Positions 1 through 64,000 of a DNA stretch of 64,000 nucleotides are shown one piece after another. The DNA comes from a virus (lineage: Duplodnaviria > Caudoviricetes), in IMG/VR virus record IMGVR_UViG_3300027749_000034. One strand, 5' to 3'. Position numbers and translations under genes: made by a program. Within the stretch, counting starts at the first letter, position 1, and each line of letters starts with the position of its first letter. The notes under the pieces are model-generated. The model made no database searches. It had not been told where the DNA came from and saw only the letters and a program-made list of their open reading frames with translations.

Positions 1-1
1 G

Positions 2-688
2 GGTGACATGTTAATTGTTGGTCTCAACAGTGATGAATGGTTAGAACGCAAAAAAGGTCAGGCATTCATGACATGGAACGAACGATTATGTATCGTTAAC
101 AATTTGAGCATGGTAGATGAAGTTTATACCTTTGACGATGCCGATGATTCAGCTAGACACTTTATCCAACAAGCAAGAGCACATTATCCCAATGCTGAAT
201 TGATATTTGCCAACGGTGGCGATAGGACCAAAGATAATATTCCAGAAATGGATGTTGTAGATTCTAATTTATCATTTGTATTTGGCGTTGGTGGCACAGA
301 CAAAAAGAACAGCAGTAGTTGGATCTTAGAAGAATGGAAGAGCCCAAAAACACAACGGCCTTGGGGCTACTATCGTGTATTATATGAAGATGATGTCATG
401 TTTCATACCAAGGTCAAAGAGCTGACTGTGATGCCTGGCCAAAGTCTAAGCATGCAACGCCATGCCTTTAGAAAAGAGTTTTGGCATGTGGCTCAGGGCA
501 TGTGTGATGTAACTGCTCGCATGCCATCTGGTTATCAAATGCCTCCTAGAACTCTTAGAGTGCATGACCGAATAGACATACTGGAGAATGAATGGCATCA
601 ACTTAGCAATCCATACTCAGGACCATGTAAGGTTGTAGAGATACAGTACGGATCAAGTTGCAACGAAGAAGATATTGAACGTCAATAA
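2..688 (+). CDS. Cytidylyltransferase-like (RfaE/TagD type) domain fused to a C-terminal cupin (mannose-6-phosphate isomerase type II-like); 5'-truncated by window edge
   Basis: Frame open from base 2 (GD-MLIVGLNSDEWLERKKG, FANGGDR typical of this family); C-terminal RPWGYY...SLSMQRH..R.EFWHV cupin signature. Confidence 0.75.
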   Translation, partial: GDMLIVGLNSDEWLERKKGQAFMTWNERLCIVNNLSMVDEVYTFDDADDSARHFIQQARAHYPNAELIFANGGDRTKDNIPEMDVVDSNLSFVFGVGGTDKKNSSSWILEEWKSPKTQRPWGYYRVLYEDDVMFHTKVKELTVMPGQSLSMQRHAFRKEFWHVAQGMCDVTARMPSGYQMPPRTLRVHDRIDILENEWHQLSNPYSGPCKVVEIQYGSSCNEEDIERQ

Positions 689-689
689 C

Positions 690-718
690 TTGACCTGTGG
701 GTTTATATGCTGTATACT
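690..718 (+). promoter_or_regulatory. Sigma70-type promoter
   Basis: TTGACC(690-695)-17 nt-TATACT(713-718) upstream of an AGGAG RBS and the ORF at 752. Confidence 0.75.
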
Positions 719-751
719 TGTACTGTAGATTACAACTCACAGGAGAAATAA

Positions 752-1003
752 ATGAGCTTTACCCCAGAACAAATTGCCAAACTTACCAAAGTGATCCAAG
801 AAGGTGTCCAAGTCAAACGAGAAATTGATGACCTTAGTGTGGGCCTAAAGGAAACAGTTGCCGCCATTGCTGAAGAAATGGAAATTAAACCAGCTGTCCT
901 TACCAAAGCAATTACCAAGGCCTTCAAAGGCGACTTTGACAAAGACCAAAGCGACTTGGAAGCTGTTGAAGAAATTCTAATTGTAACTAAAAACAAACAG
1001 TAA
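752..1003 (+). CDS. Small helical DNA-binding protein, T4 DsbA / GapR-like
   Basis: 83 aa coiled-coil pattern (IDDLSVGLKETVAAIAEEMEIKPAVLTKAITK) resembling the DsbA/GapR family; RBS and promoter present. Confidence 0.45.
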   Translation: MSFTPEQIAKLTKVIQEGVQVKREIDDLSVGLKETVAAIAEEMEIKPAVLTKAITKAFKGDFDKDQSDLEAVEEILIVTKNKQ

Positions 1004-1290
1004 TGAAAAAGTTACTTGCCAGTGTAAGAGATTACATTCGCGAGGATTGGCAAGAAAATCCAGTAAGATGTGTGCTGGAAATTCTCGCTTGGTTCCTAAG
1101 CATTGGTTGTGCTTTTACAATGATGCTTACAGTTCCTAATCCTCCGTTTTTAATTCTGTATCCCCTGTTCATAACCCAGTGTGCTATTTTTGCATGGGCC
1201 AGTAAAACTAGAGGAAGCACCGGCATGTTGGCCAACTATACTTTGCTGGTCACTATTGATACCATAGCACTAATTAGAATGTGGATGTGA
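1003..1290 (+). CDS. Hypothetical membrane protein
   Basis: 95 aa, three hydrophobic segments, coupled to neighbouring ORFs. Confidence 0.6.
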   Translation: MKKLLASVRDYIREDWQENPVRCVLEILAWFLSIGCAFTMMLTVPNPPFLILYPLFITQCAIFAWASKTRGSTGMLANYTLLVTIDTIALIRMWM

Positions 1291-1580
1291 TGCAGGTTCG
1301 AAAACTTGACAAGCGATACTCGGGCTATCCGTATTTCAAGTATTTTGTCGAGTTGAGCCAAAGCAATGAAGTTAACTTTCATAATGTGAGAGCCTGGTGC
1401 TGGAACACATGGGGTGCTAGTAAGGGCTTTAAAGATTGGGAATGGCATGAAAGAACTCCCACCCCACATGATGTTTGTCAAAATTCCAACTGGTGTTGGG
1501 TTGACGATCAATACCGAAATCGTATCTTGTTCAAAGGAAAAGAAGATGCGGCACTTTTTAAATTGTATCACGGTGCGTAA
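1281..1580 (+). CDS. Hypothetical protein, dispersed small paralog family (W-x-x-x-x-x-G ... F-x-x-K-E-D-A-x-L-F-x-L)
   Basis: AWCWNTWG...ILFKGKEDAALFKLYHG; overlapping start/stop with neighbours. Confidence 0.65.
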   Translation: MDVMQVRKLDKRYSGYPYFKYFVELSQSNEVNFHNVRAWCWNTWGASKGFKDWEWHERTPTPHDVCQNSNWCWVDDQYRNRILFKGKEDAALFKLYHGA

Positions 1581-1873
1581 TGAAACAACAAATATCAGTT
1601 CATCACTGGCGGTATGAAGATGGATGGCATGACATTCCTTATGTACTACTAAAGGATAAGAAGCAACCTCAGAAAGAGTTCCGTGAAGAAATTGTGGGCT
1701 GGCATTGCTGGGTCTATTGCAATGATCATCGAGAGTTCACAAATTGGATGGAAGCACATTGCCCTACCGCAGACTGTACTCCCAGATTTAATTCAGGTGA
1801 TCCAATGATCACTGTTAACATTACCAGCAAGGATGAGGCGGCATACTTTATGCTAAACTTCAATGTATTTTAA
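1580..1873 (+). CDS. Hypothetical protein, same paralog family
   Basis: NWMEAHCP...ITSKDEAAYFMLNF; TAATG coupling. Confidence 0.65.
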   Translation: MKQQISVHHWRYEDGWHDIPYVLLKDKKQPQKEFREEIVGWHCWVYCNDHREFTNWMEAHCPTADCTPRFNSGDPMITVNITSKDEAAYFMLNFNVF

Positions 1874-2141
1874 CAGTCTGTACATTGGCGATGTTGACCT
1901 CGATGCATTGTTAAATTGGTTGTGCGAAAACATTAGCGGATTAGTAATGACCACTCGCAACGAGTATTCGTATCACAACATGTATCATGGTGACAATGAT
2001 TTATGGATTATGTCGACCAGTGATGTTAGTGATGTAAGAGGTAGTCACTGGGACGAAATGACACAATTACAATTTAAAAACAAAGAAGATTTATTTTTGT
2101 GTAAGTTAACTTGGGGCGGTGCGGTTGCTGAACAGATATAA
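1863..2141 (+). CDS. Hypothetical protein, same paralog family
   Basis: NWLCENISG...QFKNKEDLFLCKLTWG. Confidence 0.6.
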   Translation: MYFNSLYIGDVDLDALLNWLCENISGLVMTTRNEYSYHNMYHGDNDLWIMSTSDVSDVRGSHWDEMTQLQFKNKEDLFLCKLTWGGAVAEQI

Positions 2142-2153
2142 ATCTGTTATAAT
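2125..2153 (+). promoter_or_regulatory. Sigma70-type promoter with extended -10 and an inverted repeat in the spacer
   Basis: TTGCTG(2125-2130)-17 nt-TATAAT(2148-2153) preceded by TGT; AACAGAT-ATAA-ATCTGTT at 2131-2148. Confidence 0.65.
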
Positions 2154-2177
2154 ATTTTGATTGTTCAAAGGAGAAAA

Positions 2178-2540
2178 ATGAACTATTGGGGTTACCACTT
2201 AATTTTAGATTGCGGGCGGTGCAATCCGGATCAAATGAAAGACTTTGACAATGTTGATACCTGGATCCGCCAGTTAGTCAAGGACATCAACATGGAGCCA
2301 ATTGGTGAGCCCAGGATTGAATACACCGCAGGAGAATTTCCTGATAAGGCTGGCTTTACAGTGGTTCAAGTAATTGTTACCAGTAGTATTGTTGCTCACT
2401 TTGTAGATAATCTACAACAGATCTATCTTGATGTTTTTAGTTGTAAAGAATTTGATACAGCCATTGTTGAAGCCAGCATAAAGAAACACTTTGGTGTTGG
2501 TTCAATTAGAAAATACTTTTTAACAAGACAAGCAGATTAA
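2178..2540 (+). CDS. speD: S-adenosylmethionine decarboxylase proenzyme (pyruvoyl-dependent, SpeD/SpeH class)
   Basis: G.HLILD.....; G.T.V..I.TSSI..H; YLDVFSCK.F motif; start reassigned to ATG 2178 after AAGGAG. Confidence 0.8.
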   Translation: MNYWGYHLILDCGRCNPDQMKDFDNVDTWIRQLVKDINMEPIGEPRIEYTAGEFPDKAGFTVVQVIVTSSIVAHFVDNLQQIYLDVFSCKEFDTAIVEASIKKHFGVGSIRKYFLTRQAD

Positions 2541-2794
2541 TGGACGACGAAAATTGGGGAGTACAAATTACTAAGAGTTGGCGGCATGGTTCTCTTTGGT
2601 GTTTCTGGTGCTTTCCTTATTTTATTGATCCTGCTCCAGTTCCATATCCAGGATTTGAATATCTTAAAATATGGTTGAATATGAATTGTCCAAGTGCGGT
2701 GTACGAAGTAAGATACAATAATGGTTCTCCAAAGTTGGAAGTTACTTTTAACGATGAAGAAGAAGCATTGCTATTTAGGATGACATACTCGTGA
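2540..2794 (+). CDS. Hypothetical protein, same paralog family
   Basis: IWLNMNCPSA...YNNGSP...FNDEEEALLFRMTY, close to the 1580..1873 product. Confidence 0.65.
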   Translation: MDDENWGVQITKSWRHGSLWCFWCFPYFIDPAPVPYPGFEYLKIWLNMNCPSAVYEVRYNNGSPKLEVTFNDEEEALLFRMTYS

Positions 2795-3069
2795 TAGTTA
2801 AAACAGCAATCCAACAACAATGGAATATTGTGTTTCCTAATTCTGGTCCAGGTTATACTGTTTTGGCAATGGTTGACATAGACAACAAAAAGTGGTATAC
2901 TATACATGTGAGCAAGGATATTGCTACTTGGACCAGAACACAATCTCAGGACCAATGGTATGAACATCCTTATGAACAACCTACTCGCTACAATTTTCAT
3001 GAGCCATCATCTGCAAAATTTGATGTACATTGTGAATTGTTAGCAATTTTAAAACTGACATGGGGCTAA
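2791..3069 (+). CDS. Hypothetical protein, same paralog family (divergent)
   Basis: IATWTRTQ...FDVHCELLAILKLTWG. Confidence 0.6.
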   Translation: MIVKTAIQQQWNIVFPNSGPGYTVLAMVDIDNKKWYTIHVSKDIATWTRTQSQDQWYEHPYEQPTRYNFHEPSSAKFDVHCELLAILKLTWG

Positions 3070-3070
3070 T

Positions 3071-3490
3071 ATGAACATTGTTGTACATTCAAAAAGTGCA
3101 GGCAAACAGGCCTTGGTTAACGCAACAGCACATCTTTATAAACAAGAACTTAAAATTTCCAACAGCACTTATACTGTAGAGATTCAGTTTAAGAAAGGTC
3201 TAGCAAATGTTGACGGTATGAAAGGTAGCGTATGTGAGATTGCCCCCAAGCATATTCTAATGCTACTGGATGCGGATTTAAAACAAGAACGACTGTTTGA
3301 GACTCTGGCGCATGAAATGGTTCATGTAAAACAATATGCCAAAGGGCAGTACAAGACCATCCGTACAAAAAGATTTTGGATGGGTAGTCATGTTAAGGCC
3401 GACTACTTTGACCAACCTTGGGAACGAGAGGCAATGAGTAAAGAAAAGTTGCTGGCTGGTAAAGTTTATGCTATACTTGCTAAAGCATGA
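3071..3490 (+). CDS. Zincin-like metallopeptidase
   Basis: TLAHEMVHVKQY (HExxH) plus downstream PWEREA Glu motif. Confidence 0.65.
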   Translation: MNIVVHSKSAGKQALVNATAHLYKQELKISNSTYTVEIQFKKGLANVDGMKGSVCEIAPKHILMLLDADLKQERLFETLAHEMVHVKQYAKGQYKTIRTKRFWMGSHVKADYFDQPWEREAMSKEKLLAGKVYAILAKA

Positions 3491-3711
3491 GAAGTGCGTT
3501 GAGTGGTTGGTATGTGGCCAGTATTATGGCGCCGGTTGACGAAACAGTCAATGGCAAATACCGGTACCAAGGATGGACACCTTGTATTGAATGGTGCAAC
3601 AAACAGTTTGGTGACAAGGTCACTGATGGCTGGAATTTTAAAGGTGACGGCATCTTTGAATTTAGAGAACAAGCAGACTACCTGCTGTTTACGCTGACAT
3701 GGGGTAAATGA
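3487..3711 (+). CDS. Hypothetical protein, same paralog family
   Basis: IEWCNKQFG...FEFREQADYLLFTLTWG. Confidence 0.65.
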   Translation: MRSALSGWYVASIMAPVDETVNGKYRYQGWTPCIEWCNKQFGDKVTDGWNFKGDGIFEFREQADYLLFTLTWGK

Positions 3712-3944
3712 TGTACCAAGAATTTAGCTGGCGCAATGCCAAACATGATTCAATGATAATTGAAATCATGCACCACGGACATGTAGTAATGCATTTCTTC
3801 TTGGGAGAAGGAATGGAAGGTGCAGGGCGTAAGCGAGTAATGGCGCATGTAAGAGAATGCGACAGCAGTACATGGCTCACTGAGTGGCGTGAACATGCCG
3901 AAGAAGAAATGTTACAAAAGTTGAAAGATGATCATAGCCTATAA
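3708..3944 (+). CDS. Hypothetical protein
   Basis: ATGA overlap with upstream gene; 78 aa. Confidence 0.5.
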   Translation: MMYQEFSWRNAKHDSMIIEIMHHGHVVMHFFLGEGMEGAGRKRVMAHVRECDSSTWLTEWREHAEEEMLQKLKDDHSL

Positions 3945-3973
3945 ATGACAGACTTGGATTTAGGAGTTGAAGA

Positions 3974-4171
3974 ATGACAGTAGAAGATTTAGAATATATT
4001 TTTGAATATCAGATAGTAGACGGTACAGAAAAGTTGTACTTTATGCTGATAGACGGTGATCGCTTGCCTATGATTGAGCGGCATCCTGCCGATGATTTGA
4101 AGGGATTGTTACCTATGCTATCAAGTTTTGAATATGCAGGCAATGAAGTCATGCCGAGGTTTAAAAAATGA
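3974..4171 (+). CDS. Hypothetical protein
   Basis: AGGAG RBS upstream; 65 aa. Confidence 0.55.
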   Translation: MTVEDLEYIFEYQIVDGTEKLYFMLIDGDRLPMIERHPADDLKGLLPMLSSFEYAGNEVMPRFKK

Positions 4172-4563
4172 CCGATGACGTTAAAAAACAAGAAGTAATG
4201 GATGCACTACATGAATCTGGTAAAAGTTTTGCCAAGGCGGCCAAAGAATATCAAGACATGTGCCAAACTTACTATTCAGGTCTAGAACCTGAGGAACAGT
4301 TGATGGCATTTTGTGCCATTGTTGAAAAGTTATGTCAAGGTGAATTAGATGAACGGCGTAGTTACCGAGGTGTCTTGTATGGCACCTTTGGTTGGGGACC
4401 AGAAGCCTATGCCGCCGCACAAGGTGCTGGCTACTTGGGATTGCATAATGCTATCTATCGATTTGAAGACCTAGAGCATGTGATGACCAACACTCTCAAA
4501 GAACTTGAAATTGAAGTTGATTCAGAAAAGTTGCGCGATGCACTGGCCAAACACTTCTATTAA
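4168..4563 (+). CDS. Hypothetical protein
   Basis: ATGA overlap; 131 aa, helical. Confidence 0.6.
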   Translation: MTDDVKKQEVMDALHESGKSFAKAAKEYQDMCQTYYSGLEPEEQLMAFCAIVEKLCQGELDERRSYRGVLYGTFGWGPEAYAAAQGAGYLGLHNAIYRFEDLEHVMTNTLKELEIEVDSEKLRDALAKHFY

Positions 4564-4580
4564 AGTAAAATACATACTAC

Positions 4581-7229
4581 ATGTTCATTGACGCATATCA
4601 CGATAAGAAAAAAGAAATCATCCATGTTGTAGAACGAGTGGATGGCAAGAGGGTGCTCAAAGAGTATCCAGCAAAGTATGTCTTGTACTATCCTGACAAC
4701 AAAGGCAAGTTCACTGACATTGCTGGCAACAGAGTCAGCCGAGTGCTTTTGAGCAATGCCACAGCATTTGACAAAGAACGGCGTATTCACAGCAACAAAA
4801 AGTTATGTGAAAGCGACTATAGACCGTTGAATCGATGTCTAGAAGAAATCTATGGCGGTCAAGAAGCACCTAAACTTCATGTTGCATTTTTTGACATTGA
4901 GGTTGCATACGATAAGGTCAAGGGCTTTGCTGATCCCAGTGATCCTTTTAATACCATTACAGCAATCACAGTACACCTGGGGTGGCTAGACAGGACTGTT
5001 ACACTGGTTCTCAAGCCAGATGCAATGCCACAGCCACAGGCTGAGGACATTGTTAAACGATTTGATGATACAATCTTGTGTTCCAATGAAAAAGAAATGT
5101 TGGAAATGTTTCTTGACTTGATTGATGATGCAGATGTAATGAGTGGCTGGAACAGTGAAGGATTTGATATCCCATACACTACAAATCGTATCAGCCGTGT
5201 ACTGAGCAAAGAACAAACACGCAAGTTTTGCTTGTGGGATCAGTTTCCTAAAAAGCGAGAGTTTGAAAAGTATGGCAGAACATTGGAAACTTACGATCCA
5301 ATTGGTCGAGTTCACCTGGACTATCTTGAACTGTATCGCAAGTACAACTATCACGAGATGCATACCTATCGCTTGGATGCCATTGGTGAGTACGAGATTG
5401 GTGAAAAGAAAATACCATATGAAGGCTCATTGGATCAGTTGTACAATAATGATTTTGAAAAGTTTATTGCCTACAACAGACAAGACGTCATCTTGCTTAA
5501 AAAATTAGATGCCAAGTTGCAATTTATTGAACTTACTAATCTTATTAGTCATGCCAATACCGTTGGACTTCGTGCAACATTGGGTGCGGTGGCAGTTACA
5601 GACCAAGCAGTCATCAATGAGGCACATGGTCTAGGTATGGTGGTTCCAGATCGTCCACGGCGCAGTGAAGATGCCAAGGACAATGCCGCGGCAGGTGCGT
5701 ATGTTGCTGTGCCCAAAGCAGGCATGCATGAGTGGATCGGAAGTATGGACATTAACAGTCTGTATCCATCTCTAATTCGTGCGCTGAACATGAGCCCAGA
5801 AACCATTGTTGGTCAAGTTAGACAGACACGCACACTGGCCGGTATTGATGACAGCATTGCTTCTGGTCGGGGTATTGCAGACTTTTGGGATGGCAAGTTT
5901 GCTTGCTACGAGTATGAAAGTGTAATGGCCAGGGACATTGGACAAACTGAAACAGTTGATTGGGCTGATGGAACCAGTACACAAATGAGTTCTGCACAAG
6001 TGTACGATTATGTATTCCTTAGTGGACAACCTTTGATTATCAGTGGCAACGGTACAATCTTTAACTATACCAACAAAGGTATCATACCTGGACTGCTAGA
6101 GCGTTGGTACGCCGAGCGTAAAGAATTACAAAAGAAACTCAAAGAAGCAACGACTCCTGAAGAGGTTGAGTTTTGGGACAAACGGCAGTTGGTTAAGAAA
6201 ATTAACTTGAACTCTGCGTATGGTGCGTTGTTGAATGCAGGTTCGAGGTTCTTTGATCAACGACTAGGACAAAGTACTACCTTATGCGGTCGGCTTGTTG
6301 CCAGACACATGGCAGGAAGTGTCAACGACAGCCTAACTGGAGAGCATGATCACACAGGTAAAGCAATTATCTATGGTGACACTGACTCTGTTTACTTCAG
6401 TGCATATCCCATCTTCAAAGAACAAATTGAGAATGGTCAATTTGAATGGACCAAAGAAAAGATCATTGAACTGTATGATGCAATAAGCGAACAGGTAAAT
6501 GATACCTTTCCGGCATTTATGAATACCGCATTTAATTGTCCACAAGCCCAGGGTGAGATTATCAAAGCAGGTCGAGAACTGGTTGCCAGCAAAGGCATCT
6601 ACATGACCAAGAAGCGTTATGCTGTTCTTATCTTTGACAAGGAAGGCAAGCGCAAAGATACAAATGGATCACTGGGCGAACTGAAAGCCATGGGTCTGGA
6701 CATGAAGCGAGCAGACACTCCAGAGTTCATGCAACGGTTCTTGGAAGAAGCATTGACTATGACCCTGGAAGGTAAAACTGAATATGAGGTCATGGCCCGT
6801 GTCAAACAGTTCCGTGAGGAGTTCAAGAGCAGACCTGGTTGGGAAAAGGGCACCCCCAAGCGTGTGAACAATCTAACTAAACATACTGCTGTTTACGAAA
6901 AGACTGGCAAGTGCGGAGTTGGTCATGCCATGGCGGCCATCAACTGGAATCGATTCAAGCAGGCGCACAGTGACAACCGAAGTATGGAAATAACGGATGG
7001 TCAAAAAGCCATTGTTTGTAAACTGAGATCCAACAACTACAACATAACATCTATTGCTTATCCAATTGACGAATTGAATCTTCCAGATTGGTTTAAGCTA
7101 TTACCATTTGATCATACTGCAATGGAAGAAACCATCATTGACAGTAAGATTGAAAACTTGCTAGGTGTATTACATTGGGACTTGAACCAAAGTAAGGACC
7201 GAGGCTTTATCGATGACTTGTTTTCTTAA
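4581..7229 (+). CDS. DNA polymerase family B (T4 gp43-like) with 3'-5' exonuclease
   Basis: ExoI FFDIE, ExoII GWNSEGFDIPY, ExoIII YNRQD; Pol motifs DINSLYPS, KKINLNSAYG, YGDTDS, KKRYA. Confidence 0.97.
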   Translation: MFIDAYHDKKKEIIHVVERVDGKRVLKEYPAKYVLYYPDNKGKFTDIAGNRVSRVLLSNATAFDKERRIHSNKKLCESDYRPLNRCLEEIYGGQEAPKLHVAFFDIEVAYDKVKGFADPSDPFNTITAITVHLGWLDRTVTLVLKPDAMPQPQAEDIVKRFDDTILCSNEKEMLEMFLDLIDDADVMSGWNSEGFDIPYTTNRISRVLSKEQTRKFCLWDQFPKKREFEKYGRTLETYDPIGRVHLDYLELYRKYNYHEMHTYRLDAIGEYEIGEKKIPYEGSLDQLYNNDFEKFIAYNRQDVILLKKLDAKLQFIELTNLISHANTVGLRATLGAVAVTDQAVINEAHGLGMVVPDRPRRSEDAKDNAAAGAYVAVPKAGMHEWIGSMDINSLYPSLIRALNMSPETIVGQVRQTRTLAGIDDSIASGRGIADFWDGKFACYEYESVMARDIGQTETVDWADGTSTQMSSAQVYDYVFLSGQPLIISGNGTIFNYTNKGIIPGLLERWYAERKELQKKLKEATTPEEVEFWDKRQLVKKINLNSAYGALLNAGSRFFDQRLGQSTTLCGRLVARHMAGSVNDSLTGEHDHTGKAIIYGDTDSVYFSAYPIFKEQIENGQFEWTKEKIIELYDAISEQVNDTFPAFMNTAFNCPQAQGEIIKAGRELVASKGIYMTKKRYAVLIFDKEGKRKDTNGSLGELKAMGLDMKRADTPEFMQRFLEEALTMTLEGKTEYEVMARVKQFREEFKSRPGWEKGTPKRVNNLTKHTAVYEKTGKCGVGHAMAAINWNRFKQAHSDNRSMEITDGQKAIVCKLRSNNYNITSIAYPIDELNLPDWFKLLPFDHTAMEETIIDSKIENLLGVLHWDLNQSKDRGFIDDLFS

Positions 7230-7245
7230 AACGGAGAACAAGCAG

Positions 7246-7274
7246 TTGACTTTAGATCTAAATCTAACTACAAT
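7246..7274 (+). promoter_or_regulatory. Sigma70-type promoter with an inverted repeat in the spacer
   Basis: TTGACT(7246-7251)-17 nt-TACAAT(7269-7274); TTAGAT-CTAA-ATCTAA at 7252-7267. Confidence 0.75.
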
Positions 7275-7294
7275 AGTAACATTAACGGAGAAAC

Positions 7295-8032
7295 ATGACA
7301 ATGCTAAAAGACATTACGCTTGATGTAGCAAAAAACATCGCAGGACTAGGAATCTTTGAAGAGATCCTGGTTGAACAAGAACCAAACAGTACAAAATTTA
7401 CTGCGTATCCGGAAGATTCATTGCTGACTGTACTTGCCAACAGCAAGGACAAGGTCACAGAGTTTCCTGAGGCATGCGGCATGCTTAACTTGGGCTTCTT
7501 TGTTGGCTTGACAAACTTATACAAAGATCCAGATGTTACAAAAAAGTGTAATGTCACAGTTGGATCAAACAACAAAGGTGATGTTGATCGTTTGGCATTC
7601 AACAATGCAGACGGCAACAATGACGAATATCGTTTGACGCCAACTAACCTGATGAAGACCAAGAGTCGTAGTTTTAACGGCACAACTTGGGAAGTAGTTG
7701 TTAGTCCACAAGCAAATAAAATCAGTGAGCTGAGCCAGCGCGGTACATTGTATGCCACCATTGACCCAAATTTAACTGCAAGCACAGAGAATGGCAAGTT
7801 GGTTTTTAGCTTTGGTGGAAGTGCTGGTGGTGGTCATGCAGGTAAGTTTGTATTTGCTGACACTACACAAACCTTGAAGCGTCCAGTATCCTTGTCAATT
7901 CAGGCTTTGTTAACTGCATTTAAAATGTGTAGCCAAGGCACACCGGTGTTGAGCATCAGTGAGCGAGCTACCAAGGTTGAATTTAACAGTGGCTTAATTG
8001 CTTACGAATACATTACTCCAACACAGAAGTAA
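7295..8032 (+). CDS. Probable DNA sliding clamp (gp45/PCNA-like)
   Basis: 245 aa alternating alpha/beta pattern, directly downstream of PolB, size typical of a clamp; no diagnostic motif. Confidence 0.55.
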   Translation: MTMLKDITLDVAKNIAGLGIFEEILVEQEPNSTKFTAYPEDSLLTVLANSKDKVTEFPEACGMLNLGFFVGLTNLYKDPDVTKKCNVTVGSNNKGDVDRLAFNNADGNNDEYRLTPTNLMKTKSRSFNGTTWEVVVSPQANKISELSQRGTLYATIDPNLTASTENGKLVFSFGGSAGGGHAGKFVFADTTQTLKRPVSLSIQALLTAFKMCSQGTPVLSISERATKVEFNSGLIAYEYITPTQK

Positions 8033-8036
8033 GAAT

Positions 8037-9596
8037 ATGCCAAGTAAAAAAAGTAAAGTTGACTTGTGGGCTAAGAATGAAGACTATGCAGTTTTCTTGC
8101 CTAGTATCTCATCTTTTTACAATACCATTATTAGTAAAGAACGAAACGAGCCCGGCGTTAGTGTAAAAGCTGACCGTGTTCCAAAAGAATTTGAAAATGG
8201 TATTGAGGGTATGAACTTCCTTAACAAGGAACAAGCATACTTTTACTATCCTTATGCACTATATTCTGCGGGCCATGCACAGCTGGATCTCAAGAAGACT
8301 GACAAAGAAGAAGCAATGGTTCAACAACGAGATCGCAAGAATACTTTTATTCTAGGCGACTCTGGTGGATTCCAAATTGCAAAAGGTGTCATCAAGTTTG
8401 ACTGGGAAAACTTTATGGAGAAGCCAGGTGATGCTGGCTACAAAGGTTCTGCAGACAAGACTCGCGGCGCAATTTTAAATTGGTTAGAGCATACTGCTGA
8501 CTATTCGATGGTATTGGATATTCCAACCTGGGCGGCACGACCACCACTGAACGAACGCACTGGTCTAAAGTCATTCCAACAATGTTTGGATGGCACACTT
8601 TACAACAATGCATGGTTCTTGGCCAATCGACAAAACAAAACAAAGTTTCTAAATGTGTTACAGGGTAGTAACAATGAAGAAGCAGACATTTGGTACGACA
8701 ATGTTAAACACTTCCCATTTGAAGGTTGGGCAATGGGTGGTAACAACATGCAAGACGCACACTTGGTTCTCCGTAGACTAATTCAAATGCGTGACGAAGG
8801 TATGTTGGCGCCAGGTAAGGATGTCATTCACTTCTTGGGCACAAGTCGTTTAGAATGGACAATTTTCTTAACTGCAATTCAGCGAGCATTGCGAGAACAT
8901 GTCAATCCAAACATGCTAGTAACATATGATTGTGCAAGTCCATTTGTTTCTGTGGCATACGGACTAAGCTATACACAACATGTGCATAGCAATGATCGCT
9001 TTACCTATGTGATGGAAAAGGCTGTGGATAACCGAGACCTAAGTGGATCTAAAATTCCATGGCCTTGGAACAGTCCAATCGGTGAACGCTTGACCATGGG
9101 CGATGTGTGCTATTACAAACCAGGTCAAGAAAATAAAAATGGTAAGGTTTCAAGAACAAGTTGGGACACATTCAGTTATAGTCTTATTATGGGCCATAAT
9201 GTTTACCAACACATTGAAAGTGTACAGCGAGCCAACACACTTGCTGACATTGCACACAAGTTGAATCGTCCAGACCCAGCCGAATGGCGCAAAGGTCGGC
9301 AAAGAAGTCAGGAAGGACAGGTTGACTTATGGGTACCTCGTAATGTATTATACATAATGGAACTAGTAGATCAAGTGTTTAGAGTTGAGAACCCATATGA
9401 ATTGTTAGAACAAAGTTCTGCATTGCTAAGTGAGTTCTCTGGACGCAAGACTCGTAAGAGTGGTGCAGAAGCTGTGCATGATATTTTTACCACTGGTGAT
9501 GGTACCAGTGCAAATGAAATGGCAGAAGGTGGAGAGTTTGATGATATGAACGATCCTAAACTAACTGAACTTGAACAATCGCTTAAGGATGAATGA
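8037..9596 (+). CDS. dpdA: tRNA-guanine transglycosylase-like protein; DNA 7-deazaguanine insertion enzyme (DpdA family)
   Basis: TGT motifs GDSGGFQ, SMVLDIP, NVLQG, WAMGG, IHFLG, TYDCASP; folE and queE nearby; start reassigned to ATG 8037. Confidence 0.85.
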   Translation: MPSKKSKVDLWAKNEDYAVFLPSISSFYNTIISKERNEPGVSVKADRVPKEFENGIEGMNFLNKEQAYFYYPYALYSAGHAQLDLKKTDKEEAMVQQRDRKNTFILGDSGGFQIAKGVIKFDWENFMEKPGDAGYKGSADKTRGAILNWLEHTADYSMVLDIPTWAARPPLNERTGLKSFQQCLDGTLYNNAWFLANRQNKTKFLNVLQGSNNEEADIWYDNVKHFPFEGWAMGGNNMQDAHLVLRRLIQMRDEGMLAPGKDVIHFLGTSRLEWTIFLTAIQRALREHVNPNMLVTYDCASPFVSVAYGLSYTQHVHSNDRFTYVMEKAVDNRDLSGSKIPWPWNSPIGERLTMGDVCYYKPGQENKNGKVSRTSWDTFSYSLIMGHNVYQHIESVQRANTLADIAHKLNRPDPAEWRKGRQRSQEGQVDLWVPRNVLYIMELVDQVFRVENPYELLEQSSALLSEFSGRKTRKSGAEAVHDIFTTGDGTSANEMAEGGEFDDMNDPKLTELEQSLKDE

Positions 9597-10114
9597 TGTC
9601 TATTGATCGCGTTGCACCGGACTTCTTTACTGGCATTGAAGTTGAACACAGCCCTGCACTTGGAATGAATACACTATTTGTAGTTGGTATCCATCCTGGT
9701 GAGGAAATTGTAAAACTTGCCAAAGAGAAAAAGATTGGTCACATTTACATTGGTGCTAATATGAGTCTGCACCATGTGGAAAATGACAATCACGATGTTT
9801 GGCGATCAATTGACGACATGATCAATAAGGTGCTTGAAGATCAGAGTATTCACTATGTCACAGTTGATATACAGCTAAGTCAAGTTGAGGGATTTTTAGA
9901 AAGTATGGCCAGTGACGAACATCGCGTCATTCCAATGATTTCGGCCAAACTACCATACACTAGATTGCTTAACTACAATACAACCGTTAAAATCGACGAT
10001 AAAGGTTTTAACAAAACGAATCCTGGGGTGTGGTGCGTTCCTTTAAGTGACTTAACTGATAGGAAGTATTTTACTCCGTGGATAGCCTACCAAGGCGATA
10101 GCCCTGTTAATTAA
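9593..10114 (+). CDS. Hypothetical protein coupled to dpdA
   Basis: ATGA overlap with the dpdA stop; 173 aa alpha/beta. Confidence 0.65.
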   Translation: MMSIDRVAPDFFTGIEVEHSPALGMNTLFVVGIHPGEEIVKLAKEKKIGHIYIGANMSLHHVENDNHDVWRSIDDMINKVLEDQSIHYVTVDIQLSQVEGFLESMASDEHRVIPMISAKLPYTRLLNYNTTVKIDDKGFNKTNPGVWCVPLSDLTDRKYFTPWIAYQGDSPVN

Positions 10115-10130
10115 ATTTAAGGAAAATGAA

Positions 10131-10352
10131 ATGAACGACGAAGTCAAGGTTGGTAATTTTACTAAACCAATTAAGCGACCAGTTCCAAAAACTGCTGGCG
10201 CACCTGTTAGAGAAGAAGCACCTGAGACAGCTGTAGGTGGAGATGCTGGGATTGCTGATCTTAACAAAAAAATGGACAAGCTTTTAGAATTTGCTCAGGC
10301 AATTGACTGGAAGTTGTGGGTCTACTTAAAAGCAAATAATTACATCGAGTAA
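10131..10352 (+). CDS. Hypothetical protein
   Basis: AAGGA RBS; 73 aa. Confidence 0.6.
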   Translation: MNDEVKVGNFTKPIKRPVPKTAGAPVREEAPETAVGGDAGIADLNKKMDKLLEFAQAIDWKLWVYLKANNYIE

Positions 10353-10361
10353 AGGAATAAC

Positions 10362-10733
10362 ATGTCACAAGACATGATTTGGGTTACCTTTCGTAAGGAA
10401 GGCATTCATAGGTATCCGGCTGCACTTACGGATGCTAAATTGGCAACAGGTGACGAGTATGATGTTTCTTTTTTAGGACATCCTCATCGACACATGTTCC
10501 ACTTTAAAGTGTATCTCGAAGTCTTCCATGACGATAGAGATGTGGAGTTTATTCAGTTCAAGCGTTGGTTGGAGAATTTATATAACCAAGGAACACTTGA
10601 GTTGAATCACAAGTCCTGCGAAATGATGGCAGATGACCTACATGGTCAAATCTCATCAAAGTACACAGATCGTAAAATTTGGATTGAAATTTCGGAGGAT
10701 GGCGAAAATGGATGCCTCAAACAATACTCTTGA
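10362..10733 (+). CDS. QueD-like T-fold protein lacking the catalytic Cys; matches the DpdL-type motif LxxxHRHxF
   Basis: EGIH...FLGHPHRHMF...SCE...EDGENG; LGHPHRHMF instead of QueD CxxxHGH. Confidence 0.7.
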   Translation: MSQDMIWVTFRKEGIHRYPAALTDAKLATGDEYDVSFLGHPHRHMFHFKVYLEVFHDDRDVEFIQFKRWLENLYNQGTLELNHKSCEMMADDLHGQISSKYTDRKIWIEISEDGENGCLKQYS

Positions 10734-11169
10734 CAATCGCGTTCGTTTTGAACGCAAAGATCGCGGAAACTATAATCCGCAGTACCAGGCTCGCCGAGCT
10801 GGACTTAACATCAACCACATCAAGTTTGACTTGCTAAAAATTAGCGAGTTATATGACGGTGTGTTGACAGCAGAGCTAGGGCACTTGCCACTAGCGTTCT
10901 ACAATCAGTATCTTACTGATCTGTGCCATGCTGGTATGATCTATGGTTATGCCATTGACTTGCCAGAAATGCGTAGGCATGAGCCAACAGGTGATCGCAG
11001 TTTCACCTACACTATCAATGTGCAAAGTGCAGTTGATCGTGCAAACAAGGCACTTAAAATCCATGTGGGATTTTATAAGAGTGCATGGGCAGGTGAAACT
11101 GTGCATACCGAAGATGGTATGTGCTGTATGCCTAATCGCTTGGATCGCGATGAGGTAGTAAATGCGTAA
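10708..11169 (+). CDS. Hypothetical protein in the deazaguanine cluster
   Basis: GGAGG RBS at 10694-10698 supports ATG 10708; overlaps both neighbours. Confidence 0.55.
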   Translation: MDASNNTLDNRVRFERKDRGNYNPQYQARRAGLNINHIKFDLLKISELYDGVLTAELGHLPLAFYNQYLTDLCHAGMIYGYAIDLPEMRRHEPTGDRSFTYTINVQSAVDRANKALKIHVGFYKSAWAGETVHTEDGMCCMPNRLDRDEVVNA

Positions 11170-12340
11170 GCTCTTTTATATGGGCTTGGAGCCCTATGAA
11201 GGAAGATACACCCTTCAACTCCAGCAATGGAATGAAGCGGTGTTCAAACGCCGGGGCATTGACTATGTGTTAGTACCCGGCAGTACCATTGACAATACCA
11301 AAGCAATCAGTGTTGGTCAAGTGTTAGACGCACATGGTCGCAGTTACTTTGGTATGAGCCAGATGATGAATCTGGTGCAGATGATGCGCCGTGGTGATGT
11401 CACCAGTGAAGATGTCATCTACTTTGAAGACATGTTTCAACCCGGCATTGAAAGCTTGCCTTACATTCTAGATCAAGTGCCTGCCAACTTGCGACCACGC
11501 ATATATGTTCGTTGTCTGGCCCAGGCCATTGACCCAGATGACTTTGTGCATGTATGGGGTATGAGCAAATGGATGAGTACATATGAACAAATGGTCAATT
11601 GTTTTGTCACAGGTGTACTTGCTACAAATGAAGAGATGGTTGCCCATATGCGTATTGCTAATTGGACTGCTCCTATCTATAACATTAGCGGTCTAGCATA
11701 TGGCAAAGAAGAAGTTCTTGGCCGAGTTAATAATAAAGTTAAGTCCTGGTCTGAAAGAGCTCATCGTGTTGTATTTGCCGCAAGGTTTGACCAAGAGAAG
11801 CAACCAGACTTCTTTATGGATCTCATTGAGAAGTGGCATGCCGAACAACCTGACAATCCAGTTGAGTTTGCTGTATTAAGTGGTGGACCATTGCGTAGTA
11901 ACAATCCCAAATACTTAGAGCGTGCCTATAAAATGGCGGCACAGGGAAAACTCAAGATTTATGAGGACCTTAATAAAAATGAGTACTATAATATTGTCAA
12001 CGATAGTCGTGTGCTGTTTAATTGTGCTTTACAAGACTGGGTTTCAAACACCGTCAGCGAGGCCGACACTCTTGGCTGTAATGTTTTGTATCCTGCTTAT
12101 CGTAGTTTTCCAGAAACATTCGCCAATGATCATACCAGACTATATGTTCCTTGGTCGTTAGATGATGCCATACAAAAACTTCGAGTTCAGTTATCTGGTG
12201 TTCATGTCAATCAAGGCAAGATTAGTGATTGGAACAATGGCACTATCGACCGTGTGCTAGATATCATGCAAGGCACAGGTGAACAATGGAATCGGGCCGG
12301 TAACAGATATCGTGACCATATTGCAGAGGCAAAGTACTAA
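11162..12340 (+). CDS. Glycosyltransferase, GT-B fold (GT4-like)
   Basis: C-terminal VVFAARFDQEKQPD...YYNIVNDSRVLFNCALQDWVSNTVSEADTLGC...PETF pattern. Confidence 0.75.
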   Translation: MRKLFYMGLEPYEGRYTLQLQQWNEAVFKRRGIDYVLVPGSTIDNTKAISVGQVLDAHGRSYFGMSQMMNLVQMMRRGDVTSEDVIYFEDMFQPGIESLPYILDQVPANLRPRIYVRCLAQAIDPDDFVHVWGMSKWMSTYEQMVNCFVTGVLATNEEMVAHMRIANWTAPIYNISGLAYGKEEVLGRVNNKVKSWSERAHRVVFAARFDQEKQPDFFMDLIEKWHAEQPDNPVEFAVLSGGPLRSNNPKYLERAYKMAAQGKLKIYEDLNKNEYYNIVNDSRVLFNCALQDWVSNTVSEADTLGCNVLYPAYRSFPETFANDHTRLYVPWSLDDAIQKLRVQLSGVHVNQGKISDWNNGTIDRVLDIMQGTGEQWNRAGNRYRDHIAEAKY

Positions 12341-13329
12341 TGGAAAAATGGGTAGCTATAACAGGGTGTAATGGTTACATTGGTGGGCAGACTGTTTTAA
12401 AATTCAAAGATGCTGGTTACAATGTCATTGGTGTAGACCGCAACAATACTGCTCCTTGGATTACAGAAAGAGTCGATCGTTATATCAACGGTGACTTTAA
12501 CAATCCAATGTTTACCAGTTTGATTATACAAAACAATCCTGTTGCATTGATACACATTGCCGGAACCAGTCTAGTGGGACCAAGCATACAAGATCCAGCA
12601 CCCTATTATTTAAATAATGTTGGTAATACTGCCAACATGTTGGGAATGTTGGCTCGCAATGGCTGGAACAAGACTGTGGTCTTCTCAGGTAGTGCCGCCA
12701 TCTATGGAAACCCCGGAGCCCATTCTATCACAGAAGAAACTCCTCGACTTCCAATCAGTCCATATGGACACAGTAAACTTATGGCAGAGCAGGTATTAAG
12801 AGATTGTGCATTTGGATATGGATTCAAAACTATATCGTTGCGATACTTCAATGCTTGTGGTGCAGACAACATGGTCAGGCATGGTCAATTGAAAAAGGCA
12901 ACGCACCTAATTGCTAAAATTATGGAAAGTATTGTCAACCAAGATGTGTTTACTTTAAACGGCACAAACTATTCTACTCCCGACGGTACTTGCATTAGAG
13001 ACTATTTGCATGTTGAAGATATTGCCAATGCTCATTACCTGTCAACCATGTATGCAGAAACCATGGAAGTACCCAGTGTTGAGTTTAATCTAGGAACTGG
13101 TAAAGGTGTTAGCATTAGAGAAATTATTTCCAGTGTTGAACGCATTACTGGAAAAACTGTTTTGGTACATACTGGCGGTGCAAGAGCCGGCGATCCTGAA
13201 GTACTGGTTGCAAGTTCTAACAAAATTAAAATGCAAATGGGATGGGTACCAGAGAACAGCAAGATTGATAATATTGTGCGTAGTGCATGGGATTGGTACA
13301 ACTCAGTAGAATTTAAGAGTCGAGCATGA
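12340..13329 (+). CDS. galE: UDP-glucose 4-epimerase
   Basis: GCNGYIG Rossmann motif, PYGHSK (YxxxK), LRYFNACGA, DGTCIRDYLHVED. Confidence 0.9.
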   Translation: MEKWVAITGCNGYIGGQTVLKFKDAGYNVIGVDRNNTAPWITERVDRYINGDFNNPMFTSLIIQNNPVALIHIAGTSLVGPSIQDPAPYYLNNVGNTANMLGMLARNGWNKTVVFSGSAAIYGNPGAHSITEETPRLPISPYGHSKLMAEQVLRDCAFGYGFKTISLRYFNACGADNMVRHGQLKKATHLIAKIMESIVNQDVFTLNGTNYSTPDGTCIRDYLHVEDIANAHYLSTMYAETMEVPSVEFNLGTGKGVSIREIISSVERITGKTVLVHTGGARAGDPEVLVASSNKIKMQMGWVPENSKIDNIVRSAWDWYNSVEFKSRA

Positions 13330-13754
13330 AAGTAGGTTTCACTTGTTCAACCTTTGATTTGCTACATGCTGGCCATGTTTCCATGTTACAAGAAGCAAAG
13401 ACCAAATGCGACTACTTAATTTGTGGATTGCAAAATGATCCAACGCTGGATCGTGTCACAAAGAATAAACCTGTACAGACCATTGTAGAACGACAGATGC
13501 AACTCAAAGGCAGTCGTTATGTTGACGAAGTGTGGGTCTACAACACAGAAAAAGATCTAGAAGATCTACTATTAACATTACCTATTAATGTGCGTATACT
13601 AGGAGTTGAATATGAAAACAAAGAATTCACTGGTAGAGAAATTTGTCACAAGCGTAATATTGATCTATATTTTAATGGTCGTGATCACAGTTTTAGTTCA
13701 AGCAGTTTAAGAAAACGAGTGTACGAGGCACAGATACAAAAGGAACAACAATGA
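13326..13754 (+). CDS. HIGH-family cytidylyltransferase (glycerol-3-phosphate cytidylyltransferase TagD-like)
   Basis: TFDLLHAGH, LICGLQND, KPVQ...ER, RDHSFSSS. Confidence 0.85.
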   Translation: MKVGFTCSTFDLLHAGHVSMLQEAKTKCDYLICGLQNDPTLDRVTKNKPVQTIVERQMQLKGSRYVDEVWVYNTEKDLEDLLLTLPINVRILGVEYENKEFTGREICHKRNIDLYFNGRDHSFSSSSLRKRVYEAQIQKEQQ

Positions 13755-14188
13755 AAATCAATGAATTAGAGAATGGCATCACAGATGCTTGGTTTAAACA
13801 AGGTGGCTTTGAAACATTCAAAAAACCAATTCCGGTGCCGTATACCATTGCCAATAGTGACGGAGTCACACAAACATTGGAAGGTCCAGTAGAGCACAAG
13901 GCAGGACATTACATCATGGGTCCGGGTCCTAAGAAAGAATTTTGGCCGTTGGAACCTGAAAATTTTCATGATAAGTACGATGACAATGGTGACGGTACAG
14001 GAACTCCCAAGGGCGGTGTAACTAAATTGGCCAAGTTAGCAGATCACAATGGTGTCATCAAAGCCACATGGGGTGACTTGAACTATACCACAGGCAATGA
14101 CTATATTGTACGGCATGGTCCAAACGACTACGGTGTGGTAAAGAAAGATATCTTTGCTCAAACTTACGATACATCACAGGAAAAATAA
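13751..14188 (+). CDS. PGDYG-like protein with two internal repeats
   Basis: Repeat 1 TLEG...AGHYIM...WPL...F..KYD; repeat 2 ATWG...GNDYIV...GVV...F..TYD. Confidence 0.55.
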   Translation: MKINELENGITDAWFKQGGFETFKKPIPVPYTIANSDGVTQTLEGPVEHKAGHYIMGPGPKKEFWPLEPENFHDKYDDNGDGTGTPKGGVTKLAKLADHNGVIKATWGDLNYTTGNDYIVRHGPNDYGVVKKDIFAQTYDTSQEK

Positions 14189-14433
14189 TGGAAATTACAA
14201 TTTACAGCAAACAACCTTGTCCCTACTGCGACATGGCAAAGAATTGGTTTAAGAGTAAAAATCTTACATACACTGAACACAAGGTTGGTACCAATGGATT
14301 CACTCGCGAAATGCTAATGGAAGCAGTACCTACCGCTAGAACTGTTCCTCAGATTATCATTGATGGTAAGTTAATCGGTGGCTGGGATGACTTGCGTAAC
14401 AGTGAGTTCTATGCCAACGCAAACCAAGGATAA
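14188..14433 (+). CDS. Glutaredoxin
   Basis: CPYC active site, RTVPQI, IGGWDD. Confidence 0.92.
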   Translation: MEITIYSKQPCPYCDMAKNWFKSKNLTYTEHKVGTNGFTREMLMEAVPTARTVPQIIIDGKLIGGWDDLRNSEFYANANQG

Positions 14434-14692
14434 AGTTTATTCGGCCAAGACTGCCAGCCATGTGTTTATACTAAAAAACATTAGGCGGTGGTTAATTGCT
14501 AATTGCAAGAACAGATGGTCTGCTACAGATTACAAAGGTGATCCATTTAATTGGCGCAAGTTGGCAAAGATTGAGTCAGCCAAGTATTCAAATGAAATGT
14601 TTGACATTACAATCATGGTACATTTTAAGAAGCCCGAAGATCTAATGCTTTATCTTTTAACTTGGCCAAGCGAGGTCTTGCTCATTGACTAA
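14411..14692 (+). CDS. Hypothetical protein, same paralog family as the 1.3-3.7 kb ORFs
   Basis: RRWLIANCK...HFKKPEDLMLYLLTWP; start reassigned to ATG 14411. Confidence 0.55.
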   Translation: MPTQTKDKVYSAKTASHVFILKNIRRWLIANCKNRWSATDYKGDPFNWRKLAKIESAKYSNEMFDITIMVHFKKPEDLMLYLLTWPSEVLLID

Positions 14693-14706
14693 CTATCTGT
14701 TATAAT
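14678..14706 (+). promoter_or_regulatory. Sigma70-type promoter (extended -10) for folE
   Basis: TTGCTC(14678-14683)-17 nt-TATAAT(14701-14706) preceded by TGT. Confidence 0.6.
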
Positions 14707-14732
14707 ACAACACAACCTAAAGAAAATTAAAC

Positions 14733-15470
14733 ATGAACGAACCTGTAACATTTAATAACATAGACGACAAGGGCTATGAAGAAGCCAATCTAGCAGATGT
14801 GATTCGATTCAAGATGAAGCGAGATAACAAACGCTTCTGGGCAGGCGATAACATTAGCGAATATGTAACTGACGAACATAAAGAAATCTTAATCAAAGAG
14901 GCCGCAGAAGCATTTGAAACAGTGCTAGACAGTTTGTTAATTGACAGAGAAACAGATCCCAACAGCAAAGGTACTGCTAAACGATTAGCTAAAATGTATT
15001 TTAATGAAGTAATGGCAGGTAGATATGAACCATCCCCAGATGCAACAGCTTTTCCAAATGATAGTGACGACCGCTACGAAGGTATGTTGGTCGTGCGTAG
15101 CGAACTTCGTAGTATGTGTAGTCATCATCACCAACCCGTTTCTGGTGTTGCCTATATTGGCATTATTGCCGCTAATAAACTTATTGGCCTATCAAAGTAT
15201 ACACGGATCGCCCAGTGGTGTGCCCGACGTGGTACTCTCCAGGAGGAACTTTGTAATGATATTGCTCGGGAAATTAGCAAAGCAACAGGCGCAACAGACT
15301 TAGGCGTATACATTCAAGCCACTCACGGATGCTGTGAAAATCGCGGCATCATGGCACACTCCAGTCTTACACAGACTACTGTGCTCAAAGGTGCCTTTAA
15401 GGACGACCAAAGTACAAAGAAAGAATTCTTTGATAACATTAAAATGCAACAAGAATTTGCTCCACGGTGA
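14733..15470 (+). CDS. folE: GTP cyclohydrolase I
   Basis: SMCSHHHQP, GLSKYTR, LQEEL, HGCCENRG. Confidence 0.95.
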   Translation: MNEPVTFNNIDDKGYEEANLADVIRFKMKRDNKRFWAGDNISEYVTDEHKEILIKEAAEAFETVLDSLLIDRETDPNSKGTAKRLAKMYFNEVMAGRYEPSPDATAFPNDSDDRYEGMLVVRSELRSMCSHHHQPVSGVAYIGIIAANKLIGLSKYTRIAQWCARRGTLQEELCNDIAREISKATGATDLGVYIQATHGCCENRGIMAHSSLTQTTVLKGAFKDDQSTKKEFFDNIKMQQEFAPR

Positions 15471-15473
15471 ACT

Positions 15474-15995
15474 ATGGACAATGACTCAAAAAACAAATTG
15501 AAAGACGTACTGTCTACTATAGATCCTGTTGAGTTCAAATGGGACGAGACCAATACAACTGTTGGCGGCAAAAATGCACAGGATGTTTCTACCATCACTC
15601 TTTCCGGAGACCTGTATGATATTGGTATGAATACCATGGGCAGTATCGACCTAACCAACATTGGACTCAGTAACGGCATTACAACAATTGGTGGATCAGG
15701 AGCAGGCTTTACTATAGCAGGAAACTTGTCAGCAGGAAATATCAGTTACAATACCAGTGCTTCAATTCTTTCTGCAGACACCACTGAGTATGGTAAGACT
15801 ACAATCAAAACTGCCAAGAACACAATTGACTTAGATGAGCTGGCTGATATGATGGAAACATTGAAGAAGCGGTTGCTGATCATAGCACCTAACTTTGAAA
15901 TGCATGAAAAATATCCCATGCTCAAGGAAATGTACAACGAGTACAAAGCAATGGAAAAACTATTAGGCGGCCCAGAATCGTCGGAAGAAAAATAA
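15474..15995 (+). CDS. Hypothetical protein (Thr/Gly-rich low-complexity middle, helical C-terminus)
   Basis: 173 aa, in operon. Confidence 0.6.
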   Translation: MDNDSKNKLKDVLSTIDPVEFKWDETNTTVGGKNAQDVSTITLSGDLYDIGMNTMGSIDLTNIGLSNGITTIGGSGAGFTIAGNLSAGNISYNTSASILSADTTEYGKTTIKTAKNTIDLDELADMMETLKKRLLIIAPNFEMHEKYPMLKEMYNEYKAMEKLLGGPESSEEK

Positions 15996-16513
15996 TGTTA
16001 AAAAAATGTTCATTGTCCTGGGGCGACATAGAGTATCTGGCCCATACCATTGTCCGTGATATCAATGTGAGTGGTTGGCGGCCTGATATTATCATTGGCA
16101 TTGATCGTGGCGGATTAATTCTCAGTAACATGCTCAGTCATTACTTAGAGATTCCACATACCAGTGTCAAAGTGTCGTTGAGAGATTTTGAAGACACCGA
16201 ATCGTTGTTATGGGCACCAGAAGAAGTGTTGGCTGGCAAGAAAATATTACTGGTAGATGACATAAATGATTCGGGTGCAACTCAAGCATGGCTTAAAGAA
16301 GATTGGGCCAGTTCTGTGGCCGGTGTAGAGCCAGATTTCGTCGACAAGCATTGGCATAAATCAGTTCGTTTGGCCGTTTTGGTTGACAATGAGGCTAGCG
16401 ACCAGTATACTGACTATTGTGGTATGATTGTTAACAAAGTTGAAAAAGATGTATGGATCGACTTCCCGTGGGAGTCTTGGTGGACAAGGAGCACATATGA
16501 AAGTGGGATTTAG
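15995..16513 (+). CDS. Purine phosphoribosyltransferase-like (type I PRTase)
   Basis: GIDRGG loop, PRPP-binding LLVDDINDSGAT, WIDFPWE. Confidence 0.85.
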   Translation: MLKKCSLSWGDIEYLAHTIVRDINVSGWRPDIIIGIDRGGLILSNMLSHYLEIPHTSVKVSLRDFEDTESLLWAPEEVLAGKKILLVDDINDSGATQAWLKEDWASSVAGVEPDFVDKHWHKSVRLAVLVDNEASDQYTDYCGMIVNKVEKDVWIDFPWESWWTRSTYESGI

Positions 16514-16910
16514 TCTAGGCCGTTGTATCCGTGACATTGTTACAGATGTTGTTGATATCAACGATGTTGTGGTTATTGTGTCTGGTACACGATTTGAAAC
16601 ACAGGAACAACTGGTTCCTATCATCAATGAATACATGTATCGCTCTGGATATTTAGAAGGATTAGACGAAACAGCCTGCCAAGGTGTGGCCAGTGTGCTG
16701 TTCCGAGAAGGAAAGATACATCAACCTCGTAACTTTGGTACATATAGAAGTATGATGCCAGAAAATGCTGTATGGGCAGACTTGTTTCCTACCGGTGGAC
16801 ATGAAGATCCAATGGTGCAAGAAGCTTGGCAGACATATAGAGGTATGTTGGGGTTAACTGGTAACCGGCCCAACAACAAAGAACGCATCGAATCTAATTG
16901 GAAGATATAA
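16497..16910 (+). CDS. Hypothetical protein
   Basis: AAGGAG precedes ATG 16497 ([15 protein letters not shown]). Confidence 0.6.
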
Positions 16911-16911
16911 A

Positions 16912-17235
16912 ATGACTTATGTAGTAACTGAAAGTTGCGTCAAATGCAAGTATACTGATTGTGTCGATGTATGCCCTGTTGATTGTTTTAAAGAAGGACC
17001 AAACTTTCTTGTCATTGATCCTGACGAATGTATTGACTGTGGTGTTTGTATTCCTGAATGTCCAGTAGATGCTATCGTTGCAGATCGAGATATGACAGAA
17101 GAACAAAAACCTTGGCTACCAATCAACATTGAACTTAGCAAAATTTGGCCAGTGATTAATAAAAGCAAGGCCCCACTTGATACTGCTGAAGAATTTAAAG
17201 ATGTCAAGGATAAAAAGGATTTGTTAGAGAGATGA
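16912..17235 (+). CDS. fdxA: 7Fe ferredoxin (Azotobacter FdI / FdxA type)
   Basis: [42 protein letters not shown]. Confidence 0.92.
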
Positions 17236-17999
17236 ATTTAGAAACATTTGCTTCTCTGATCAGACTGTATGATTGTCCGCGACTCAATGAAAAATACAAA
17301 GGTATTATTTCATTGCCGTTGGCATTGCCAAAATTTGAATTAGACAATGCTGATGAATTTTGGAAGATTTGGGATTCGCAGAACGAAACAGTACATCGAC
17401 AACATATTGACCGTGGCGCGGTTGGAAAAGATCCTGCTAAAGTATCAAAGTTATATACTCAATGGGATGGGTTGGCACTATACGAAGACAAGTCATTGCT
17501 TGATCAAGCGGCATGGCGGACAACAGTATCTAAAGAATTAGCAGATTCTCAACCAACTTATCTTAAATCAATTTTAGGAATATTACCGTTTACAAAAGTT
17601 AGATCCATCCGATTATGGAGCAACCATAAAGTTATTCCAGCACACTATGATGGCAATCTCCCATCAAGTATAGATGGTAAAATGCGATTTCCAACTGAGA
17701 TCCGTTTGATGTTGCATGATGAAAATCCAATTGAAACATTCTACTTGACACTAGCAAATAAATATCCTCCGCACACAGACATTCCACTGCATGATCGATA
17801 CTATGTAAAATTACCAAATGATACTAATACATTTGCATGGAACAATGAAGACTACTTACATGGAGCAGACTTTAATCCAAAGTATAAAAAAATACTTGTT
17901 GTGATCAAAGGATGGGTTCACTTGGGACGATTAGAAAAGTTGCTAGATGCAAGCATAGAAAAATATCCAGATTTTATATTAAGAGAGAAAAATGACTAA
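17232..17999 (+). CDS. Possible Fe(II)/2-oxoglutarate oxygenase (DSBH fold)
   Basis: PAHYDG (HxD) and distal LHGAD, with R/K near the C-terminus; otherwise unrecognised. Confidence 0.45.
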
Positions 18000-18786
18000 A
18001 GTTATCATACAGGGCCAAGGTACAGTTGGCCAATCAACTGAAATGTTTTTGAGAACATTTGTTCCTGAGATTGAGATTGAATTCAATGATCCAGGCAAGG
18101 ATGTTGTTGCTGACCCGAGTAGTTGGGCAGTGGCCGACTATGTCATTGTTTGTGTCAATACAGATTTGAATGATTCGGAAATATTGCCCGAGAATGATAC
18201 ATCATGCGTTGATGCGGCAATCAACGAAGCATTACAAAATGAATTCAGAGGGAAAATCATTGTAAGAAGTACCATTGGTGTAGAGTCTGCTGTAAAATTA
18301 GAAAAACAGTTAGGGCAAAATTTAATTATTTGGCCAGAATACATTCGTGAAGCCACTTGGAAAGAAGATAGTGTTAATCCAACAATGGTTGTCATTGGTG
18401 GTGAGGCCACAGAAGAATTTGCAAATGTGATCAGCCTGTATAAGGGAACACTATTAATAACTGATGCGGTTGAAGCAATGATTGCCAAGTTAAGCACAAA
18501 CACATTCTTGGCAATGAAAGTTATCTTTGCCAATCAAGTAAGACAACTGTGCGAGAAAAATGCGGCTTCATATGAGATAGTACAACAGCTACTACAATCA
18601 GAGGGTCGACTTGGATCAAGTCATTGGCAAAGTCCTGGTCCAGATGGGCAAGCCGGATATGGCGGCAAATGCTTTCCTAAAGATGTCAGGACTTTTGAAG
18701 CGGCCCTGGTCAAGTCTGGAATACATGTTGACTTGATCCGTGCTATCAGTGACCTCAATAGAGAAATGCGACCTAATGGCAACTAA
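17992..18786 (+). CDS. UDP-glucose/GDP-mannose dehydrogenase family (short phage form)
   Basis: GQGTVG Rossmann motif, CVNT, RSTI, PEYIRE, AKLSTNTFLAMKV, GYGGKCFPKD. Confidence 0.85.
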   Translation: MTKVIIQGQGTVGQSTEMFLRTFVPEIEIEFNDPGKDVVADPSSWAVADYVIVCVNTDLNDSEILPENDTSCVDAAINEALQNEFRGKIIVRSTIGVESAVKLEKQLGQNLIIWPEYIREATWKEDSVNPTMVVIGGEATEEFANVISLYKGTLLITDAVEAMIAKLSTNTFLAMKVIFANQVRQLCEKNAASYEIVQQLLQSEGRLGSSHWQSPGPDGQAGYGGKCFPKDVRTFEAALVKSGIHVDLIRAISDLNREMRPNGN

Positions 18787-19069
18787 CGATTGGGACTCAA
18801 TTAAAAAAGCATTGCGGTCCATGGGCGATATTGAAAAACATTCGCTTGACACACAGTGGTTAATATGCTACAATGATGGTACTAGGAAACTTGTATTAGA
18901 TCACAATCACGACAACTTAGAAGAGATTTTACAAGCATTTTCAGATTTCTGCAAAGGTGCTGGATTTATCTTTGATGGTTTCGCTATTGTGGACGAAGAT
19001 GGTATTCCAGTTAACGGATTAAACTCTATAGCAAAGCTCGAGGACGATGATGAAGATAAAGCTGGTTAG
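18776..19069 (+). CDS. Hypothetical acidic protein
   Basis: In-operon ORF; start reassigned to ATG 18776. Confidence 0.5.
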   Translation: MATNDWDSIKKALRSMGDIEKHSLDTQWLICYNDGTRKLVLDHNHDNLEEILQAFSDFCKGAGFIFDGFAIVDEDGIPVNGLNSIAKLEDDDEDKAG

Positions 19070-19940
19070 TGATTTACATTTGGAATTTTCAGATGTTAAC
19101 ATTGTTAACAATGACAACTGTGATGTTCTAATCTTAGGTGGCGATATCTGTATCGCCCAGGATCTGCACGACCATCCCGAACCTAACAATACTAGCGAAC
19201 AGGCGGCTATTGCCAATGGCACCGGGCTAGGTCGCAGACAGCAGGCCGCACAGCGTTTTAGAGATTTCTTCAAGCGTTGTAGTTTTCAGTTCCCACATGT
19301 GATTTACATTATGGGCAATCATGAATTTTACAATGGCAAGTTCTATGCAGGTATTGATTACATGCGTGAAGAACTGGCCCGGTATCCTAACATCTATATG
19401 TTAGAAAATGACACTAAAATTATTCAAGACCGTAACAGAGACACAGGTGAAGTCACTGATGTTGTATTTGTTGGTGGTACCTTGTGGACTGATATGAACC
19501 GGCGTGACCCTCTTACTATGCATGCCATTGAAGGTATGATGAACGACTTTCGTATCATTCGTAATGATCAACGAAACTATGCTACTATGAGTGCGTTGGA
19601 TGTTGCAGTACGGCACGACAAGACACTGGGCTATATCAAGCATATTGTAAAAGAACACAATGACAAAAAGGTTGTAGTAGTTGGACATCACACTCCAAGC
19701 TTTCAAAGTTGTCACCCAATGTACAGCCGTGACACATTGATGAACGGTGGCTACCATAGTGAGTTGAGTGAGTTTATATTGGATCATCCACAGATCAAAC
19801 TGTGGACACATGGACATACTCATCATCCTTTTGATTATACAATTGGAGAGACCCGAGTGGTATGTAACCCACGAGGCTATCATCACAATGGTTACAGCGA
19901 AGATACAGGCTGGAATCCTAATTTGGTATTGGAGGTATAA
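19047..19940 (+). CDS. Calcineurin-like metallophosphoesterase
   Basis: SDLH, GGDI, GNHE, HH.P, HGHTH, CNPRGY. Confidence 0.9.
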   Translation: MMKIKLVSDLHLEFSDVNIVNNDNCDVLILGGDICIAQDLHDHPEPNNTSEQAAIANGTGLGRRQQAAQRFRDFFKRCSFQFPHVIYIMGNHEFYNGKFYAGIDYMREELARYPNIYMLENDTKIIQDRNRDTGEVTDVVFVGGTLWTDMNRRDPLTMHAIEGMMNDFRIIRNDQRNYATMSALDVAVRHDKTLGYIKHIVKEHNDKKVVVVGHHTPSFQSCHPMYSRDTLMNGGYHSELSEFILDHPQIKLWTHGHTHHPFDYTIGETRVVCNPRGYHHNGYSEDTGWNPNLVLEV

Positions 19941-20155
19941 TGAAGCCAGTTGACCCACCAGAAGCCCTGTGTGTTTGGATTATAGCCAGCCTCAGTTCAA
20001 CTGGCATGATGACAGGACATATTCCTTCTGCACCTGGGGCGGCTATCTTCCCGGGCTATTATGTTAAACTTGAAGATGCACAGCAAGAACAGATGTTATT
20101 AGCATTAAAGGGCACTAAGGCTCATGTGTTCCAACTAGACTTTCCAAGACCATGA
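19940..20155 (+). CDS. Hypothetical protein
   Basis: TAATG coupling, GGAGG RBS. Confidence 0.55.
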   Translation: MKPVDPPEALCVWIIASLSSTGMMTGHIPSAPGAAIFPGYYVKLEDAQQEQMLLALKGTKAHVFQLDFPRP

Positions 20156-20355
20156 AAACAAGAGAACAAATTATTACTAGAATGTGCTACACATGGCGAC
20201 ATGACTATGGACTCCGTAAAGGTGGCGCCGAGGACTACGGCACTAAATTCAGTGCTGGTATGACAGATGAAGAAGCAAGGTCATTATGGAATCAAATGGC
20301 TCAGATCTTTGATAACGATATTGCACCCTACATGGAAATTAAAAATGGACAGTAA
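20152..20355 (+). CDS. Hypothetical protein
   Basis: ATGA overlap; 67 aa. Confidence 0.55.
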   Translation: MKTREQIITRMCYTWRHDYGLRKGGAEDYGTKFSAGMTDEEARSLWNQMAQIFDNDIAPYMEIKNGQ

Positions 20356-20617
20356 ACTTTACGAAATTATGAACATTCTCTCGGAGGAATGTGCCGAAGT
20401 GATTCAGGCTGTTAGCAAATGCAATCGTTTTGGATTGGACAATATGAAGCCAGGCAAGCCGCTAACTAATGCACAGCACTTAGAAGGTGAAATTGGTGAT
20501 TTACTTGCCATGGTAGACCTGTTACAATCGTTGGGTGTAGTAACAGTCGAAGGCATGGAAGCCGCGAAGCAAGCCAAGTTTGAGAAACTAAAGAAATGGT
20601 CCAGCATATATGAATGA
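20345..20617 (+). CDS. MazG-like nucleotide pyrophosphohydrolase
   Basis: EECAEVIQAVSK...EGEIGDL (EExxE...ExxD all-alpha NTP-PPase motif); start reassigned to ATG 20345. Confidence 0.7.
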   Translation: MDSKLYEIMNILSEECAEVIQAVSKCNRFGLDNMKPGKPLTNAQHLEGEIGDLLAMVDLLQSLGVVTVEGMEAAKQAKFEKLKKWSSIYE

Positions 20618-21479
20618 ATTTAAAGTAAGCGAAATATTTTACAGCGCACAAGGCGAAGGTCGCTTTGTTGGCGTACCTAGTGTGTTCTTTAGAACATTTG
20701 GTTGTAACTTTAAGTGTGCGGGCTTTGGCTTGCCCACAGGTGAAAAGACCACTGAGCCAGATGACATTGGTAAAGTGGTACACCTGTACCCAACCTTCAA
20801 TGACTTACCACTGGCCAATACCGGTTGTGACAGTTACGCAAGCTGGCATCCTGCATTCAAACATCTAAGTCCTAACTATAGTGTTGAGCAGGCAGTTGAT
20901 GCTATGTTAGACTTGACACCCAACAATCACTGGGAACAGAACAATGGTAATGATGTACATTTGGTCATCACAGGTGGTGAGCCGTTGTTGGGTTGGCAAC
21001 AATTGTATCCTGCATTGTTAAGCAATAGCCGTATGAGTGACTTGGCCAATTTGACATTTGAAACAAATGGTACTCAGAAATTGCATGATGACTTTCATAC
21101 CTATCTGTTTGAAGAATGGACTAGGTTTGGCCGAGACCGCGACTATCTTACATTCAGTGTTAGCCCCAAGCTGACTTCCAGTGGTGAGAAATGGTCAGAT
21201 GCTATTAAACCTGATGTAGTTGTTGAATATCAAACACTTGGTTACACCTATTTAAAATTTGTAATTGACAACATCATGGACTTTAAAGAAGTAGACCAAG
21301 CAGTCGGTGAATACCGTGCGGCAGGCTTTGGTGGACAAGTTTATGTGATGCCGGTGGGCGGCACAGACAAAGCATACTTTTCTAACACAAGACACATTGC
21401 TGATGAAGCACTGGCCAGAGGCTATCGTTATAGTCCCAGGTTGCATGTTGACATTTGGTCCAATGGTTGGGGCAAGTGA
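20610..21479 (+). CDS. queE: 7-carboxy-7-deazaguanine synthase (radical SAM)
   Basis: EIFYSAQGEG, FRTFGCNFKC...GCDS, ITGGEP, ETNG, SPK, RLHV. Confidence 0.9.
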   Translation: MNEFKVSEIFYSAQGEGRFVGVPSVFFRTFGCNFKCAGFGLPTGEKTTEPDDIGKVVHLYPTFNDLPLANTGCDSYASWHPAFKHLSPNYSVEQAVDAMLDLTPNNHWEQNNGNDVHLVITGGEPLLGWQQLYPALLSNSRMSDLANLTFETNGTQKLHDDFHTYLFEEWTRFGRDRDYLTFSVSPKLTSSGEKWSDAIKPDVVVEYQTLGYTYLKFVIDNIMDFKEVDQAVGEYRAAGFGGQVYVMPVGGTDKAYFSNTRHIADEALARGYRYSPRLHVDIWSNGWGK

Positions 21480-21716
21480 TTGCCGTTTTATTACAGTCGT
21501 ACACAGATGTCTTCGTTTCACGATAAAGCATTTTGGAAATCAAGATTTCTTTGGAAGCCACGCAGATGTGAACTAACAGGAAAGTTACTGTGGTTAAGAT
21601 ATGCAGTAGAAGGTGTAGTTATATGGGCAGGCACATGGGCAGGCACAAATGAAGCAGTTGTTGAATTTCGTTATCATGACAAAAAGGAACACTTGATATG
21701 GCTACTAACACATTGA
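21480..21716 (+). CDS. Hypothetical protein
   Basis: Aromatic-rich ORF filling the gap; start uncertain. Confidence 0.45.
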   Translation: MPFYYSRTQMSSFHDKAFWKSRFLWKPRRCELTGKLLWLRYAVEGVVIWAGTWAGTNEAVVEFRYHDKKEHLIWLLTH

Positions 21717-22045
21717 AAGCGCAAGTACCAGCAGAAGGTATATTGAAGAAAAACGATTGGGGCGATGCCATGACCTATCAAGTGGTATGCGAATGTGGTG
21801 ATGATAATCACGATCATAATGTGTGGATCGAAGCTGATGATACCGGCGTTACTGTAACAACATACACACAACAAAAAAGCAAGTGGTGGGCATTGAATCG
21901 TTGGCAAAAGATATGGACTTTACTGACTCGAGGATACATTGAATATGAGGCCAGTATTATCATGCGAGAACAACAGGCTCTTAATTATGCAGAAACTTTG
22001 AAGACTGCAATCAAAGATGTAAAGAATTTTAAGAATAGTAAATGA
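21698..22045 (+). CDS. Hypothetical protein with CxC..H motif
   Basis: VCECGDDNHDH; AAGGA RBS. Confidence 0.6.
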   Translation: MATNTLKAQVPAEGILKKNDWGDAMTYQVVCECGDDNHDHNVWIEADDTGVTVTTYTQQKSKWWALNRWQKIWTLLTRGYIEYEASIIMREQQALNYAETLKTAIKDVKNFKNSK

Positions 22046-22329
22046 GTAATTTGATTGACATTTTAAGGATATATAACACTATGGCAACTTGGAAACATCT
22101 TTGTTTTTCTAACAATGTTATCAGTATCCTCCCATTGGCTGATGCTTGTAAACTCTGTGGTGTATCTAATGCTTTACAAAGTGTTAGATACGCCGGTTAT
22201 GATCCAAGGTCCTTGATTCAGCCTAAGAATGTTGATTCTAAGTTAGGCCAGTTAGCCGCATTATTTAAACCAAAGAAGAAGATTTCAATTGATGAGCACC
22301 AACATGACTACCTCGACAGGGCCGGATGA
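22042..22329 (+). CDS. Hypothetical protein
   Basis: In-operon ORF. Confidence 0.4.
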   Translation: MSNLIDILRIYNTMATWKHLCFSNNVISILPLADACKLCGVSNALQSVRYAGYDPRSLIQPKNVDSKLGQLAALFKPKKKISIDEHQHDYLDRAG

Positions 22330-22501
22330 GCATGCAAACAACACAAACCCATGCGTAGGTATTTGTGCAACAGATGGTGATGGCATGTGTATTGGTTGTT
22401 TCAGAACCGACGAAGAACGACTTGGCTGGTACAGCGAAACAGTTGAATGGAGAGAACAAGTTTTGATTAAATTAAAAGAGCGAGAAGAAAAATATGTTTA
22501 A
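22304..22501 (+). CDS. DUF1289-like Cys-rich protein
   Basis: NPCVGIC...CIGCFRT.EER..W. Confidence 0.7.
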   Translation: MTTSTGPDEHANNTNPCVGICATDGDGMCIGCFRTDEERLGWYSETVEWREQVLIKLKEREEKYV

Positions 22502-22817
22502 CTGGTTAAAAAACAAATTTAAAAGCAAAGAAACAGCAAAGTCAATGCGTGACAGTGCTGAGCCATGGGTTAATGTTATCAAAGCACATGTAGATCCAAA
22601 TAATCCAAAGTCAGGTTACTTTGAATTGGAATGGAATCCTGCCTTTGTTATATTCCTTAGAAAGAATGGGTATACTGGTATGGCGCCCGAAGAAATCGTA
22701 GATGCTTGGTTCACGGACCTATGTCGTAATGTGGGCCAAGATGGACAAGCCACTACTGATTTTATAGCAGATAGCGGCCGTGTTGCTACAAACGAAAAAA
22801 CAAAAAATCAATCTTGA
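22494..22817 (+). CDS. Hypothetical protein
   Basis: GYFELEWNPAFV...WFTDLCRN; overlaps upstream stop. Confidence 0.65.
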   Translation: MFNWLKNKFKSKETAKSMRDSAEPWVNVIKAHVDPNNPKSGYFELEWNPAFVIFLRKNGYTGMAPEEIVDAWFTDLCRNVGQDGQATTDFIADSGRVATNEKTKNQS

Positions 22818-22842
22818 CTTTGAGGGTAGCATCTGCTACAAT
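22814..22842 (+). promoter_or_regulatory. Sigma70-type promoter, probably yielding a leaderless mRNA
   Basis: TTGACT(22814-22819)-17 nt-TACAAT(22837-22842); ATG 6 nt downstream; GTAGCA-TC-TGCTAC inverted repeat at 22826-22839. Confidence 0.7.
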
Positions 22843-22848
22843 AACTAC

Positions 22849-23832
22849 ATGAGCTATTTAATTGTTGATGCCGCTAATCTTTTCTTCCGTGCCCGTCATG
22901 TGATCCGTACTGGTGATCCTGAGGAACGGGTTGCTATGAGTTATCATATTATTCTTTCTGCTGTTCTTAAACAATGGAAAGAGCGCAAGGGTCGGCATGT
23001 GGTGTTCTGCTTTGAAGGTCGAAGCTGGCGCAAGGATGTTTATAAACCTTATAAGGCTCAGCGTTCAGATGCCCGTGCTAAACACACAGTCAAAGAAGCT
23101 GAGGAAGAAAAGCTGTTCTGGGAAAGCTTTGATAAGTTTTATGAATACATTAGCACTCGTACCAATGTAACAGTATTGCGTAATCCTGTATGCGAAGCTG
23201 ATGATTTTATTGCTCGCTGGATACAACTGCATCCCAGTGACAACCATACTATTGTTTCAAGCGATGGCGACTTTGAACAATTGGTAGCTCCCAATGTTCA
23301 GTTATACAATGGCATTGCTGGAGTGCTGACCACGCACGAAGGTTACTTTGATGACAAGGGTAAAACCATTGTTGATAAAAAGACAAAGGAAGTAAAGCCT
23401 GCTCCTGATCCAGAATGGTTGCTGTTTGAGAAATGTATGCGTGGCGATACCAGCGACAACATCTTCAGTGCGTTTCCTGGAGTGCGTACCAAAGGTAGTA
23501 AAAACAAAGTGGGCCTACTGGAAGCCTTTGCTGATCGTCATAACAAAGGCTTCATGTGGAACAATCTCATGCTTCAGCGTTGGACCGACCATGAAGAAAT
23601 CGAACATGTGGTTAGAGATGATTACGAACGCAACCGAGCCATTATTGACCTAACAGCACAACCCGACAACATCAAGGCAATATTGGATCAAGGCATTGCC
23701 GAAGCTGTGCAACGAGAAAAATATCCTAGCGTGGGGCCGCATTTTATGAAGTTCTGTGGTAAGTATGGTTTACAGAAGGCTTCGGATAATGCTCAACAAC
23801 ACACTGACTGGCTGGCGGCCGGTTATAACTAA
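22849..23832 (+). CDS. rnh: 5'-3' exonuclease / T4 RNase H-like (FEN1/PIN fold)
   Basis: LIVDAAN, CEADD, SSDGDF, GDTSDNI; start reassigned to ATG 22849. Confidence 0.88.
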   Translation: MSYLIVDAANLFFRARHVIRTGDPEERVAMSYHIILSAVLKQWKERKGRHVVFCFEGRSWRKDVYKPYKAQRSDARAKHTVKEAEEEKLFWESFDKFYEYISTRTNVTVLRNPVCEADDFIARWIQLHPSDNHTIVSSDGDFEQLVAPNVQLYNGIAGVLTTHEGYFDDKGKTIVDKKTKEVKPAPDPEWLLFEKCMRGDTSDNIFSAFPGVRTKGSKNKVGLLEAFADRHNKGFMWNNLMLQRWTDHEEIEHVVRDDYERNRAIIDLTAQPDNIKAILDQGIAEAVQREKYPSVGPHFMKFCGKYGLQKASDNAQQHTDWLAAGYN

Positions 23833-24154
23833 ATTTGCCGTAATTGCACTGGTACTATATCTAGTATTAAAGTGCTTGCCAGTGTTGGCCGCGGTATTTC
23901 AAACCAATGTTCCATGGACTTGTGCCACCAGTGAAGAAGTAATAGGCAGTTTGGCCAGCGTAGGCGAAGAATTGGTCATTACCGGTGAAGTTGACTCGAT
24001 AGAGTTGTTGATGACTATATGGGCCAGCAGAACTACCGGAAATTGGACCATAGTAGCATCAGGAATGACAGCAGACGAAAGCAAAACCAGCTTGAGTTGT
24101 GTGGTACTAACTGGTAAAAATCTAAAATCGTTTAAAGCCAAAACATTCATTTAA
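23789..24154 (+). CDS. Hypothetical exported/membrane-anchored protein
   Basis: N-terminal hydrophobic segment, two Cys, TIWASRTTGNWTIV; start uncertain. Confidence 0.45.
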   Translation: MLNNTLTGWRPVITKFAVIALVLYLVLKCLPVLAAVFQTNVPWTCATSEEVIGSLASVGEELVITGEVDSIELLMTIWASRTTGNWTIVASGMTADESKTSLSCVVLTGKNLKSFKAKTFI

Positions 24155-24189
24155 GTAGTAGTTTATCCAGTCATTAAATATGCTGTTTT

Positions 24190-24197
24190 GATAAATA
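24190..24197 (+). promoter_or_regulatory. T4-late-type promoter
   Basis: GATAAATA then 5 nt then ATG 24203. Confidence 0.55.
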
Positions 24198-24202
24198 ACT
24201 GC

Positions 24203-24514
24203 ATGTCCAGACCCAAGCCAACCATTCTCCTTACCAATACTAACCCTCGCACATACAAAAGCGAAGAAGTGCTCGCGGCTGACGCCATCTATGCTGTATT
24301 CTACAAAGATAAACCCATCAATCTTCGTACACTAAACAGCCTAGTAAGTTATCCAGGCCCTAAATACAAAAAAGTCAGTTTCTCTAATCCAGGACATGCT
24401 TTTAACCTTGCTGATCGTTTAAATAAAATGTTCAAAGTTGAAGATTTTTCAGTCGTTGAATTAAAACAAGGACGCCGTATCAATGAGCAAGGAAATTCCT
24501 TTAAAGATCACTGA
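24203..24514 (+). CDS. Hypothetical protein
   Basis: MSRPKPTILL...YPGPKYKKVSFSNPGHAFNLA; ATG after late-type box. Confidence 0.7.
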   Translation: MSRPKPTILLTNTNPRTYKSEEVLAADAIYAVFYKDKPINLRTLNSLVSYPGPKYKKVSFSNPGHAFNLADRLNKMFKVEDFSVVELKQGRRINEQGNSFKDH

Positions 24515-24866
24515 GTATCTGGCTCAGTACCCTGTTCCGCACATTTGGGCAAGCACTAAGATAACGCCTTACACGGTGTTTAAAAATTATCAACCAGGCC
24601 GTCAAAAAGGTCTTCGTTTAACCAGCTTTGGTTGGGAACTGATGCGACCTCATTTTAGGTATTGGTCTTATCAATGTCCTGTTGGTTGGAGTCCCAAGCC
24701 TGGTCACCTAATAGGCCTAGAGCGACATCTGGATTGGCCATACTATCACGGAGCCGGTTACTTTCGTATATTCGGCGAACAGGATGCAATGGAAATTCGA
24801 TTGGTCAATGAAGATATCATATTATGGTTAGATGGGCTGAGTCGAAAAGCACAAGGCAAAGGTTAG
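24483..24866 (+). CDS. Hypothetical protein
   Basis: 127 aa, aromatic-rich, AAGGA upstream. Confidence 0.6.
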   Translation: MSKEIPLKITEYLAQYPVPHIWASTKITPYTVFKNYQPGRQKGLRLTSFGWELMRPHFRYWSYQCPVGWSPKPGHLIGLERHLDWPYYHGAGYFRIFGEQDAMEIRLVNEDIILWLDGLSRKAQGKG

Positions 24867-24888
24867 CGTCGGTAACTTCTCTGCATCC

Positions 24889-24896
24889 TATAAATA
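24889..24896 (+). promoter_or_regulatory. T4-late-type promoter
   Basis: Exact TATAAATA then 5 nt then ATG 24902. Confidence 0.65.
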
Positions 24897-24901
24897 TCAA
24901 C

Positions 24902-25336
24902 ATGCAAAATTGGCAACCATATGTTAGAGCCGGGTGGGAAATTGTTGTAGAAGCCCAGGGTGCTAGTCAGACTTTTTTAGAGCCTGATGTAGAGGCATTT
25001 TTAGTTCACACCATTGCCCGCACAATGGAACGCACTGATATTTGGAACGAACCAATTGCCATTAAAATTCTAAGCGCACAGTCCCTGCCAGGTATCAAGC
25101 GAAAACCAATCATGCGAGAGATTGGAGAAGAATGCTTGTTCATTGATGGGTGGGGTATCAAGCAACCAAGATGGCCTAATCCTAAATACTTTGCTGACAT
25201 GGGAGAAATTGCATTTGGCATGGCCAGTACCTCATCCAATCCTGCAGATGAGCTGTTAGAGTTAGTGAGTACTAACTTTGTGCGTATGAGTTCCATATTA
25301 AAGCAGGCAAAAACGCTGTTTCTGCTTAAAAATTAA
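24902..25336 (+). CDS. Hypothetical all-alpha protein
   Basis: Start reassigned to ATG 24902 (MQNWQPYV). Confidence 0.6.
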   Translation: MQNWQPYVRAGWEIVVEAQGASQTFLEPDVEAFLVHTIARTMERTDIWNEPIAIKILSAQSLPGIKRKPIMREIGEECLFIDGWGIKQPRWPNPKYFADMGEIAFGMASTSSNPADELLELVSTNFVRMSSILKQAKTLFLLKN

Positions 25337-25364
25337 GCAATAAGTTGTTGTAAAAATACAACAA
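25323..25364. repeat. Two tandem perfect inverted repeats
   Basis: TGCTTAA-AAA-TTAAGCA (25323-25339) and TTGTTGTA-AAAA-TACAACAA (25345-25364). Confidence 0.8.
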
Positions 25365-25382
25365 AAATAGTCAAAAAACAGG

Positions 25383-25411
25383 TTGACTCTTGGCTCTAGT
25401 TGCCATATAAT
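25383..25411 (+). promoter_or_regulatory. Strong sigma70-type (early) promoter
   Basis: A-tract then TTGACT(25383-25388)-17 nt-TATAAT(25406-25411). Confidence 0.85.
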
Positions 25412-25420
25412 AGTAACACT

Positions 25421-25585
25421 ATGAAACGGACAATCCTTACTTTAAAGTTTAAAGCGCCAAAGCGTAGAGCTATTGAGCTGTACCATGCTGACAGTCCTTT
25501 TAGGGCCAAAGTTGTGGAAAGCAAAAAAGTCTACAAAAGAGGTGCTAAGAACCAAAAAGAGGTTGACAAGGATCTGGGTCTGTAG
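25421..25585 (+). CDS. Small basic protein with ArfA-like pattern
   Basis: 54 aa, K/R-rich; AIELYHADSPFRAKVVESKKVYKR; start at ATG 25421 just after the promoter. Confidence 0.5.
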   Translation: MKRTILTLKFKAPKRRAIELYHADSPFRAKVVESKKVYKRGAKNQKEVDKDLGL

Positions 25586-25591
25586 TATAGT
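25563..25591 (+). promoter_or_regulatory. Sigma70-type (early) promoter
   Basis: A-tract then TTGACA(25563-25568)-17 nt-TATAGT(25586-25591). Confidence 0.75.
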
Positions 25592-25597
25592 ATACAT

Positions 25598-25618
25598 ATT
25601 GCGGAACAGTTCCGCAAT
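25598..25618. promoter_or_regulatory. 21-bp perfect palindrome at the predicted transcription start (operator-like)
   Basis: ATTGCGGAAC-A-GTTCCGCAAT. Confidence 0.6.
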
Positions 25619-25646
25619 GTTTTTAAACACACACAGGAGTATTTTT

Positions 25647-26003
25647 ATGTCTAAAGTTCTTTCGCAAACACCTACCGCAATCCGTAAGCGTGAAGCTCGT
25701 GCCCGGGCCAAGTCCATGGCATCTGTTGCTACTGCTCCAATTGCGCCTGCTGTTGTCACTGCCGCAATTGAAGCAGTTACCAACGGTGAGACTTTTACCC
25801 ATGTTGGATATGCTGTTAGCAAAAACGGCAAAGGTGCAGTTCGTTACACAAACGACAAGCGCCGTACTCGTACTCTAGTCCGTGCAGGTTGCACAGATGT
25901 CAAGTTTGTCGAGTTGCCTTTTGCAATGACAAAAGAAGCCATTGATGCTTCTGAGTTTGTTGCTCAAGTTAGCCCTGCAGTTTCTGCAGAAGCAGTTGCG
26001 TGA
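25647..26003 (+). CDS. Hypothetical protein (basic N-terminus, Ala-rich linker)
   Basis: AGGAG RBS supports ATG 25647 (MSKVLSQT). Confidence 0.7.
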   Translation: MSKVLSQTPTAIRKREARARAKSMASVATAPIAPAVVTAAIEAVTNGETFTHVGYAVSKNGKGAVRYTNDKRRTRTLVRAGCTDVKFVELPFAMTKEAIDASEFVAQVSPAVSAEAVA

Positions 26004-26008
26004 TAACA

Positions 26009-26044
26009 ACAGGGGTTGACAACAACCCCTGTGTTTGCTATAAT
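26009..26044 (+). promoter_or_regulatory. Consensus sigma70 promoter whose -35 sits within a 10-bp hairpin
   Basis: TTGACA(26016-26021)-17 nt-TATAAT(26039-26044) with TGC extension; ACAGGGGTTG-ACAA-CAACCCCTGT at 26009-26032. Confidence 0.85.
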
Positions 26045-26082
26045 TATTTTATTAATTAACAACCCCTAGTAGGAGCCACCAA

Positions 26083-27180
26083 ATGGGAAATCAAGTAGAA
26101 ACCCGCACCGTTAAAATTAGCGAGTGCAAACCTATCCTGCGCCGAGCAGTACAAAAGCGTCGACCAGTCTTTGTCTGGGGCCCTCCGGGCGTAGGCAAAA
26201 GTGACATGGTAAACCAGGTTGCCGCAGAATGGCCCAATTCCGCAGTCGTGGACTTGCGTATGGCCCTAATGGATCCTACAGATATTAAGGGTGTCCCTTA
26301 TTATAGTGCAGGTGACAATACTATGAAGTGGGCTACCCCTTCAGAATTGCCTACCGAGGAATTTGCAAAAGAATACGACATTGTATTCTTGTTCTTGGAC
26401 GAGCTTAACTCTGCTCCTCCTGCTGTACAGGCCGCGGCCTATCAGCTTATCCTTAACCGCAAAGTTGGACAGTATAAACTGCCAGACAATGTTGTACTAA
26501 TTGCCGCAGGCAACCGAATGGGTGATAAAGGTGTCACCTATCGTATGCCTAGCCCACTGGCCAACCGCTTCATGCACTTGGAAATCCGTGTGGACTTTGA
26601 AGACTGGGAACAATGGGCCATCATGCATGAAGTCCATCCGCATGTGGTTGGCTTCTTGAAGCAGTTCAAAGGCGACTTATACAACTTTGATCCTACGCAA
26701 CACGACCGTGCCTTTGCTACTCCTCGTACATGGAGTTTTGTAAGCGACATGATTGATGACGACATGCCAGACAGCGCCAACACAGACATGGTATCTGGCC
26801 TAGTAGGTGAAGGTATGGCAATTAAGTTTATGAGCCATCGTAAACATGCCGCAGACTTGCCAGCGCCAGAAGATGTGCTGTCAGGCAAAGTTACCACTTT
26901 CAAGAGCAAAGAGGTAAGTGCCGCTTATGCAATGGTTACCAGCTTGAGCTACGAACTTCGTACACGATACGAATCCGGCAAGCGGAGCGGCAAGTTGGAC
27001 GAGTTCAACAAGAGTGCAGATAACTGGCTAGGTTTTATGATGAGTAACTTTGAACCAGAGATGGTTATCATGGGAGCTCATACTGTATTGAAGTCCTACA
27101 AGGTAGTGTTTGATCGTAAGAAGATGACCAACTTCCCCGAGTTCTTCAAACGCTATGCCAACTTACTCACAGACGAGTAA
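26083..27180 (+). CDS. MoxR-type AAA+ ATPase
   Basis: Walker A GPPGVGKS, Walker B LFLDELNSA, AAGNR, SPLANRF, ATPRTW. Confidence 0.9.
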   Translation: MGNQVETRTVKISECKPILRRAVQKRRPVFVWGPPGVGKSDMVNQVAAEWPNSAVVDLRMALMDPTDIKGVPYYSAGDNTMKWATPSELPTEEFAKEYDIVFLFLDELNSAPPAVQAAAYQLILNRKVGQYKLPDNVVLIAAGNRMGDKGVTYRMPSPLANRFMHLEIRVDFEDWEQWAIMHEVHPHVVGFLKQFKGDLYNFDPTQHDRAFATPRTWSFVSDMIDDDMPDSANTDMVSGLVGEGMAIKFMSHRKHAADLPAPEDVLSGKVTTFKSKEVSAAYAMVTSLSYELRTRYESGKRSGKLDEFNKSADNWLGFMMSNFEPEMVIMGAHTVLKSYKVVFDRKKMTNFPEFFKRYANLLTDE

Positions 27181-27211
27181 ACGACAAAGGAACTGGGCCG
27201 TACTTGAAATA

Positions 27212-27505
27212 ATGTACGGCTCAGAAGCCCGCCAAGTTTGGACGGATCAGCCCCCTACCCCATCTGATGTTAGCGAGTGGCTCCGCGAACAAAGGAAGAG
27301 TTGGTCCGTCCGACCTTACCCCAAAGGAGCCACAATTAATGAAGTTACCAGATGGGCCAGGGAACAGGGATTAAAGCGATTAGATTGGGACTTTGTACCA
27401 AAGCAATACGTCTGGTTTAGAGAACCACAAGTAGCAATGATTTGGGATATTTCAGGACCACAAAATAAAGTAGAAAAAACGGTTGACCTGAATCAGGATA
27501 CATAG
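27212..27505 (+). CDS. Hypothetical protein, possibly of the dispersed paralog family
   Basis: VTRWAREQG...WFREPQVAMIW; start uncertain. Confidence 0.45.
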   Translation: MYGSEARQVWTDQPPTPSDVSEWLREQRKSWSVRPYPKGATINEVTRWAREQGLKRLDWDFVPKQYVWFREPQVAMIWDISGPQNKVEKTVDLNQDT

Positions 27506-27511
27506 TATAAT
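27483..27511 (+). promoter_or_regulatory. Sigma70-type (early) promoter
   Basis: A-tract then TTGACC(27483-27488)-17 nt-TATAAT(27506-27511); CCTGA-A-TCAGG palindrome at 27487-27497. Confidence 0.8.
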
Positions 27512-27544
27512 ACATACATATACAAACAAGTTGGAGCCACCAAA

Positions 27545-28753
27545 ATGTCAAAGATGATTGCTAGAGACAAACTAATTAAGAGCCGTGTTGCTATGCTGTT
27601 AAAGTATCCGTTCTGGGGTCCTCTTGCGGCACGTCTTATTCTAGAAGAAGTTGAATGGTGCAATACTATTGCAACAGACGGTCGTAAATTTTACTACAAC
27701 AAGGCATTCGTTGACAAGCTCAGCGATGGTGAAATGATTTTTGGCTTTGGCCACGAACTTGGACATATCATCTTTGAGCACATGACACGCCGTGGCGACC
27801 GTGTGCCACAAATTTGGAACATGGCAGGTGACTATGTTATCAACAACATGCTGATCCGTGAAAGCGTTGGCACTCCAATTACAGCCGTTTCCATCTTGGC
27901 AGATCGCAAGTACGAAGGCAAAACTGCCGACGAAGTCTATGACGACTTGTTTGACAATGCTGTAAAAATTCAAGTTACCTTAGACGACCACTTGGACATG
28001 GAAGGTGATGGCGATGGCGAAGGCGAAGGTAACGGGCCTGGCAAAGACGGCAAAGGCAGGCCCAAGTTTAAGAAACTGTCAGAAGAAGAAAAGAAAGCCC
28101 TGCGCGATGAATGGCGTGAAGCTGTGATACAGGCCGCCAAGCAAGCAGGCGCAGGCAATACTCCTGCCGCTATCCAGCGTCTGGTTAAAGATGTTACTGC
28201 TCCTGTAATGGATTTGAAGGACTTGTTGCGTATTCAATTTAGTGGCTCTGTTAAAAGCGACTACACATGGATGCGTCCAAACCGCAAGGGCTGGCACACC
28301 GGTGCAGTATTGCCTGGACAATTACCTGGTGAAGAGCTTGACATTGTAGTGGCATTAGATGCATCTGGTTCCATTGATGAAGGCATGTTGATGGACTTCC
28401 TGGGCATGGTGCAAGGTAGCTTGGATCAGTTTACTTCTTACAAGGTACGGATAGTTACATTTGATACAGATGTATACCACGAAGATACATTTACCGGTGA
28501 TGACGGTCGTAGCATGGGTGAATATCAAGTTACCGGTGGCGGCGGAACAGACTTTGCTTGTGTATGGCAATGGATGAAAGATAACGATGTTAACCCGCAT
28601 CAACTTGTAATGTTCACAGACGGCTACCCGTTTGGCACTTGGGGCGACCCAGACTACTGCGACACGCTGTTTGTTGTACACGGAAGCAACGAAATTACAG
28701 CACCGTTTGGTATCACTGCCAATTATGTTCCACCAGGAAGAAAACGGAATTAA
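27545..28753 (+). CDS. DUF2201-like metallopeptidase + VWA domain protein (MoxR partner)
   Basis: IATDGR, HELGH (HExxH), AGDYVIN; MIDAS DASGS, GGGGTDF, FTDG. Confidence 0.88.
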   Translation: MSKMIARDKLIKSRVAMLLKYPFWGPLAARLILEEVEWCNTIATDGRKFYYNKAFVDKLSDGEMIFGFGHELGHIIFEHMTRRGDRVPQIWNMAGDYVINNMLIRESVGTPITAVSILADRKYEGKTADEVYDDLFDNAVKIQVTLDDHLDMEGDGDGEGEGNGPGKDGKGRPKFKKLSEEEKKALRDEWREAVIQAAKQAGAGNTPAAIQRLVKDVTAPVMDLKDLLRIQFSGSVKSDYTWMRPNRKGWHTGAVLPGQLPGEELDIVVALDASGSIDEGMLMDFLGMVQGSLDQFTSYKVRIVTFDTDVYHEDTFTGDDGRSMGEYQVTGGGGTDFACVWQWMKDNDVNPHQLVMFTDGYPFGTWGDPDYCDTLFVVHGSNEITAPFGITANYVPPGRKRN

Positions 28754-28769
28754 TTTTACTACACTTGTT

Positions 28770-28797
28770 AAAACGCACTACGGTGCGTTTTTTTTTT
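28770..28797 (+). terminator. Rho-independent terminator
   Basis: AAAACGCAC-TACG-GTGCGTTTT stem with a cUACGg tetraloop followed by a run of 10 T. Confidence 0.9.
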
Positions 28798-28868
28798 GGT
28801 CTAACATCCGGTTCTCCAATGCTATAAGTATCTAAGGACAAATTCCGTTCTAACCTAGGAGATTTTAA

Positions 28869-29150
28869 ATGGAACAAGATACAGTAGTAAATGAAGCACC
28901 GGCAACTGAAGCGCCAGCCGCAGTGGTAGGGTTAACATTACAAGATTTAAGAGTGCTTGCTGGTTCAATTGAACTTGGCGCACAGCGTGGTGCATATCGC
29001 GCACAAGAGATGGAAGTCATTGGTTCAACCTATAACAAATTGGCCAAGTTTCTAGAAGCCAATGCACCAAAAGAAGAAGAGGCACCAGCTTCAACCGAAG
29101 GCGCACCCACTGGCGTAGAAGTTACCGAAACTGCTACTTCAGCTGAATAA
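28869..29150 (+). CDS. Hypothetical protein, acidic low-complexity termini
   Basis: AGGAG RBS; TATAAGTA late-like box at 28823-28830. Confidence 0.7.
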   Translation: MEQDTVVNEAPATEAPAAVVGLTLQDLRVLAGSIELGAQRGAYRAQEMEVIGSTYNKLAKFLEANAPKEEEAPASTEGAPTGVEVTETATSAE

Positions 29151-29165
29151 TTAAGGAGGTTACCA

Positions 29166-29759
29166 ATGGCACAATTTATCAAACACGTCGGTGTTAATAT
29201 TAACGGCAAAAAAGTAGTTGTTGTTTTTAGAGAGGTACCAGGCGAGCCTGAATCGGCATTGGTAATCCTAACTGAATCATTGCCAACAAATCATCATGAT
29301 GATTTAATAAAAGCAATCGAAAGTAATCCTTGTCAGAGTTCGATGGATCCAAGTGAGTTTCTGTTTCGACAATCATTTCATGACGGTACCAATATGTTAA
29401 ACACCGTACATCAAAAAGGATGGATGGTTAAAGTTCCTACAAAAAGTATTTTAATGGTTCCTTCGCCTGGCGTTGAAATTAACTTGGTTGAGTTAAACAA
29501 ACAACTAAAGGGCATTGCAAATACCAGCGCCGCAAGTGGTACTAGATCAGCAGATATTGCAAATACATCATCGCCGTCGGCACCTGGTGTACTAGATGAT
29601 GCGGCACTTGCATCAAAGTTTCGTTCGCAAGCTATGACATTTCAAGCCGAAGCTCGCAAGCTTTTAGAGGAGGCAGAGAAACTTGACCCAAAAGGACAGG
29701 TAGCAGTAGAAGAGGTAAAGCGAGGCCGAGGGCGGCCAGCAAAAGTACAAGTGGTTTAA
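29166..29759 (+). CDS. Hypothetical protein with a C-terminal AT-hook-like motif
   Basis: AAGGAGG RBS; KRGRGRPAK at the C-terminus. Confidence 0.7.
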   Translation: MAQFIKHVGVNINGKKVVVVFREVPGEPESALVILTESLPTNHHDDLIKAIESNPCQSSMDPSEFLFRQSFHDGTNMLNTVHQKGWMVKVPTKSILMVPSPGVEINLVELNKQLKGIANTSAASGTRSADIANTSSPSAPGVLDDAALASKFRSQAMTFQAEARKLLEEAEKLDPKGQVAVEEVKRGRGRPAKVQVV

Positions 29760-29802
29760 ATACACGCATACTTGATCGTATTAAATCTTTTTGGAGTAGA
29801 TA

Positions 29803-30102
29803 ATGAGTATTCGAAAGAAGGACAGAAGTTTTGAGAACATGCTTAAAGATATTCGTGTTGAAGAAGTTCCTGTTGAATACATAGATTGGATTAAAGTTTA
29901 TCTTAATGATGGCACAGAAATTATTTTTAAGAAAGAAGATTTGACCGATATTAAAACTAGCAAAGAAGTTTTAGCAATAAAACAACTTGAACAATACCTA
30001 GATCGTATTGTTGATTTTGAAGTAATGATGAATAGCGAGTTGATTAAATCTAGAGTAACTCGATTTGTTGGTGCATTACTGGCAACACATTTTGAGAGAT
30101 AA
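29803..30102 (+). CDS. Hypothetical protein
   Basis: GGAG RBS; 99 aa. Confidence 0.65.
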   Translation: MSIRKKDRSFENMLKDIRVEEVPVEYIDWIKVYLNDGTEIIFKKEDLTDIKTSKEVLAIKQLEQYLDRIVDFEVMMNSELIKSRVTRFVGALLATHFER

Positions 30103-30104
30103 AC

Positions 30105-30809
30105 ATGGACCTATTATTAGTAAACCCGCCTGATACTGCAATGAATTATATTTTTGCTCTCTTAGAGAAAGAAATTGATTTAACAGTTGTAGTAACGCAC
30201 AACCGTTTCAATGCCGAAATGCTGGATCGGAGTTTGATTAAAGTAATTGATCTAGAAACATCTATATGGGATAGCACAGAAGAGATTACATCTGCTATTT
30301 CTTGGAATCGACCCGGGCAGGATTTTTTAGATTCAATTGCTGGACAAATTGCATTGTCCAATTCAAAGGGATTACTGCAAGAACGACAGCGGCTACAAAT
30401 AGATCCAAAAATTCAGGTTGGTACATATATGCTTGATCTATTGTCGTACAAAGGTCGGCATGTACTTTGTAGTGTTATGATTCGACAAGAAGAAATATTC
30501 AGATTCCAAGAAGATCAAGATTCGGCAGAGTTTAAAAATAATGTAGAAACGGCTTTTCAAACAGTAGATGACGCTGGTATTATCAACGGGCCAAGTAGAG
30601 TGTTTATAACAGGCGACTTGGTTGCATTAAAACCATCATTGCCGGATCGTGCATTTTTAGAAAGAAAAGTTGCCAAGCGATTTCTTGATGTGTGGCCAAA
30701 TGTTATAAAATTTGAAAAAGACAACCCAAAGAAAGCACATCTTACATTTTATGATTGGGTAGAAAAGTACGGTAATGCAAAACGATATAGTTTAAATCTT
30801 ACTGGTTAA
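30105..30809 (+). CDS. Hypothetical protein
   Basis: 234 aa in-operon ORF. Confidence 0.6.
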   Translation: MDLLLVNPPDTAMNYIFALLEKEIDLTVVVTHNRFNAEMLDRSLIKVIDLETSIWDSTEEITSAISWNRPGQDFLDSIAGQIALSNSKGLLQERQRLQIDPKIQVGTYMLDLLSYKGRHVLCSVMIRQEEIFRFQEDQDSAEFKNNVETAFQTVDDAGIINGPSRVFITGDLVALKPSLPDRAFLERKVAKRFLDVWPNVIKFEKDNPKKAHLTFYDWVEKYGNAKRYSLNLTG

Positions 30810-31258
30810 GTTGGTTTATGGGACTTGAATAATAAGTCCCAAATTGGCAAAAACAATCCAAAGTTTGAATTAGTGTCATGATGGTGAATTAGATGCCATT
30901 TTCCACTGGTTAAAAATGGAGACCAATCAAACTGTTTATTGTGTTCAATTACCTCTTGTAACAATGCGGCCCAGAGATAATAAAATACACTTAGCCACCA
31001 ATAGCCAGTTATCCAAGAAAAGATTAGAGTTGGTATCACCTCAGTTATCCACAAATCTAATGTGCTCATCCATGTATCATTGAATAAGAACAAATTGTTC
31101 CAATGCCATGTTGTTTGTTTGTTTATATTAATATAACGATGGTGATCTGCATGTGCTGTAAATGCAAGTGGTGCAAATTTCAACCCAATTGAATGTATAG
31201 TCCGATGTATTACATACAGATATAAGGTCCAAGTCAAGAAAGAAAAAATGTATTCCAT
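30806..31258 (-). CDS. Fatty acid hydroxylase / sterol desaturase family membrane protein
   Basis: His boxes YVIHRTIH, HADHHR, HLIHH; NFGLFLPIWD.LF. Confidence 0.8.
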   Translation of the reverse strand: MEYIFSFLTWTLYLYVIHRTIHSIGLKFAPLAFTAHADHHRYININKQTTWHWNNLFLFNDTWMSTLDLWITEVIPTLIFSWITGYWWLSVFYYLWAALLQEVIEHNKQFDWSPFLTSGKWHLIHHHDTNSNFGLFLPIWDLLFKSHKPT

Positions 31259-31295
31259 GCTTTACTTATTAGAAAAACTGATAAGGGTATACTCC

Positions 31296-31303
31296 AATAA
31301 ATA
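31296..31303 (+). promoter_or_regulatory. T4-late-type promoter
   Basis: AATAAATA then 5 nt then ATG 31309; a divergent AATAAGTA box (31263-31270, - strand) lies 4 nt before the 31258 start. Confidence 0.55.
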
Positions 31304-31308
31304 TTCGG

Positions 31309-31839
31309 ATGGAATACTACAAAGAGATCAATCTTCCAAATTGGGAGAAAATTCAAAAATTTTGCCTGGAAAAGTGGACAGGTAAATTTACGCTTAGTCA
31401 AACTTTTCAAGGCGAACAATTGCGCTACATTGGAATGCTGTTGAAAAAAGACATCAAAGAAGTACTGGGCATTGATGTCAAAGTTAAAACAGCAATCATG
31501 TTTATAAATGAGCCTAGATTTGTACAAGATATGCATATCGACGGATTTCAAATTGATCGTGCAAATGCCAGTAATACTGCACTTAACTTGCCAATACTAA
31601 ATTGTGACACTGGACTAATGAAATGGTACAGTGGAGAGTTTTATCTTACTGAAAGCCCGCATAAATCTATCAAATATCTGAAAATTAACTGGACCACTGA
31701 GTCAAAGGTCGCTGTTGAAAAAATTATCAATCGGCCAACCATTGTTAAAATAAACATTCCACACCACATTGAAAATCAATGTGACCTGCCAAGATTGATG
31801 TTGAGTGTTCGCTTCACTGAAGACATCCTCATTGGCTAA
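31309..31839 (+). CDS. Fe(II)/2OG oxygenase-like (Asp/Asn beta-hydroxylase-like) protein
   Basis: MHIDG (HxD), PHHIEN, PRLMLSVRF. Confidence 0.6.
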   Translation: MEYYKEINLPNWEKIQKFCLEKWTGKFTLSQTFQGEQLRYIGMLLKKDIKEVLGIDVKVKTAIMFINEPRFVQDMHIDGFQIDRANASNTALNLPILNCDTGLMKWYSGEFYLTESPHKSIKYLKINWTTESKVAVEKIINRPTIVKINIPHHIENQCDLPRLMLSVRFTEDILIG

Positions 31840-31885
31840 TCCTCAGCGGATTATTGGCATACATAAATTATATTAGGAGATAGCT

Positions 31886-32506
31886 ATGCGTTGGGTTGCA
31901 CTTGCATGTACCGCCGAGAATGAAATACTCGCTTGGTCCAATGATTTATCAATTTTAGAAAGTGGATGCTCGGGAGAATTCCGAGCAATTTGCAGAATCT
32001 ACGGAGTTGATGATCAGTTTGTTAATCAGTTTGCCAAGGGAAATTTAAATTTTAGATTAAAGTTTGATGGCCCTAGAAACACCACCTGCGAACCATTTGA
32101 AAGAAACAATGAAGTGATAATGTTGAGTGCTGTACTGCAAGCCAGGGTGGGGCTAACAGCTGAACTTTATCAAAGACTGGCACATGGGTTTAAAAGATTT
32201 AGTCCAGTGGTTGAATGGCAACAAGATGCATACGAAGAAAAGTATCGTCAAGCTGTAGAAGTTGTCAATGGTAAAACTGAAAATATTGGCATGGTCAATG
32301 ACTATGCTGAAGAATCTGGACTTGCTATCAATATTGCCGCTGGCCTAATTGTAAACAAGTATCAGAATAGAAAATTTCTAATACGAAAACTCGAGCGGCT
32401 ACGCATGCGTCACCAAATTGCAATCCGCCAAGCCTCAAGTAAATTTGATCTAGCACAAGTTAGAGCCAATATGGAAGAAGATTCCTTTTTATCAATGATG
32501 ATGTGA
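31886..32506 (+). CDS. Hypothetical protein (helical C-terminus, tail-assembly-like)
   Basis: AGGAG RBS; QQDAYEEKYRQA...YAEESG. Confidence 0.6.
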   Translation: MRWVALACTAENEILAWSNDLSILESGCSGEFRAICRIYGVDDQFVNQFAKGNLNFRLKFDGPRNTTCEPFERNNEVIMLSAVLQARVGLTAELYQRLAHGFKRFSPVVEWQQDAYEEKYRQAVEVVNGKTENIGMVNDYAEESGLAINIAAGLIVNKYQNRKFLIRKLERLRMRHQIAIRQASSKFDLAQVRANMEEDSFLSMMM

Positions 32507-32507
32507 C

Positions 32508-33584
32508 ATGAAAAAATTACTATACTATATTCCACACAGAATTTATCGTGCCAATTCAATGCACGATGTAAACCCAGTTACAAAAGAATTTATTAAAATG
32601 TTCAATCCTTGGATTAGTCTAAGCGATAGAACAAATACTATTACAATACCCGGTGTAGAAATTTTTAATAACAGTCCTATTCCAGTTCTACCTGCGGTAG
32701 TTCCTTCATTCTCATCTGCCAGCTACAGTAGAATTGACGAATGTATTGCAATTGCAAATAGTCGTGGAGCAGAGAAGATTGTTGTTTTTTACTCAGGTGG
32801 TATCGATTCTACACTAATTGTATCTTTGTTAATCAGTCATCCAGATTGGAGTTCTCTCAAAGAGAAAATTTGGTTGGCAATCAATGAAGACAGTCAACTT
32901 GAAAATCCAAAATTCTTTGATGAGATTGTACTACCAAACTTTGGTACAAAGTTACTGCCCAGTAACAATTACTATGGAATTATCACTGATTCAAAGAATG
33001 TTTGCATTACTGGCGAATGTGCAGATAACTTGTTTGGTAGTCTGACGCTAAAAAGTTACATGGATAACACATTAAACTACAATGCAATACACGAACCCTG
33101 GGATGGAGAAACGGGCAGTTTAAATTGGTTGCTGGATAAAGTTAATTTATACAGGGATCAACGAGAGCAAATGCTGTATGACTTGGTCAATGCGGCGCCT
33201 GTTGATATTCGTAGTAACCATGATTTTCTGTGGTGGTTAAACTATACAATGAAGTGGCAAGCTGTCAAGTACCGCATGGCAATGCATGCTCCGACAGCAA
33301 CTGATGCAGAATACATTGCTGGTAATATTATCAACTTCTTTGATAGTCAATCTTATCAGGAATGGGCATTATACACCACTGAACAGAAGGTTGGTACTAC
33401 ATGGAATTCTTATAAGCTTCCGGCCAAGGCTTTGATCAATGATATCTGGGCCAATGCTGAATATCAAACATACAAAACCAAGTGGCCAAGCTTGCCAAGT
33501 ATCACTCGTTATAATAATGCTTGGGGATTTTTGTGGCAGAATGAAGATGGTTCGTTCACTGCCACAAAGGAATTAGACGACTAA
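32508..33584 (+). CDS. PP-loop ATP pyrophosphatase, asparagine synthetase C-terminal-like, no glutaminase domain
   Basis: VFYSGGIDST, ITGECADNLFG, K.PAK. Confidence 0.65.
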   Translation: MKKLLYYIPHRIYRANSMHDVNPVTKEFIKMFNPWISLSDRTNTITIPGVEIFNNSPIPVLPAVVPSFSSASYSRIDECIAIANSRGAEKIVVFYSGGIDSTLIVSLLISHPDWSSLKEKIWLAINEDSQLENPKFFDEIVLPNFGTKLLPSNNYYGIITDSKNVCITGECADNLFGSLTLKSYMDNTLNYNAIHEPWDGETGSLNWLLDKVNLYRDQREQMLYDLVNAAPVDIRSNHDFLWWLNYTMKWQAVKYRMAMHAPTATDAEYIAGNIINFFDSQSYQEWALYTTEQKVGTTWNSYKLPAKALINDIWANAEYQTYKTKWPSLPSITRYNNAWGFLWQNEDGSFTATKELDD

Positions 33585-34238
33585 GTCAGTGGCCATTGGG
33601 AAGATTTTAGCAATTACTTCGGCACATGCTCGTGCCACTTCCTGATGTTCCTTTTGTGTGCCATTTGCACTGCGTAGTTCAATAAAGTGAATCCAGCTAC
33701 GCAATGTTCCATTCATATACAAACGACTAACAGTCAAGCCCTCAGGTAAAACTGCTCGGGCTTGTTCTTTGGCAATGCCATTGGCAATGGCCCAATCATA
33801 TGCATTGGTGGCCGCGTCAATGACTGCCTGTTGTTTATCAAGCCAAACCATTTGTGTTTCGTGCTCTACTGAGTCGATACTGTTTTGTCTATTTTTGGGA
33901 TCTTGTAACCGTGCTTCTCTAAGTACGAATGACAAGTCTTTAGTAGGATCAGCATATCGTTGGCTGAACTCTTGGAAACTAAAACTTCTGTGTCGCAAGA
34001 TTTGACGGGCAATGTCTCTAGTGGTTGTGATTTCAATACAGGCACTGACCATTTCAAGTGGACTCCAGTGTGCGTGTTTGATAAGGTATCTAATAAGCTT
34101 TTCTGATGTGTCAGTGTTAAGCTGATTGGCAGGATTGGACACACGGGCGCAATACGCAATGAGTTCCTGTGCATCCGTGATGCCAAGATCTGCAAATTCT
34201 TTAGTTGGATTTGAGTAGCTGAGTAGTCGTACATTCAT
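33573..34238 (-). CDS. thyX: FAD-dependent thymidylate synthase
   Basis: CARVS, HWSPLE, RQILRHRSFSFQEFSQRY, ARAVLP, N..LRSW.HF. Confidence 0.95.
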   Translation of the reverse strand: MNVRLLSYSNPTKEFADLGITDAQELIAYCARVSNPANQLNTDTSEKLIRYLIKHAHWSPLEMVSACIEITTTRDIARQILRHRSFSFQEFSQRYADPTKDLSFVLREARLQDPKNRQNSIDSVEHETQMVWLDKQQAVIDAATNAYDWAIANGIAKEQARAVLPEGLTVSRLYMNGTLRSWIHFIELRSANGTQKEHQEVARACAEVIAKIFPMATDLVV

Positions 34239-35137
34239 GTAAGTTCCTTTTTATCAATTATAGCATCTTTTCTAATAGACCACAATCTTTTTATCTCACT
34301 TGGCGGAGCAAACGGCAATACTAATAACATGCAAGGATCAAATTCAACAGCTCTTCCGCTGACACTGGAACCAAAATCAAAACTACTTGCCTTTTTGTGA
34401 TGGTTGTTGTGCCAACCACTTCCCCAGTGGAAGTATCCAATCCACCATACATTGGTACTGGCATCTTTATTATCAAAGTTTCGATAGCCTGCGGCTGGAA
34501 CATGTCCAAATGTGTTGACCAGTCCATCTGCATGTAAGCTCATTAAGCTACCTATTACAAAAAACCAAACGGTAAAAGTAAGGCCAAACAGTAGCCAGCT
34601 TAATAATAGTGTAGCATAGATAATCTTGTTGTAATTTTCATGGATGAATGTAATTCGTTTATCTCTAAGCAAATCAACTGCATGTCTAAAGCTCACACTA
34701 TTTTGTGTGATGGCAAATTGCCAGCCCATGTAACTCCACCATTTGCCGTTGTCGACCGGGGTATGAATATCTTTACCAGGCTGATCACTTACGCGATGAT
34801 GATGACCACGATGTAGTGCAACCCACCATAGCGGACTGCCTTCGCCAACCATGGTTGCGGCCCACAATAACAACGGCTCTGCCCACTTGTATGGTGTCCA
34901 ACTTTTATGACTTAAAAATCGATGTAGTGTTAGATTGTTGCCAACACCATCCAGTAGTATCCAGCCGCAAATGGCTGTGACCGGCAACCACCATGACCAT
35001 GCTGTTGTTACAGCATACACAATTGCAATTATTGCCGCAAGGTGGTAAGGAAACCATATTGCTATGATATAAGGAATTTGGCCAGTTTTACTATACAGGG
35101 AGGCCTGGTTATCAAACCAATCTAATACTCTTCTCAT
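34235..35137 (-). CDS. Membrane acyl-lipid/acyl-CoA desaturase (delta-9 type)
   Basis: His boxes LHRFLSH, HRGHH, GWHNNHH; DIHTP; transmembrane segments. Confidence 0.88.
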   Translation of the reverse strand: MRRVLDWFDNQASLYSKTGQIPYIIAIWFPYHLAAIIAIVYAVTTAWSWWLPVTAICGWILLDGVGNNLTLHRFLSHKSWTPYKWAEPLLLWAATMVGEGSPLWWVALHRGHHHRVSDQPGKDIHTPVDNGKWWSYMGWQFAITQNSVSFRHAVDLLRDKRITFIHENYNKIIYATLLLSWLLFGLTFTVWFFVIGSLMSLHADGLVNTFGHVPAAGYRNFDNKDASTNVWWIGYFHWGSGWHNNHHKKASSFDFGSSVSGRAVEFDPCMLLVLPFAPPSEIKRLWSIRKDAIIDKKELT

Positions 35138-35776
35138 TTATTCTTTTTCTCTTCTAATTGCTTTACCACCTTCGCTCGGTGCTTCAGTATTTGGTCGTCG
35201 AAGTATATATCTTCTCAGGTCCATATCATGCGGATGTATTGTACTGCCCATTAAATCATGTATCAATGCGTATGGACTTCTTGATTTTGCAGGAACCATA
35301 CATTCTACAAATGTATAGTACCGTTCTCTAAAAGGAAGCATGATCTTACTGTAAGCCTCGCAACGACTTGCTGGATATGTAACAAAAAATTCATTTAGTC
35401 CAGCATTTTCATGTATAACACAAAGCTGTTCCATGATTTCTCTAAATGTTGGAATAAATCTCACTCCTACCCTAGGACTTAATAACCAACTGACAGACCA
35501 ACTTGGCATTACATTGTATCGACGTACTCCTACTGCGGCAATCCATTGACCATTTTCATCTTCTAATGCATACACTTGTCGTATGTTGAAATTTATAAAG
35601 CTACTGGGCCGTAAAAATGTCATAAAAAATTTACGAAACTTTATGTCGTCATCTATATCGTTTGAAATTTTAAAGTCTGGATATTTGTCTGGATCTGTAT
35701 TTTCGTAGATGTCTAAAGCAAATGTTACCAATTGCTCCAGGTGATCTAAGGTTAATGGTACTAAGCGACTTGACAT
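35138..35776 (-). CDS. Hypothetical protein, possible GNAT fold
   Basis: VYALEDENGQWIAAVGV...WSVSWLL beta pattern; tentative. Confidence 0.4.
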   Translation of the reverse strand: MSSRLVPLTLDHLEQLVTFALDIYENTDPDKYPDFKISNDIDDDIKFRKFFMTFLRPSSFINFNIRQVYALEDENGQWIAAVGVRRYNVMPSWSVSWLLSPRVGVRFIPTFREIMEQLCVIHENAGLNEFFVTYPASRCEAYSKIMLPFRERYYTFVECMVPAKSRSPYALIHDLMGSTIHPHDMDLRRYILRRPNTEAPSEGGKAIRREKE

Positions 35777-36714
35777 ATTGTTTGTATTCCGTTTATTAAA
35801 TTTTTCTCTAATGTGAGTGCAGGTACTTTATAAAACCTAGACTCAAATGTTAATCCATTGGACGATATGTTATAAAGTACTGCATCCCATAAATGATAAT
35901 AGTTTTCCATACCGTGCCATTTTGGTCTTGGTCTAAATTGATAGCCCAAGCTTGAGTAAATTTTCATCTTGCTAGATGTCCAGCCAAGCTTGCCTGGAAT
36001 TTGGTCTCTAATTAATTTTGCAACTGTTTCTTCTTGTAAAAATGCCAACATAGATTCTGGGCTATAAGTATAAAAATTATTCAAGGCTGGTATTCCAGTT
36101 TTGTCAACAAACCTGCGCCATACACCATCTTGATCTTCTTTCTTTAAAAAGCACCATTCAAATTTATAGGCGCCCGTTTCCCAGTTAATCTGCGGCACCT
36201 TTTCCAATTCTACTTCGTCAACAGTTATCATTGGTGCGGCAAATTGTTCAGCTACTTTTAATAAAATTTGTTGATAGAAACTGTAACTTTGATAACGATT
36301 GGCAATGTCATAACATTCGCCACTGTCAAAAAATGCTTGCGGATCAAAATCAATTATGTCGCATTTCAACCCCATTCTCTCAACCATTCCCAGCATAGGG
36401 CCAATGTCGTAGTTGTTGTTATTGTTTGCAAATTTAACTGTTGCCAATTTTGGTTGTATTCCAGCGGCTAAAAAACTGCGGAGGGCAATCTCACTATCTA
36501 ACCCACCACTCATAAAAATTGTCAAGTCTGGAAAATCTCTATACAAGCACCGAGCGTTTCTGATTAGTTCGGCTCGTAATGCCATAGGAGTACGAGTACA
36601 TCCGCCTACACTCATTGAGGTCGACTCTAGATCAGATGTACGCCAAACACTTGATTGGTCATTGTCATACCAATACTTTAAATGGTAATTTTCAGTGTTT
36701 CTAATAGAATTCAT
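35761..36714 (-). CDS. PP-loop (adenine nucleotide alpha hydrolase-like) protein
   Basis: TIFMSGGLDSE. Confidence 0.55.
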   Translation of the reverse strand: MNSIRNTENYHLKYWYDNDQSSVWRTSDLESTSMSVGGCTRTPMALRAELIRNARCLYRDFPDLTIFMSGGLDSEIALRSFLAAGIQPKLATVKFANNNNNYDIGPMLGMVERMGLKCDIIDFDPQAFFDSGECYDIANRYQSYSFYQQILLKVAEQFAAPMITVDEVELEKVPQINWETGAYKFEWCFLKKEDQDGVWRRFVDKTGIPALNNFYTYSPESMLAFLQEETVAKLIRDQIPGKLGWTSSKMKIYSSLGYQFRPRPKWHGMENYYHLWDAVLYNISSNGLTFESRFYKVPALTLEKNLINGIQTICQVA

Positions 36715-37352
36715 TATGCATTAAATGGCTCAGTTCTCACGCCAAACTTGTCTATCAAGTCATTGACTATTGGCTCAAGTTGGTCGTAAGCAACCAATGG
36801 TTTTATTACAGCCCATTGCGGTGTGTTATGTAATCTAATTTTATTATCCAGTGGAATACAATCATTCCACCAATCGCTCCAGATAGTACCAAGGGCGCGG
36901 CCTTGCCCTTTGGAAAATCGTACAATAATATCATAGATTGATTTGTTGTAATCATTGAATGTTAGTAACATTCCAAGTTTACCTCTGGACTCACACCATT
37001 CTAAATTACTAGACAACAAGTATTTGGAAACAGAATTGTCGCTCCTATATGGTGGTAGTACCCAACAGCGGTTGCCACCGGATCCCAATTGATCATGCAA
37101 TGGGCAGTCTTCAACTGCGCTTACACCAACGACACTTTCTACATCTTTGTCGTATAAGAAAGTAATCTGTCCATTATCTTTGGTCCATCTTTTCTTGTTT
37201 TTAACCAAGAATAAAAATCCGCTTGATGTACGATCTCCCATATTTTCCAGGGCAGGTGATTCAGTTTCTGCAATAGTTGAAAGGAACCCGTTGTACAAGG
37301 ATTCGTATTGTTCAAACTCAGTTGCGTTAGTATGGAATATAGATAGATTCAT
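36714..37352 (-). CDS. Possible GNAT-fold acyltransferase
   Basis: VVGVSAVE...NRCWVLPPYRS; tentative. Confidence 0.45.
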   Translation of the reverse strand: MNLSIFHTNATEFEQYESLYNGFLSTIAETESPALENMGDRTSSGFLFLVKNKKRWTKDNGQITFLYDKDVESVVGVSAVEDCPLHDQLGSGGNRCWVLPPYRSDNSVSKYLLSSNLEWCESRGKLGMLLTFNDYNKSIYDIIVRFSKGQGRALGTIWSDWWNDCIPLDNKIRLHNTPQWAVIKPLVAYDQLEPIVNDLIDKFGVRTEPFNA

Positions 37353-37367
37353 ATCTATATGTAGCTG

Positions 37368-37868
37368 TCAATCTATGTCGTTGTTTACCAAGCACATGAC
37401 AATATGTACTCTATCTTCCAAGCTTCCGTTTATTGCAGTATGTTCTTCTTTTGTGTTGACCCAATATATGCGGCCATCTGCTGGAATATGTAAAATTTCA
37501 GGGGGCCGAGTAAAAATAAATTTGGCTTGATTGTGTGTTTTGACAGCAATGTGCAGTCTGGGATTATCGTCTGTGTGTATACTATAACACACCCTGGCAG
37601 GCATAATCATAATTCTGGATCTGAATACAGGAATTGGAAGTGAACTAAAAAAGTCCTGCCACCAGGTGCCTGCAAGATCTGGATGTATCATATTCCATTG
37701 GCCTTCGCCTTCACCGGGCCTTGAACCTGTACTGGCATTCCAATCAGCGGATCCATTTGTTTGTAAAGACAATTGTCTTTGATCTGGATGTGCCGACATC
37801 AGCAGTTGTGTTTCTGCTTTTAGTCTTTCAAAGTCAATTACGCCGGGTATTTTGCTGATCCGTTGCAT
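37368..37868 (-). CDS. Asp/Asn beta-hydroxylase-like Fe(II)/2OG oxygenase
   Basis: RSRIM, YSIHTDD.PRLH, YWVNT...HTAIN....RVHIV. Confidence 0.7.
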   Translation of the reverse strand: MQRISKIPGVIDFERLKAETQLLMSAHPDQRQLSLQTNGSADWNASTGSRPGEGEGQWNMIHPDLAGTWWQDFFSSLPIPVFRSRIMIMPARVCYSIHTDDNPRLHIAVKTHNQAKFIFTRPPEILHIPADGRIYWVNTKEEHTAINGSLEDRVHIVMCLVNNDID

Positions 37869-39058
37869 TATAGTTTTCCAATGGCCATATATCTATTGCA
37901 CATGTACAGGTTTAACTCTCCTGCCCATAGAATAGTATTTAAGCCAGAGGATGCAACAAATTCTTCTAGGTTATTATGGCAGTTGACATGGTCAGGTACG
38001 TCAAACATGTCATTGCCTTGTAGCACTACTGTAGTTCCAGCCGGCAAGGACTTTATCCAATCGCCGTGATCTTTAAAATGCTCTACAATGGTGTCAATTA
38101 GCAACAGCTTTTTATATTTGGATAGTTGTAGTTCTCTTACATCTGTTCCTGAATTTTTAAAATTGTTGTGGAATCCAGAATTTAACTCTATTGCGGCAGA
38201 ATGTACAGATGTGTCAATGTCAATGTTGATAACTGAATCTAAATTTTGTCCCAGCATGTTAGATAAGAATGGTAACAATCCAACCCAACCGCCAACAACC
38301 AATGTTGAAGTTTCAACATCGCCCATCTTGCGTTTCTTTGGAATTAGATTTCTTTCTATTAGTTTTTCAACCAGCCAAATTTTACTTTTGACTTGATTTC
38401 GGCTCAGTGCATCTTTCCAGTTTAATTCCCTATCATTATTAATTGCAACAGCCAATCTTTTGATATGATCTCGTTGATTGTAATAGTATTCGTTTCCAAT
38501 GCAAACGCCTAATTTTTTTATATCTGTATCTACTACACAGGAAAGCAATGACTCTTTGCCAATTATCATCTCAACCAATTGAAAGAATTTGTCAAAGTCT
38601 TCTCTTGCATCAATTATCAATTGATGTGCCAGGGCCAACACAGGCAAGGCAGGTGTTTCAAATGCTTCAATGTTTAAGTTATTCCACTCATTGAGTGTCC
38701 ATAATTTATTGGCCATGCCCGTCAAGTCTGTTTCTATTAGATTGACCTTTAGGGGCGTTAACTTAATTGTTTTGCCATCAGTCCAGTCTGTTGGAACATA
38801 CAGTCCGGTTTCTATTGCCACTTGTAGTGCAATTAATCCTTGCTGGTCATCGCCTTCTCTTACTGCATTCAACAAAGGCCATAAATCAAATGCGTACTCT
38901 CTTCCAACTTCAACAATCAACTGTGTAAGCTCGTATTCGTCTTCAGTTTCAAGCCAACGATGAAAATGGTGTACACTTTTGCGAAATCCAATTGCTTCAT
39001 CAACAAAATAAAGCAATGCAGATCTTAGTTCTGTATTCTTATCCATTGAACCATCCAT
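37868..39058 (-). CDS. Two-domain protein with a C-terminal class I SAM-methyltransferase-like fold
   Basis: DALSRNQVKSK.WL, LVVGGWVG, INIDID, IDTIVEH, VVLQGN. Confidence 0.5.
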   Translation of the reverse strand: MDGSMDKNTELRSALLYFVDEAIGFRKSVHHFHRWLETEDEYELTQLIVEVGREYAFDLWPLLNAVREGDDQQGLIALQVAIETGLYVPTDWTDGKTIKLTPLKVNLIETDLTGMANKLWTLNEWNNLNIEAFETPALPVLALAHQLIIDAREDFDKFFQLVEMIIGKESLLSCVVDTDIKKLGVCIGNEYYYNQRDHIKRLAVAINNDRELNWKDALSRNQVKSKIWLVEKLIERNLIPKKRKMGDVETSTLVVGGWVGLLPFLSNMLGQNLDSVINIDIDTSVHSAAIELNSGFHNNFKNSGTDVRELQLSKYKKLLLIDTIVEHFKDHGDWIKSLPAGTTVVLQGNDMFDVPDHVNCHNNLEEFVASSGLNTILWAGELNLYMCNRYMAIGKL

Positions 39059-40007
39059 ATAAATTCAAGTTGGTTCTCCATTTAACATCATCATATGTTA
39101 ACGATTTGGCCGGATGCAATTGCAACATCTTTAAGAAGTAGCTTTGTTCATCGGTAAAATCTGGTAGTATGAAGCCTAATCCTTCACTTATGTGCTTGCC
39201 TAAACTTTTGCTTGCCTTGATTGGGTCAGCATTTGCATGCAATGCAAAAAAGTCTTTGAACCAGGCATAGTCTCTGATATTGACACAGTCAAAGTTGTCG
39301 TATTGTAACATTTTTACAGCGAGTCTTGCACCGTATACACTCCACATGCCATTCTCTACATCAGCACCCAATGTCATCCATGTCAATAGCCTTTGATAGT
39401 TTGCGGCATGCATCATTTCTGGCCAAGATTCAAATGCAAGCACTTGTCCTTGTTCCATACTAAGCTTGACGCCTTCTCTAAATCCCACTCGAAATGCTTG
39501 GTAAGCACTGGCGTTTGTGTATACATTAGAATAACAACCTGGTAGCTCTTTGTATCTATTGAAGTCCCAACAAAAATCTATTGCATCTCGATCTTCAGTG
39601 GCCAGTTCATGACTTTTCATGTTAGCAAGATGTTCAGTACTCCACATTTTTAGGCCGCCATTGCCGTACATGAGTCCGTTTGTGTATTGTCTGCCGCCCC
39701 AGGTAAAGCTGACTTTTCCATCCATGCCTTCGGGCAATTGTTTATTGAAGAAAGCTGGATCAACTTCGTTGTCTGCATCTACTGTGATGATATATTCACT
39801 GCTGGCAAATTCAGTGGCAGCGGCCTTGTGTGCCGCATCAAATCCGACCACACCATGTACTCTGGCAATTCGTTTATGTGGAGTAATTGACTTTAGCAGT
39901 TCCCAATTTTTATCTGCATTGGGTTCATCAAAGCTTAAAAATACTACTGGAACATCTGACATCTTTTTATAGATGATTGGATTCTTGACTGCTTTAAACA
40001 TTGACAT
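39039..40007 (-). CDS. GT-A fold glycosyltransferase-like protein (paralog 1)
   Basis: FLSFDEPNAD, H.AAA, TVDAD (DxD), YGNGGLK, AFRVGFREGVKL. Confidence 0.65.
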   Translation of the reverse strand: MSMFKAVKNPIIYKKMSDVPVVFLSFDEPNADKNWELLKSITPHKRIARVHGVVGFDAAHKAAATEFASSEYIITVDADNEVDPAFFNKQLPEGMDGKVSFTWGGRQYTNGLMYGNGGLKMWSTEHLANMKSHELATEDRDAIDFCWDFNRYKELPGCYSNVYTNASAYQAFRVGFREGVKLSMEQGQVLAFESWPEMMHAANYQRLLTWMTLGADVENGMWSVYGARLAVKMLQYDNFDCVNIRDYAWFKDFFALHANADPIKASKSLGKHISEGLGFILPDFTDEQSYFLKMLQLHPAKSLTYDDVKWRTNLNLYGWFNG

Positions 40008-40866
40008 TTTTAAATTCCTTTTTTAGCCACGACCAATCATTGATTAAATTTAGCTTTTCAATGTCATCACTGTTACGCATGCCGTACTTGGATCCACTTC
40101 TTGCACCATCAATTGTGTACTTTCCGTTGTTTGAGAACCAACCATGCGTACACCATATGAATCTTCGTTCACTGCACTTTTCAATTGCTTCCCAGTATGT
40201 AAAAATATCTGTTTCTTTAAGATATTTTTCTTTGATCAGCATACCCTGGGCTTTTCGATAGTTTGCTTTTTTCTCATCGGTCCAGTCTTGAGTTGCAATG
40301 TAAATGGATAGATCTTCCAGCTCGTTGCGCTCTTTTCTTTTTGCAGAGTTGACCCTGCTCTTTATCATTGACAAGGATGACAGCTTTGCACATTCGCGAA
40401 AGGCGCCTATCCAAGCAGATTCTGGCGTTACATTAAATCTAGTTTCGCAACTGATGCTGGACATGTTGACACTTGCGCGACCAATTGTGGTTGATAGGTC
40501 CAGCTCCCAAGGGCGGCTTTCTAGGAATGGCTGGCGTGGAAATAGCTTTACACCACCGTAACCATACTCCAGTTCATTTGCTACATTTTTTGAATTCCAT
40601 ACCAATACACATTCGTTTTCTGGAATATCCCAATGTCCTGTTTCTGCGCTGGGAATAAAATTAAAATCAAATCCATCTACGATCCATGCATCTGCATCAA
40701 CTACCCAGAAGTTTTCTGTGGTACTTTGTTTTGCACATGTTTCGTGTACCTGATAGATGCCCTTGACATTGCTGATATGCTTTGCTGTGGGCGCAAATTC
40801 TAAAAGGCGTGTCCAGTTGGCTTCGCTACCTTGTTCGCCCATTGAGATAAAGAAAACATCTAACAA
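39994..40866 (-). CDS. GT-A fold glycosyltransferase-like protein (paralog 2)
   Basis: FFIS..E, VVDAD, YGYGGVKLF, AWIGAFRECAKL. Confidence 0.65.
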   Translation of the reverse strand: MLDVFFISMGEQGSEANWTRLLEFAPTAKHISNVKGIYQVHETCAKQSTTENFWVVDADAWIVDGFDFNFIPSAETGHWDIPENECVLVWNSKNVANELEYGYGGVKLFPRQPFLESRPWELDLSTTIGRASVNMSSISCETRFNVTPESAWIGAFRECAKLSSLSMIKSRVNSAKRKERNELEDLSIYIATQDWTDEKKANYRKAQGMLIKEKYLKETDIFTYWEAIEKCSERRFIWCTHGWFSNNGKYTIDGARSGSKYGMRNSDDIEKLNLINDWSWLKKEFKNVNV

Positions 40867-40869
40867 TGT

Positions 40870-41841
40870 TTACTCCGCAATAAACTGTTCAACATCGCTT
40901 TCCTTGACAGTTGGGCCAAGTCGATGCGGATTGAAATAACTGGCCTTAAAGAAGCGACTGCCTGCTTCATCCAAGTCTGCAATTTCAAGTCTTAAATCTT
41001 GTTGTAGTATGCGACCAATTTTACGAGTCTCGGCCAACAGCTTTGTTCGGCTCCAAGAGTACTTGCTGTTGGGACAAGTTTCTTCGTCACCAACAAATTG
41101 TGGCATTACTGTTTCTGCCCAGTATTGATTGTGCCATTCGAAGTCAGCAACCAATTTGTAGTCCCAATCTCGACGCAAGTTGGTTAAGTAGCAACCTAAA
41201 CGAGCACCGTACATGGCCCATAGCCCATTCTGCACATCCATACCAACACTCATCCAAACCAGTAGTCTACGATGATTTTTAAAATGGTTCTTATCTGCAA
41301 TTTGGCGCCAGTCCATCGGCTTTCCATCATGCAAGGCCAATTTGACACCTTCTCTAAATCCTGCACGATATGCCTGATATGGAGTTGCATTGTTAAACAC
41401 ATCGCTGTAGATGTTGTTCAATTGATGATAGTGAATGTCCCAGCAAAAGTCCACAGCGCCAGCACCCGAATCAACTGCCTCATGAGTACGCATCTGCTCA
41501 ACAACCTTAACCGGCCACAATTTGACGCCACCGTTGCCGTATACCAGTCCATTGACTATATTCTTGCCGGACCATGATAACACATCACTGCGATCAAATT
41601 TTCCTAAATCTAGTTCAAGTTCAAAAAAGTCTGGTCGCACTTTGTTGTCTGCATCAATTGTGATAAAGCGTTCAGTTTCGGCTAGTTTGGCCGCGGCCTT
41701 GTGACAAGCATCGCTTCCATATACTCCGTGACTGCGTTTGGCCCACGGGCATTTTTCCAATAAATCTGCATAGTTTGCATCTGCATTTGGTTCATCGTAG
41801 CTGATGAACACTACATCAAATTCGCTAATAGGGGTTTTCAA
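40870..41841 (-). CDS. GT-A fold glycosyltransferase-like protein (paralog 3)
   Basis: FISYDEPNAD, TIDAD, YGNGGVK, AYRAGFREGVKL. Confidence 0.65.
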   Translation of the reverse strand: MKTPISEFDVVFISYDEPNADANYADLLEKCPWAKRSHGVYGSDACHKAAAKLAETERFITIDADNKVRPDFFELELDLGKFDRSDVLSWSGKNIVNGLVYGNGGVKLWPVKVVEQMRTHEAVDSGAGAVDFCWDIHYHQLNNIYSDVFNNATPYQAYRAGFREGVKLALHDGKPMDWRQIADKNHFKNHRRLLVWMSVGMDVQNGLWAMYGARLGCYLTNLRRDWDYKLVADFEWHNQYWAETVMPQFVGDEETCPNSKYSWSRTKLLAETRKIGRILQQDLRLEIADLDEAGSRFFKASYFNPHRLGPTVKESDVEQFIAE

Positions 41842-42839
41842 TTTAGTACTCCGATATCTATATTGCTTGCTTTATATAACACTTGCGGTACGGTCTGGTA
41901 AGGCCAATCTGCAACAATTTCAAAGGGATGATGCTGTCTCATCATCAGTGCTGGAAGTTCTGACCAAGAATGAAATGCTTCTGGATCATCACCATTTAAT
42001 ATTGCCACTTTTAAATTTCCAAAATGAGAATCTATGCTGGATCCTTTTTCATAATGACTTTGTGCCCATATGCCATTGCCCTTCTTAAAGAGAGAAATGT
42101 GTTTTCCGCGGCCCATATGACTGATAACTGTTTGTTCGTCGCTGACACCAGAAAATAAATGATAATTCTGTACTCTATTAAACGACAGCTCTTCTGCAAC
42201 TGGTGGAATATTAATTCTAACACGCTGACCTTGATACAGTATCTTGATCACGGTGTCATGACTCATAAAACTCCAAAGACGCTGTTCCCAATATCCGCGT
42301 TCCACAATGTCTGCAACAGGTACATCAGTTTTTCCAAATAGTTGATGCGGGTCTTCTTCGTCAGTTAGAAACATAGGTATATGTTCAGCTACAGTGTCCT
42401 TGTCAAGGCGTTCTTTGATTTCAGTTGACCATCTACGACTGGCTTCTACCCTGATCATTCCATTTTCATTGAATAATAATACACGCAAAGGAGTCAGCGG
42501 ATTGTATAGATTTTCACCGGCACTGAGCCACCCAAGTTGAATTTGCTTCTTTTTAAACTTGCTGGGTTTTTTGATGTCTACTAGATCCAATGCTCCCAGC
42601 GTTTCATTGAATGCAATTTTATAATCGTTTTGATTTGCAGAACCAGACAATAGATCTTTTACTCTTGCATACGACAAGACAATATGTGAAGGATCTGCTG
42701 ACTGTCCTGGTCTAATAGAATTGATAAGCCCAGAGCTGGAATCATATTCCACAGACCAAAACTCTTCTCTTTTTCGTTTTCTAGGACGAAGTTCAAATTG
42801 AATTTCATCCACGGCGCCAATACTCCAATGGCTTTTCAC
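41838..42839 (-). CDS. Hypothetical protein with an internal duplication
   Basis: ...IPMFLTDEEDP and ...VAILNGDDP segments recur; GTG start. Confidence 0.55.
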   Translation of the reverse strand: MKSHWSIGAVDEIQFELRPRKRKREEFWSVEYDSSSGLINSIRPGQSADPSHIVLSYARVKDLLSGSANQNDYKIAFNETLGALDLVDIKKPSKFKKKQIQLGWLSAGENLYNPLTPLRVLLFNENGMIRVEASRRWSTEIKERLDKDTVAEHIPMFLTDEEDPHQLFGKTDVPVADIVERGYWEQRLWSFMSHDTVIKILYQGQRVRINIPPVAEELSFNRVQNYHLFSGVSDEQTVISHMGRGKHISLFKKGNGIWAQSHYEKGSSIDSHFGNLKVAILNGDDPEAFHSWSELPALMMRQHHPFEIVADWPYQTVPQVLYKASNIDIGVLN

Positions 42840-43506
42840 TTTCTGCTAGCCACACTGGATAAATTTGACTGTGATTTTCCAGTTTAAAATTTCCATTGGC
42901 AGGGTAAAATGCAATCCAATCATGCCACATATGATGTGCATACATGATTGGTGCAAGCTCTAAATTTCTCACACTCATGTCAACTATTTTAAACCAGTCT
43001 GGTGCATGCCAATGGCCTGTTGAAAACACCACACCCAGTACATGTTCGAGTGTTGGAACTTCTGGCTCGTAATTTTGCCAATACACAGCTTTGTCAAGAT
43101 GCAATGCCAGTTCGAAACTCAATTGGGCAGATTCTGGATCTCCCACTATCAATAGATAGGTCCAAATGTTATTACCATTTTTTTCTAAGGGTAATCTTTC
43201 CAGTATCTTACCAGGAGGTATTGGCTGTCCGCGATGGTCTACACCTGTGCCCGGCATAAAATTCAGCTTCTTAGATACGGCAACTTTAGCAATTTCAAAA
43301 GTAGTTTGACGTGGACACAATCCAGCCCTGCAAATAATATCACCTGACTCTAATTTTAAAGTTGATAATATTTTTAATTGTTCCCAAGCATCATCTGGCA
43401 AGTCTACAATGTTAATTGGCATCATTGCATCAACAAACTTTGTGTCCATCTTGGTGATATCTGCATGGTTTGTTCGTCCTGGAAGTGTAAGTATATGTAC
43501 GGTCAT
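42805..43506 (-). CDS. Hypothetical protein, possible degenerate GT-A paralog
   Basis: In operon between GT-like genes; no clear DxD. Confidence 0.5.
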   Translation of the reverse strand: MTVHILTLPGRTNHADITKMDTKFVDAMMPINIVDLPDDAWEQLKILSTLKLESGDIICRAGLCPRQTTFEIAKVAVSKKLNFMPGTGVDHRGQPIPPGKILERLPLEKNGNNIWTYLLIVGDPESAQLSFELALHLDKAVYWQNYEPEVPTLEHVLGVVFSTGHWHAPDWFKIVDMSVRNLELAPIMYAHHMWHDWIAFYPANGNFKLENHSQIYPVWLAESEKPLEYWRRG

Positions 43507-44381
43507 GCCAACACTTCCATGATTCTATCGTAGTTGCGGATGATGCTTTTCTTGTTCATTAAATGCAAGTCCTCACCCGTTACTTCAACTACCATATTTT
43601 TCCACTCTTCTGGCAGATTGCTTAACATGATCCAACGGTTTGAATCAACCACTTCAACAATATCATCTCGCTGGTCTTGGTATCTAAGATAATATGGAAT
43701 TTGTCCAATGAAGCCACCATCTGACCAACCATCACACATGTGAGCCGCAATGCTGGCTGAATAGTCTGTGCGATACAATGTGCCTGGGAATTTGTATAGG
43801 AAGCGATAGTATTCCCAATTTTGTTTTACTGCTGACCAAATACTGAAAAAATGTTCTGCTTCTTCACTCTTACGCCAGTACACCACAGTTGACCACCACA
43901 TGCGAATGCCAGCATAATGTAGCCAGCGTTCTGTGGTGTATGGTTCTTCCATTCTTAAATTTCTAGCATCTCTGTACATGGCCACATCATTCTGACCGCC
44001 AAACAGCTTGGCCAAATTGGCATTGCCACATAGGTAATCTGTGTCAATTAAAATTGTTTCATCAAATGGACTTAGATTATAAATGTCGTGTTTGTTGGTG
44101 TTTGTAAACTGTGCGTTGAAGCTGTGATATGCGCCATCGTGATGTAAACGCATGTTTCTTTCGTATTCGGGATTGGTTAATATAATGTCATCAAACGCGG
44201 CGTTCATAATATCAATACCGTGCGTTTGTTTACAATGTTCCATGCTTTGCTGATTGGTAACCAGTACAACTGGATACTCAGGCATGAATTTTTTTACAGC
44301 ATACGCGGCAACAATGGCCAATTGCGTATAATCCAACTGCTCATTGTTGTAAGCAAACATCATGAATCCCTTGGTGCTCAT
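43503..44381 (-). CDS. Nucleotide-diphospho-sugar transferase-like protein (GT-A)
   Basis: GFMMFAYN, K..IYNLSPFDETILIDTDY (DxD), RTDY. Confidence 0.7.
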   Translation of the reverse strand: MSTKGFMMFAYNNEQLDYTQLAIVAAYAVKKFMPEYPVVLVTNQQSMEHCKQTHGIDIMNAAFDDIILTNPEYERNMRLHHDGAYHSFNAQFTNTNKHDIYNLSPFDETILIDTDYLCGNANLAKLFGGQNDVAMYRDARNLRMEEPYTTERWLHYAGIRMWWSTVVYWRKSEEAEHFFSIWSAVKQNWEYYRFLYKFPGTLYRTDYSASIAAHMCDGWSDGGFIGQIPYYLRYQDQRDDIVEVVDSNRWIMLSNLPEEWKNMVVEVTGEDLHLMNKKSIIRNYDRIMEVLA

Positions 44382-44383
44382 GA

Positions 44384-44731
44384 TTATAGCCCTACAATTT
44401 TTGCGGTAGACCTTGCTGACTTCAGCTTTTTCTGTTCAACTTGTTTTGTTTCCATGGCAGAATCATAAGCTTGAATCAAAACATTTAGAAATTCGTTTGC
44501 ATCATCAATTGTTATAACATTACCACTGTGGTCCTCAACAAAAACTTTCTCGTTGCGGGTTGCCTTGACGCTAACAAACGCTATTAGCTCTTGCGTAGAT
44601 TTAAAGATCGCACCTTGATGTGACACTAAAAGTGCCGCTTCAATTTGGGCATTGATGTTTTGCCGTTGTACCTGTAAAGTTAATCGATAATTGGCAAAGG
44701 CCAATGCATCTTCTAATTTTTTATCCATCAA
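44384..44731 (-). CDS. Hypothetical protein (tail-fibre-assembly-like)
   Basis: 115 aa helical protein adjacent to the tail genes. Confidence 0.55.
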   Translation of the reverse strand: MMDKKLEDALAFANYRLTLQVQRQNINAQIEAALLVSHQGAIFKSTQELIAFVSVKATRNEKVFVEDHSGNVITIDDANEFLNVLIQAYDSAMETKQVEQKKLKSARSTAKIVGL

Positions 44732-44738
44732 TCACTTC

Positions 44739-44996
44739 TTAGGCTACGCTGGCAATCGCAATTAATCCGGTAATAACAGCATTGAGCTTTTCTTTGAAAG
44801 CCAGTTGATTCATCTCTTGGATAATATCTAACTGTCTTTGCATATCACTTAGCACTTCACACAATTCTTCTTTGCTCAATTGCCCCATAAGGACCTGCTG
44901 AGTTTGTTGCTTGACTTGCTCTGCCGCGTTGGCAAATACTGGGTCTCCACAATTGGCAAGTTCTGCCAATGCTTGACTGATTTCATCTAAGTTCAT
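44739..44996 (-). CDS. Hypothetical small helical protein
   Basis: ATGA overlap with the upstream lipoprotein gene. Confidence 0.6.
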   Translation of the reverse strand: MNLDEISQALAELANCGDPVFANAAEQVKQQTQQVLMGQLSKEELCEVLSDMQRQLDIIQEMNQLAFKEKLNAVITGLIAIASVA

Positions 44997-45397
44997 CTTG
45001 GTCTATTTCCTAGTGTATGTTGAATAACTGTTGCGCTGTTTTCAATACTTTCAAACTTGATTTTACAAAATGCCACACTCACTGGACCATTTCCATAACG
45101 AAATGTCAATCCTTGTGCAATTTCATTCAAAGACTTTGATGCCTTGTAGCCATTTTCATTATGAGGAATATTCTCGCTGTATAACTCAAAAGTTCTGGTA
45201 TTGTTTGACAACTTAACTGCATTCTCTTTGCTAACCTGTGCATTATCACATTGTGATTTAAATTGCTGTGCTTCAGATCGAATTGTAGTAATTAAACCAT
45301 ATTCGGCTGAGTCAAACTTAGTCATTAAGTATGCATCAATTAGAGCGCAACCACTTAGCATACTCAAAGCTAAAAGCAAAACTGTTATTTTTTTCAT
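44993..45397 (-). CDS. Putative lipoprotein
   Basis: MKKITVLLLALSMLSGC signal peptide with lipobox LSGC. Confidence 0.7.
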   Translation of the reverse strand: MKKITVLLLALSMLSGCALIDAYLMTKFDSAEYGLITTIRSEAQQFKSQCDNAQVSKENAVKLSNNTRTFELYSENIPHNENGYKASKSLNEIAQGLTFRYGNGPVSVAFCKIKFESIENSATVIQHTLGNRPR

Positions 45398-45441
45398 ATT
45401 TTAACCTTAGAATTGTTGCCAATGGTTAGCAAACGCAATGC

Positions 45442-45449
45442 TATTTATA
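45442..45449 (-). promoter_or_regulatory. T4-late-type promoter
   Basis: Exact TATAAATA on the - strand, upstream of the 45397 start. Confidence 0.65.
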
Positions 45450-45474
45450 GATGCGTTAGCAACCGTTTAACCGT

Positions 45475-46584
45475 TTAAAGTTCTTGCCAGTCTTGAGTCA
45501 ACTGACTTACAGGCATTGGTAATTCCAAAGTTACTGAGCGTTCGCTAATAGTACTTGGATGTGTCATAGTAACAGTCATTGCAACTGAACCTCGCACTTC
45601 AATACCAAGGCCGGCATTGTCTAACAACGACCTAATTTCTAATTTTTGTCCGTTAATGGTACCAAACAGTTTCAAACGGCTCGAAGCATAGCCGCCATAA
45701 CCGCCATATCCGCCATAGCCTCCATAGCCTCCATAGCCTCCATATCCGCCATATCCGCCATATCCGCCATAACCTCCACTGCCGCCGTTACAGTCCTCTC
45801 CACCATAACCTCCGTATCCACCATAACCTCCGTATCCACCATAACCTCCGTATCCACCATAACCTCCGTATCCACCATAGCCTCCACCACCACCTCCGGC
45901 AGGGCTGGTATATAGAAGTTTTTCATTAGGTGTTAATTCGCTAAATCCTAGACCTTGACTAATTCCTCGATTGTTCAAACTTGCAGTATCTTCAACATTA
46001 ATCTTAATGGTTCCCATGTCAATGAATATGGTTTTCCATGTATGGTAGCCGCAACCATAACCACCTGTGATACTGTATGCTATGCGAATATCGCCACCAG
46101 CGTTGAAAAAGTGACGAGCACTTTCATATCCGCTAAAGTCCAACTCAACAATGCTGTCTAGTTGATTGGTCCAATTGATATCTTTTGAATATGTTCCAAT
46201 ACTGTTGATTGTAGTGTATTGGGGATCTACAGCATTTCTTAAATTCCTTGCGCCATTTAACAATGACTCAGCTGAATTAAAAAAGTCAGCCGTAACCTTG
46301 TCGCCACGAGCAACAACCACTAGTTCAATGTCACTGCTGTTTGTTCTTAGGGTACTGATGTTGATGCGATCAACAATTTCATTTGTCTTATCTGCAGTAA
46401 TTTTTTCACCGCGTTGAACATTGTCAACATTATTGCCGCCCCAGCCCCAACGGATTGCATCTTGTACCGATGCGTCATCGCTTGGACCTTGATTATCATG
46501 CGTGTCACCGAATAATTCGTTTACAGAATCTGTAAGTGAGTTAAGGTAATCCGCTGTGATTTTATCTTTGCGGCTAACTGACAT
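45475..46584 (-). CDS. Virion structural (tail-associated) protein with an internal Gly-Gly-Tyr repeat insert
   Basis: N-terminal GxKITAxxxNxL repeats typical of phage tail proteins; (GGY)9-GGEDCNGGS-(GGY)10. Confidence 0.7.
   Translation of the reverse strand: MSVSRKDKITADYLNSLTDSVNELFGDTHDNQGPSDDASVQDAIRWGWGGNNVDNVQRGEKITADKTNEIVDRINISTLRTNSSDIELVVVARGDKVTADFFNSAESLLNGARNLRNAVDPQYTTINSIGTYSKDINWTNQLDSIVELDFSGYESARHFFNAGGDIRIAYSITGGYGCGYHTWKTIFIDMGTIKINVEDTASLNNRGISQGLGFSELTPNEKLLYTSPAGGGGGGYGGYGGYGGYGGYGGYGGYGGYGGYGGEDCNGGSGGYGGYGGYGGYGGYGGYGGYGGYGGYGGYASSRLKLFGTINGQKLEIRSLLDNAGLGIEVRGSVAMTVTMTHPSTISERSVTLELPMPVSQLTQDWQEL
45688..45897 (-). repeat. Coding tandem repeat (GGY)n
   Basis: Block 1 contains four exact 18-nt units GGTGGATACGGAGGTTAT; block 2 consists of 9-nt units with synonymous variation. 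Confidence 0.95.
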
Positions 46585-47618
46585 TATCTTACTCCAACTG
46601 TTGCTTCGACTTTACCAATTCCTGCACCATCAAAATTAGCTAGACTACGACCAACTATGCTCCATGCTGGAGAATCAACAGGGGCCGCTTGTGCAACACC
46701 CGGAATATCGCTGGCAGTTAATCTGTCGCCACGATTTACTTTGCCTTTGACTTTTACTGGAATACGACCAGCTACGGCAATGGCCAATGCATTTTTAGCA
46801 TTCTTCTTTTTAGTGTTCATCAAATAGGCAGGACGAGATGAAACAATACCAAACACATTGGTATCACCAATGCTGGTTGTTTGTGTAACTTCTGCTTCAC
46901 CGCCTAGGCTGACCAAAGTGCCAGCTTCATAAGTTGCATCGCCAACATAAATTTCAGCAACGTCAGCAAACTCAGCTTCAACTGCAACACCGCGAATTTT
47001 AAAGTCCTGGCTTGAATTCAAGTTTAATCCACGACCAATTGTTCCTGCATTGTTGTAGTCACCTTCACTAGAATCAGGAGTACCAATTACACCACCACAG
47101 AATGTGGTATAATCGTAACGATCAGTCTGAAGGTTAGCGGCAGCAGGAACAAAATCTGCATCCACACTTAAAATTGCAACCAGCACATTCTTAACCATAA
47201 TCTTCAAACATTTATGGGCTGGTGTATTTGGATTTACATCTTTGATGTCTACTTCAAAAATGCCGTTGCCATCGCTGAATGCTGTGATGTTTATCCAGTC
47301 TGCTGGACGATTCATGTAGTCTGGACCAACATGCAACTGCAACATTGGTGGAACAACTGCGCCTGTTGGCGGTGCAACTGCAAGTGTATCTGCAGGGTTT
47401 AAATTGTAGTATAGCTGTCCTTTGAGTGAATTCAATTCGCTTCGTGGTTTACCTGCAAAATTTTCAATATGGCGGGCAAAGTTTTCAGCAATAATTTCAC
47501 CGTAACCCAGGTAGTTTTTACCAAGTAATACTAGGTCAGTTGATGTAGTGTCGATTTCACCGTCTAGTAGCGTTACCAGTGGTGTTATTTCGTCGCTTTT
47601 AGTTACATTGTATGCCAT
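46584..47618 (-). CDS. Tail fibre/spike-like protein with a C-terminal ADxAE (Peptidase_G2-like) domain
   Basis: N-terminal LVLLGKNYLGYGEIIAENF; C-terminal FADVAEIY...GIVSSRPAYLMN...AGRIPVKV.G...GD.L. Confidence 0.65.
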   Translation of the reverse strand: MAYNVTKSDEITPLVTLLDGEIDTTSTDLVLLGKNYLGYGEIIAENFARHIENFAGKPRSELNSLKGQLYYNLNPADTLAVAPPTGAVVPPMLQLHVGPDYMNRPADWINITAFSDGNGIFEVDIKDVNPNTPAHKCLKIMVKNVLVAILSVDADFVPAAANLQTDRYDYTTFCGGVIGTPDSSEGDYNNAGTIGRGLNLNSSQDFKIRGVAVEAEFADVAEIYVGDATYEAGTLVSLGGEAEVTQTTSIGDTNVFGIVSSRPAYLMNTKKKNAKNALAIAVAGRIPVKVKGKVNRGDRLTASDIPGVAQAAPVDSPAWSIVGRSLANFDGAGIGKVEATVGVR

Positions 47619-47668
47619 TTCTTTTATCCTTTTGGCTAATTTGCCATTATGCTATTTAGTTTTATCCA

Positions 47669-48295
47669 TTAACCAGCCCTGACTCTGAGGGTGTAAACAA
47701 TTTGAATTGTTTGGTCATCGTTTTTCTGCACCGGGTGAAAGATAAAATGCGTAAGCAGGTTTCCTGAATTTAATCCAGTATTTCCTTTGGTCTTTAAACC
47801 TATTTCATTGAACTCAAACTCACCATCATATATTGTAGTTGCATCCAAGCTTGAACTTGTTGAATCAAAAGTATTGTATGTACTATCTACAGCAAATGGT
47901 TCTTTGTTTGCAATTGTGGCAGTTACAATTGTGTCAGAATAATTTGATCCAACATTGTGCTGAATAACTACTCCGTCGGATGATTCTTCCATTCTATTGA
48001 CATCGCTATCGTCAACTACTCTAAAATAAGTTGGAGTATACAAATTGGCACCTATACCAACAATATTTGGCTTTCTGTAAGTTATTGTGCCATCTGTTGC
48101 AACGATGGCGGCACCACAACCAAAGTGCATTTCGCTAATAAATGATCCGGCGCTTCTTGCCAATGCAAGCGACAGCGCCACGCTCATATTTTCCTGGTGG
48201 ATTGCATTTGAGCCTTCTACCAGAATCTTACCGGTGTTTAAGTCTTTTATCGTAATAAAAGTTTCTATGCTAATTGGTAACTCTTGTATATTCAT
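47669..48295 (-). CDS. Baseplate/tail-associated structural protein
   Basis: NAIH.ENMS.ALA, FNEIGL, LLTHFIFHPVQK, YTLRV. Confidence 0.6.
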   Translation of the reverse strand: MNIQELPISIETFITIKDLNTGKILVEGSNAIHQENMSVALSLALARSAGSFISEMHFGCGAAIVATDGTITYRKPNIVGIGANLYTPTYFRVVDDSDVNRMEESSDGVVIQHNVGSNYSDTIVTATIANKEPFAVDSTYNTFDSTSSSLDATTIYDGEFEFNEIGLKTKGNTGLNSGNLLTHFIFHPVQKNDDQTIQIVYTLRVRAG

Positions 48296-48300
48296 ATCAA

Positions 48301-48308
48301 TATTTAGT
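48301..48308 (-). promoter_or_regulatory. T4-late-type promoter
   Basis: ACTAAATA then 5 nt then ATG 48295 on the - strand. Confidence 0.55.
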
Positions 48309-48327
48309 TATTTTTTTATAACCCACT

Positions 48328-51300
48328 TTAATCTTCATCAACTAATACTTGTGTAAGAGTTGTTATTTTTATCAATAATGGACGAAGGTCCTCAGTTGAT
48401 AGTTTTTTGTATGCAATTTCTTCAACTGGTGTACCGTTTCGTCTACGATCAATCTGTCGAATATAGCCAGGCTCAGCGCCAATTATATGATTCTCTGTAA
48501 CAGTAAGTTCGATGTTTTCGTCCAAAGTAACTGGCACTTGTTGCAATGACTTATTGACTGTTCCACGATCTAACAGTTCACTGTGGAACGGTTTAACTTC
48601 AGTGATATATTTCTTAATCAGCGTATCTTTCTTGTCATAGTAAATTGGCACTTGTGTCAAGTCATTTTTACTGGTTGAATCAAAGGTCAAATAGGTAGTT
48701 TTAAATATCCAATCTGCCAATGGGTCCTGGACCAGGGCTTCTTTGGCCATTGCAAAGAACACCAGATTAAAGTAACCAACGGCGTCGCCAACAAAGATAT
48801 TTTCTCTAAGAGCTTTTAGTATTATTGCAAAAACATCAGTAAAGCCTTCATCCCATGGATAGCCAGCCCACTCCTTGACATCCCAGCCGCTGGTGCGCCA
48901 AATTGGATAGAATTGAATAGTACCATTTTTCTTGTATAACAGAGTAAACTGGTCAGTGGCCAGGTTGTCAACTCTATAAACAGATTGGACATTGTTATCT
49001 CCATCAACCAAGGCAAACTTTGTTGGATTTGTATAGTTGAGTAATTCAGTAAACGAACGAATTCTAATTTCTTCGTTGCCCGGAGAATAATCATCTACTT
49101 TGTAATCTACATAGTACCAGTATTGTGTTACATCCAGTGCTTTTGATCCAAGCAATGGTTGCCAAATTCGCAGATATTTGTCCCATTCAAATTTGTCGAC
49201 AGTATTTACTTGTGCCAATTTGTCATTGATAGTATCAACAAAAGTTCTACGAGCATCTTGTAAATTCTTGTACCAGCTTTGTGGCAAAGGACTGTATGCA
49301 TTACCATATCTTCTCAACGGATGTAAATTGATATCTGGAACTTGTCTAGACTTGACGATAACTGCATAATACTTGTTGTCTTCCAGCACATTTTTTACCA
49401 ATGCAGTTTGAAATCTTGCAAGATTATCAACTATGCTATCAAATGATGTTGCATTGCTGATACCTGCAGTCACTCGGAACACTCCAAAAGATTCAGTTCC
49501 ATCATCCTGCCAAACAAATTGCACTTGTTCTCTGTCGGCGTTGATTGTTGGTAACACTGGAATGTCATGCCCACCATACACATTGGTATATGTAAAATCT
49601 GTACCATTGAGATCTACTGTTGTGATTAGTTCTCCAACTGCATAGCTCTGTCCAACAACAAATTGTCTTACATCATGTAGCATTCTGTAATTGTCGTAAC
49701 CTACCAAACTGTCTCGCAATCTAGTAACTGGATAATCTGGAATCACACTACCTGACATTCCTTCTGTTAAAAGTATACCGGTGTTGTGTTTTTGTTCTGG
49801 TTTCTTGTTCTGTTCAATTCTTAAAATTACTTTTTCTCGGCCGCTAAAGAATTTACCAATGTTTGCAATCATGATACTGGCTGAAGTTGCGCCAGTTGCA
49901 TCATATGTTACTTGCATTGGACTCATCCACGCAATGCCATTGGCATCTGGATCATTTAAAATAAATTCCATCGACGCAGAGGTATATGGACGAGCCATAT
50001 TTGTTGGTAGCTTGCTGACACCTCGTTGCCAGTAGTAATATGTTGTAATTGTACCACCGTTTGGTTGTGTTTCTTCAATTACAGAATATCGTAATTGTTC
50101 TACACCACTGCTATCATCTAATCGCAGGCCAGGAGTATCTATTGTTGGTTCTTCTACTGCGCTGACCCATTCGTAAACTGCTACTTCACTGTCGGCAAAC
50201 TGCTTGCCCCAATTGCTTGCACGATAGCTCAATGAGCCTTGTTCATATTCGATGTATCGAACTCTACTGGTATCCCACCAAGTTTTCCCAACATTGCTTT
50301 TACTCCAGGCCATGGTAACAAATTTATTCAATGTTCCAAGCTCATCAACATTATATGTTGCTGGATCAACTGGTTGACGATAGTTGATGTATTGCGCCAT
50401 CTCATTGATACTGGCACCTTTGAACGGATCGTATACTTCTAATGTACCAAGTACATTTTCAGTTTTTTCGTCTAGTATCTGTACCTTATGTATTGCGTAT
50501 GGATCAGTCATACGGGCTTCGCTTTCAATTACCAAGTCATCGTTCGCTGTTGCGCCATACACAATTACAGTGAACTTGTTGTTGTATGGCACAGAGTCCT
50601 GACCAGTATTGTCAATGTATGCTCGCATGCCCTTTAGCCAGGCTTGAGTCGCTTTACTTTGATTGTACTCGGCTATGGTTTCAAATTTAACTGGAGCCAG
50701 TTTGAATGCCACAGTATTATAAACAATTTGATCTGAACTACTTCTTGCTGGAATTAAGATATTGTAATCGTCAACAACTTTTAGTACCTTATGAACTTTG
50801 TCATAGTTGCCGTCATTGTTTCCAACCATTACAATGTAGTCTTGTGCTCGTAATCCATGTGGGTCAGCAAAAGTGACCTTGCTTTCATTTGCTGAAGTAT
50901 CCAATGCATTTGGACAAGTTTCTTCAACATACATTGGACTAAATGTTTGTAGAATATTCCAACCATACCCAGTTGTTTTTAATTTCCAATATGACGAAAC
51001 AGACGCAGTAATTTCGGCTCCTGTACCTGCTGAGCTCGTGACTGTCAGCGTTGGAATCTGATCAAATACATCACTGGAGTTTGAAAGCAGAACGCTGTTA
51101 ATTGCGCCGCCTGCAACTGAGGCAACCGTTGCGACTGCAGGCACCAATGCAGTGGATCTGGTTGAATCGGTGATTGTGATGATTGAATTTGTAGTATAGC
51201 CAGCACCACCGTCTAATACATTGATTTTATCAATGACTCCAATTCGGTTGACCGTTGAAGTAACTGGTTCTAAAAAGCCCACAGTTACTCCTGATGAATC

Positions 51301-54300
51301 TGCATCTGTCCAATACGGATCAACAATTGTCACTGTTGATGCTGGGTTATAGGAACTGCCACCTGTGATCACTGTTACGCTGGTCAGCTTTCCATTTACA
51401 ATATTTGGAGTATATGTAAAACCAGAACCAGTGCGACTGTTGATGATAACTTTAATGTCAGAAGGCACCAAAATGTTGCTACCCTGGCCGCTTGGAAGTA
51501 TGTTAACTGCTGTTATGGCGCCGTTGACAATTGTTGCAGTTGCCCTGGATGGGTTTCGTCTTGTCACAGATATTGTTGTACCTTGTGTATATCCTTGGCC
51601 TGGTGTTGTAACTGTGAAGCCAGTGATTACACCATCCTGTGATCGTGCAAGTGATGGAACTGTCACATCTTGCACTGCTGTAACAGTTACTGATCCACCA
51701 GTACCGGTTCCTGTTTTATTGACAAGGTTATAACTTCTGGTCGCATATGATTGGCCACCCAATGCTCCAGTGGCATCGTTTGGAATTATTACTAATTCTT
51801 TAATGCTGTTTGCACTTGCTAAACTGCTTATTGGCGATTTGCTGTAATTGTACAAGTCAACATTGTCTGAGATGCTTTCTATAGCTGTTAATAGTGTGTC
51901 AACAAGTGCTACCACTGCTGTTCTTAATGTTGCTTTTTGTGCTGAAGTTAGTGCTCCGCCAAAGATTGCATTACTGGCTATTAATGTAACAGCATTGTCA
52001 ATTTCCGTATCTAAGTCTGCTTGACTTACAAGTTCAGGCACTACACTGACACCAACTTTTACATTTGCATTGGCCAGTGTGCCTCGAATATATCTATTGG
52101 TACCAATGTCGAATGAGCTACCTGTGACATTTTTTAATTCGCCGTCGGCACCAAAATCAGGACCTGCAAGATATGTATTATTGTTTCCAATATATGCAAT
52201 TACTTTACTATTTGTCTGATCAATAGTCTCAGATATAAATGGTTGTATGTCTGTGTTTGTTAAAGTTAAACCTGGCACCAACTGTTTCATTGCTGTGTAG
52301 AATGATGCGGCACCCGATAAAATCTTAGCTTTTTCAACTGCTGAGATTTTAAAATTATCTGGGTCAATTCCGTTGACCCAAGCAACCAGCGGAGTTGCCT
52401 GAGAAAACAGTACAAGATTGCCTGATGTATAATTTACAGCAAACGGTGTTGCCGTCAGCGCATTAATTTCTGTTACTCTAAATATTGCGTCAGTTGCAGA
52501 TTGTGAAGTTGTATCTTTTTGTGCAACTAGTAAATCTCCTACAGCATAACCTGTTCCAGCATTCAAATAACCAAAGGTCTTGATTACATTGTATCTTGTA
52601 AATGTACCACTTGAAATGTTATCTTCAATGATTGGAACTATCTGAGCACCAGTGCCAGTACCATTCACTGTTACAATTGTATTATCTAAGGTGTAGTTAT
52701 TGCCAAATCCAATGATACCAGTTGGCATATTAGCTGTTCCAATTCTACCAGTGATGGTTTGTTGAATTGTATCATTCTTATATGTTGCACTTAATAGTGC
52801 TGTTCCACTACCACCAGCCACTGCAATCACTGTGGTTTCTGGATTGTACCCACCTACAGTATCCGTCACATTGACAGTTTTAATTGTTCCATTGACAACT
52901 GCGCTGACATTGCCAACTGTGGTTGATCCAGATTTGACTAGGTCACCAACTTGATAATTTAAACCTTTTTGTGTTATTTTTAATTCAGCTATTCGATTAT
53001 TAACAAATGTACTGCCACTGGTGTGCGGCTTGATACAAACATTGTAAAACCCATTTACATCAACAATGTCGCCAACATTGTACAATGTCGAGGCCGTCCA
53101 ACTGCCTTTGTATTTGGTATTAATGTTAAAGCCATAGTCGCTTACCCAAACATTTGGCAACAGTCTGCCGTCAATTGTTTGCAGGTTCCACTGAGTAGAA
53201 TCAAATACACTGGTCGATGAGCCAGTTATCTTGGCCTTGGCTCTGTACAATTTTCCTTCCTGCCAGCATAGGTCGCTGGGTTGATAGTTGTTGTAGATGC
53301 TAAATCCGTTGGTTGAAAAAATATCTGCTGTAGTTAGTAAATTTGCTGGATCAACTGTGGCATTGGCCAATACTGGGTTATCAGTCTGATCAACATTGAT
53401 AAAATTGGCCATTGTTAAATTGCCCAACTCACGCATTTCAATGTCAGTGTTGAACAATTGTGGATTGCCGGCATTAGGTAACCAATTCTTGGTGTCGTCT
53501 AGACCAGTTTGAGTACTGCGATCAATGGTGGCAAATTCATATGGACGAAGTGGTTTTGTTACCCAACGCTTGTCCTTTTCCCAGATGTCAATGATGTTGT
53601 CACTTAAACTGTCGTACAGGTAAGTAGGCCGCGCTCCATTATTTGTGTTGATAACTGCACCGTATCCGCGAGGTTGAAAACGAATCACTTGCTTGCTTGC
53701 AGTAAAATCTTGGCGACGCAATTCAACTTCCCATATATTTTCACTTTCTAAGTTGCCAAAGTTGCCAGTGGTAATTAGCCACTGCTCGTTTAATTCAATG
53801 TCTTGCTGTCTGCCTGGAATATCAATCTTAGAATTTCTCAGTAGTGCATCCACTGCCAAGTTTGTACCCATGGCAGTTTGTAGGCCTTGCTTGTAAAAAT
53901 GCTGAGTACTTTTATCTTGTATCAGCTGATCAATGATTGTTGATTTGGCAGGAACAACATCTGACTTTGCAATGTCAGTTTTTACTGAATCAAATGCATT
54001 TTGCTCTGGTTTGTGGCTGTCTACAATATCACTGACTATTGCATCAAACCCAGGAATTAGTCCTGCGGGTGTAAGTATTACTCCTCGAGCAGTTGGGCGG
54101 CCAGTCCAACCATTTGTTCGTCTAGCTGATAATCCAAGTACATCAATTCTATTTCCAGTCTGCAGATCAATTATCAAATCTCCAAACTTAGTTTTACGGT
54201 TGATGTATACGATATGATCGTAGTCTCTAGTAGAGAAGTTGACAAATACAATTTGTTGTCCGCCAGTTGGTACAATCTTATCTATATTGGGTTCATACTC

Positions 54301-57300
54301 TCTTGTGATTTGTAATTCATTTGACAGCGCAGAACGCCCGGTTGAAAACAATACCTTACCAGTTCGACCCAAGTCTGCATCTAACCTGTCCAAGGTTCCT
54401 CGAGCATGACTGAATTTTAATCCGTCATCTGTTGCTACGCCAACCAAACAAAAGTGATCAGTTCCCCAGTTTTCTGCAATCCATGTTAGCGCATCAAGTC
54501 CAGCTTGTTGCCAATTTGTTATGGTACCGCGACTGTTGACTTGATTTAAGATCAGTCCCTGTGACTCTTGGTATTTTTGTAGGCCTTCAAAGAAAGTAAA
54601 CAGTCCTTGTTTGTCATTGATATAAGATCCATACTGCAACTCGTGTGAGATATTATCCCAGTCTGAGTAGCTGACAAAAGTTCCGTTTGGAGTTACTATT
54701 TGGCTACGAGATGTTGGATAGCTTTCTGTTAAACTTTGAGCTGACGGATTAAAAATTGTAAAATACTTGTGGCCAGGATCAAAACCATACACTCTAAATC
54801 CGTCGCCATCTTTTTCAACTCGTACTGCACTATATCTCAATTTAGAAGTGCTGACTCCGGGACTCAATGTCATTAAGAAATCTTCGGCAGGAATATAGAA
54901 TCCATTTTTAAATTTTGCGTAATACATCTTGAGAGAGATTACGCCATCACTAAAGCCGCCAACTCCAAATTGTAGTCGACTGTCTAATGACATCAGCTCG
55001 TTCAAAGGTGCTTGGCCAGTTAAATTAAATTCTCTATAAGCTTCAAATAATACTGAACCTATACCAATTGTTGGACGATCTTGAAAGAACTGTCCGGGTG
55101 GCAATGTATTAGTTCCTTTTTGCTTTGGACTGTTTGTATCTGTGTCATTGACAAAAGGATTGATTGCTTCATCTAAGAAGTTGTGAACAATGTCATAATC
55201 TTCTATGGCATGTAAAACATTGTCCCATGTGCCAGCAATGCTTCGACGCCAGGCCATTTCTACAGGTGACCATGATCCAATCCCCCACGGTTGCTGAGCA
55301 ACATCAGAGCTGGGCGAATACATGTCTGGATTCCAGTTTGATGGATCAATTAGCTGTCCATTCAGTCCCACTGGGAATGAACCAAACTTTCTACAGTAAA
55401 CTGGATTTACAGTGACAGGTGTTCCTGGCTCGGAAACAATACCATATATCAATGCATGTTCTAGTGCTTGTCGTTTTGCCGGTGCGTCCACACTCAGCCA
55501 AGAGTAGTAATTATCCCACCAGACTGGTGCAGAATCATATCCTAGTGCTTCCCACGGAGCTGTATCTAGTTGATAAGTGTCAAATGCATTTATATAGATT
55601 GCTCTCCAGCTTAGACCATTGTAGTTCCATGTCCATGCATCTTCTGCATCAAAGTCTGATCGCTCCTGATAATCAATGTTGTTTGTGGTGTACCATTCAA
55701 TTTGTGCTTTGGCCTGTGCTTCTAAAATTGGCAAGCTACGATATGCCCTGTACTGTCGCTGTTGATTTACTGCGCCCACCAGGTGTATGCAGTTGTTGTA
55801 TGTTCTAGTTTCTAACTCTAAGATTACTAAATTACGAAGGTCGTCTTCATCTGTGCCGTACATGGCAATTCTACTGCCGTCGTGACGCTGAATATACTTG
55901 CGTGTATTTTGTCCCCATGTTTCTGTGACAAATCCAGGCTGGTATACACCACTTAGCCCAAGCTTGGCTGGACTGGCTGGAATTCCACTGTATACACCGG
56001 ACTGACTTGAATGATAAATTTCAATTTGAGTTCCATCTGCTGGTGCGGTTTTAAATGTAACCAAAGAAGAATTGGCGTCTACCACATAATCATTCTTAGA
56101 TACCAGTTCGCCGTCAGCGTAAACATACACAATATCTGGACCAAAAAAGTCCAAGTATACAACTCCGTTACCGCCAGTGTTGATATTAAATGTCAATGTA
56201 CCATTGTTAACAACAAAACTGGCTTTATTCATACCATTGGTTGAAACAGCCATGCCAGAAATTGCATCTGGTGAACTATAGGTAAGACCCAGCAATGATT
56301 CTTCTAATATGCGGTCAAGATTTTCTCGTGGAGTGCGTAAATTAAAGTCTAACAAATTAAAATTAGATTCCAATTTGGAAATAAATTTCCTCCACCAGCG
56401 CCAGCCACTTAGTGATCTTGCAATTACGCTGTCTTGTATAGTAGGCGACAAGCGGAAGCTGGTCCATGCACTTCGCATGCTACTGTTATCTGCCATTATT
56501 GCACCGTCAGCGTCAAATACATAGTCTACTGAATTCCAACTTTGACTGTCTGATCGTTTGTTGGCATTAATGCTGGATGTCATGTTATGCACCACCCGGC
56601 TTGGAGTAAATTCTCCTAGGTTAATATTTTGTTCAGGATTGAATACCAGTCCTGGAATTGCAGTGATATGGTCATTGTCAGCATGGTCGCCTTGATGTTG
56701 AATTTCAAGTTCGCCTTGTCCGTCAGCTTGTAACTGTACCGACATGATGGCATTTGATGAATCTCGCACCACTGTAAAACTGTAGTCCACTGGCAAGCCA
56801 TTTAATTTTACTTTTACATTTCTAGGATCTTGTTTTACATCAATGACTTTTGCTTGTATTGATTTACCGTCAATGGTGATGGTTAACTTTGATGGTGCAT
56901 CAGCTGGAACTACAAATGTAAAATAATTATCAACAATATTAACATCAAAGCTGGTCATATCAACGCCGCTGATTGTTGCCACGCTTGGATTACCATCTAC
57001 AAAGACTGTGAAGTTGGCAGATTCGCCGACGGCAATCCTTGGCAAGTTTTTGGCAACAATACTAAAGTTGTCTAGATAAACTGCTCGTAAATTGTTGTTT
57101 ACAACTTTGATACCCCAGTCATATTTTGGCCACATTGTGGCATCCAATTCAACAGTTGAATTGTCAAAGTCAGTGATTGTTCTAATTGCCCAACTCTTTA
57201 AACGGAACCATGCTCTGCTGTAACCAATGCTGAGTTGATTGACCAACGGATTGTTATCAGTGACCCGTCTAAATTGATATGGTCCACTGACTGTTTTAGA

Positions 57301-59436
57301 GCCAATGCCTTGATTGTAGTATGCAAAATTTTGCAATGTATGATTATATACAATATCATACATTGCATCTGATGCAGTATTGTCAGTTGTTAGCTCACTG
57401 AATTGTGAAGGTAAAAATTTCAAGTTATACCCAGATTCTGAATCGTATTTGTCACCGGTGACAATTTCAATAATTGCAGAATTTTTAATATCTGGATTAT
57501 TTGGATTGTTGCTTAATTTAACATTTGTTGAATCATACAGTTCAAACAATGGTTGCTGTGTACGAGAAAGTCTGGTTTGTGCTGGAATTGCTTGGCCGTT
57601 TGCCCAATGGTATTCTAGTAGATAATTTGTGTCAGAATCGTATGGAGTATCAATTAATACCACATCTCTGTTCTGTGCTGATTCAGGAACAAAACCATTT
57701 GTAGCAGTTGCATTTGACAAAACATTTATAATTTTGTTTTTATAACTGTCATTGACCAACCATAACATTCTGAGTTTATCAACCGGTACTCCAGAAATGC
57801 GATATGTAATACTCCATGCCGCTGGTTGGTTCTTTAACCAAATAATTTTTCCGTTAGCAACTTCATAAAGAACTTTTTTACTTACTGTGTTCAATAATTC
57901 ATCAAACTCTTGTACTGTAAAACTAGATCGGTTGAGTGCAGTTTGTATGTTGGTATTTTGTGATATTACTCGTACAATGATATCAGGCTCTAGTTGTAAC
58001 TTACGAGTCGTTGCTATATATTTTAAATTCAAAGTCTCTGTATTTTGATCTACCATCGGCAAATCAACAAAATCAGATACAGCAACACCATCTATTGATG
58101 TAACTAAATTTGGCCATGCTCTAAAAAAGATTCCATGGTTAAATAATTCCAAGGTGTTATCAAATTCAACAATTGGTCGTAGTGCTTGTGCAGGTAACGC
58201 CGTTGTGTTTGAACCAGCAGATGTAACAATATCATTGAACTTGATATCAAGGTAGTCGGCTGTGGTTTGTATAGTATCTTTATGGTACCATACATTAACT
58301 CTGCTATTTGTATTTCGAGTCCGTGCTCCAACTTTTTCTAAGATATAATGCTTTTCATTGATACCTTTAATTGCACCATCCCACTCGACGCTGTCCCAAG
58401 GTACAGCAGTTTTGTCCCAAAGGGTTTGAATTGCCTTGCTATATCTGGTATTGGTATATTGGTGAGTGCGTGACAATAAACGGATGCCGCCAGCAGTTCC
58501 TACGCCGGCAATTTGCCATCGTCGACTGGCCTTGTTTGAATCTTCATCAGTTGTTAAAAAATATTCAACACAGTTTAAGTTCACTGGTAAATCTGCGTTT
58601 GGAACAGTTCCATTCCAATGTATGGTGTTTCCAATTACATCATAATCAACTTTAAAAGTTTTAACTGTGGTGCCTACTGTAACAATAATTTTACTTTTAT
58701 CATATGCAACAAAATCACAATCTATATCAAGACTTGATCTACCATTTGTCGCAGTATCAATTACAAAATTGGACAGTATTGGAACAGTACCACTGCTTGC
58801 TGGTTTATGAAAGGTTGCGTCAGCTGATGGAATGTCGTGGAATACCACACGCATTCCATTTTTCAATTCTAGTCGTTTGCCGTTTCTTTGCATGACTGTG
58901 ATATACTCTGGCTTTCCTAGCAGGTCATTTTGGATGTCAAAGGTTTCTGTTTCGCCGCCAGTGATAAAGATCACAGGCATTCCTTCCTGTATCCAATAAT
59001 AATCTGACCAATTAATAAATTTGTCTGGGTCAATTGGTAGGTCTAGTATGCTAACTGGAACTGTTGTTTCTTTGGTTCTGTTGTTTAGTCCCCAGCCGTG
59101 CGCTATTTCATCTGCGCTCAATGTCGCAGGAGAGTTATCTGCACGATAAACAAGAAGGCCAGGCTCAAGTTGTCTTTTTGCAGTTGGATGTGGCAAGTAG
59201 TCGTTGATCAACGACTTTGTTGTGCGTCTGCCAACTGAGTAGTTCAAGTCTTCCATGGCATGCGGCTGGAACATGTCTTCCATAACTGCCGCAATTAATT
59301 TCTTATTGGTATCTGTCCTAAATATACTCGGAAGTAATTCTGGTACCGCAGGCGATACTACTTCATCCAAGCGTTCACCTGGATAGGTCTTAACAGATGT
59401 ATTAACTGGATTAATTTTTGTTGGGTCTTGCGCCAT
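48328..59436 (-). CDS. Giant (3702 aa) baseplate/tail structural protein
   Basis: Uninterrupted ORF directly downstream of the gp6-like gene; repeated GGxGY beta units and CBM-like segments. Confidence 0.8.
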   Translation of the reverse strand: MAQDPTKINPVNTSVKTYPGERLDEVVSPAVPELLPSIFRTDTNKKLIAAVMEDMFQPHAMEDLNYSVGRRTTKSLINDYLPHPTAKRQLEPGLLVYRADNSPATLSADEIAHGWGLNNRTKETTVPVSILDLPIDPDKFINWSDYYWIQEGMPVIFITGGETETFDIQNDLLGKPEYITVMQRNGKRLELKNGMRVVFHDIPSADATFHKPASSGTVPILSNFVIDTATNGRSSLDIDCDFVAYDKSKIIVTVGTTVKTFKVDYDVIGNTIHWNGTVPNADLPVNLNCVEYFLTTDEDSNKASRRWQIAGVGTAGGIRLLSRTHQYTNTRYSKAIQTLWDKTAVPWDSVEWDGAIKGINEKHYILEKVGARTRNTNSRVNVWYHKDTIQTTADYLDIKFNDIVTSAGSNTTALPAQALRPIVEFDNTLELFNHGIFFRAWPNLVTSIDGVAVSDFVDLPMVDQNTETLNLKYIATTRKLQLEPDIIVRVISQNTNIQTALNRSSFTVQEFDELLNTVSKKVLYEVANGKIIWLKNQPAAWSITYRISGVPVDKLRMLWLVNDSYKNKIINVLSNATATNGFVPESAQNRDVVLIDTPYDSDTNYLLEYHWANGQAIPAQTRLSRTQQPLFELYDSTNVKLSNNPNNPDIKNSAIIEIVTGDKYDSESGYNLKFLPSQFSELTTDNTASDAMYDIVYNHTLQNFAYYNQGIGSKTVSGPYQFRRVTDNNPLVNQLSIGYSRAWFRLKSWAIRTITDFDNSTVELDATMWPKYDWGIKVVNNNLRAVYLDNFSIVAKNLPRIAVGESANFTVFVDGNPSVATISGVDMTSFDVNIVDNYFTFVVPADAPSKLTITIDGKSIQAKVIDVKQDPRNVKVKLNGLPVDYSFTVVRDSSNAIMSVQLQADGQGELEIQHQGDHADNDHITAIPGLVFNPEQNINLGEFTPSRVVHNMTSSINANKRSDSQSWNSVDYVFDADGAIMADNSSMRSAWTSFRLSPTIQDSVIARSLSGWRWWRKFISKLESNFNLLDFNLRTPRENLDRILEESLLGLTYSSPDAISGMAVSTNGMNKASFVVNNGTLTFNINTGGNGVVYLDFFGPDIVYVYADGELVSKNDYVVDANSSLVTFKTAPADGTQIEIYHSSQSGVYSGIPASPAKLGLSGVYQPGFVTETWGQNTRKYIQRHDGSRIAMYGTDEDDLRNLVILELETRTYNNCIHLVGAVNQQRQYRAYRSLPILEAQAKAQIEWYTTNNIDYQERSDFDAEDAWTWNYNGLSWRAIYINAFDTYQLDTAPWEALGYDSAPVWWDNYYSWLSVDAPAKRQALEHALIYGIVSEPGTPVTVNPVYCRKFGSFPVGLNGQLIDPSNWNPDMYSPSSDVAQQPWGIGSWSPVEMAWRRSIAGTWDNVLHAIEDYDIVHNFLDEAINPFVNDTDTNSPKQKGTNTLPPGQFFQDRPTIGIGSVLFEAYREFNLTGQAPLNELMSLDSRLQFGVGGFSDGVISLKMYYAKFKNGFYIPAEDFLMTLSPGVSTSKLRYSAVRVEKDGDGFRVYGFDPGHKYFTIFNPSAQSLTESYPTSRSQIVTPNGTFVSYSDWDNISHELQYGSYINDKQGLFTFFEGLQKYQESQGLILNQVNSRGTITNWQQAGLDALTWIAENWGTDHFCLVGVATDDGLKFSHARGTLDRLDADLGRTGKVLFSTGRSALSNELQITREYEPNIDKIVPTGGQQIVFVNFSTRDYDHIVYINRKTKFGDLIIDLQTGNRIDVLGLSARRTNGWTGRPTARGVILTPAGLIPGFDAIVSDIVDSHKPEQNAFDSVKTDIAKSDVVPAKSTIIDQLIQDKSTQHFYKQGLQTAMGTNLAVDALLRNSKIDIPGRQQDIELNEQWLITTGNFGNLESENIWEVELRRQDFTASKQVIRFQPRGYGAVINTNNGARPTYLYDSLSDNIIDIWEKDKRWVTKPLRPYEFATIDRSTQTGLDDTKNWLPNAGNPQLFNTDIEMRELGNLTMANFINVDQTDNPVLANATVDPANLLTTADIFSTNGFSIYNNYQPSDLCWQEGKLYRAKAKITGSSTSVFDSTQWNLQTIDGRLLPNVWVSDYGFNINTKYKGSWTASTLYNVGDIVDVNGFYNVCIKPHTSGSTFVNNRIAELKITQKGLNYQVGDLVKSGSTTVGNVSAVVNGTIKTVNVTDTVGGYNPETTVIAVAGGSGTALLSATYKNDTIQQTITGRIGTANMPTGIIGFGNNYTLDNTIVTVNGTGTGAQIVPIIEDNISSGTFTRYNVIKTFGYLNAGTGYAVGDLLVAQKDTTSQSATDAIFRVTEINALTATPFAVNYTSGNLVLFSQATPLVAWVNGIDPDNFKISAVEKAKILSGAASFYTAMKQLVPGLTLTNTDIQPFISETIDQTNSKVIAYIGNNNTYLAGPDFGADGELKNVTGSSFDIGTNRYIRGTLANANVKVGVSVVPELVSQADLDTEIDNAVTLIASNAIFGGALTSAQKATLRTAVVALVDTLLTAIESISDNVDLYNYSKSPISSLASANSIKELVIIPNDATGALGGQSYATRSYNLVNKTGTGTGGSVTVTAVQDVTVPSLARSQDGVITGFTVTTPGQGYTQGTTISVTRRNPSRATATIVNGAITAVNILPSGQGSNILVPSDIKVIINSRTGSGFTYTPNIVNGKLTSVTVITGGSSYNPASTVTIVDPYWTDADSSGVTVGFLEPVTSTVNRIGVIDKINVLDGGAGYTTNSIITITDSTRSTALVPAVATVASVAGGAINSVLLSNSSDVFDQIPTLTVTSSAGTGAEITASVSSYWKLKTTGYGWNILQTFSPMYVEETCPNALDTSANESKVTFADPHGLRAQDYIVMVGNNDGNYDKVHKVLKVVDDYNILIPARSSSDQIVYNTVAFKLAPVKFETIAEYNQSKATQAWLKGMRAYIDNTGQDSVPYNNKFTVIVYGATANDDLVIESEARMTDPYAIHKVQILDEKTENVLGTLEVYDPFKGASINEMAQYINYRQPVDPATYNVDELGTLNKFVTMAWSKSNVGKTWWDTSRVRYIEYEQGSLSYRASNWGKQFADSEVAVYEWVSAVEEPTIDTPGLRLDDSSGVEQLRYSVIEETQPNGGTITTYYYWQRGVSKLPTNMARPYTSASMEFILNDPDANGIAWMSPMQVTYDATGATSASIMIANIGKFFSGREKVILRIEQNKKPEQKHNTGILLTEGMSGSVIPDYPVTRLRDSLVGYDNYRMLHDVRQFVVGQSYAVGELITTVDLNGTDFTYTNVYGGHDIPVLPTINADREQVQFVWQDDGTESFGVFRVTAGISNATSFDSIVDNLARFQTALVKNVLEDNKYYAVIVKSRQVPDINLHPLRRYGNAYSPLPQSWYKNLQDARRTFVDTINDKLAQVNTVDKFEWDKYLRIWQPLLGSKALDVTQYWYYVDYKVDDYSPGNEEIRIRSFTELLNYTNPTKFALVDGDNNVQSVYRVDNLATDQFTLLYKKNGTIQFYPIWRTSGWDVKEWAGYPWDEGFTDVFAIILKALRENIFVGDAVGYFNLVFFAMAKEALVQDPLADWIFKTTYLTFDSTSKNDLTQVPIYYDKKDTLIKKYITEVKPFHSELLDRGTVNKSLQQVPVTLDENIELTVTENHIIGAEPGYIRQIDRRRNGTPVEEIAYKKLSTEDLRPLLIKITTLTQVLVDED

Positions 59437-59438
59437 TT

Positions 59439-62400
59439 TTACATGATTCCGGTTGGTGAAACTTGACTAGAAATAATCTCTATATTGTTTACAGTCGCAC
59501 TACTGATAAAAATTTCATTCTGTTCACATTTAATTTGAAATAGATCATTTGGTGTTAGATTACTTTGTAACGGCACTAGAACAATACTGCTGATTACGCC
59601 TCCCAACTGTTTGTGAATCCATGAAGCCATGTCAGTAAAATAAAAAGTTTCGCCAAAATCCCAGTTACTGAAGTTGAAATATGAATTAACACTTGCAATA
59701 ACTCTACTTCTAATTTCAGCATCGCTAACTTTTGTGCCATCACTTTTCGTAATACGAATTGTCACTTGATAGCGTGGATCCGACCCTACTCCAAAAATTA
59801 CTTTGTAGTCAACTGGATGGAAAACAATACTATCACTGATGCTTTTGTAAGGAACAATAGGTTGCATCAGCTGTTCCAAGCTGTAGCTAGATAGTGGCAT
59901 AGGACGAAGACCCGATGCGGCACCATTGTTTACCCAGAATCTAAATGCTTGATTAAAATCAGTTGTTAGTACAAACATGTCAATGATGTTTGTGGTTGTT
60001 GGATCAACTCTGTTGTCTCGGAGAGGAACATGATTGTACTGAACTTTTAAATCCTGTCTGCCCTTGACTCCATTTAGGTCGCCGGGTACTGTGACAGAAA
60101 CAGTTGGTTTCAGTGTATACTGTCCTTTGGCGTCAATAAATTCTTTTTTCACTAAGTTCACAATGTGATCGCTGGTATTATTTGTACCAGTGTTGATAAT
60201 TGAATCAATAATTGTTGGATCATTTGGAACTAATGTATCCAGGAGTCCAGGCAACAACACCTGCACTCTTTTTGGATCGTAACGACCATCATCCAATCTA
60301 AAGTAATCAACTACATCCAATTCAAGTTCGTCAGTTAAACCAACATTGACATTTAAAAACTTAACAGAATCTTTAATAACTCGACGAGTTGTTTGATCTA
60401 GTGCGCTACCAAACCGTTGATTATGAAAGGACAATTCACTGTCGCTACCGAACGCTGTTTGATCTCTTCTTAATACACTTGCCCAAACGGCTGTCAGTGG
60501 ATTATGTACCAATCGAATCATCCAGCTACTGTTGCCTCTAAAGGTTGCTGTGCCTGCTGTTGTCAAATCAAGTCCTTGACCTGTGGTATCGTTAACTGTA
60601 TCTGCTGACACTACAAACCATCGATCTTTAATGTTATCATAGTATAGGCCAAAGTTTTGTTTGGCTTTGATTTTTTCTACTATTTCAGCTAGTTCGGTAA
60701 TGTTGAACAATGATCGCATGCTTGGAATCCATCCAAATAATTGGCCGTCGGCTATGGTACCATCAACGAATACTGCTCCTTGCCCATTGGCACGAAGTCC
60801 TGTATTGTTTCCTTCATTATCGCTTACTCCAAAACCTTCTCTATAGATGTCAAGTATTTTTGCCCATCGGTCTGACGAGAATTTGATTAGAGAATTTTTC
60901 TTTAATGTTCTATTCTCTAATATTGCAGTTCCTTTTCCTACTCGCACTGGTTTCTTGTCTGCGTCGGCTACATCATAAAAGTATCCGTGTGTTACTCCAT
61001 TAGCATAGTCAATTTTATGCCAGACCAATGGAGAGTCACTACCAATTCGTAAAAGACCACTGGCATCGTCATACAGATACTTTTTATAGTATAACTGATG
61101 TGTGCTTCGATTCAATAAAGATTCTTGTACCCAACTTAAAACTTCATCGTCAGTGGCACTATCTTGTAATGTTGTTTCAACTGTATTTTCCGATGAGTAA
61201 ATGAATCCATCACTGGCCAATGTAATTACAGGACGATAGGTTGCTGTTGGATCTTGTGTGTCGGCATAAATGCTTTGTCCAGCAAAGGTTCTATTGATTG
61301 ACAAAATCTTATCAACTCCTCCAATTTGTCCCTCTGGATATATGTTATAGTCGCTGGCTGTAATCATGCGATCTTGACTGGCCGCTGTTCTGGCCGCACG
61401 ATTTTTAATTTGTGTTATTGTTTCACTAAGTGAATTGGTTATTGGTTCTGACAATTGCAATGTGCAAACCAGATCTTGCTCTTTTCCTTCACTGTCAATA
61501 TATCTAAGAGCGGCCTGCATGCCAAGTACATCAGACGGTACAAAAGAAATTTCTTCCATTGCACTTTGCCTATACCAAATTCTAATATTCCCCGTAGGAA
61601 TATCTGCAAAGGTGCCGTCACCAAATTTGATACTGATTGTATCGTTTTCTTTTGTGATTACTTCGTAAATCTTTCTAGTGTCTTTATTGATTGCATTGAA
61701 TGCAATGTTTTTACCGACCGTACTTGGAACTTTGGTCCAGCTGTCAATGATTCGACCTGAACCATCTACACTTTGTACCCATACATCACTTTCATTGATG
61801 CCAGTAGCGTCAACATCAATCACGCGGTTTTGAATACTGGTTTCTAATACATGATCTTCATATGAGAGTGTACCTTGTTTGAATAACAGGAACCAACCAT
61901 TGGTTGAATTTGCATAACCAGTTCCGTCATTGTTAAACAACATTGTCATGTAACCATAAGGATTAGGAGTTGATTCTAAGGCCAACTGTGTGGTTGCATC
62001 AATGACCATAGGTACAATTTCGCAGTTGTAATTTGTACTATTGCGAGCGTTGAGATTGAATGCCTCTACCATTGTTCTATTTTGCGATTGTGAAATTTGA
62101 TACAGCTCTCTAGAAATGCCATTGGTAATTGCCGAACTAACTGGACGACCAATTGGAGTAGCTTTGTTAAATGCCTCGTTGAGGATGATACTGGTCTGTT
62201 CGTTAAAGTCGGGATTCAACGGATCAGCCCATACCACAGTTGAATTTGCAAGGTTTGTACCTTTGCTGTCATATAAATCTTGACTTGTTTTTATTGCAGA
62301 GATGCGAAGGAAGCCACCAGCGTTAAAGTTACGGAACGGCTTGTATCCCAACTGTCTGGCAATGCTTAAAATGTTGCCACGATTTTCAGCAGTCTCTAAA

Positions 62401-62660
62401 AAAGTTTCTCTTAAATTTAAATCACTTCTGAAAGCTAAATTTTGTCCAATGTATGACATCAAGTCAATCAGTGCAACATACTCGCTGGAGTTAATAAAGT
62501 CTGTAAAATCTTCTGGATAGTTTGTTTGTATGTGATTTAACAATGCGGTACGAAGACTTTCAAAGTCGTAGGCTTTAAAATCTGCATTGACCAAATACCT
62601 ATAGTTGTTCAGCCAACTCTCTGCGGCATTTAGTTGTCCAAGGCGTCGAGTCTGGCTCAT
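59439..62660 (-). CDS. Baseplate wedge protein (T4 gp6-like)
   Basis: DFESLR..L...Y PEDF.DF, LIDLMSY, FLETA, IARQLGY, KFGDG, QDRMIT..DY. Confidence 0.85.
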   Translation of the reverse strand: MSQTRRLGQLNAAESWLNNYRYLVNADFKAYDFESLRTALLNHIQTNYPEDFTDFINSSEYVALIDLMSYIGQNLAFRSDLNLRETFLETAENRGNILSIARQLGYKPFRNFNAGGFLRISAIKTSQDLYDSKGTNLANSTVVWADPLNPDFNEQTSIILNEAFNKATPIGRPVSSAITNGISRELYQISQSQNRTMVEAFNLNARNSTNYNCEIVPMVIDATTQLALESTPNPYGYMTMLFNNDGTGYANSTNGWFLLFKQGTLSYEDHVLETSIQNRVIDVDATGINESDVWVQSVDGSGRIIDSWTKVPSTVGKNIAFNAINKDTRKIYEVITKENDTISIKFGDGTFADIPTGNIRIWYRQSAMEEISFVPSDVLGMQAALRYIDSEGKEQDLVCTLQLSEPITNSLSETITQIKNRAARTAASQDRMITASDYNIYPEGQIGGVDKILSINRTFAGQSIYADTQDPTATYRPVITLASDGFIYSSENTVETTLQDSATDDEVLSWVQESLLNRSTHQLYYKKYLYDDASGLLRIGSDSPLVWHKIDYANGVTHGYFYDVADADKKPVRVGKGTAILENRTLKKNSLIKFSSDRWAKILDIYREGFGVSDNEGNNTGLRANGQGAVFVDGTIADGQLFGWIPSMRSLFNITELAEIVEKIKAKQNFGLYYDNIKDRWFVVSADTVNDTTGQGLDLTTAGTATFRGNSSWMIRLVHNPLTAVWASVLRRDQTAFGSDSELSFHNQRFGSALDQTTRRVIKDSVKFLNVNVGLTDELELDVVDYFRLDDGRYDPKRVQVLLPGLLDTLVPNDPTIIDSIINTGTNNTSDHIVNLVKKEFIDAKGQYTLKPTVSVTVPGDLNGVKGRQDLKVQYNHVPLRDNRVDPTTTNIIDMFVLTTDFNQAFRFWVNNGAASGLRPMPLSSYSLEQLMQPIVPYKSISDSIVFHPVDYKVIFGVGSDPRYQVTIRITKSDGTKVSDAEIRSRVIASVNSYFNFSNWDFGETFYFTDMASWIHKQLGGVISSIVLVPLQSNLTPNDLFQIKCEQNEIFISSATVNNIEIISSQVSPTGIM

Positions 62661-63037
62661 TTTGTTTCCGTTCCTTTATCGTATGTTAAGGGCAATGTAA
62701 CTGTTTCATCAGACGGACGATAGGTTACTACAACCTCTAAGTTTAGAGCATTTGGGCCTTCACTGACTGTCACGCTCTCCAACGCCCAACGAGGGTCATT
62801 GTTAATAATAGATCTAACATCAGCTTCGATGAGAGCAATTGTTGCATCATCCAAGGGCTCAAACAACATTTCCCATACAATACTTCCAAAGGTGGGCATC
62901 ATTACACGCTCGCCTTTGCGGGTGTTAAAATGGTTTAACAAGTCTTGTTTGGCCAAGTCCATGTCGTAGCGAACTGGCTTTAAAAAAGTAGTTCCCACTG
63001 TACTGTACCCGCGAAATCTCGATGTAAATGTTGGCAT
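62657..63037 (-). CDS. Baseplate wedge subunit (gp25-like)
   Basis: DLLNHFNTRKGERVMMPTFGS.VWEMLFEP, DPR; start reassigned to ATG 63037. Confidence 0.88.
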   Translation of the reverse strand: MPTFTSRFRGYSTVGTTFLKPVRYDMDLAKQDLLNHFNTRKGERVMMPTFGSIVWEMLFEPLDDATIALIEADVRSIINNDPRWALESVTVSEGPNALNLEVVVTYRPSDETVTLPLTYDKGTETK

Positions 63038-63042
63038 AAGCC

Positions 63043-63050
63043 TATTTACC
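63043..63050 (-). promoter_or_regulatory. T4-late-type promoter
   Basis: GGTAAATA then 5 nt then ATG 63037 on the - strand. Confidence 0.55.
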
Positions 63051-63097
63051 AATATGTAATATACTGGGTTTTATCAACCTGTTGACGCTTTTTTAGC

Positions 63098-64000
63098 TTA
63101 TGGTTGGGTTGGCGTTCCTGCTGGAGTATTACCGCCAGTGTGTGGAGATCCGTACTTGTCTTGCAGTTGTTCTTTGGTCAATCTACTGCCTGGTGGTACC
63201 TTTCCAGTATTGAGATAGTTGCTTCTTTCATATTGAGCTTGTTGTTGAGAAGTTGGCTTTGTTAAATCTGGTTGCAGGCGTTTTCCACCAGCTGGGCCGC
63301 CACCATCTTCGCTGTCCCATTTTCCGTCTGGATTTCTGGCCTTGTTATTTCTAACAGCGGCCTCATCAGATTTAACACCTTCGTTTACCAAATCTTGTTG
63401 TGACTTGTTGGCCTGTATTTCTCCAGTCATTGCAAACTGTGCTTCTTTGCTTTTAACTTCGGCAGAATTGCTAAATTTACCGTTTGCCCAAATTGTAGCA
63501 ACGTCTTCTCTTGTTGGTTTTCCATCTGCTTGTCCAGCCCCTGATGCAACAAGTTTTTTTGCCATGTCGTTGGCCGCTGATGGATTTCCAAATGCCGCCA
63601 TGTGTAGTGCATCTATTTGTGATTGTGTAATACAAACATTCTTGCCGGCCATTTCTTTTTTAAGTGTCGCATTTAAGCCTGGGCTGATATGTCTATCCAT
63701 GATCTGCCGTGCCGCTGTTCTAGCCTCTGCTTCGCTTGGGCCATCTTTGAGAGCTTGCTTGATGTTTGGATCTAATTTACTAGCAGGATTTCCTGGCCCA
63801 AAAATATCCACTCGTGTGCCGTATCCAACACTATAACCAAGATAGTCTGAATATTGCATGCCTCTATAGGCTTCTCTGGAAAGATTTGCATTAAATGCTT
63901 CTTCACTGATTCTATATTCTGTTGTTTCGGGTACACAATCAATGGCATTTGATTTTGTAGCTGGTGGAATATCTTTATAACTCTCTGGTGCTGGGACAAT
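63098..64000 (-). CDS. C-terminal part of a gp5-like baseplate hub protein with a GH24 lysozyme-like domain; 5'-truncated by window edge
   Basis: Frame open to base 64000: ISEEAFNANLSREAYRGMQYSDYLGYSVGYG...QSQIDAL; located before gp25 and gp6. Confidence 0.65.
   Translation of the reverse strand: MVPAPESYKDIPPATKSNAIDCVPETTEYRISEEAFNANLSREAYRGMQYSDYLGYSVGYGTRVDIFGPGNPASKLDPNIKQALKDGPSEAEARTAARQIMDRHISPGLNATLKKEMAGKNVCITQSQIDALHMAAFGNPSAANDMAKKLVASGAGQADGKPTREDVATIWANGKFSNSAEVKSKEAQFAMTGEIQANKSQQDLVNEGVKSDEAAVRNNKARNPDGKWDSEDGGGPAGGKRLQPDLTKPTSQQQAQYERSNYLNTGKVPPGSRLTKEQLQDKYGSPHTGGNTPAGTPTQP

Follow-up and report, generated by a model that had tools for sequence, protein, structure and literature searches.

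Cellulophaga phage phiST has plain dDG in its DNA, at 100% of G (PMC10516641; Cui, Hutinet et al., NAR 2023). The DpdL protein carries an LxxxHRHxF motif instead of the CxxxHGH of QueD, and its proposed activity is the decarboxylation of 7-carboxy-7-deazaguanine (CDG) to 7-deazaguanine (PMC10516641). The phiST system resembles the locus described here in having FolE, QueD, and QueE without QueC, DpdL with the LxxxHRHxF motif, and a highly divergent transglycosylase of the TGT superfamily that is undetected by Pfam and adjoins replication genes. It differs in that its DpdA3 is small (about 260 aa), a P-loop kinase-like gene is present, and a glycosyltransferase (GT), h173, and GalE are all missing. 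An HMM of phiST-type DpdA3 had no match in loci L094-L173, MAG loci L174-L179, and loci L134, L138, L139, L142, and L180-L182 (the window was outside the searched set), and no GT was found within 8 kb of DpdL in phiST-type DpdL phages.

The source of the window, i.e., the whole stretch of 64,000 nt analysed, is an uncultured jumbo phage that has Pseudomonas phage PA5oct (Wroclawvirus) as a relative. PA5oct DNA resists cleavage at G-containing restriction sites and is attacked by nucleases sensing hypermodified DNA (PMC12191111). Around gp316-gp318, PA5oct is syntenic with the window in PolB, clamp, DpdA-like protein (38% identity), GT (gp317), DpdL-like protein (gp318, 51%), phosphoribosyltransferase (PRTase), QueE, and RNase H. 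However, the PA5oct GT is located between DpdA and DpdL, the DpdL motif is HFH and not HRH, just a 172-aa SDR fragment stands in the place of GalE, and there is no h173 homolog in the region. The PA5oct genes of this region are all annotated as hypothetical.

Nucleotide-sugar GTs dedicated to a non-canonical DNA base are known as the alpha- and beta-glucosyltransferases of T4, which are GT-B enzymes, and the base J glucosyltransferase. The window GT would resemble them in this dedication, in a phage or parasite, and it shares GT-B with the T4 enzymes, but theirs is the hydroxymethyl of a pyrimidine, whereas a purine analogue without known hydroxyl would be modified here. None of them, T4-type DNA glucosyltransferases included, ranks within the top 50 structural matches of the window GT, whose fold is nearest to MshA, BshA, and other GT4 enzymes. 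QTMAN (GTDC1) is a GT4 enzyme mannosylating queuosine in animal tRNA, and it is alike in being a GT4-type enzyme that places a sugar onto a 7-deazaguanine derivative in nucleic acid. In contrast, queuosine can accept the sugar on its cyclopentenediol, which has no counterpart here. QTMAN_N (PF12038) had no match at E <= 0.1 in the phage GT of seven lineages, and GTDC1 was absent from the top 30 AFDB Swiss-Prot structural matches.

All genes that the initial annotation had named were recovered where it had placed them, on the plus strand, as are all features below. The tight and overlapping run that it described was borne out, with intergenic spacing of -101 to +16 nt from the clamp-like gene to position 14433, and a consensus scan gave no convincing internal terminator in the operon (11 sites vs. 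14.5 expected). The operon follows the DNA polymerase and a probable clamp on the same strand, with FolE, a short UDP-sugar dehydrogenase-like gene, and QueE downstream. This arrangement recurs in hundreds of viral contigs, far beyond chance. A family B DNA polymerase (4581..7229; PF00136, E 3e-38; PF03104, E 1e-17), ~50% identical to that of PA5oct, is the head of the replication module. The probable sliding clamp (7295..8032) matches phrog_12062 (E 6e-22) and belongs to a BLASTP cluster common to PA5oct gp314 and Phosso XYS97379, annotated 'sliding clamp beta'. It has no Pfam match, so its name is based on position and homolog annotation.

The product of 8037..9596 had no sequence match in Pfam, PHROG, NCBIfam, or PDB, and neither it nor 42 representatives of its family matched PF01702 or an NCBIfam model. 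Its AF2 model (pLDDT 81) has the TIM-barrel fold of tRNA-guanine transglycosylase: the top 50 Foldseek matches were all TGT (E 4e-8, prob 1.0), and VIA aligned 300 residues with a Z of 19.2 and rmsd of 4.3. In the 42-member profile, GDSGGFQ, LDxPT, LNVLQG, and EGWAxGG align with the TGT motifs of D102, D156, Q203, and G229/230, although the profile E-value alone (1.2) is not significant. Among the 42 representatives, D108, S109, and G111 do not vary, and D161 hardly does. The SYDxASPF segment, whose D298 is invariant, aligns with SYDSTT of the ACP17, BUDD, and BUCT DpdA, an alignment to phage DpdAs and not to TGT D280. The CxCxxC motif of the Zn site was not seen in this protein. According to hhalign, the family is related to DpdA of ACP17, BUDD, and BUCT-ZZ01 with probability of 97, 96, and 94.5%, respectively, and it comprises 933 representative clusters in the 50% library. 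From the predicted fold and the TGT motifs, the protein is assigned as a very divergent, large TGT-fold DNA transglycosylase (DpdA) related to DpdA3-type proteins.

The T-fold protein at 10362..10733, a QueD paralogue, is of the DpdL type (phrog_17812, E 2e-32) and thus a proposed CDG decarboxylase. Its FLGHPHRHMF matches the LxxxHRHxF signature, it is 31% identical to phiST DpdL (tblastn, E 9e-7), and H16, H42, H44, and S85-C86-E87 are invariant in the alignment of 11 lineages. DpdL and DpdA are accompanied in the window by FolE and QueE. GTP cyclohydrolase I, FolE (14733..15470; PF01227, E 6e-39), was present in 65 of 80 close loci (defined below). The radical SAM protein QueE, 7-carboxy-7-deazaguanine synthase (20610..21479), matches several NCBIfam QueE models at E 1e-8 to 1e-10, all under their own cut-offs, and is 45% and 31% identical to QueE of BUCT-ZZ01 and PA5oct, respectively. 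No QueD was found within the window, and the complete relatives of 350 kb encode QueD but lack QueC. A conserved partner protein, 'h173' (9593..10114), had no match in Pfam, NCBIfam, PHROGs, a PDB profile search, or Atlas. It was present in 72/80 close, 42/80 divergent, and 40/42 DpdA-sampled loci as well as in ACP17 (ASD50402), and in loci L138, L139, and L142 it is directly upstream of the GT. It probably belongs to the same step as the GT. Two other ORFs had no family match. The first, of 73 aa (10131..10352), occurs in a sub-lineage only (14/80 close loci). The second, 178 aa as listed (10633..11169), occurs in 17/80 close and 7/80 divergent loci and overlaps DpdL by 101 nt, so its true start is probably later.

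The product of 11162..12340 is a GT4-like, retaining-type GT-B glycosyltransferase of a deazaguanine-linked family. Its AF2 model (pLDDT 75) has two Rossmann domains in the GT-B fold, with MshA, BshA, PimA, and GlgM as top Foldseek matches (E 2e-9 to 5e-8, TM about 0.6) and BshA, ALG2, MshA, and PimA as matches in AFDB Swiss-Prot. PF00534 matches the GT in all seven lineages (best E 6.8e-12), while the window GT alone gave E 1.3e-3, under the cut-off. The C-terminal domain of the family is of the Glycos_transf_1 type, with R/K residues that bind phosphate and an EX7E-type motif, represented in the window by R208, K213, and D292-x7-E300. Seven distant lineages share R, E-K-x-P, and the second Glu without exception, and the first acidic residue is Asp in the window clade. 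A conserved N-terminal ExxExRYT motif is the hallmark of the family. Its members are acidic (pI 5.4-6.2), with no hint of DNA binding.

Linkage of the GT was followed in 80 close loci fetched via the GT (73-94% identity), 80 divergent GT loci (22-46% identity to PA5oct gp317), and, in reverse, 42 loci reached via DpdA with enough flank. DpdL was present in 77/80, DpdA in 75/80, and GalE in 75/80 close loci. A deazaguanine gene lies within 8 kb of the GT in 74/80 divergent loci, and both GT and DpdL were found in 42/42 loci reached via DpdA. One exception in the divergent set is a contig with DpdL elsewhere on it. Another is a complete 71-kb PolA phage, where the GT has an h173 homolog on one side and, on the other, a FIDSGAFS protein of 298 aa; the latter precedes a transporter of the YhhQ type (PF02592), a family known for importing preQ0/preQ1. 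This phage has no deazaguanine synthesis genes, only the transporter and the DpdA-like protein. In the genomes of 185,579 species, only six matches to the GT family were found, all on MAG contigs and five of them with DpdL adjacent; the family is essentially phage-only. Eight cultured lineages have the GT, including PA5oct, ACP17, BUDD/X1, BCSR5, Phosso, and BUCT-ZZ01, and in the cultured phages it is a few genes from DpdL, in differing gene orders. Conservation across 37 relatives was 76% for GT, 70% for DpdL, and 83% for FolE vs. 58% for DNA polymerase. Had GT homologs been equally common in relatives without dpdA, the reading of the initial annotation would have been refuted; instead, the GT was almost never found away from DpdL, DpdA, QueE, or FolE. 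Locus linkage thus supports that the GT belongs to a 7-deazaguanine DNA-modification module as a dedicated component, and it very probably acts in the deazaguanine pathway.

UDP-hexose 4-epimerase GalE (12340..13329) exceeds the cut-off of the TIGR01179 equivalog model (297.4 vs. 262.3 bits) and has the NAD-binding GxxGxxG as GCNGYIG and the catalytic YxxxK as Y142xxxK146. It is immediately 3' of the GT in 75/80 close loci and beside it in 19/80 divergent loci, i.e., it is conserved there only in the GT clade of the window. An HxGH nucleotidyltransferase, cytidylyl/adenylyltransferase-like (13326..13754; PF01467, CTP_transf_like, E 2e-11; HAGH; phrog_7878), matches RfaE domain II and TagD models under cut-offs and occurs in 21/80 close and 0/80 divergent loci. 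The short UDP-sugar dehydrogenase-like protein of 264 aa (17992..18786; PF00984, E 2e-17; PF03721, E 3e-7) occurs in 15/80 close loci. It has both GxGxxG and GGKCFPKD, and a C-terminal UDP-binding domain was not detected. The sugar genes had been read as one module. This holds for the GT, which is tied to the deazaguanine genes, and for GalE within its clade, but not for the latter two genes, which are sub-lineage accessories absent from other lineages.

It is an even call that the operon forms a module for modifying DNA with 7-deazaguanine that includes its own glycosylation step. In such a module, FolE and QueE would produce 7-carboxy-7-deazaguanine, with QueD encoded in complete relatives and otherwise perhaps supplied by the host. 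The DpdL-type protein would then convert it to the inserted base (by the published proposal, 7-deazaguanine after decarboxylation), and the divergent DpdA, judged by its fold, motifs, and family, would exchange guanine in phage DNA for the deazaguanine. In the GT, the residues by which retaining GT4 enzymes bind NDP-sugar and catalyse transfer are preserved, and the acceptor domain is specific to the family; the enzyme may move a hexose onto the deazaguanine, either as a free base before insertion or as a base in DNA. In the window clade, the donor would be a UDP-hexose with the required C4 epimer. The phage GalE directly 3' of the GT points to the UDP-Gal/Glc type and is the sole basis for the predicted donor. 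If so, the phage would have a sugar-bearing purine in DNA. Many unrelated phages share the GT in deazaguanine genes. In line with the initial annotation, no sugar-linked deazaguanine in DNA was found described in the literature. That the mature virion DNA bears such a base is about evenly balanced.

The chemistry argues in part against a glycosylated base, as 7-deazaguanine, the core base predicted after DpdL, offers no obvious O or N at C7 for attachment. With no hydroxyl or amine there, a sugar would have to be joined by a C-glycosidic bond, at another position, as an ester to CDG, or after prior hydroxylation. The sole oxygenase candidate, a 2OG-Fe(II)/AspH-like protein (17232..17999), is an accessory limited to 10 close relatives. 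It has no Pfam match and is tied in Atlas to P4H/Asp-Asn hydroxylase-like clusters (features 0.94-0.96, structure TM 0.60-0.64). Outside the window clade, GalE shows no linkage to the GT. The GT-like protein could be needed only to make or insert plain deazaguanine, leaving the finished DNA sugar-free. It might transiently form a glycosyl or activated intermediate, or it might partner the large DpdA without being catalytic itself. DpdL decarboxylase and DpdA3-type activities were not reproduced in E. coli by their proposers; dpdA and dpdL of ACP17, between which the GT of that phage sits, gave no dDG there, and the authors suggested that further enzymes are required (PMC10516641). Also, the P-loop kinase-like gene of phiST-type clusters takes the place of the GT, and both could be activating enzymes. 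Nevertheless, phiST attains 100% dDG without a GT (PMC10516641), the sugar-binding and catalytic residues are invariant across the seven lineages, a dedicated GalE follows the GT in nearly all close loci, and the BUCT-ZZ01 cluster has a second GT. A sugar-free product is rather unlikely.

Less probable still is that the GT glycosylates a soluble small molecule that is not put in DNA, such as a pterin, a free deazapurine base, or a deazapurine nucleotide formed via the linked PRTase. FolE and T-fold enzymes also make pterins, and pterin glycosides occur in cyanobacteria. The nearest structural matches, MshA and BshA, use small molecules, and the GT is acidic. The type I PRTase (15995..16513; PF00156, E 1.5e-13) is a recurrent companion, present in 21/80 close and 33/80 divergent loci (54/160 altogether), with homologs in BUCT-ZZ01 (annotated XGPRT) and PA5oct (gp321). 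However, the GT is as tightly tied to DpdA (42/42) as to DpdL and lies within the replication module behind polymerase and clamp, the 71-kb phage keeps it with just a transporter and a DpdA-like protein, and PA5oct DNA is modified at G.

It is very improbable that GT, GalE, nucleotidyltransferase, and dehydrogenase synthesize a host-envelope or virion glycan and are in the operon by accident: the latter two are indeed sub-lineage accessories, and an outgroup GT of Xanthomonas jumbo phages is beside GlmS and an LmbE-type deacetylase with no deazaguanine genes, but that outgroup is without the ExxExRYT-type N-terminal motif and scores 99 bits vs. 240-500 for family members, and the GT-DpdL linkage survives many rearrangements and unrelated phage types.

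Two other genes were annotated downstream of FolE. A 2x[4Fe-4S] ferredoxin (16912..17235; Fer4 families, DUF3470), present in 21/80 close loci, is a possible reductant of QueE, and a MazG-like pyrophosphohydrolase is encoded at 20267..20617 (PF03819, E 1e-5).

The window carries a deazaguanine DNA-modification system with a dedicated glycosyltransferase. Its genes are located on the plus strand in a single replication-type module, which extends from 4581 to about 23800 and starts with PolB (4581-7229) and, directly after it, a clamp-like gene (7295-8032). The ten ORFs that follow are spaced by -101 to +16 nt and no convincing internal terminator was found in the module (11 consensus sites vs 14.5 in shuffles), so the region, as judged from spacing, is compatible with one transcription unit. 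These ORFs include genes for DpdA (8037-9596), the conserved partner protein h173 (9593-10114), DpdL (10362-10733), a GT4-like glycosyltransferase (GT, 11162-12340), GalE (12340-13329), and a nucleotidyltransferase with an HxGH motif (13326-13754). FolE, PRTase, ferredoxin, an AspH/P4H-like oxygenase candidate, a short UDP-sugar dehydrogenase-like gene, MazG, and QueE are coded downstream.

The 519-aa DpdA had no match in Pfam, PHROGs, or NCBIfam, nor in phmmer searches against PDB, and its identification came solely from fold and profile comparison. An AlphaFold2 model computed with 21 homologs as input (pLDDT 81) retrieved in Foldseek only tRNA-guanine transglycosylases (TGTs), the top 50 at E 4e-8 and probability 1.0, and was aligned to TGT by VIA-align over 300 residues with Z 19.2 and rmsd 4.3. 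Homologs recovered by phmmer from the full library form 933 representative clusters. When a profile of 42 representatives was compared with PDB, 31 of the 32 matches were TGTs, but with weak E-values (about 1.2); its motifs GDSGGFQ, LDxPT, LNVLQG, and EGWAxGG align onto TGT motifs near D102, D156, Q203, and G229/230. In hhalign, the profile matched the DpdA-type proteins of phages ACP17 (97%), BUDD (96%, annotated as queuine tRNA-ribosyltransferase), and BUCT-ZZ01 (94.5%). The initial annotation, which had called dpdA from a motif alone, was correct as to fold and family. Pseudomonas phage vB_PpuM-Voja-6 and eight relatives (locus L181, 6869-8239) also code for a DpdA-like protein, with 24% identity across residues 101-357 and no deazaguanine synthesis genes within 7 kb.

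The product of 10362-10733 contains FLGHPHRHMF, which corresponds to the LxxxHRHxF signature that defines DpdL, a QueD paralogue proposed, without demonstration, to decarboxylate 7-carboxy-7-deazaguanine (CDG) (Cui, Hutinet et al., PMC10516641). In an alignment of DpdLs from eleven lineages, the His triad is shared and S-C-E is invariant. In Vibrio phage Bakedbeans (locus L089, 7179-8360) and Chryseobacterium phage MA9V-3 (locus L093, 7407-8309), DpdL makes up the C-terminal portion of longer open reading frames, which span 394 and 301 codons, respectively, counted from stop to stop. No QueD was detected in the window with an HMM made from phage QueDs, and QueC is likewise absent from it; the complete 350-kb relatives have QueD and lack QueC. 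The h173 protein had no match in Pfam (E <= 10), NCBIfam, PHROGs, Atlas, or a PDB profile search, and hhalign showed it to be unrelated to QueE (probability 0.15%).

GT has a GT-B fold, with the retaining GT4 enzymes MshA, BshA, PimA, and GlgM as the nearest structures. Its donor site is intact: Arg, an E-K-x-P motif, and the second Glu of the EX7E-type motif are invariant in seven distant lineages, as is the family-specific N-terminal ExxExRYT. PF00534 matched in all seven and the QTMAN_N domain in none of them. GalE exceeded the TIGR01179 cut-off and has GalE motifs. The UDP-sugar dehydrogenase-like ORF (17992-18786) codes for only 264 aa; GxGxxG and the catalytic-Cys motif GGKCFPKD are kept, the C-terminal UDP-binding domain was undetectable, and the next ORF (18740-19069) had no family match.

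Linkage of GT with deazaguanine genes was found in both sets of IMG/VR loci. In the 80 close loci, fetched via the window GT, DpdL was present in 77, DpdA in 75, GalE in 75, h173 in 72, and FolE in 65, with the consensus order PolB-clamp-DpdA-h173-DpdL-GT-GalE-FolE. Divergent GT-family members, 22-46% identical to PA5oct gp317, have a deazaguanine gene within 8 kb in 74 of 80 loci. One of the exceptions has DpdL elsewhere on the contig. Another is a complete 71-kb PolA phage (L138, IMGVR_UViG_3300032038_000064), where h173, GT, a 298-aa FIDSGAFS protein, and a PF02592 transporter, a member of the YhhQ family of preQ0/preQ1 importers, are adjacent at 7552-10664. FolE, QueD, QueE, and DpdL are all absent from this contig, so GT and its neighbours here seem to depend on import of a deazaguanine base. 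In reverse sampling via DpdA (46-100% identity), GT and DpdL were present in 42/42 and h173 in 40/42 loci with enough flank; co-occurrence of GT with dpdA across phages was one of the checks named in the initial annotation. A scan of cellular genomes, one for each of 185,579 species, gave six GT matches, all on MAG contigs, with DpdL adjacent in five.

With the window GT as tblastn query, the phages recovered from GenBank were limited to BUCT-ZZ01 (72% identical), ACP17, BUDD, and X1; PA5oct gp317 as query added Phosso, BCSR5, and eleven records of PA5oct-like phages, which infect P. aeruginosa and are already kept by laboratories. The GT-DpdL-DpdA linkage is tight through rearrangements, as in every one of these phages only a few genes separate GT from DpdL and from a DpdA-type gene, except that DpdA of Phosso lies elsewhere in the genome, apart from DpdL-GT. 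The order is DpdA-GT-DpdL in PA5oct, h173-DpdA-GT-DpdL-QueE in ACP17, PP-loop-x-x-GT-DpdA-DpdL-QueE in BUDD and X1, and FolE-GT2-DpdA-DpdL-GT in BUCT-ZZ01. The additional GT-B protein of this Synechococcus phage (UTS52035; locus L001, 9010-10350; Glyco_trans_1_4, E 3e-5) is coded directly upstream of the DpdA-type gene, and two glycosyltransferases in one cluster could mean two sugars.

DpdL was found in 28 phage records representing 14 lineages by our grouping, which split cleanly into two cluster types. Eight lineages have GT and a large DpdA. The other six (phiST, Ahp1, D479, Bakedbeans, MA9V-3, and RHph_I1_18) lack GT within 8 kb of DpdL and code for a small DpdA3, which is usually accompanied by a P-loop kinase-like gene; DNA of Cellulophaga phage phiST contains plain 7-deazaguanine deoxynucleoside (dDG) at all G positions (PMC10516641). 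In these phiST-type clusters the kinase-like gene, annotated as AAA_18 or dNMP kinase, occupies the place of GT (L088, 8299-8796; L092, 9540-10085; L091, 9301-9870). That GT tracks the large DpdA type instead of DpdL was rejected by Vibrio phage 2.275.O._10N.286.54.E11 (locus L180, 6908-12339), where a window-type DpdA of 596 aa is accompanied by QueF, a YhhQ-type transporter, a QueC-like gene, and an amidohydrolase, with neither DpdL nor GT. GT therefore tracks DpdL, and the window-type DpdA clade also serves a preQ1-type pathway. The boundary of the GT family is marked by a GT4 outgroup in Xanthomonas and Erwinia jumbo phages, which scores 99 bits vs 240-500 for family members and lacks ExxExRYT. 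In the 227-kb phages PhiXhv-12 (Xanthomonas; locus L182, 5735-8969), PhiXhv-15, PhiXhv-16, Ep026, and Ep032, its neighbourhood includes GlmS and an LmbE/BshB-type deacetylase and is free of deazaguanine genes, and possibly it belongs to a different amino-sugar pathway.

The remaining sugar genes have a narrower distribution. GalE is dedicated to the system in the clade of the window: it follows GT in 75/80 close and 19/80 divergent loci, the latter nearly all of the same GT clade, and is absent near GT in ACP17, BUDD, BCSR5, Phosso, and BUCT-ZZ01, while PA5oct has a 172-aa SDR fragment in its place. Accessories of sub-lineages are the nucleotidyltransferase (21/80), the dehydrogenase-like gene (15/80), ferredoxin (21/80), and the oxygenase candidate (10/80); PRTase is more widespread (54/160 loci, plus PA5oct and BUCT-ZZ01). 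The operon as initially annotated was confirmed, and from its reading as a sugar-adding deazaguanine pathway the tie of GT to DpdL and DpdA is retained; GalE, the nucleotidyltransferase, and the dehydrogenase proved to be confined to a clade or to sub-lineages. The oxygenase was rejected as a general maker of the handle for the sugar, being restricted to 10 close relatives. Median identities to the window in 37 relatives were 83% for FolE, 76% for GT, 70% for DpdL, 58% for PolB, 45.5% for GalE, 44.5% for h173, and 44% for DpdA, which suggests unusually strong constraint on GT or movement of the cassette; a 72% identical GT in a T4-like cyanophage favours some transfer.

In the proposed mechanism, CDG would be synthesized and then converted by DpdL, and DpdA would put the product into DNA. 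GT would add a hexose from a Gal/Glc-type UDP-hexose before or after insertion, and h173 may assist. The weak point is the acceptor, as a C7 hydroxyl is missing in 7-deazaguanine. The sugar might be bound through a C-glycosidic link to the electron-rich pyrrole ring, as an ester to CDG, or at another position, or an unrecognised step might make the handle, with h173 as the only conserved candidate for it. The main rival explanation is that GT helps synthesis or insertion of a plain deazaguanine, and both the failed reconstitution with ACP17 dpdA and dpdL (PMC10516641) and the kinase in the place of GT speak for it.

Glycosylated 7-deazaguanine, made by the phage-specific GT4-like enzyme together with DpdL, the large DpdA, and h173, is tentatively proposed, with slightly less than even confidence, for the genomic DNA of a large set of phages, mostly uncultured but including PA5oct-likes, ACP17, BUDD/X1, BCSR5, Phosso, and BUCT-ZZ01. 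Since C7 of the predicted core base lacks a hydroxyl, the sugar linkage itself could be unusual, e.g., a C-glycoside or acyl glycoside. To our knowledge, the deazaguanine bases of DNA are all small and sugar-free, and the glycosylated bases are all pyrimidines. If true, it would be the first case in DNA of a purine analogue with a sugar attached, and a new class of DNA hypermodification, with a bearing on restriction, CRISPR, and glycosylase-based defence, on sequencing of such phages, and on therapeutic phage choice. It would also give functions to the GT family and h173, both of which abound in viral metagenomes under hypothetical annotations. A literature search returned nothing on sugar-linked deazaguanine in DNA or on the GT family, and for DpdL follow-ups and PA5oct DNA chemistry only PMC10516641 and PMC12191111. 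None of the GT-type phages is in the nucleoside tables of the former. PA5oct DNA resisted enzymes with G-containing sites and was attacked by END nucleases sensing hypermodified DNA, its base being left unidentified (PMC12191111). The question is directly testable, as cultured phages exist.

On the minus strand, the window has a single ORF of 3702 codons (48328-59436), followed by one of 1073 codons (59439-62660). A 22-kb viral contig (L183, IMGVR_UViG_3300027785_001710) with 86-93% nt identity to window positions 236-17120 is a close relative from a different genome.

Follow-up and report, generated by a model that had tools for sequence, protein, structure and literature searches.

A selection-maintained Gly/Tyr-rich loop, expanded to 70 residues, in a tail-module protein of an uncultured aquatic jumbo myovirus

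The (GGY)n tract of the tail-module protein P0001 represents, in its most expanded form, a Gly/Tyr-rich turn that links two beta-sandwich strands. In related proteins the same turn ranges from 4-10 residues up to (GGY)4-14, (GY)n or (SY)n tracts, and constitutes a family-wide hot spot for low-complexity growth of G/Y (or S/Y) composition. The repeat is real and is maintained by selection. The gene lies in a 64,000-nt stretch of the IMG/VR virus record IMGVR_UViG_3300027749_000034, referred to below as the window, whose source is an uncultured aquatic jumbo myovirus.

Anatomy of the Gly/Tyr tract

The tract and its parts, all on the minus strand, are as follows.

45688..45897, minus strand: Gly/Tyr tract GGGG-(GGY)9-GGEDCNGGS-(GGY)10, aa 230-299 of the 369-aa P0001 (codon table, TRF)
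45805..45885, minus strand: block 1, (GGY)9, aa 234-260 (codon table)
45778..45804, minus strand: linker GGEDCNGGS, nine residues, aa 261-269
45688..45777, minus strand: block 2, (GGY)10, aa 270-299, with runs of three identical 9-nt units

The translated ORF gives the context PA-GGGG-(GGY)9-GGEDCNGGS-(GGY)10-ASSR, with the coordinates and GGY architecture exactly as in an earlier reading made from the letters of the DNA (the sequence-only reading). The 70 residues include 46 Gly, 19 Tyr and a sole Cys (Cys265, codon 45790-45792), which is located at relative position 0.51 of the loop, within a linker that is in register with three GGY units. Tandem Repeats Finder reports periods of 9 nt (21.4 copies) and 18 nt (11.1 copies, score 209), and with these scores a chance origin of the tract is of no concern. 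Block 1 contains the exact 18-nt units described earlier, as four copies of GGTGGATACGGAGGTTAT (codons 237-260, nt 45805-45876). The codons of block 2, previously described as diversified, do form varied runs but are locally uniform, with three copies of GGCGGATAT, three copies of GGAGGCTAT and, following these, three single variant units. The units of block 1 and the runs of block 2 therefore indicate recent local homogenisation in both blocks.

P0001 and its protein family

45475..46584, minus strand: P0001, 369-aa tail-module protein (ORF list and translation)
46225..46584, minus strand: N-terminal helical region, aa 1-120 (AF2 helices 11-24, 64-81 and 99-114)
45898..46215, minus strand: beta-sandwich part 1, aa 124-229 (AF2 strands within 124-226; invariant alignment columns)
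45478..45687, minus strand: beta-sandwich part 2, aa 300-369, from ASSRLKLFG (AF2 strands within 302-368, pLDDT 74-95)

Each of the three N-terminal helices starts with a D/E-K-I/V-T-A-D...N motif (aa 8-17, 60-75 and 95-109). The first part of the beta-sandwich holds the family motifs HFFNAGGDIR and LLYTSP, and the second part is conserved in the family alignment. In the AF2 model (pTM 0.70), the tract is flanked by strands 222-226 and 302-311 and has pLDDT below 50 over residues 232-298 (29-39 in this segment), in agreement with a flexible, exposed loop and so with the flexible whisker proposed earlier, although low pLDDT in a low-complexity tract is no proof of disorder. In short-loop relatives the same two strands are joined by 4-10 residues, and the long loop must therefore leave and re-enter the fold at one point.

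Pfam and PHROG scans of P0001 (E<=0.01) returned no match, nor did megablast of the region and tblastn of P0001 against GenBank phages (50,697 records), or Foldseek against the PDB at E<=0.001. VIA-align over residues 124-369 gave generic beta-sandwich (jelly-roll/galectin-type) matches alone, with Z up to 7.5, which indicate no function and do not make the unnamed fold a new one. The family comprises 325 cluster representatives at E<=1e-3, with fold matches at TM 0.69-0.77 in the ESM Atlas and E 1e-48 to 6e-15 in BFVD, and the three ESM-Atlas fold clusters matched by P0001 are 100% viral. P0001 has the motifs RWGWGG, HFFNAGGDIR, LLYTSP and SSRLK and the predicted fold in common with these proteins, and by sequence and predicted structure it belongs to a large, purely viral, unnamed beta-sandwich family. 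Fusions to FN3, Ig-like or giant fibre-like proteins occur in some members. A PHROG scan of ten distant members gave a single match: one fused protein contains an Ig-like 'major tail protein' domain.

Position in a tail/baseplate operon

46584..47618, minus strand: p344, 344-aa protein with a tail-fibre-like C-terminal domain (PHROG, synteny)
47669..48295, minus strand: 208-aa protein, phrog_11259 (function unknown), syntenic (PHROG, synteny)
48328..59436, minus strand: giant 3702-aa protein, among the upstream baseplate genes
59439..62660, minus strand: gp6-like wedge protein, among the upstream baseplate genes
62657..63052, minus strand: gp25-like protein (Pfam GPW_gp25)

The tail association proposed earlier is borne out by this arrangement, in which the P0001 gene is the last of a gp25-gp6-giant-protein baseplate/fibre operon with overlapping stop and start codons, and its own ATG overlaps the stop of the fibre-like p344 gene directly upstream. 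p344 matches phrog_6427, phrog_22593 and phrog_19602 ('tail fiber protein') and is syntenic with the P0001 family in nearly all loci. The upstream baseplate genes (48328..63052) match phrog_10646 (E 2e-239) and, by tblastn, the jumbo phages Atu_ph07, Phosso, SCTP-2 and 121Q. The 208-aa neighbour was considered as a homologue of ORF356 of the Ralstonia phage RsoM2USA and rejected (hhalign probability 0.1%).

Variation of the loop across the family

The tract had been called an insert, which is imprecise: all members of the close subfamily have a G/Y tract at the same position, and it is thus an expansion of a family-wide loop and not a foreign insert. Within the subfamily with at least 47% identity, loops are 12-77 aa long, and more distant members have (GY)n, (SY)n or short 'GxGxYAENxY' turns. 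Across relatives the loop varies from 4 to 77 residues while the remainder of the protein is kept. Codon choice within the repeat differs between lineages.

We give somewhat better than even chances to the reading that the tract is a slippage-expanded, exposed Gly/Tyr hairpin loop on a tail-module beta-sandwich, acting as a host-contact surface, with the neighbouring glycosyltransferases (GTs) serving the family or module. The tract would be an in-frame coding microsatellite of 9/18-nt units, grown by replication slippage at the predicted turn between the adjacent strands 'LLYTSP' and 'SSRLKLFG'. Its product would be a 70-residue Gly/Tyr excursion that exits and re-enters the fold at one point, with two arms of ~35 residues about an apical Asp-Cys-Asn turn. 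P0001 is probably a virion protein located at or near the fibres, and its Tyr-rich hairpin would project outward. There it might, as a more speculative step, serve as a surface for multivalent contacts of low specificity with the host's envelope or polysaccharides, much as loops rich in Tyr, Gly and Ser suffice for binding in minimalist antibodies. In-frame gain and loss of units would allow rapid variation in length, and the downstream GT8 and GT-A enzymes would belong with the protein family or the virion module as a whole rather than with the repeat. If the loop does touch the host, phages of abundant uncultured aquatic bacteria would possess in it a binding element that is simple and can change length rapidly.

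A two-armed plan with a mid-point cysteine

One Cys is present at relative position 0.46-0.56 in 6/6 complete loops of at least 50 residues, which have at least three linker types, and the (GY)n lineage follows the same mid-point plan with 'NC' linkers. The recurrence of the mid-point Cys in all six long loops suggests a hairpin of two arms, with the Cys at the apex, as the predicted form of the long loop. Neither of two strict rules holds. A Cys linker is not required in every loop above 45 aa, as a single block of 48 aa in L102 lacks Cys, and the arms are not always equal, being 19/37 in P0014 and 7/25 in P0005.

The arms could instead be ordered, pairing as polyglycine/polyproline-II (PPII) helices or as a two-stranded ribbon with the tyrosines on one face; in an oligomer, such hairpins would bundle into a thin, Cys-capped spike of up to ~10 nm (our own estimate from ~35 residues per arm and a ~3.1 Å rise in a PPII helix). 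The tripeptide period fits the PPII helix, which has three residues per turn, and the arms of several loops are near-equal in length (36/35, 38/38, 33/36 and 38/30 residues), with the mid-point Cys recurring across independent lineages. The closest analogues of such an ordered hairpin would be the Gly-rich PPII sandwich of gp38 adhesins or the snow-flea antifreeze protein. PPII bundles have been reviewed (PMC8409303), and a disulfide-stabilised PPII bundle is a proposed structure of high glycine-tyrosine keratin-associated proteins (same review). We regard an ordered tract as possible but unlikely: AF2 gives the tract no structure, some Cys loops are asymmetric as in P0014 and P0005, single G/Y blocks of up to 48 aa have neither Cys nor turn element, and the mid-point Cys could also reflect a similar maximum stable length of pure blocks.

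Downstream enzymes and their linkage to the family

The P0001 gene is followed by a 77-nt gap and a run of enzyme genes.

45442..45449, minus strand: TATAAATA, T4-type late-promoter consensus, in the 77-nt gap that separates the P0001 gene from the enzyme run
44384..44731, minus strand: p115, 115-aa helical protein (synteny)
43503..44381, minus strand: 292-aa GT8/glycogenin-like putative retaining glycosyltransferase (profile, AF2, Foldseek)
39039..41841, minus strand: three paralogous GT-A-type transferases (40870-41841, 39994-40866 and 39039-40007)
37368..37868, minus strand: 166-aa Fe/2OG beta-hydroxylase, Cpz10-like, the 'oxygenase' of the sequence-only reading

TATAAATA occurs twice in the window, where chance alone would give 4.2 matches, and since this count is not above chance it is position alone that favours it as a promoter. 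The 292-aa protein has no Pfam match to Glyco_transf_8 at E<=0.01, and its profile matched glycogenins alone in the PDB, weakly (E 0.04-0.7; best 0.036). Its AF2 model (pLDDT 93.6; invariant D113 and D115) matched glycogenin, GlyE, UGGT and galactinol synthase by Foldseek at E 3e-8 to 1e-5, with TM 0.4-0.5. It has a predicted GT-A fold and a DxD motif, and is nearest to GT8 members. Among the GT-A paralogues, one has a weak match to Pfam Glycos_transf_2, and the paralogues match one another across loci.

The P0001-family gene, p115 and the GT8 gene keep their synteny at every locus whose flanking DNA is long enough. This linkage extends to relatives of ~25% identity and to the cultured jumbo phage RsoM2USA, and in distant relatives p115 is invariably the gene that separates the family gene from GT8. 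In the metagenome loci, and in 74 of 80 IMG/VR loci collected from the GT8 side, the family gene is placed between a p344-like gene and the p115/GT8 pair. At locus L162, a divergent member of the P0001 family was spotted by eye.

RsoM2USA ORF355-ORF347 (MG752970; PMC8504454) have the same order of family homologue, small helical protein, GT8-like, GT-A, GT-A and p396-like protein, all annotated as hypothetical. ORF355 is a distant homologue of the P0001 family (hhalign probability 75%, E 2e-5). Unlike P0001, it has no G/Y loop, and its three-helix N-terminus is replaced by a fibre-type N-terminal segment, a segment that also occurs in tail-fibre proteins annotated in PA5oct-type phages. The nearby ORF356, ORF359 and ORF361 are virion proteins by mass spectrometry, while ORF355 itself is absent from the ten identified virion bands (PMC8504454).

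The sequence-only reading took the tract to be the most obvious substrate of these enzymes, in which case its tyrosines would be dedicated acceptors of glycosylation by GT8/GT-A and of hydroxylation by the oxygenases, in one decoration system. The constant pairing of the family gene and the GT8-like gene, with the small helical protein between them, speaks for such a system, as do the TATAAATA motif ahead of the enzyme run and the nearest solved relatives of the GT8-like protein, which are glycogenins, enzymes that glucosylate a tyrosine; further relatives, among them GlyE and UGGT, are GT8/GT24 enzymes directed at proteins. These GT8 matches are weak, however, and silent on the acceptor, and the GT8 and GT-A genes are present regardless of the tract: a G/Y segment of at least 12 aa is missing from 52 of the 74 IMG/VR relatives collected from the GT8 side. 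The same reading had counted the presence of the enzyme cluster in relatives without the insert as evidence against it, and RsoM2USA has this gene order with a loop-less homologue.

The proposed oxygenase link did not hold either. The hydroxylase matches Cpz10 (PDB 7V4F; E 4e-26, residues 11-158), a beta-hydroxylase that acts on a small nucleoside-peptide (PMC9814697). By sequence, it resembles a small-molecule enzyme acting on a beta-carbon, whose chemistry is not of the aromatic-ring type, and the other 'oxygenase' of the cluster is a membrane fatty-acid desaturase. The hydroxylase, PP-loop, GNAT and desaturase genes are limited to one clade and were not found within 10 kb in the independent (GY)n lineage L020-L023. 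Because the GT8 linkage holds without the tract and the hydroxylase is Cpz10-like, the whisker part of the earlier interpretation stays plausible while its claim of a substrate for the cluster lacks support for the repeat itself, and we consider a decoration system dedicated to the tract quite improbable.

A variant of this idea, in which the GT8 neighbour O-glycosylates tyrosine of the family protein itself and the (GGY)n and (GY)n tracts multiply the Tyr acceptors on a two-armed, Cys-capped hairpin to give a Tyr-glycosylated tail whisker, appears very improbable. We know of no description, in any virus, of a phage-encoded tyrosine-glycosylated whisker or protein-primed glycan.

As in phage virion-glycosylation systems, the GT genes here are adjacent to structural genes. 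Mycobacteriophages provide the precedent for GT genes directly beside virion structural genes (Freeman et al. 2023, as cited in PMC12619734), and experiments located their virion glycans at the C-terminal ends of capsid and tail-tube subunits (PMC10527164, as cited in PMC12619734). By contrast, the putative GTs here are of GT8 and unnamed GT-A type and are independent of the G/Y tract. The linkage of the family gene, p115 and the GT8-like gene may matter more than the loop, as a testable candidate for virion glycosylation outside mycobacteriophages.

Selection on the repeat and its recurrence

The peptide had been proposed to be under selection, and comparison with the close relative L002 agrees: among 61 repeat codons there are 31 synonymous and 0 non-synonymous differences, although the zero count is inflated by concerted evolution of the repeat units, and the number of independent comparisons is well below 61 because each block recently re-expanded from 1-2 founder units. 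In the flanks, the same comparison gives 66 synonymous and 16 non-synonymous differences over 299 codons. Between close relatives, synonymous codons thus turn over while GGY stays.

Alternatively, the expansion could be a nearly neutral by-product of slippage, tolerated and functionless in a permissive surface turn. The wide range of loop lengths beside an otherwise kept protein and the local homogenisation of the blocks are compatible with this, and each of the linker residues E, D, C, N, S and A is a single mutational step away from GGN/TAY codons, in a linker that keeps the register of three units, as fits simple decay of repeat units. We judge this decidedly improbable: the G/Y composition is kept down to ~47% identity, (GY)n arose again elsewhere, no block has drifted from Gly/Tyr, and a recurrent single mid-point Cys is unexpected under neutral decay.

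The tract recurs in L001 and L002 (94% identity; 10+11 Tyr, linker EDCNGG) and in L003 (78-85% identity; 8+10 Tyr, linker ADCGGA), and at least four independent assemblies have it in frame inside a conserved ORF. The short-read contigs L004 and L005 end within the repeat, L011 frameshifts there and L001 has ambiguous bases inside it; the exact repeat counts of any single assembly, the window included, are therefore soft. An assembly artefact or a nucleic-acid-level element, such as a VIPR-type guide-RNA-like array, has a close to negligible probability. Contigs do break or frameshift in the tract, and viral RNAs with alternating GGY/NN motifs are described in a preprint (10.64898/2026.04.26.720920), but the tract is in frame in these independent assemblies, its third codon positions vary under a constant peptide, and its period is 9/18 nt within an ORF, not the 5 nt of the non-coding VIPR vrRNA array.

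Comparison with known systems

A literature search turned up no earlier case of a Gly-Tyr repeat in a phage protein, and as far as literature searches reach, a Tyr-studded tripeptide array with a conserved two-arm, mid-point-Cys plan, borne by a very widespread family of aquatic phage proteins, has no earlier description. The T2/T6/S16-type gp38 adhesins, which contain a Gly-rich polyglycine-II sandwich (Dunne et al. 2018, as cited in PMC8409303; PMC12032242), are alike in having Gly-dominated, slippage-prone coding repeats in a tail-fibre-module protein, with Gly-rich segments framing parts thought to be host-facing. They have no sequence or profile similarity to P0001 in the searches made (Pfam and PHROG at E<=0.01; tblastn of 50,697 phage records). 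In gp38, many short pure-Gly motifs alternate with hypervariable segments in a compact domain, a plan absent in P0001, where two long (GGY)n arms with 19 Tyr and one Cys form an excursion from a beta-sandwich. The gp38 fold is a PPII sandwich; for the P0001 tract, with pLDDT 29-39 in AF2, such a structure would be a candidate.

High glycine-tyrosine keratin-associated proteins and springtail antifreeze proteins share the G/Y(+Cys) composition or the tripeptide Gly period, and in models or structures form antiparallel PPII helices with turns and disulfides (PMC8409303). They are eukaryotic and unrelated, the likeness being one of composition and periodicity only, and they have 6-13 short helices, unlike the two 35-residue arms of P0001.

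The Gly/Tyr low complexity is also shared with FUS-type [G/S]Y[G/S] domains, silks and suckerins, in which it gives weak multivalent aromatic contacts. Unlike these, the P0001 tract has a two-arm plan and forms a closed loop borne by a folded viral domain.

A Gly/Tyr loop in a beta-sandwich protein of the tail module

The Gly/Tyr repeat lies in a 369-aa protein, whose gene is the final one of a co-directional, overlapping run on the (-) strand. The members of the run and the position of the tract are as follows:

62657-63052, (-): gp25-like protein
(-): gp6-like wedge protein, 1073 aa; its best hits, at 29-35% identity, come from jumbo phages Atu_ph07, Phosso, SCTP-2 and 121Q
(-): giant protein, 3702 aa
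(-): 208-aa protein
46584-47618, (-): 344-aa protein with a tail-fibre-like C-terminus
45475..46584, (-): 369-aa protein (ORF list and translation)
45688-45897, (-): tract GGGG-(GGY)9-GGEDCNGGS-(GGY)10, residues 230-299 of the 369-aa protein (codon mapping, exact)

The two GGY blocks around a Cys linker described in the sequence-only reading are exact in translation, and the 70 residues of the tract include 46 Gly, 19 Tyr and one Cys (Cys265). Pfam and PHROGs scans of the 369-aa protein gave no match, nor did GenBank phages for the protein or its region. With residues 1-229 as query, an exhaustive HMMER search yielded 325 cluster representatives at E<=1e-3, and three unnamed, purely viral ESM Atlas clusters share the predicted fold (TM 0.69-0.77). 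Fusions to FN3, Ig-like or very long proteins occur in some members of this family.

In the AlphaFold2 model (pLDDT 74, pTM 0.70), the N-terminal part forms three helices, each starting with a D/E-K-I/V-T-A-D...N motif, residues 124-226 and 302-368 form a beta-sandwich, and residues 232-298, between the sandwich halves, have pLDDT 29-39. Structure searches recovered generic sandwiches of jelly-roll or galectin type and nothing more specific (Z up to 7.5); phage fibre and tailspike domains are among these matches, which show no function. In distant relatives a short turn (4-10 residues, typically GxGxYAENxY) bridges the two strands that flank the tract, so the long tract must exit and re-enter the fold at one point. 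We propose that this hairpin loop, enlarged by slippage and retained by selection, would project from the beta-sandwich of a tail-fibre-module protein and serve as an exposed, multivalent site of contact with the host surface, rich in tyrosine and varying in length through in-frame unit changes.

The location, exposure and binding of the loop on the virion are inferred. A virion, fibre-module role for the 369-aa protein is reasonable to suppose from the baseplate operon, the fusions within the family, and a homologue with virion-found neighbours in the cultured Ralstonia jumbo phage RsoM2USA. The 90 N-terminal residues of this distant homologue, ORF355 (hhalign probability 75%, E 2e-5), are similar to PA5oct-type phage proteins annotated as tail fibres. 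Mass spectrometry detected the products of three neighbours, ORF356, ORF359 and ORF361, in virions; ORF355 itself was not one of the ten bands analysed (PMC8504454).

The 344-aa protein starts with a region (…GYGEIIAENFARHIENFA…GQLYYN…) that, by eye, looks similar to the N-terminal segment of ORF355 (in L090:10391-11560) matching PA5oct-type tail-fibre proteins. If true, fibre-adaptor and sandwich modules would be two genes in the window and one fused gene in RsoM2USA.

Variation of the loop across the family

All close-subfamily members (47% identity or more) carry a G/Y tract of 12 to 77 residues at the same turn, either as a single (GGY)4-14 block lacking Cys or as two blocks joined by a linker with Cys. 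A separate lineage (about 25-30% identity) has (GY)n tracts with the same Cys-linker plan (GNCYDG, GNCGG), further lineages have S/Y-rich tracts, and most of the distant members have the short turn only. Six complete loops are at least 50 residues long; every one contains exactly one Cys, at relative position 0.46-0.56, within linkers of at least three kinds (EDCNGG/ADCGGA, YNCSPGG, and YCGY with a bare Cys). The mid-point Cys and the near-equal arm lengths (36/35, 38/38, 33/36 and 38/30 residues) suggest a two-armed symmetric hairpin with [D/N]-Cys at its apex. The window linker is in register with three GGY units, and E, D, C, N and S can each be reached from GGN or TAY codons in one mutational step; linkers thus probably derive from decayed repeat units, which accounts for their residue alphabet but not for the recurrent mid-point Cys. 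Among family genes upstream of GT8, those of other lineages (L099, L101, L108 and L109) show (GGY)n with a bare Cys for one Gly, or (GY)n with NC-containing linkers, and one loop in L101 has two Cys.

In a rival reading that is compatible with a host-contact loop, the tract might be an ordered, Cys-capped PPII or beta-ribbon spike; the parallels are gp38, springtail antifreeze proteins and the model proposed for keratin-associated proteins of high Gly-Tyr content (PMC8409303). Among known kinds, the gp38 adhesins come closest, with their glycine-rich, indel-prone architecture; the 369-aa protein has no homology to gp38 and a different motif plan, which places it outside that group. Literature searches turned up no Gly-Tyr tripeptide arrays for phage tail proteins, and we file the tract among the low-complexity Gly-rich elements of phage host-contact proteins, a known kind.

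Linked glycosyltransferases and oxygenases

The 292-aa downstream protein is, on its predicted structure, a GT8-type retaining transferase: its model (pLDDT 93.6) matches glycogenin, GlyE, UGGT and galactinol synthase (E 3e-8 to 1e-5), and the PDB matches of a profile of 22 homologues were weak and all to glycogenins (E 0.04-0.7). Three GT-A paralogues follow. The family gene, p115 (a helical protein of ~115 aa) and GT8, usually with one GT-A after them, keep this synteny in each metagenome locus whose flanks are long enough, in RsoM2USA (L090, 216629-223553), and, when IMG/VR was searched from the GT8 side, in 74 of the 80 loci obtained; of the six exceptions, five have no upstream DNA and L162 has a divergent family member (by eye). 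This triad (window 43503-46584; loci L006-L170; L090) is kept down to about 25% identity.

The linkage is independent of the tract: G/Y segments of at least 12 residues are missing from 52 of the 74 triad loci, and ORF355 has no G/Y tract. The proposal that the tract is the substrate of the GT array is not supported, given this equal linkage to tract-less relatives, the situation that the sequence-only reading named as refuting. Glycosylation of the loop tyrosines by the linked GT8, an unlikely rival reading, would be compatible with a host-contact role. The triad itself is a candidate virion-glycosylation unit, and a more general, testable lead on virion glycosylation in aquatic jumbo phages; four core glycosyltransferase groups were described in 2025 for one aquatic jumbo lineage, 'moraphages', which may or may not be that of the window (PMC12619734). 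Amid the RsoM2USA structural genes, just upstream of the triad, ORF358 (L090:7855-8832) has an N-terminal GxxGxxG Rossmann motif and looks like an NDP-sugar epimerase/dehydratase.

The oxygenases had likewise been proposed to act on the tract. One is a hydroxylase:

37368-37868, (-): 166-aa hydroxylase, Cpz10 match (PDB 7V4F, E 4e-26)

Cpz10 is the caprazamycin-pathway beta-hydroxylase, whose substrate is a small nucleoside-peptide intermediate (PMC9814697), and the match points to small-molecule chemistry in this sub-cluster. The second is a membrane fatty-acid desaturase, and neither is of the enzyme kind expected for tyrosine-ring hydroxylation. The hydroxylase, PP-loop enzyme, GNAT-like proteins and desaturase occur in the close clade only, and the sub-cluster was not found within 10 kb in the independent (GY)n lineage, which also argues against this proposal.

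Repeat dynamics and selection

The anatomy and evolution of the loop are shown by the sequences. In Tandem Repeats Finder the tract scores 209, with periods of 9 and 18 nt. Block 1 has four exact 18-nt units (45805-45876), as first read; block 2, read as freely diversified, instead has identical 9-nt units in runs of three, with three single variants after them. Since units are locally identical in each, both blocks show traces of slippage that was recent and local. Compared with L002, the window differs at 31 of 61 codons in the two blocks, all synonymously, versus 66 synonymous and 16 non-synonymous differences over 299 flanking codons, and unit codon choice is lineage-dependent. These patterns support retention of the peptide, as the sequence-only reading held, although concerted evolution makes the units non-independent; a less likely rival reading is nearly neutral expansion within a permissive turn.

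The tract is real, and an assembly or RNA-level artefact is rejected: the same architecture recurs in independent IMG/VR assemblies, L001 and L002 (94% identity, 10+11 tyrosines, linker EDCNGG) and L003 (78-85% identity, 8+10 tyrosines, linker ADCGGA), with exact copy numbers soft in these short-read assemblies. L004 (contig end) and L005 (contig start) stop within the GGY repeat, L011:10001-10690 changes frame inside it and L001:6074-6334 has ambiguous bases there, which could be either assembly fragility or population heterogeneity in length.

The intergenic gap

The family gene is followed by a short gap:

45398-45474, (-): 77-nt gap

It contains a TATAAATA motif, which is no more frequent in the window than chance predicts and is bracketed here by the imperfect inverted repeat AACGCA...TGCGTT. 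A tandem AAACGGTT x2 in the gap overlaps the family-gene stop codon.
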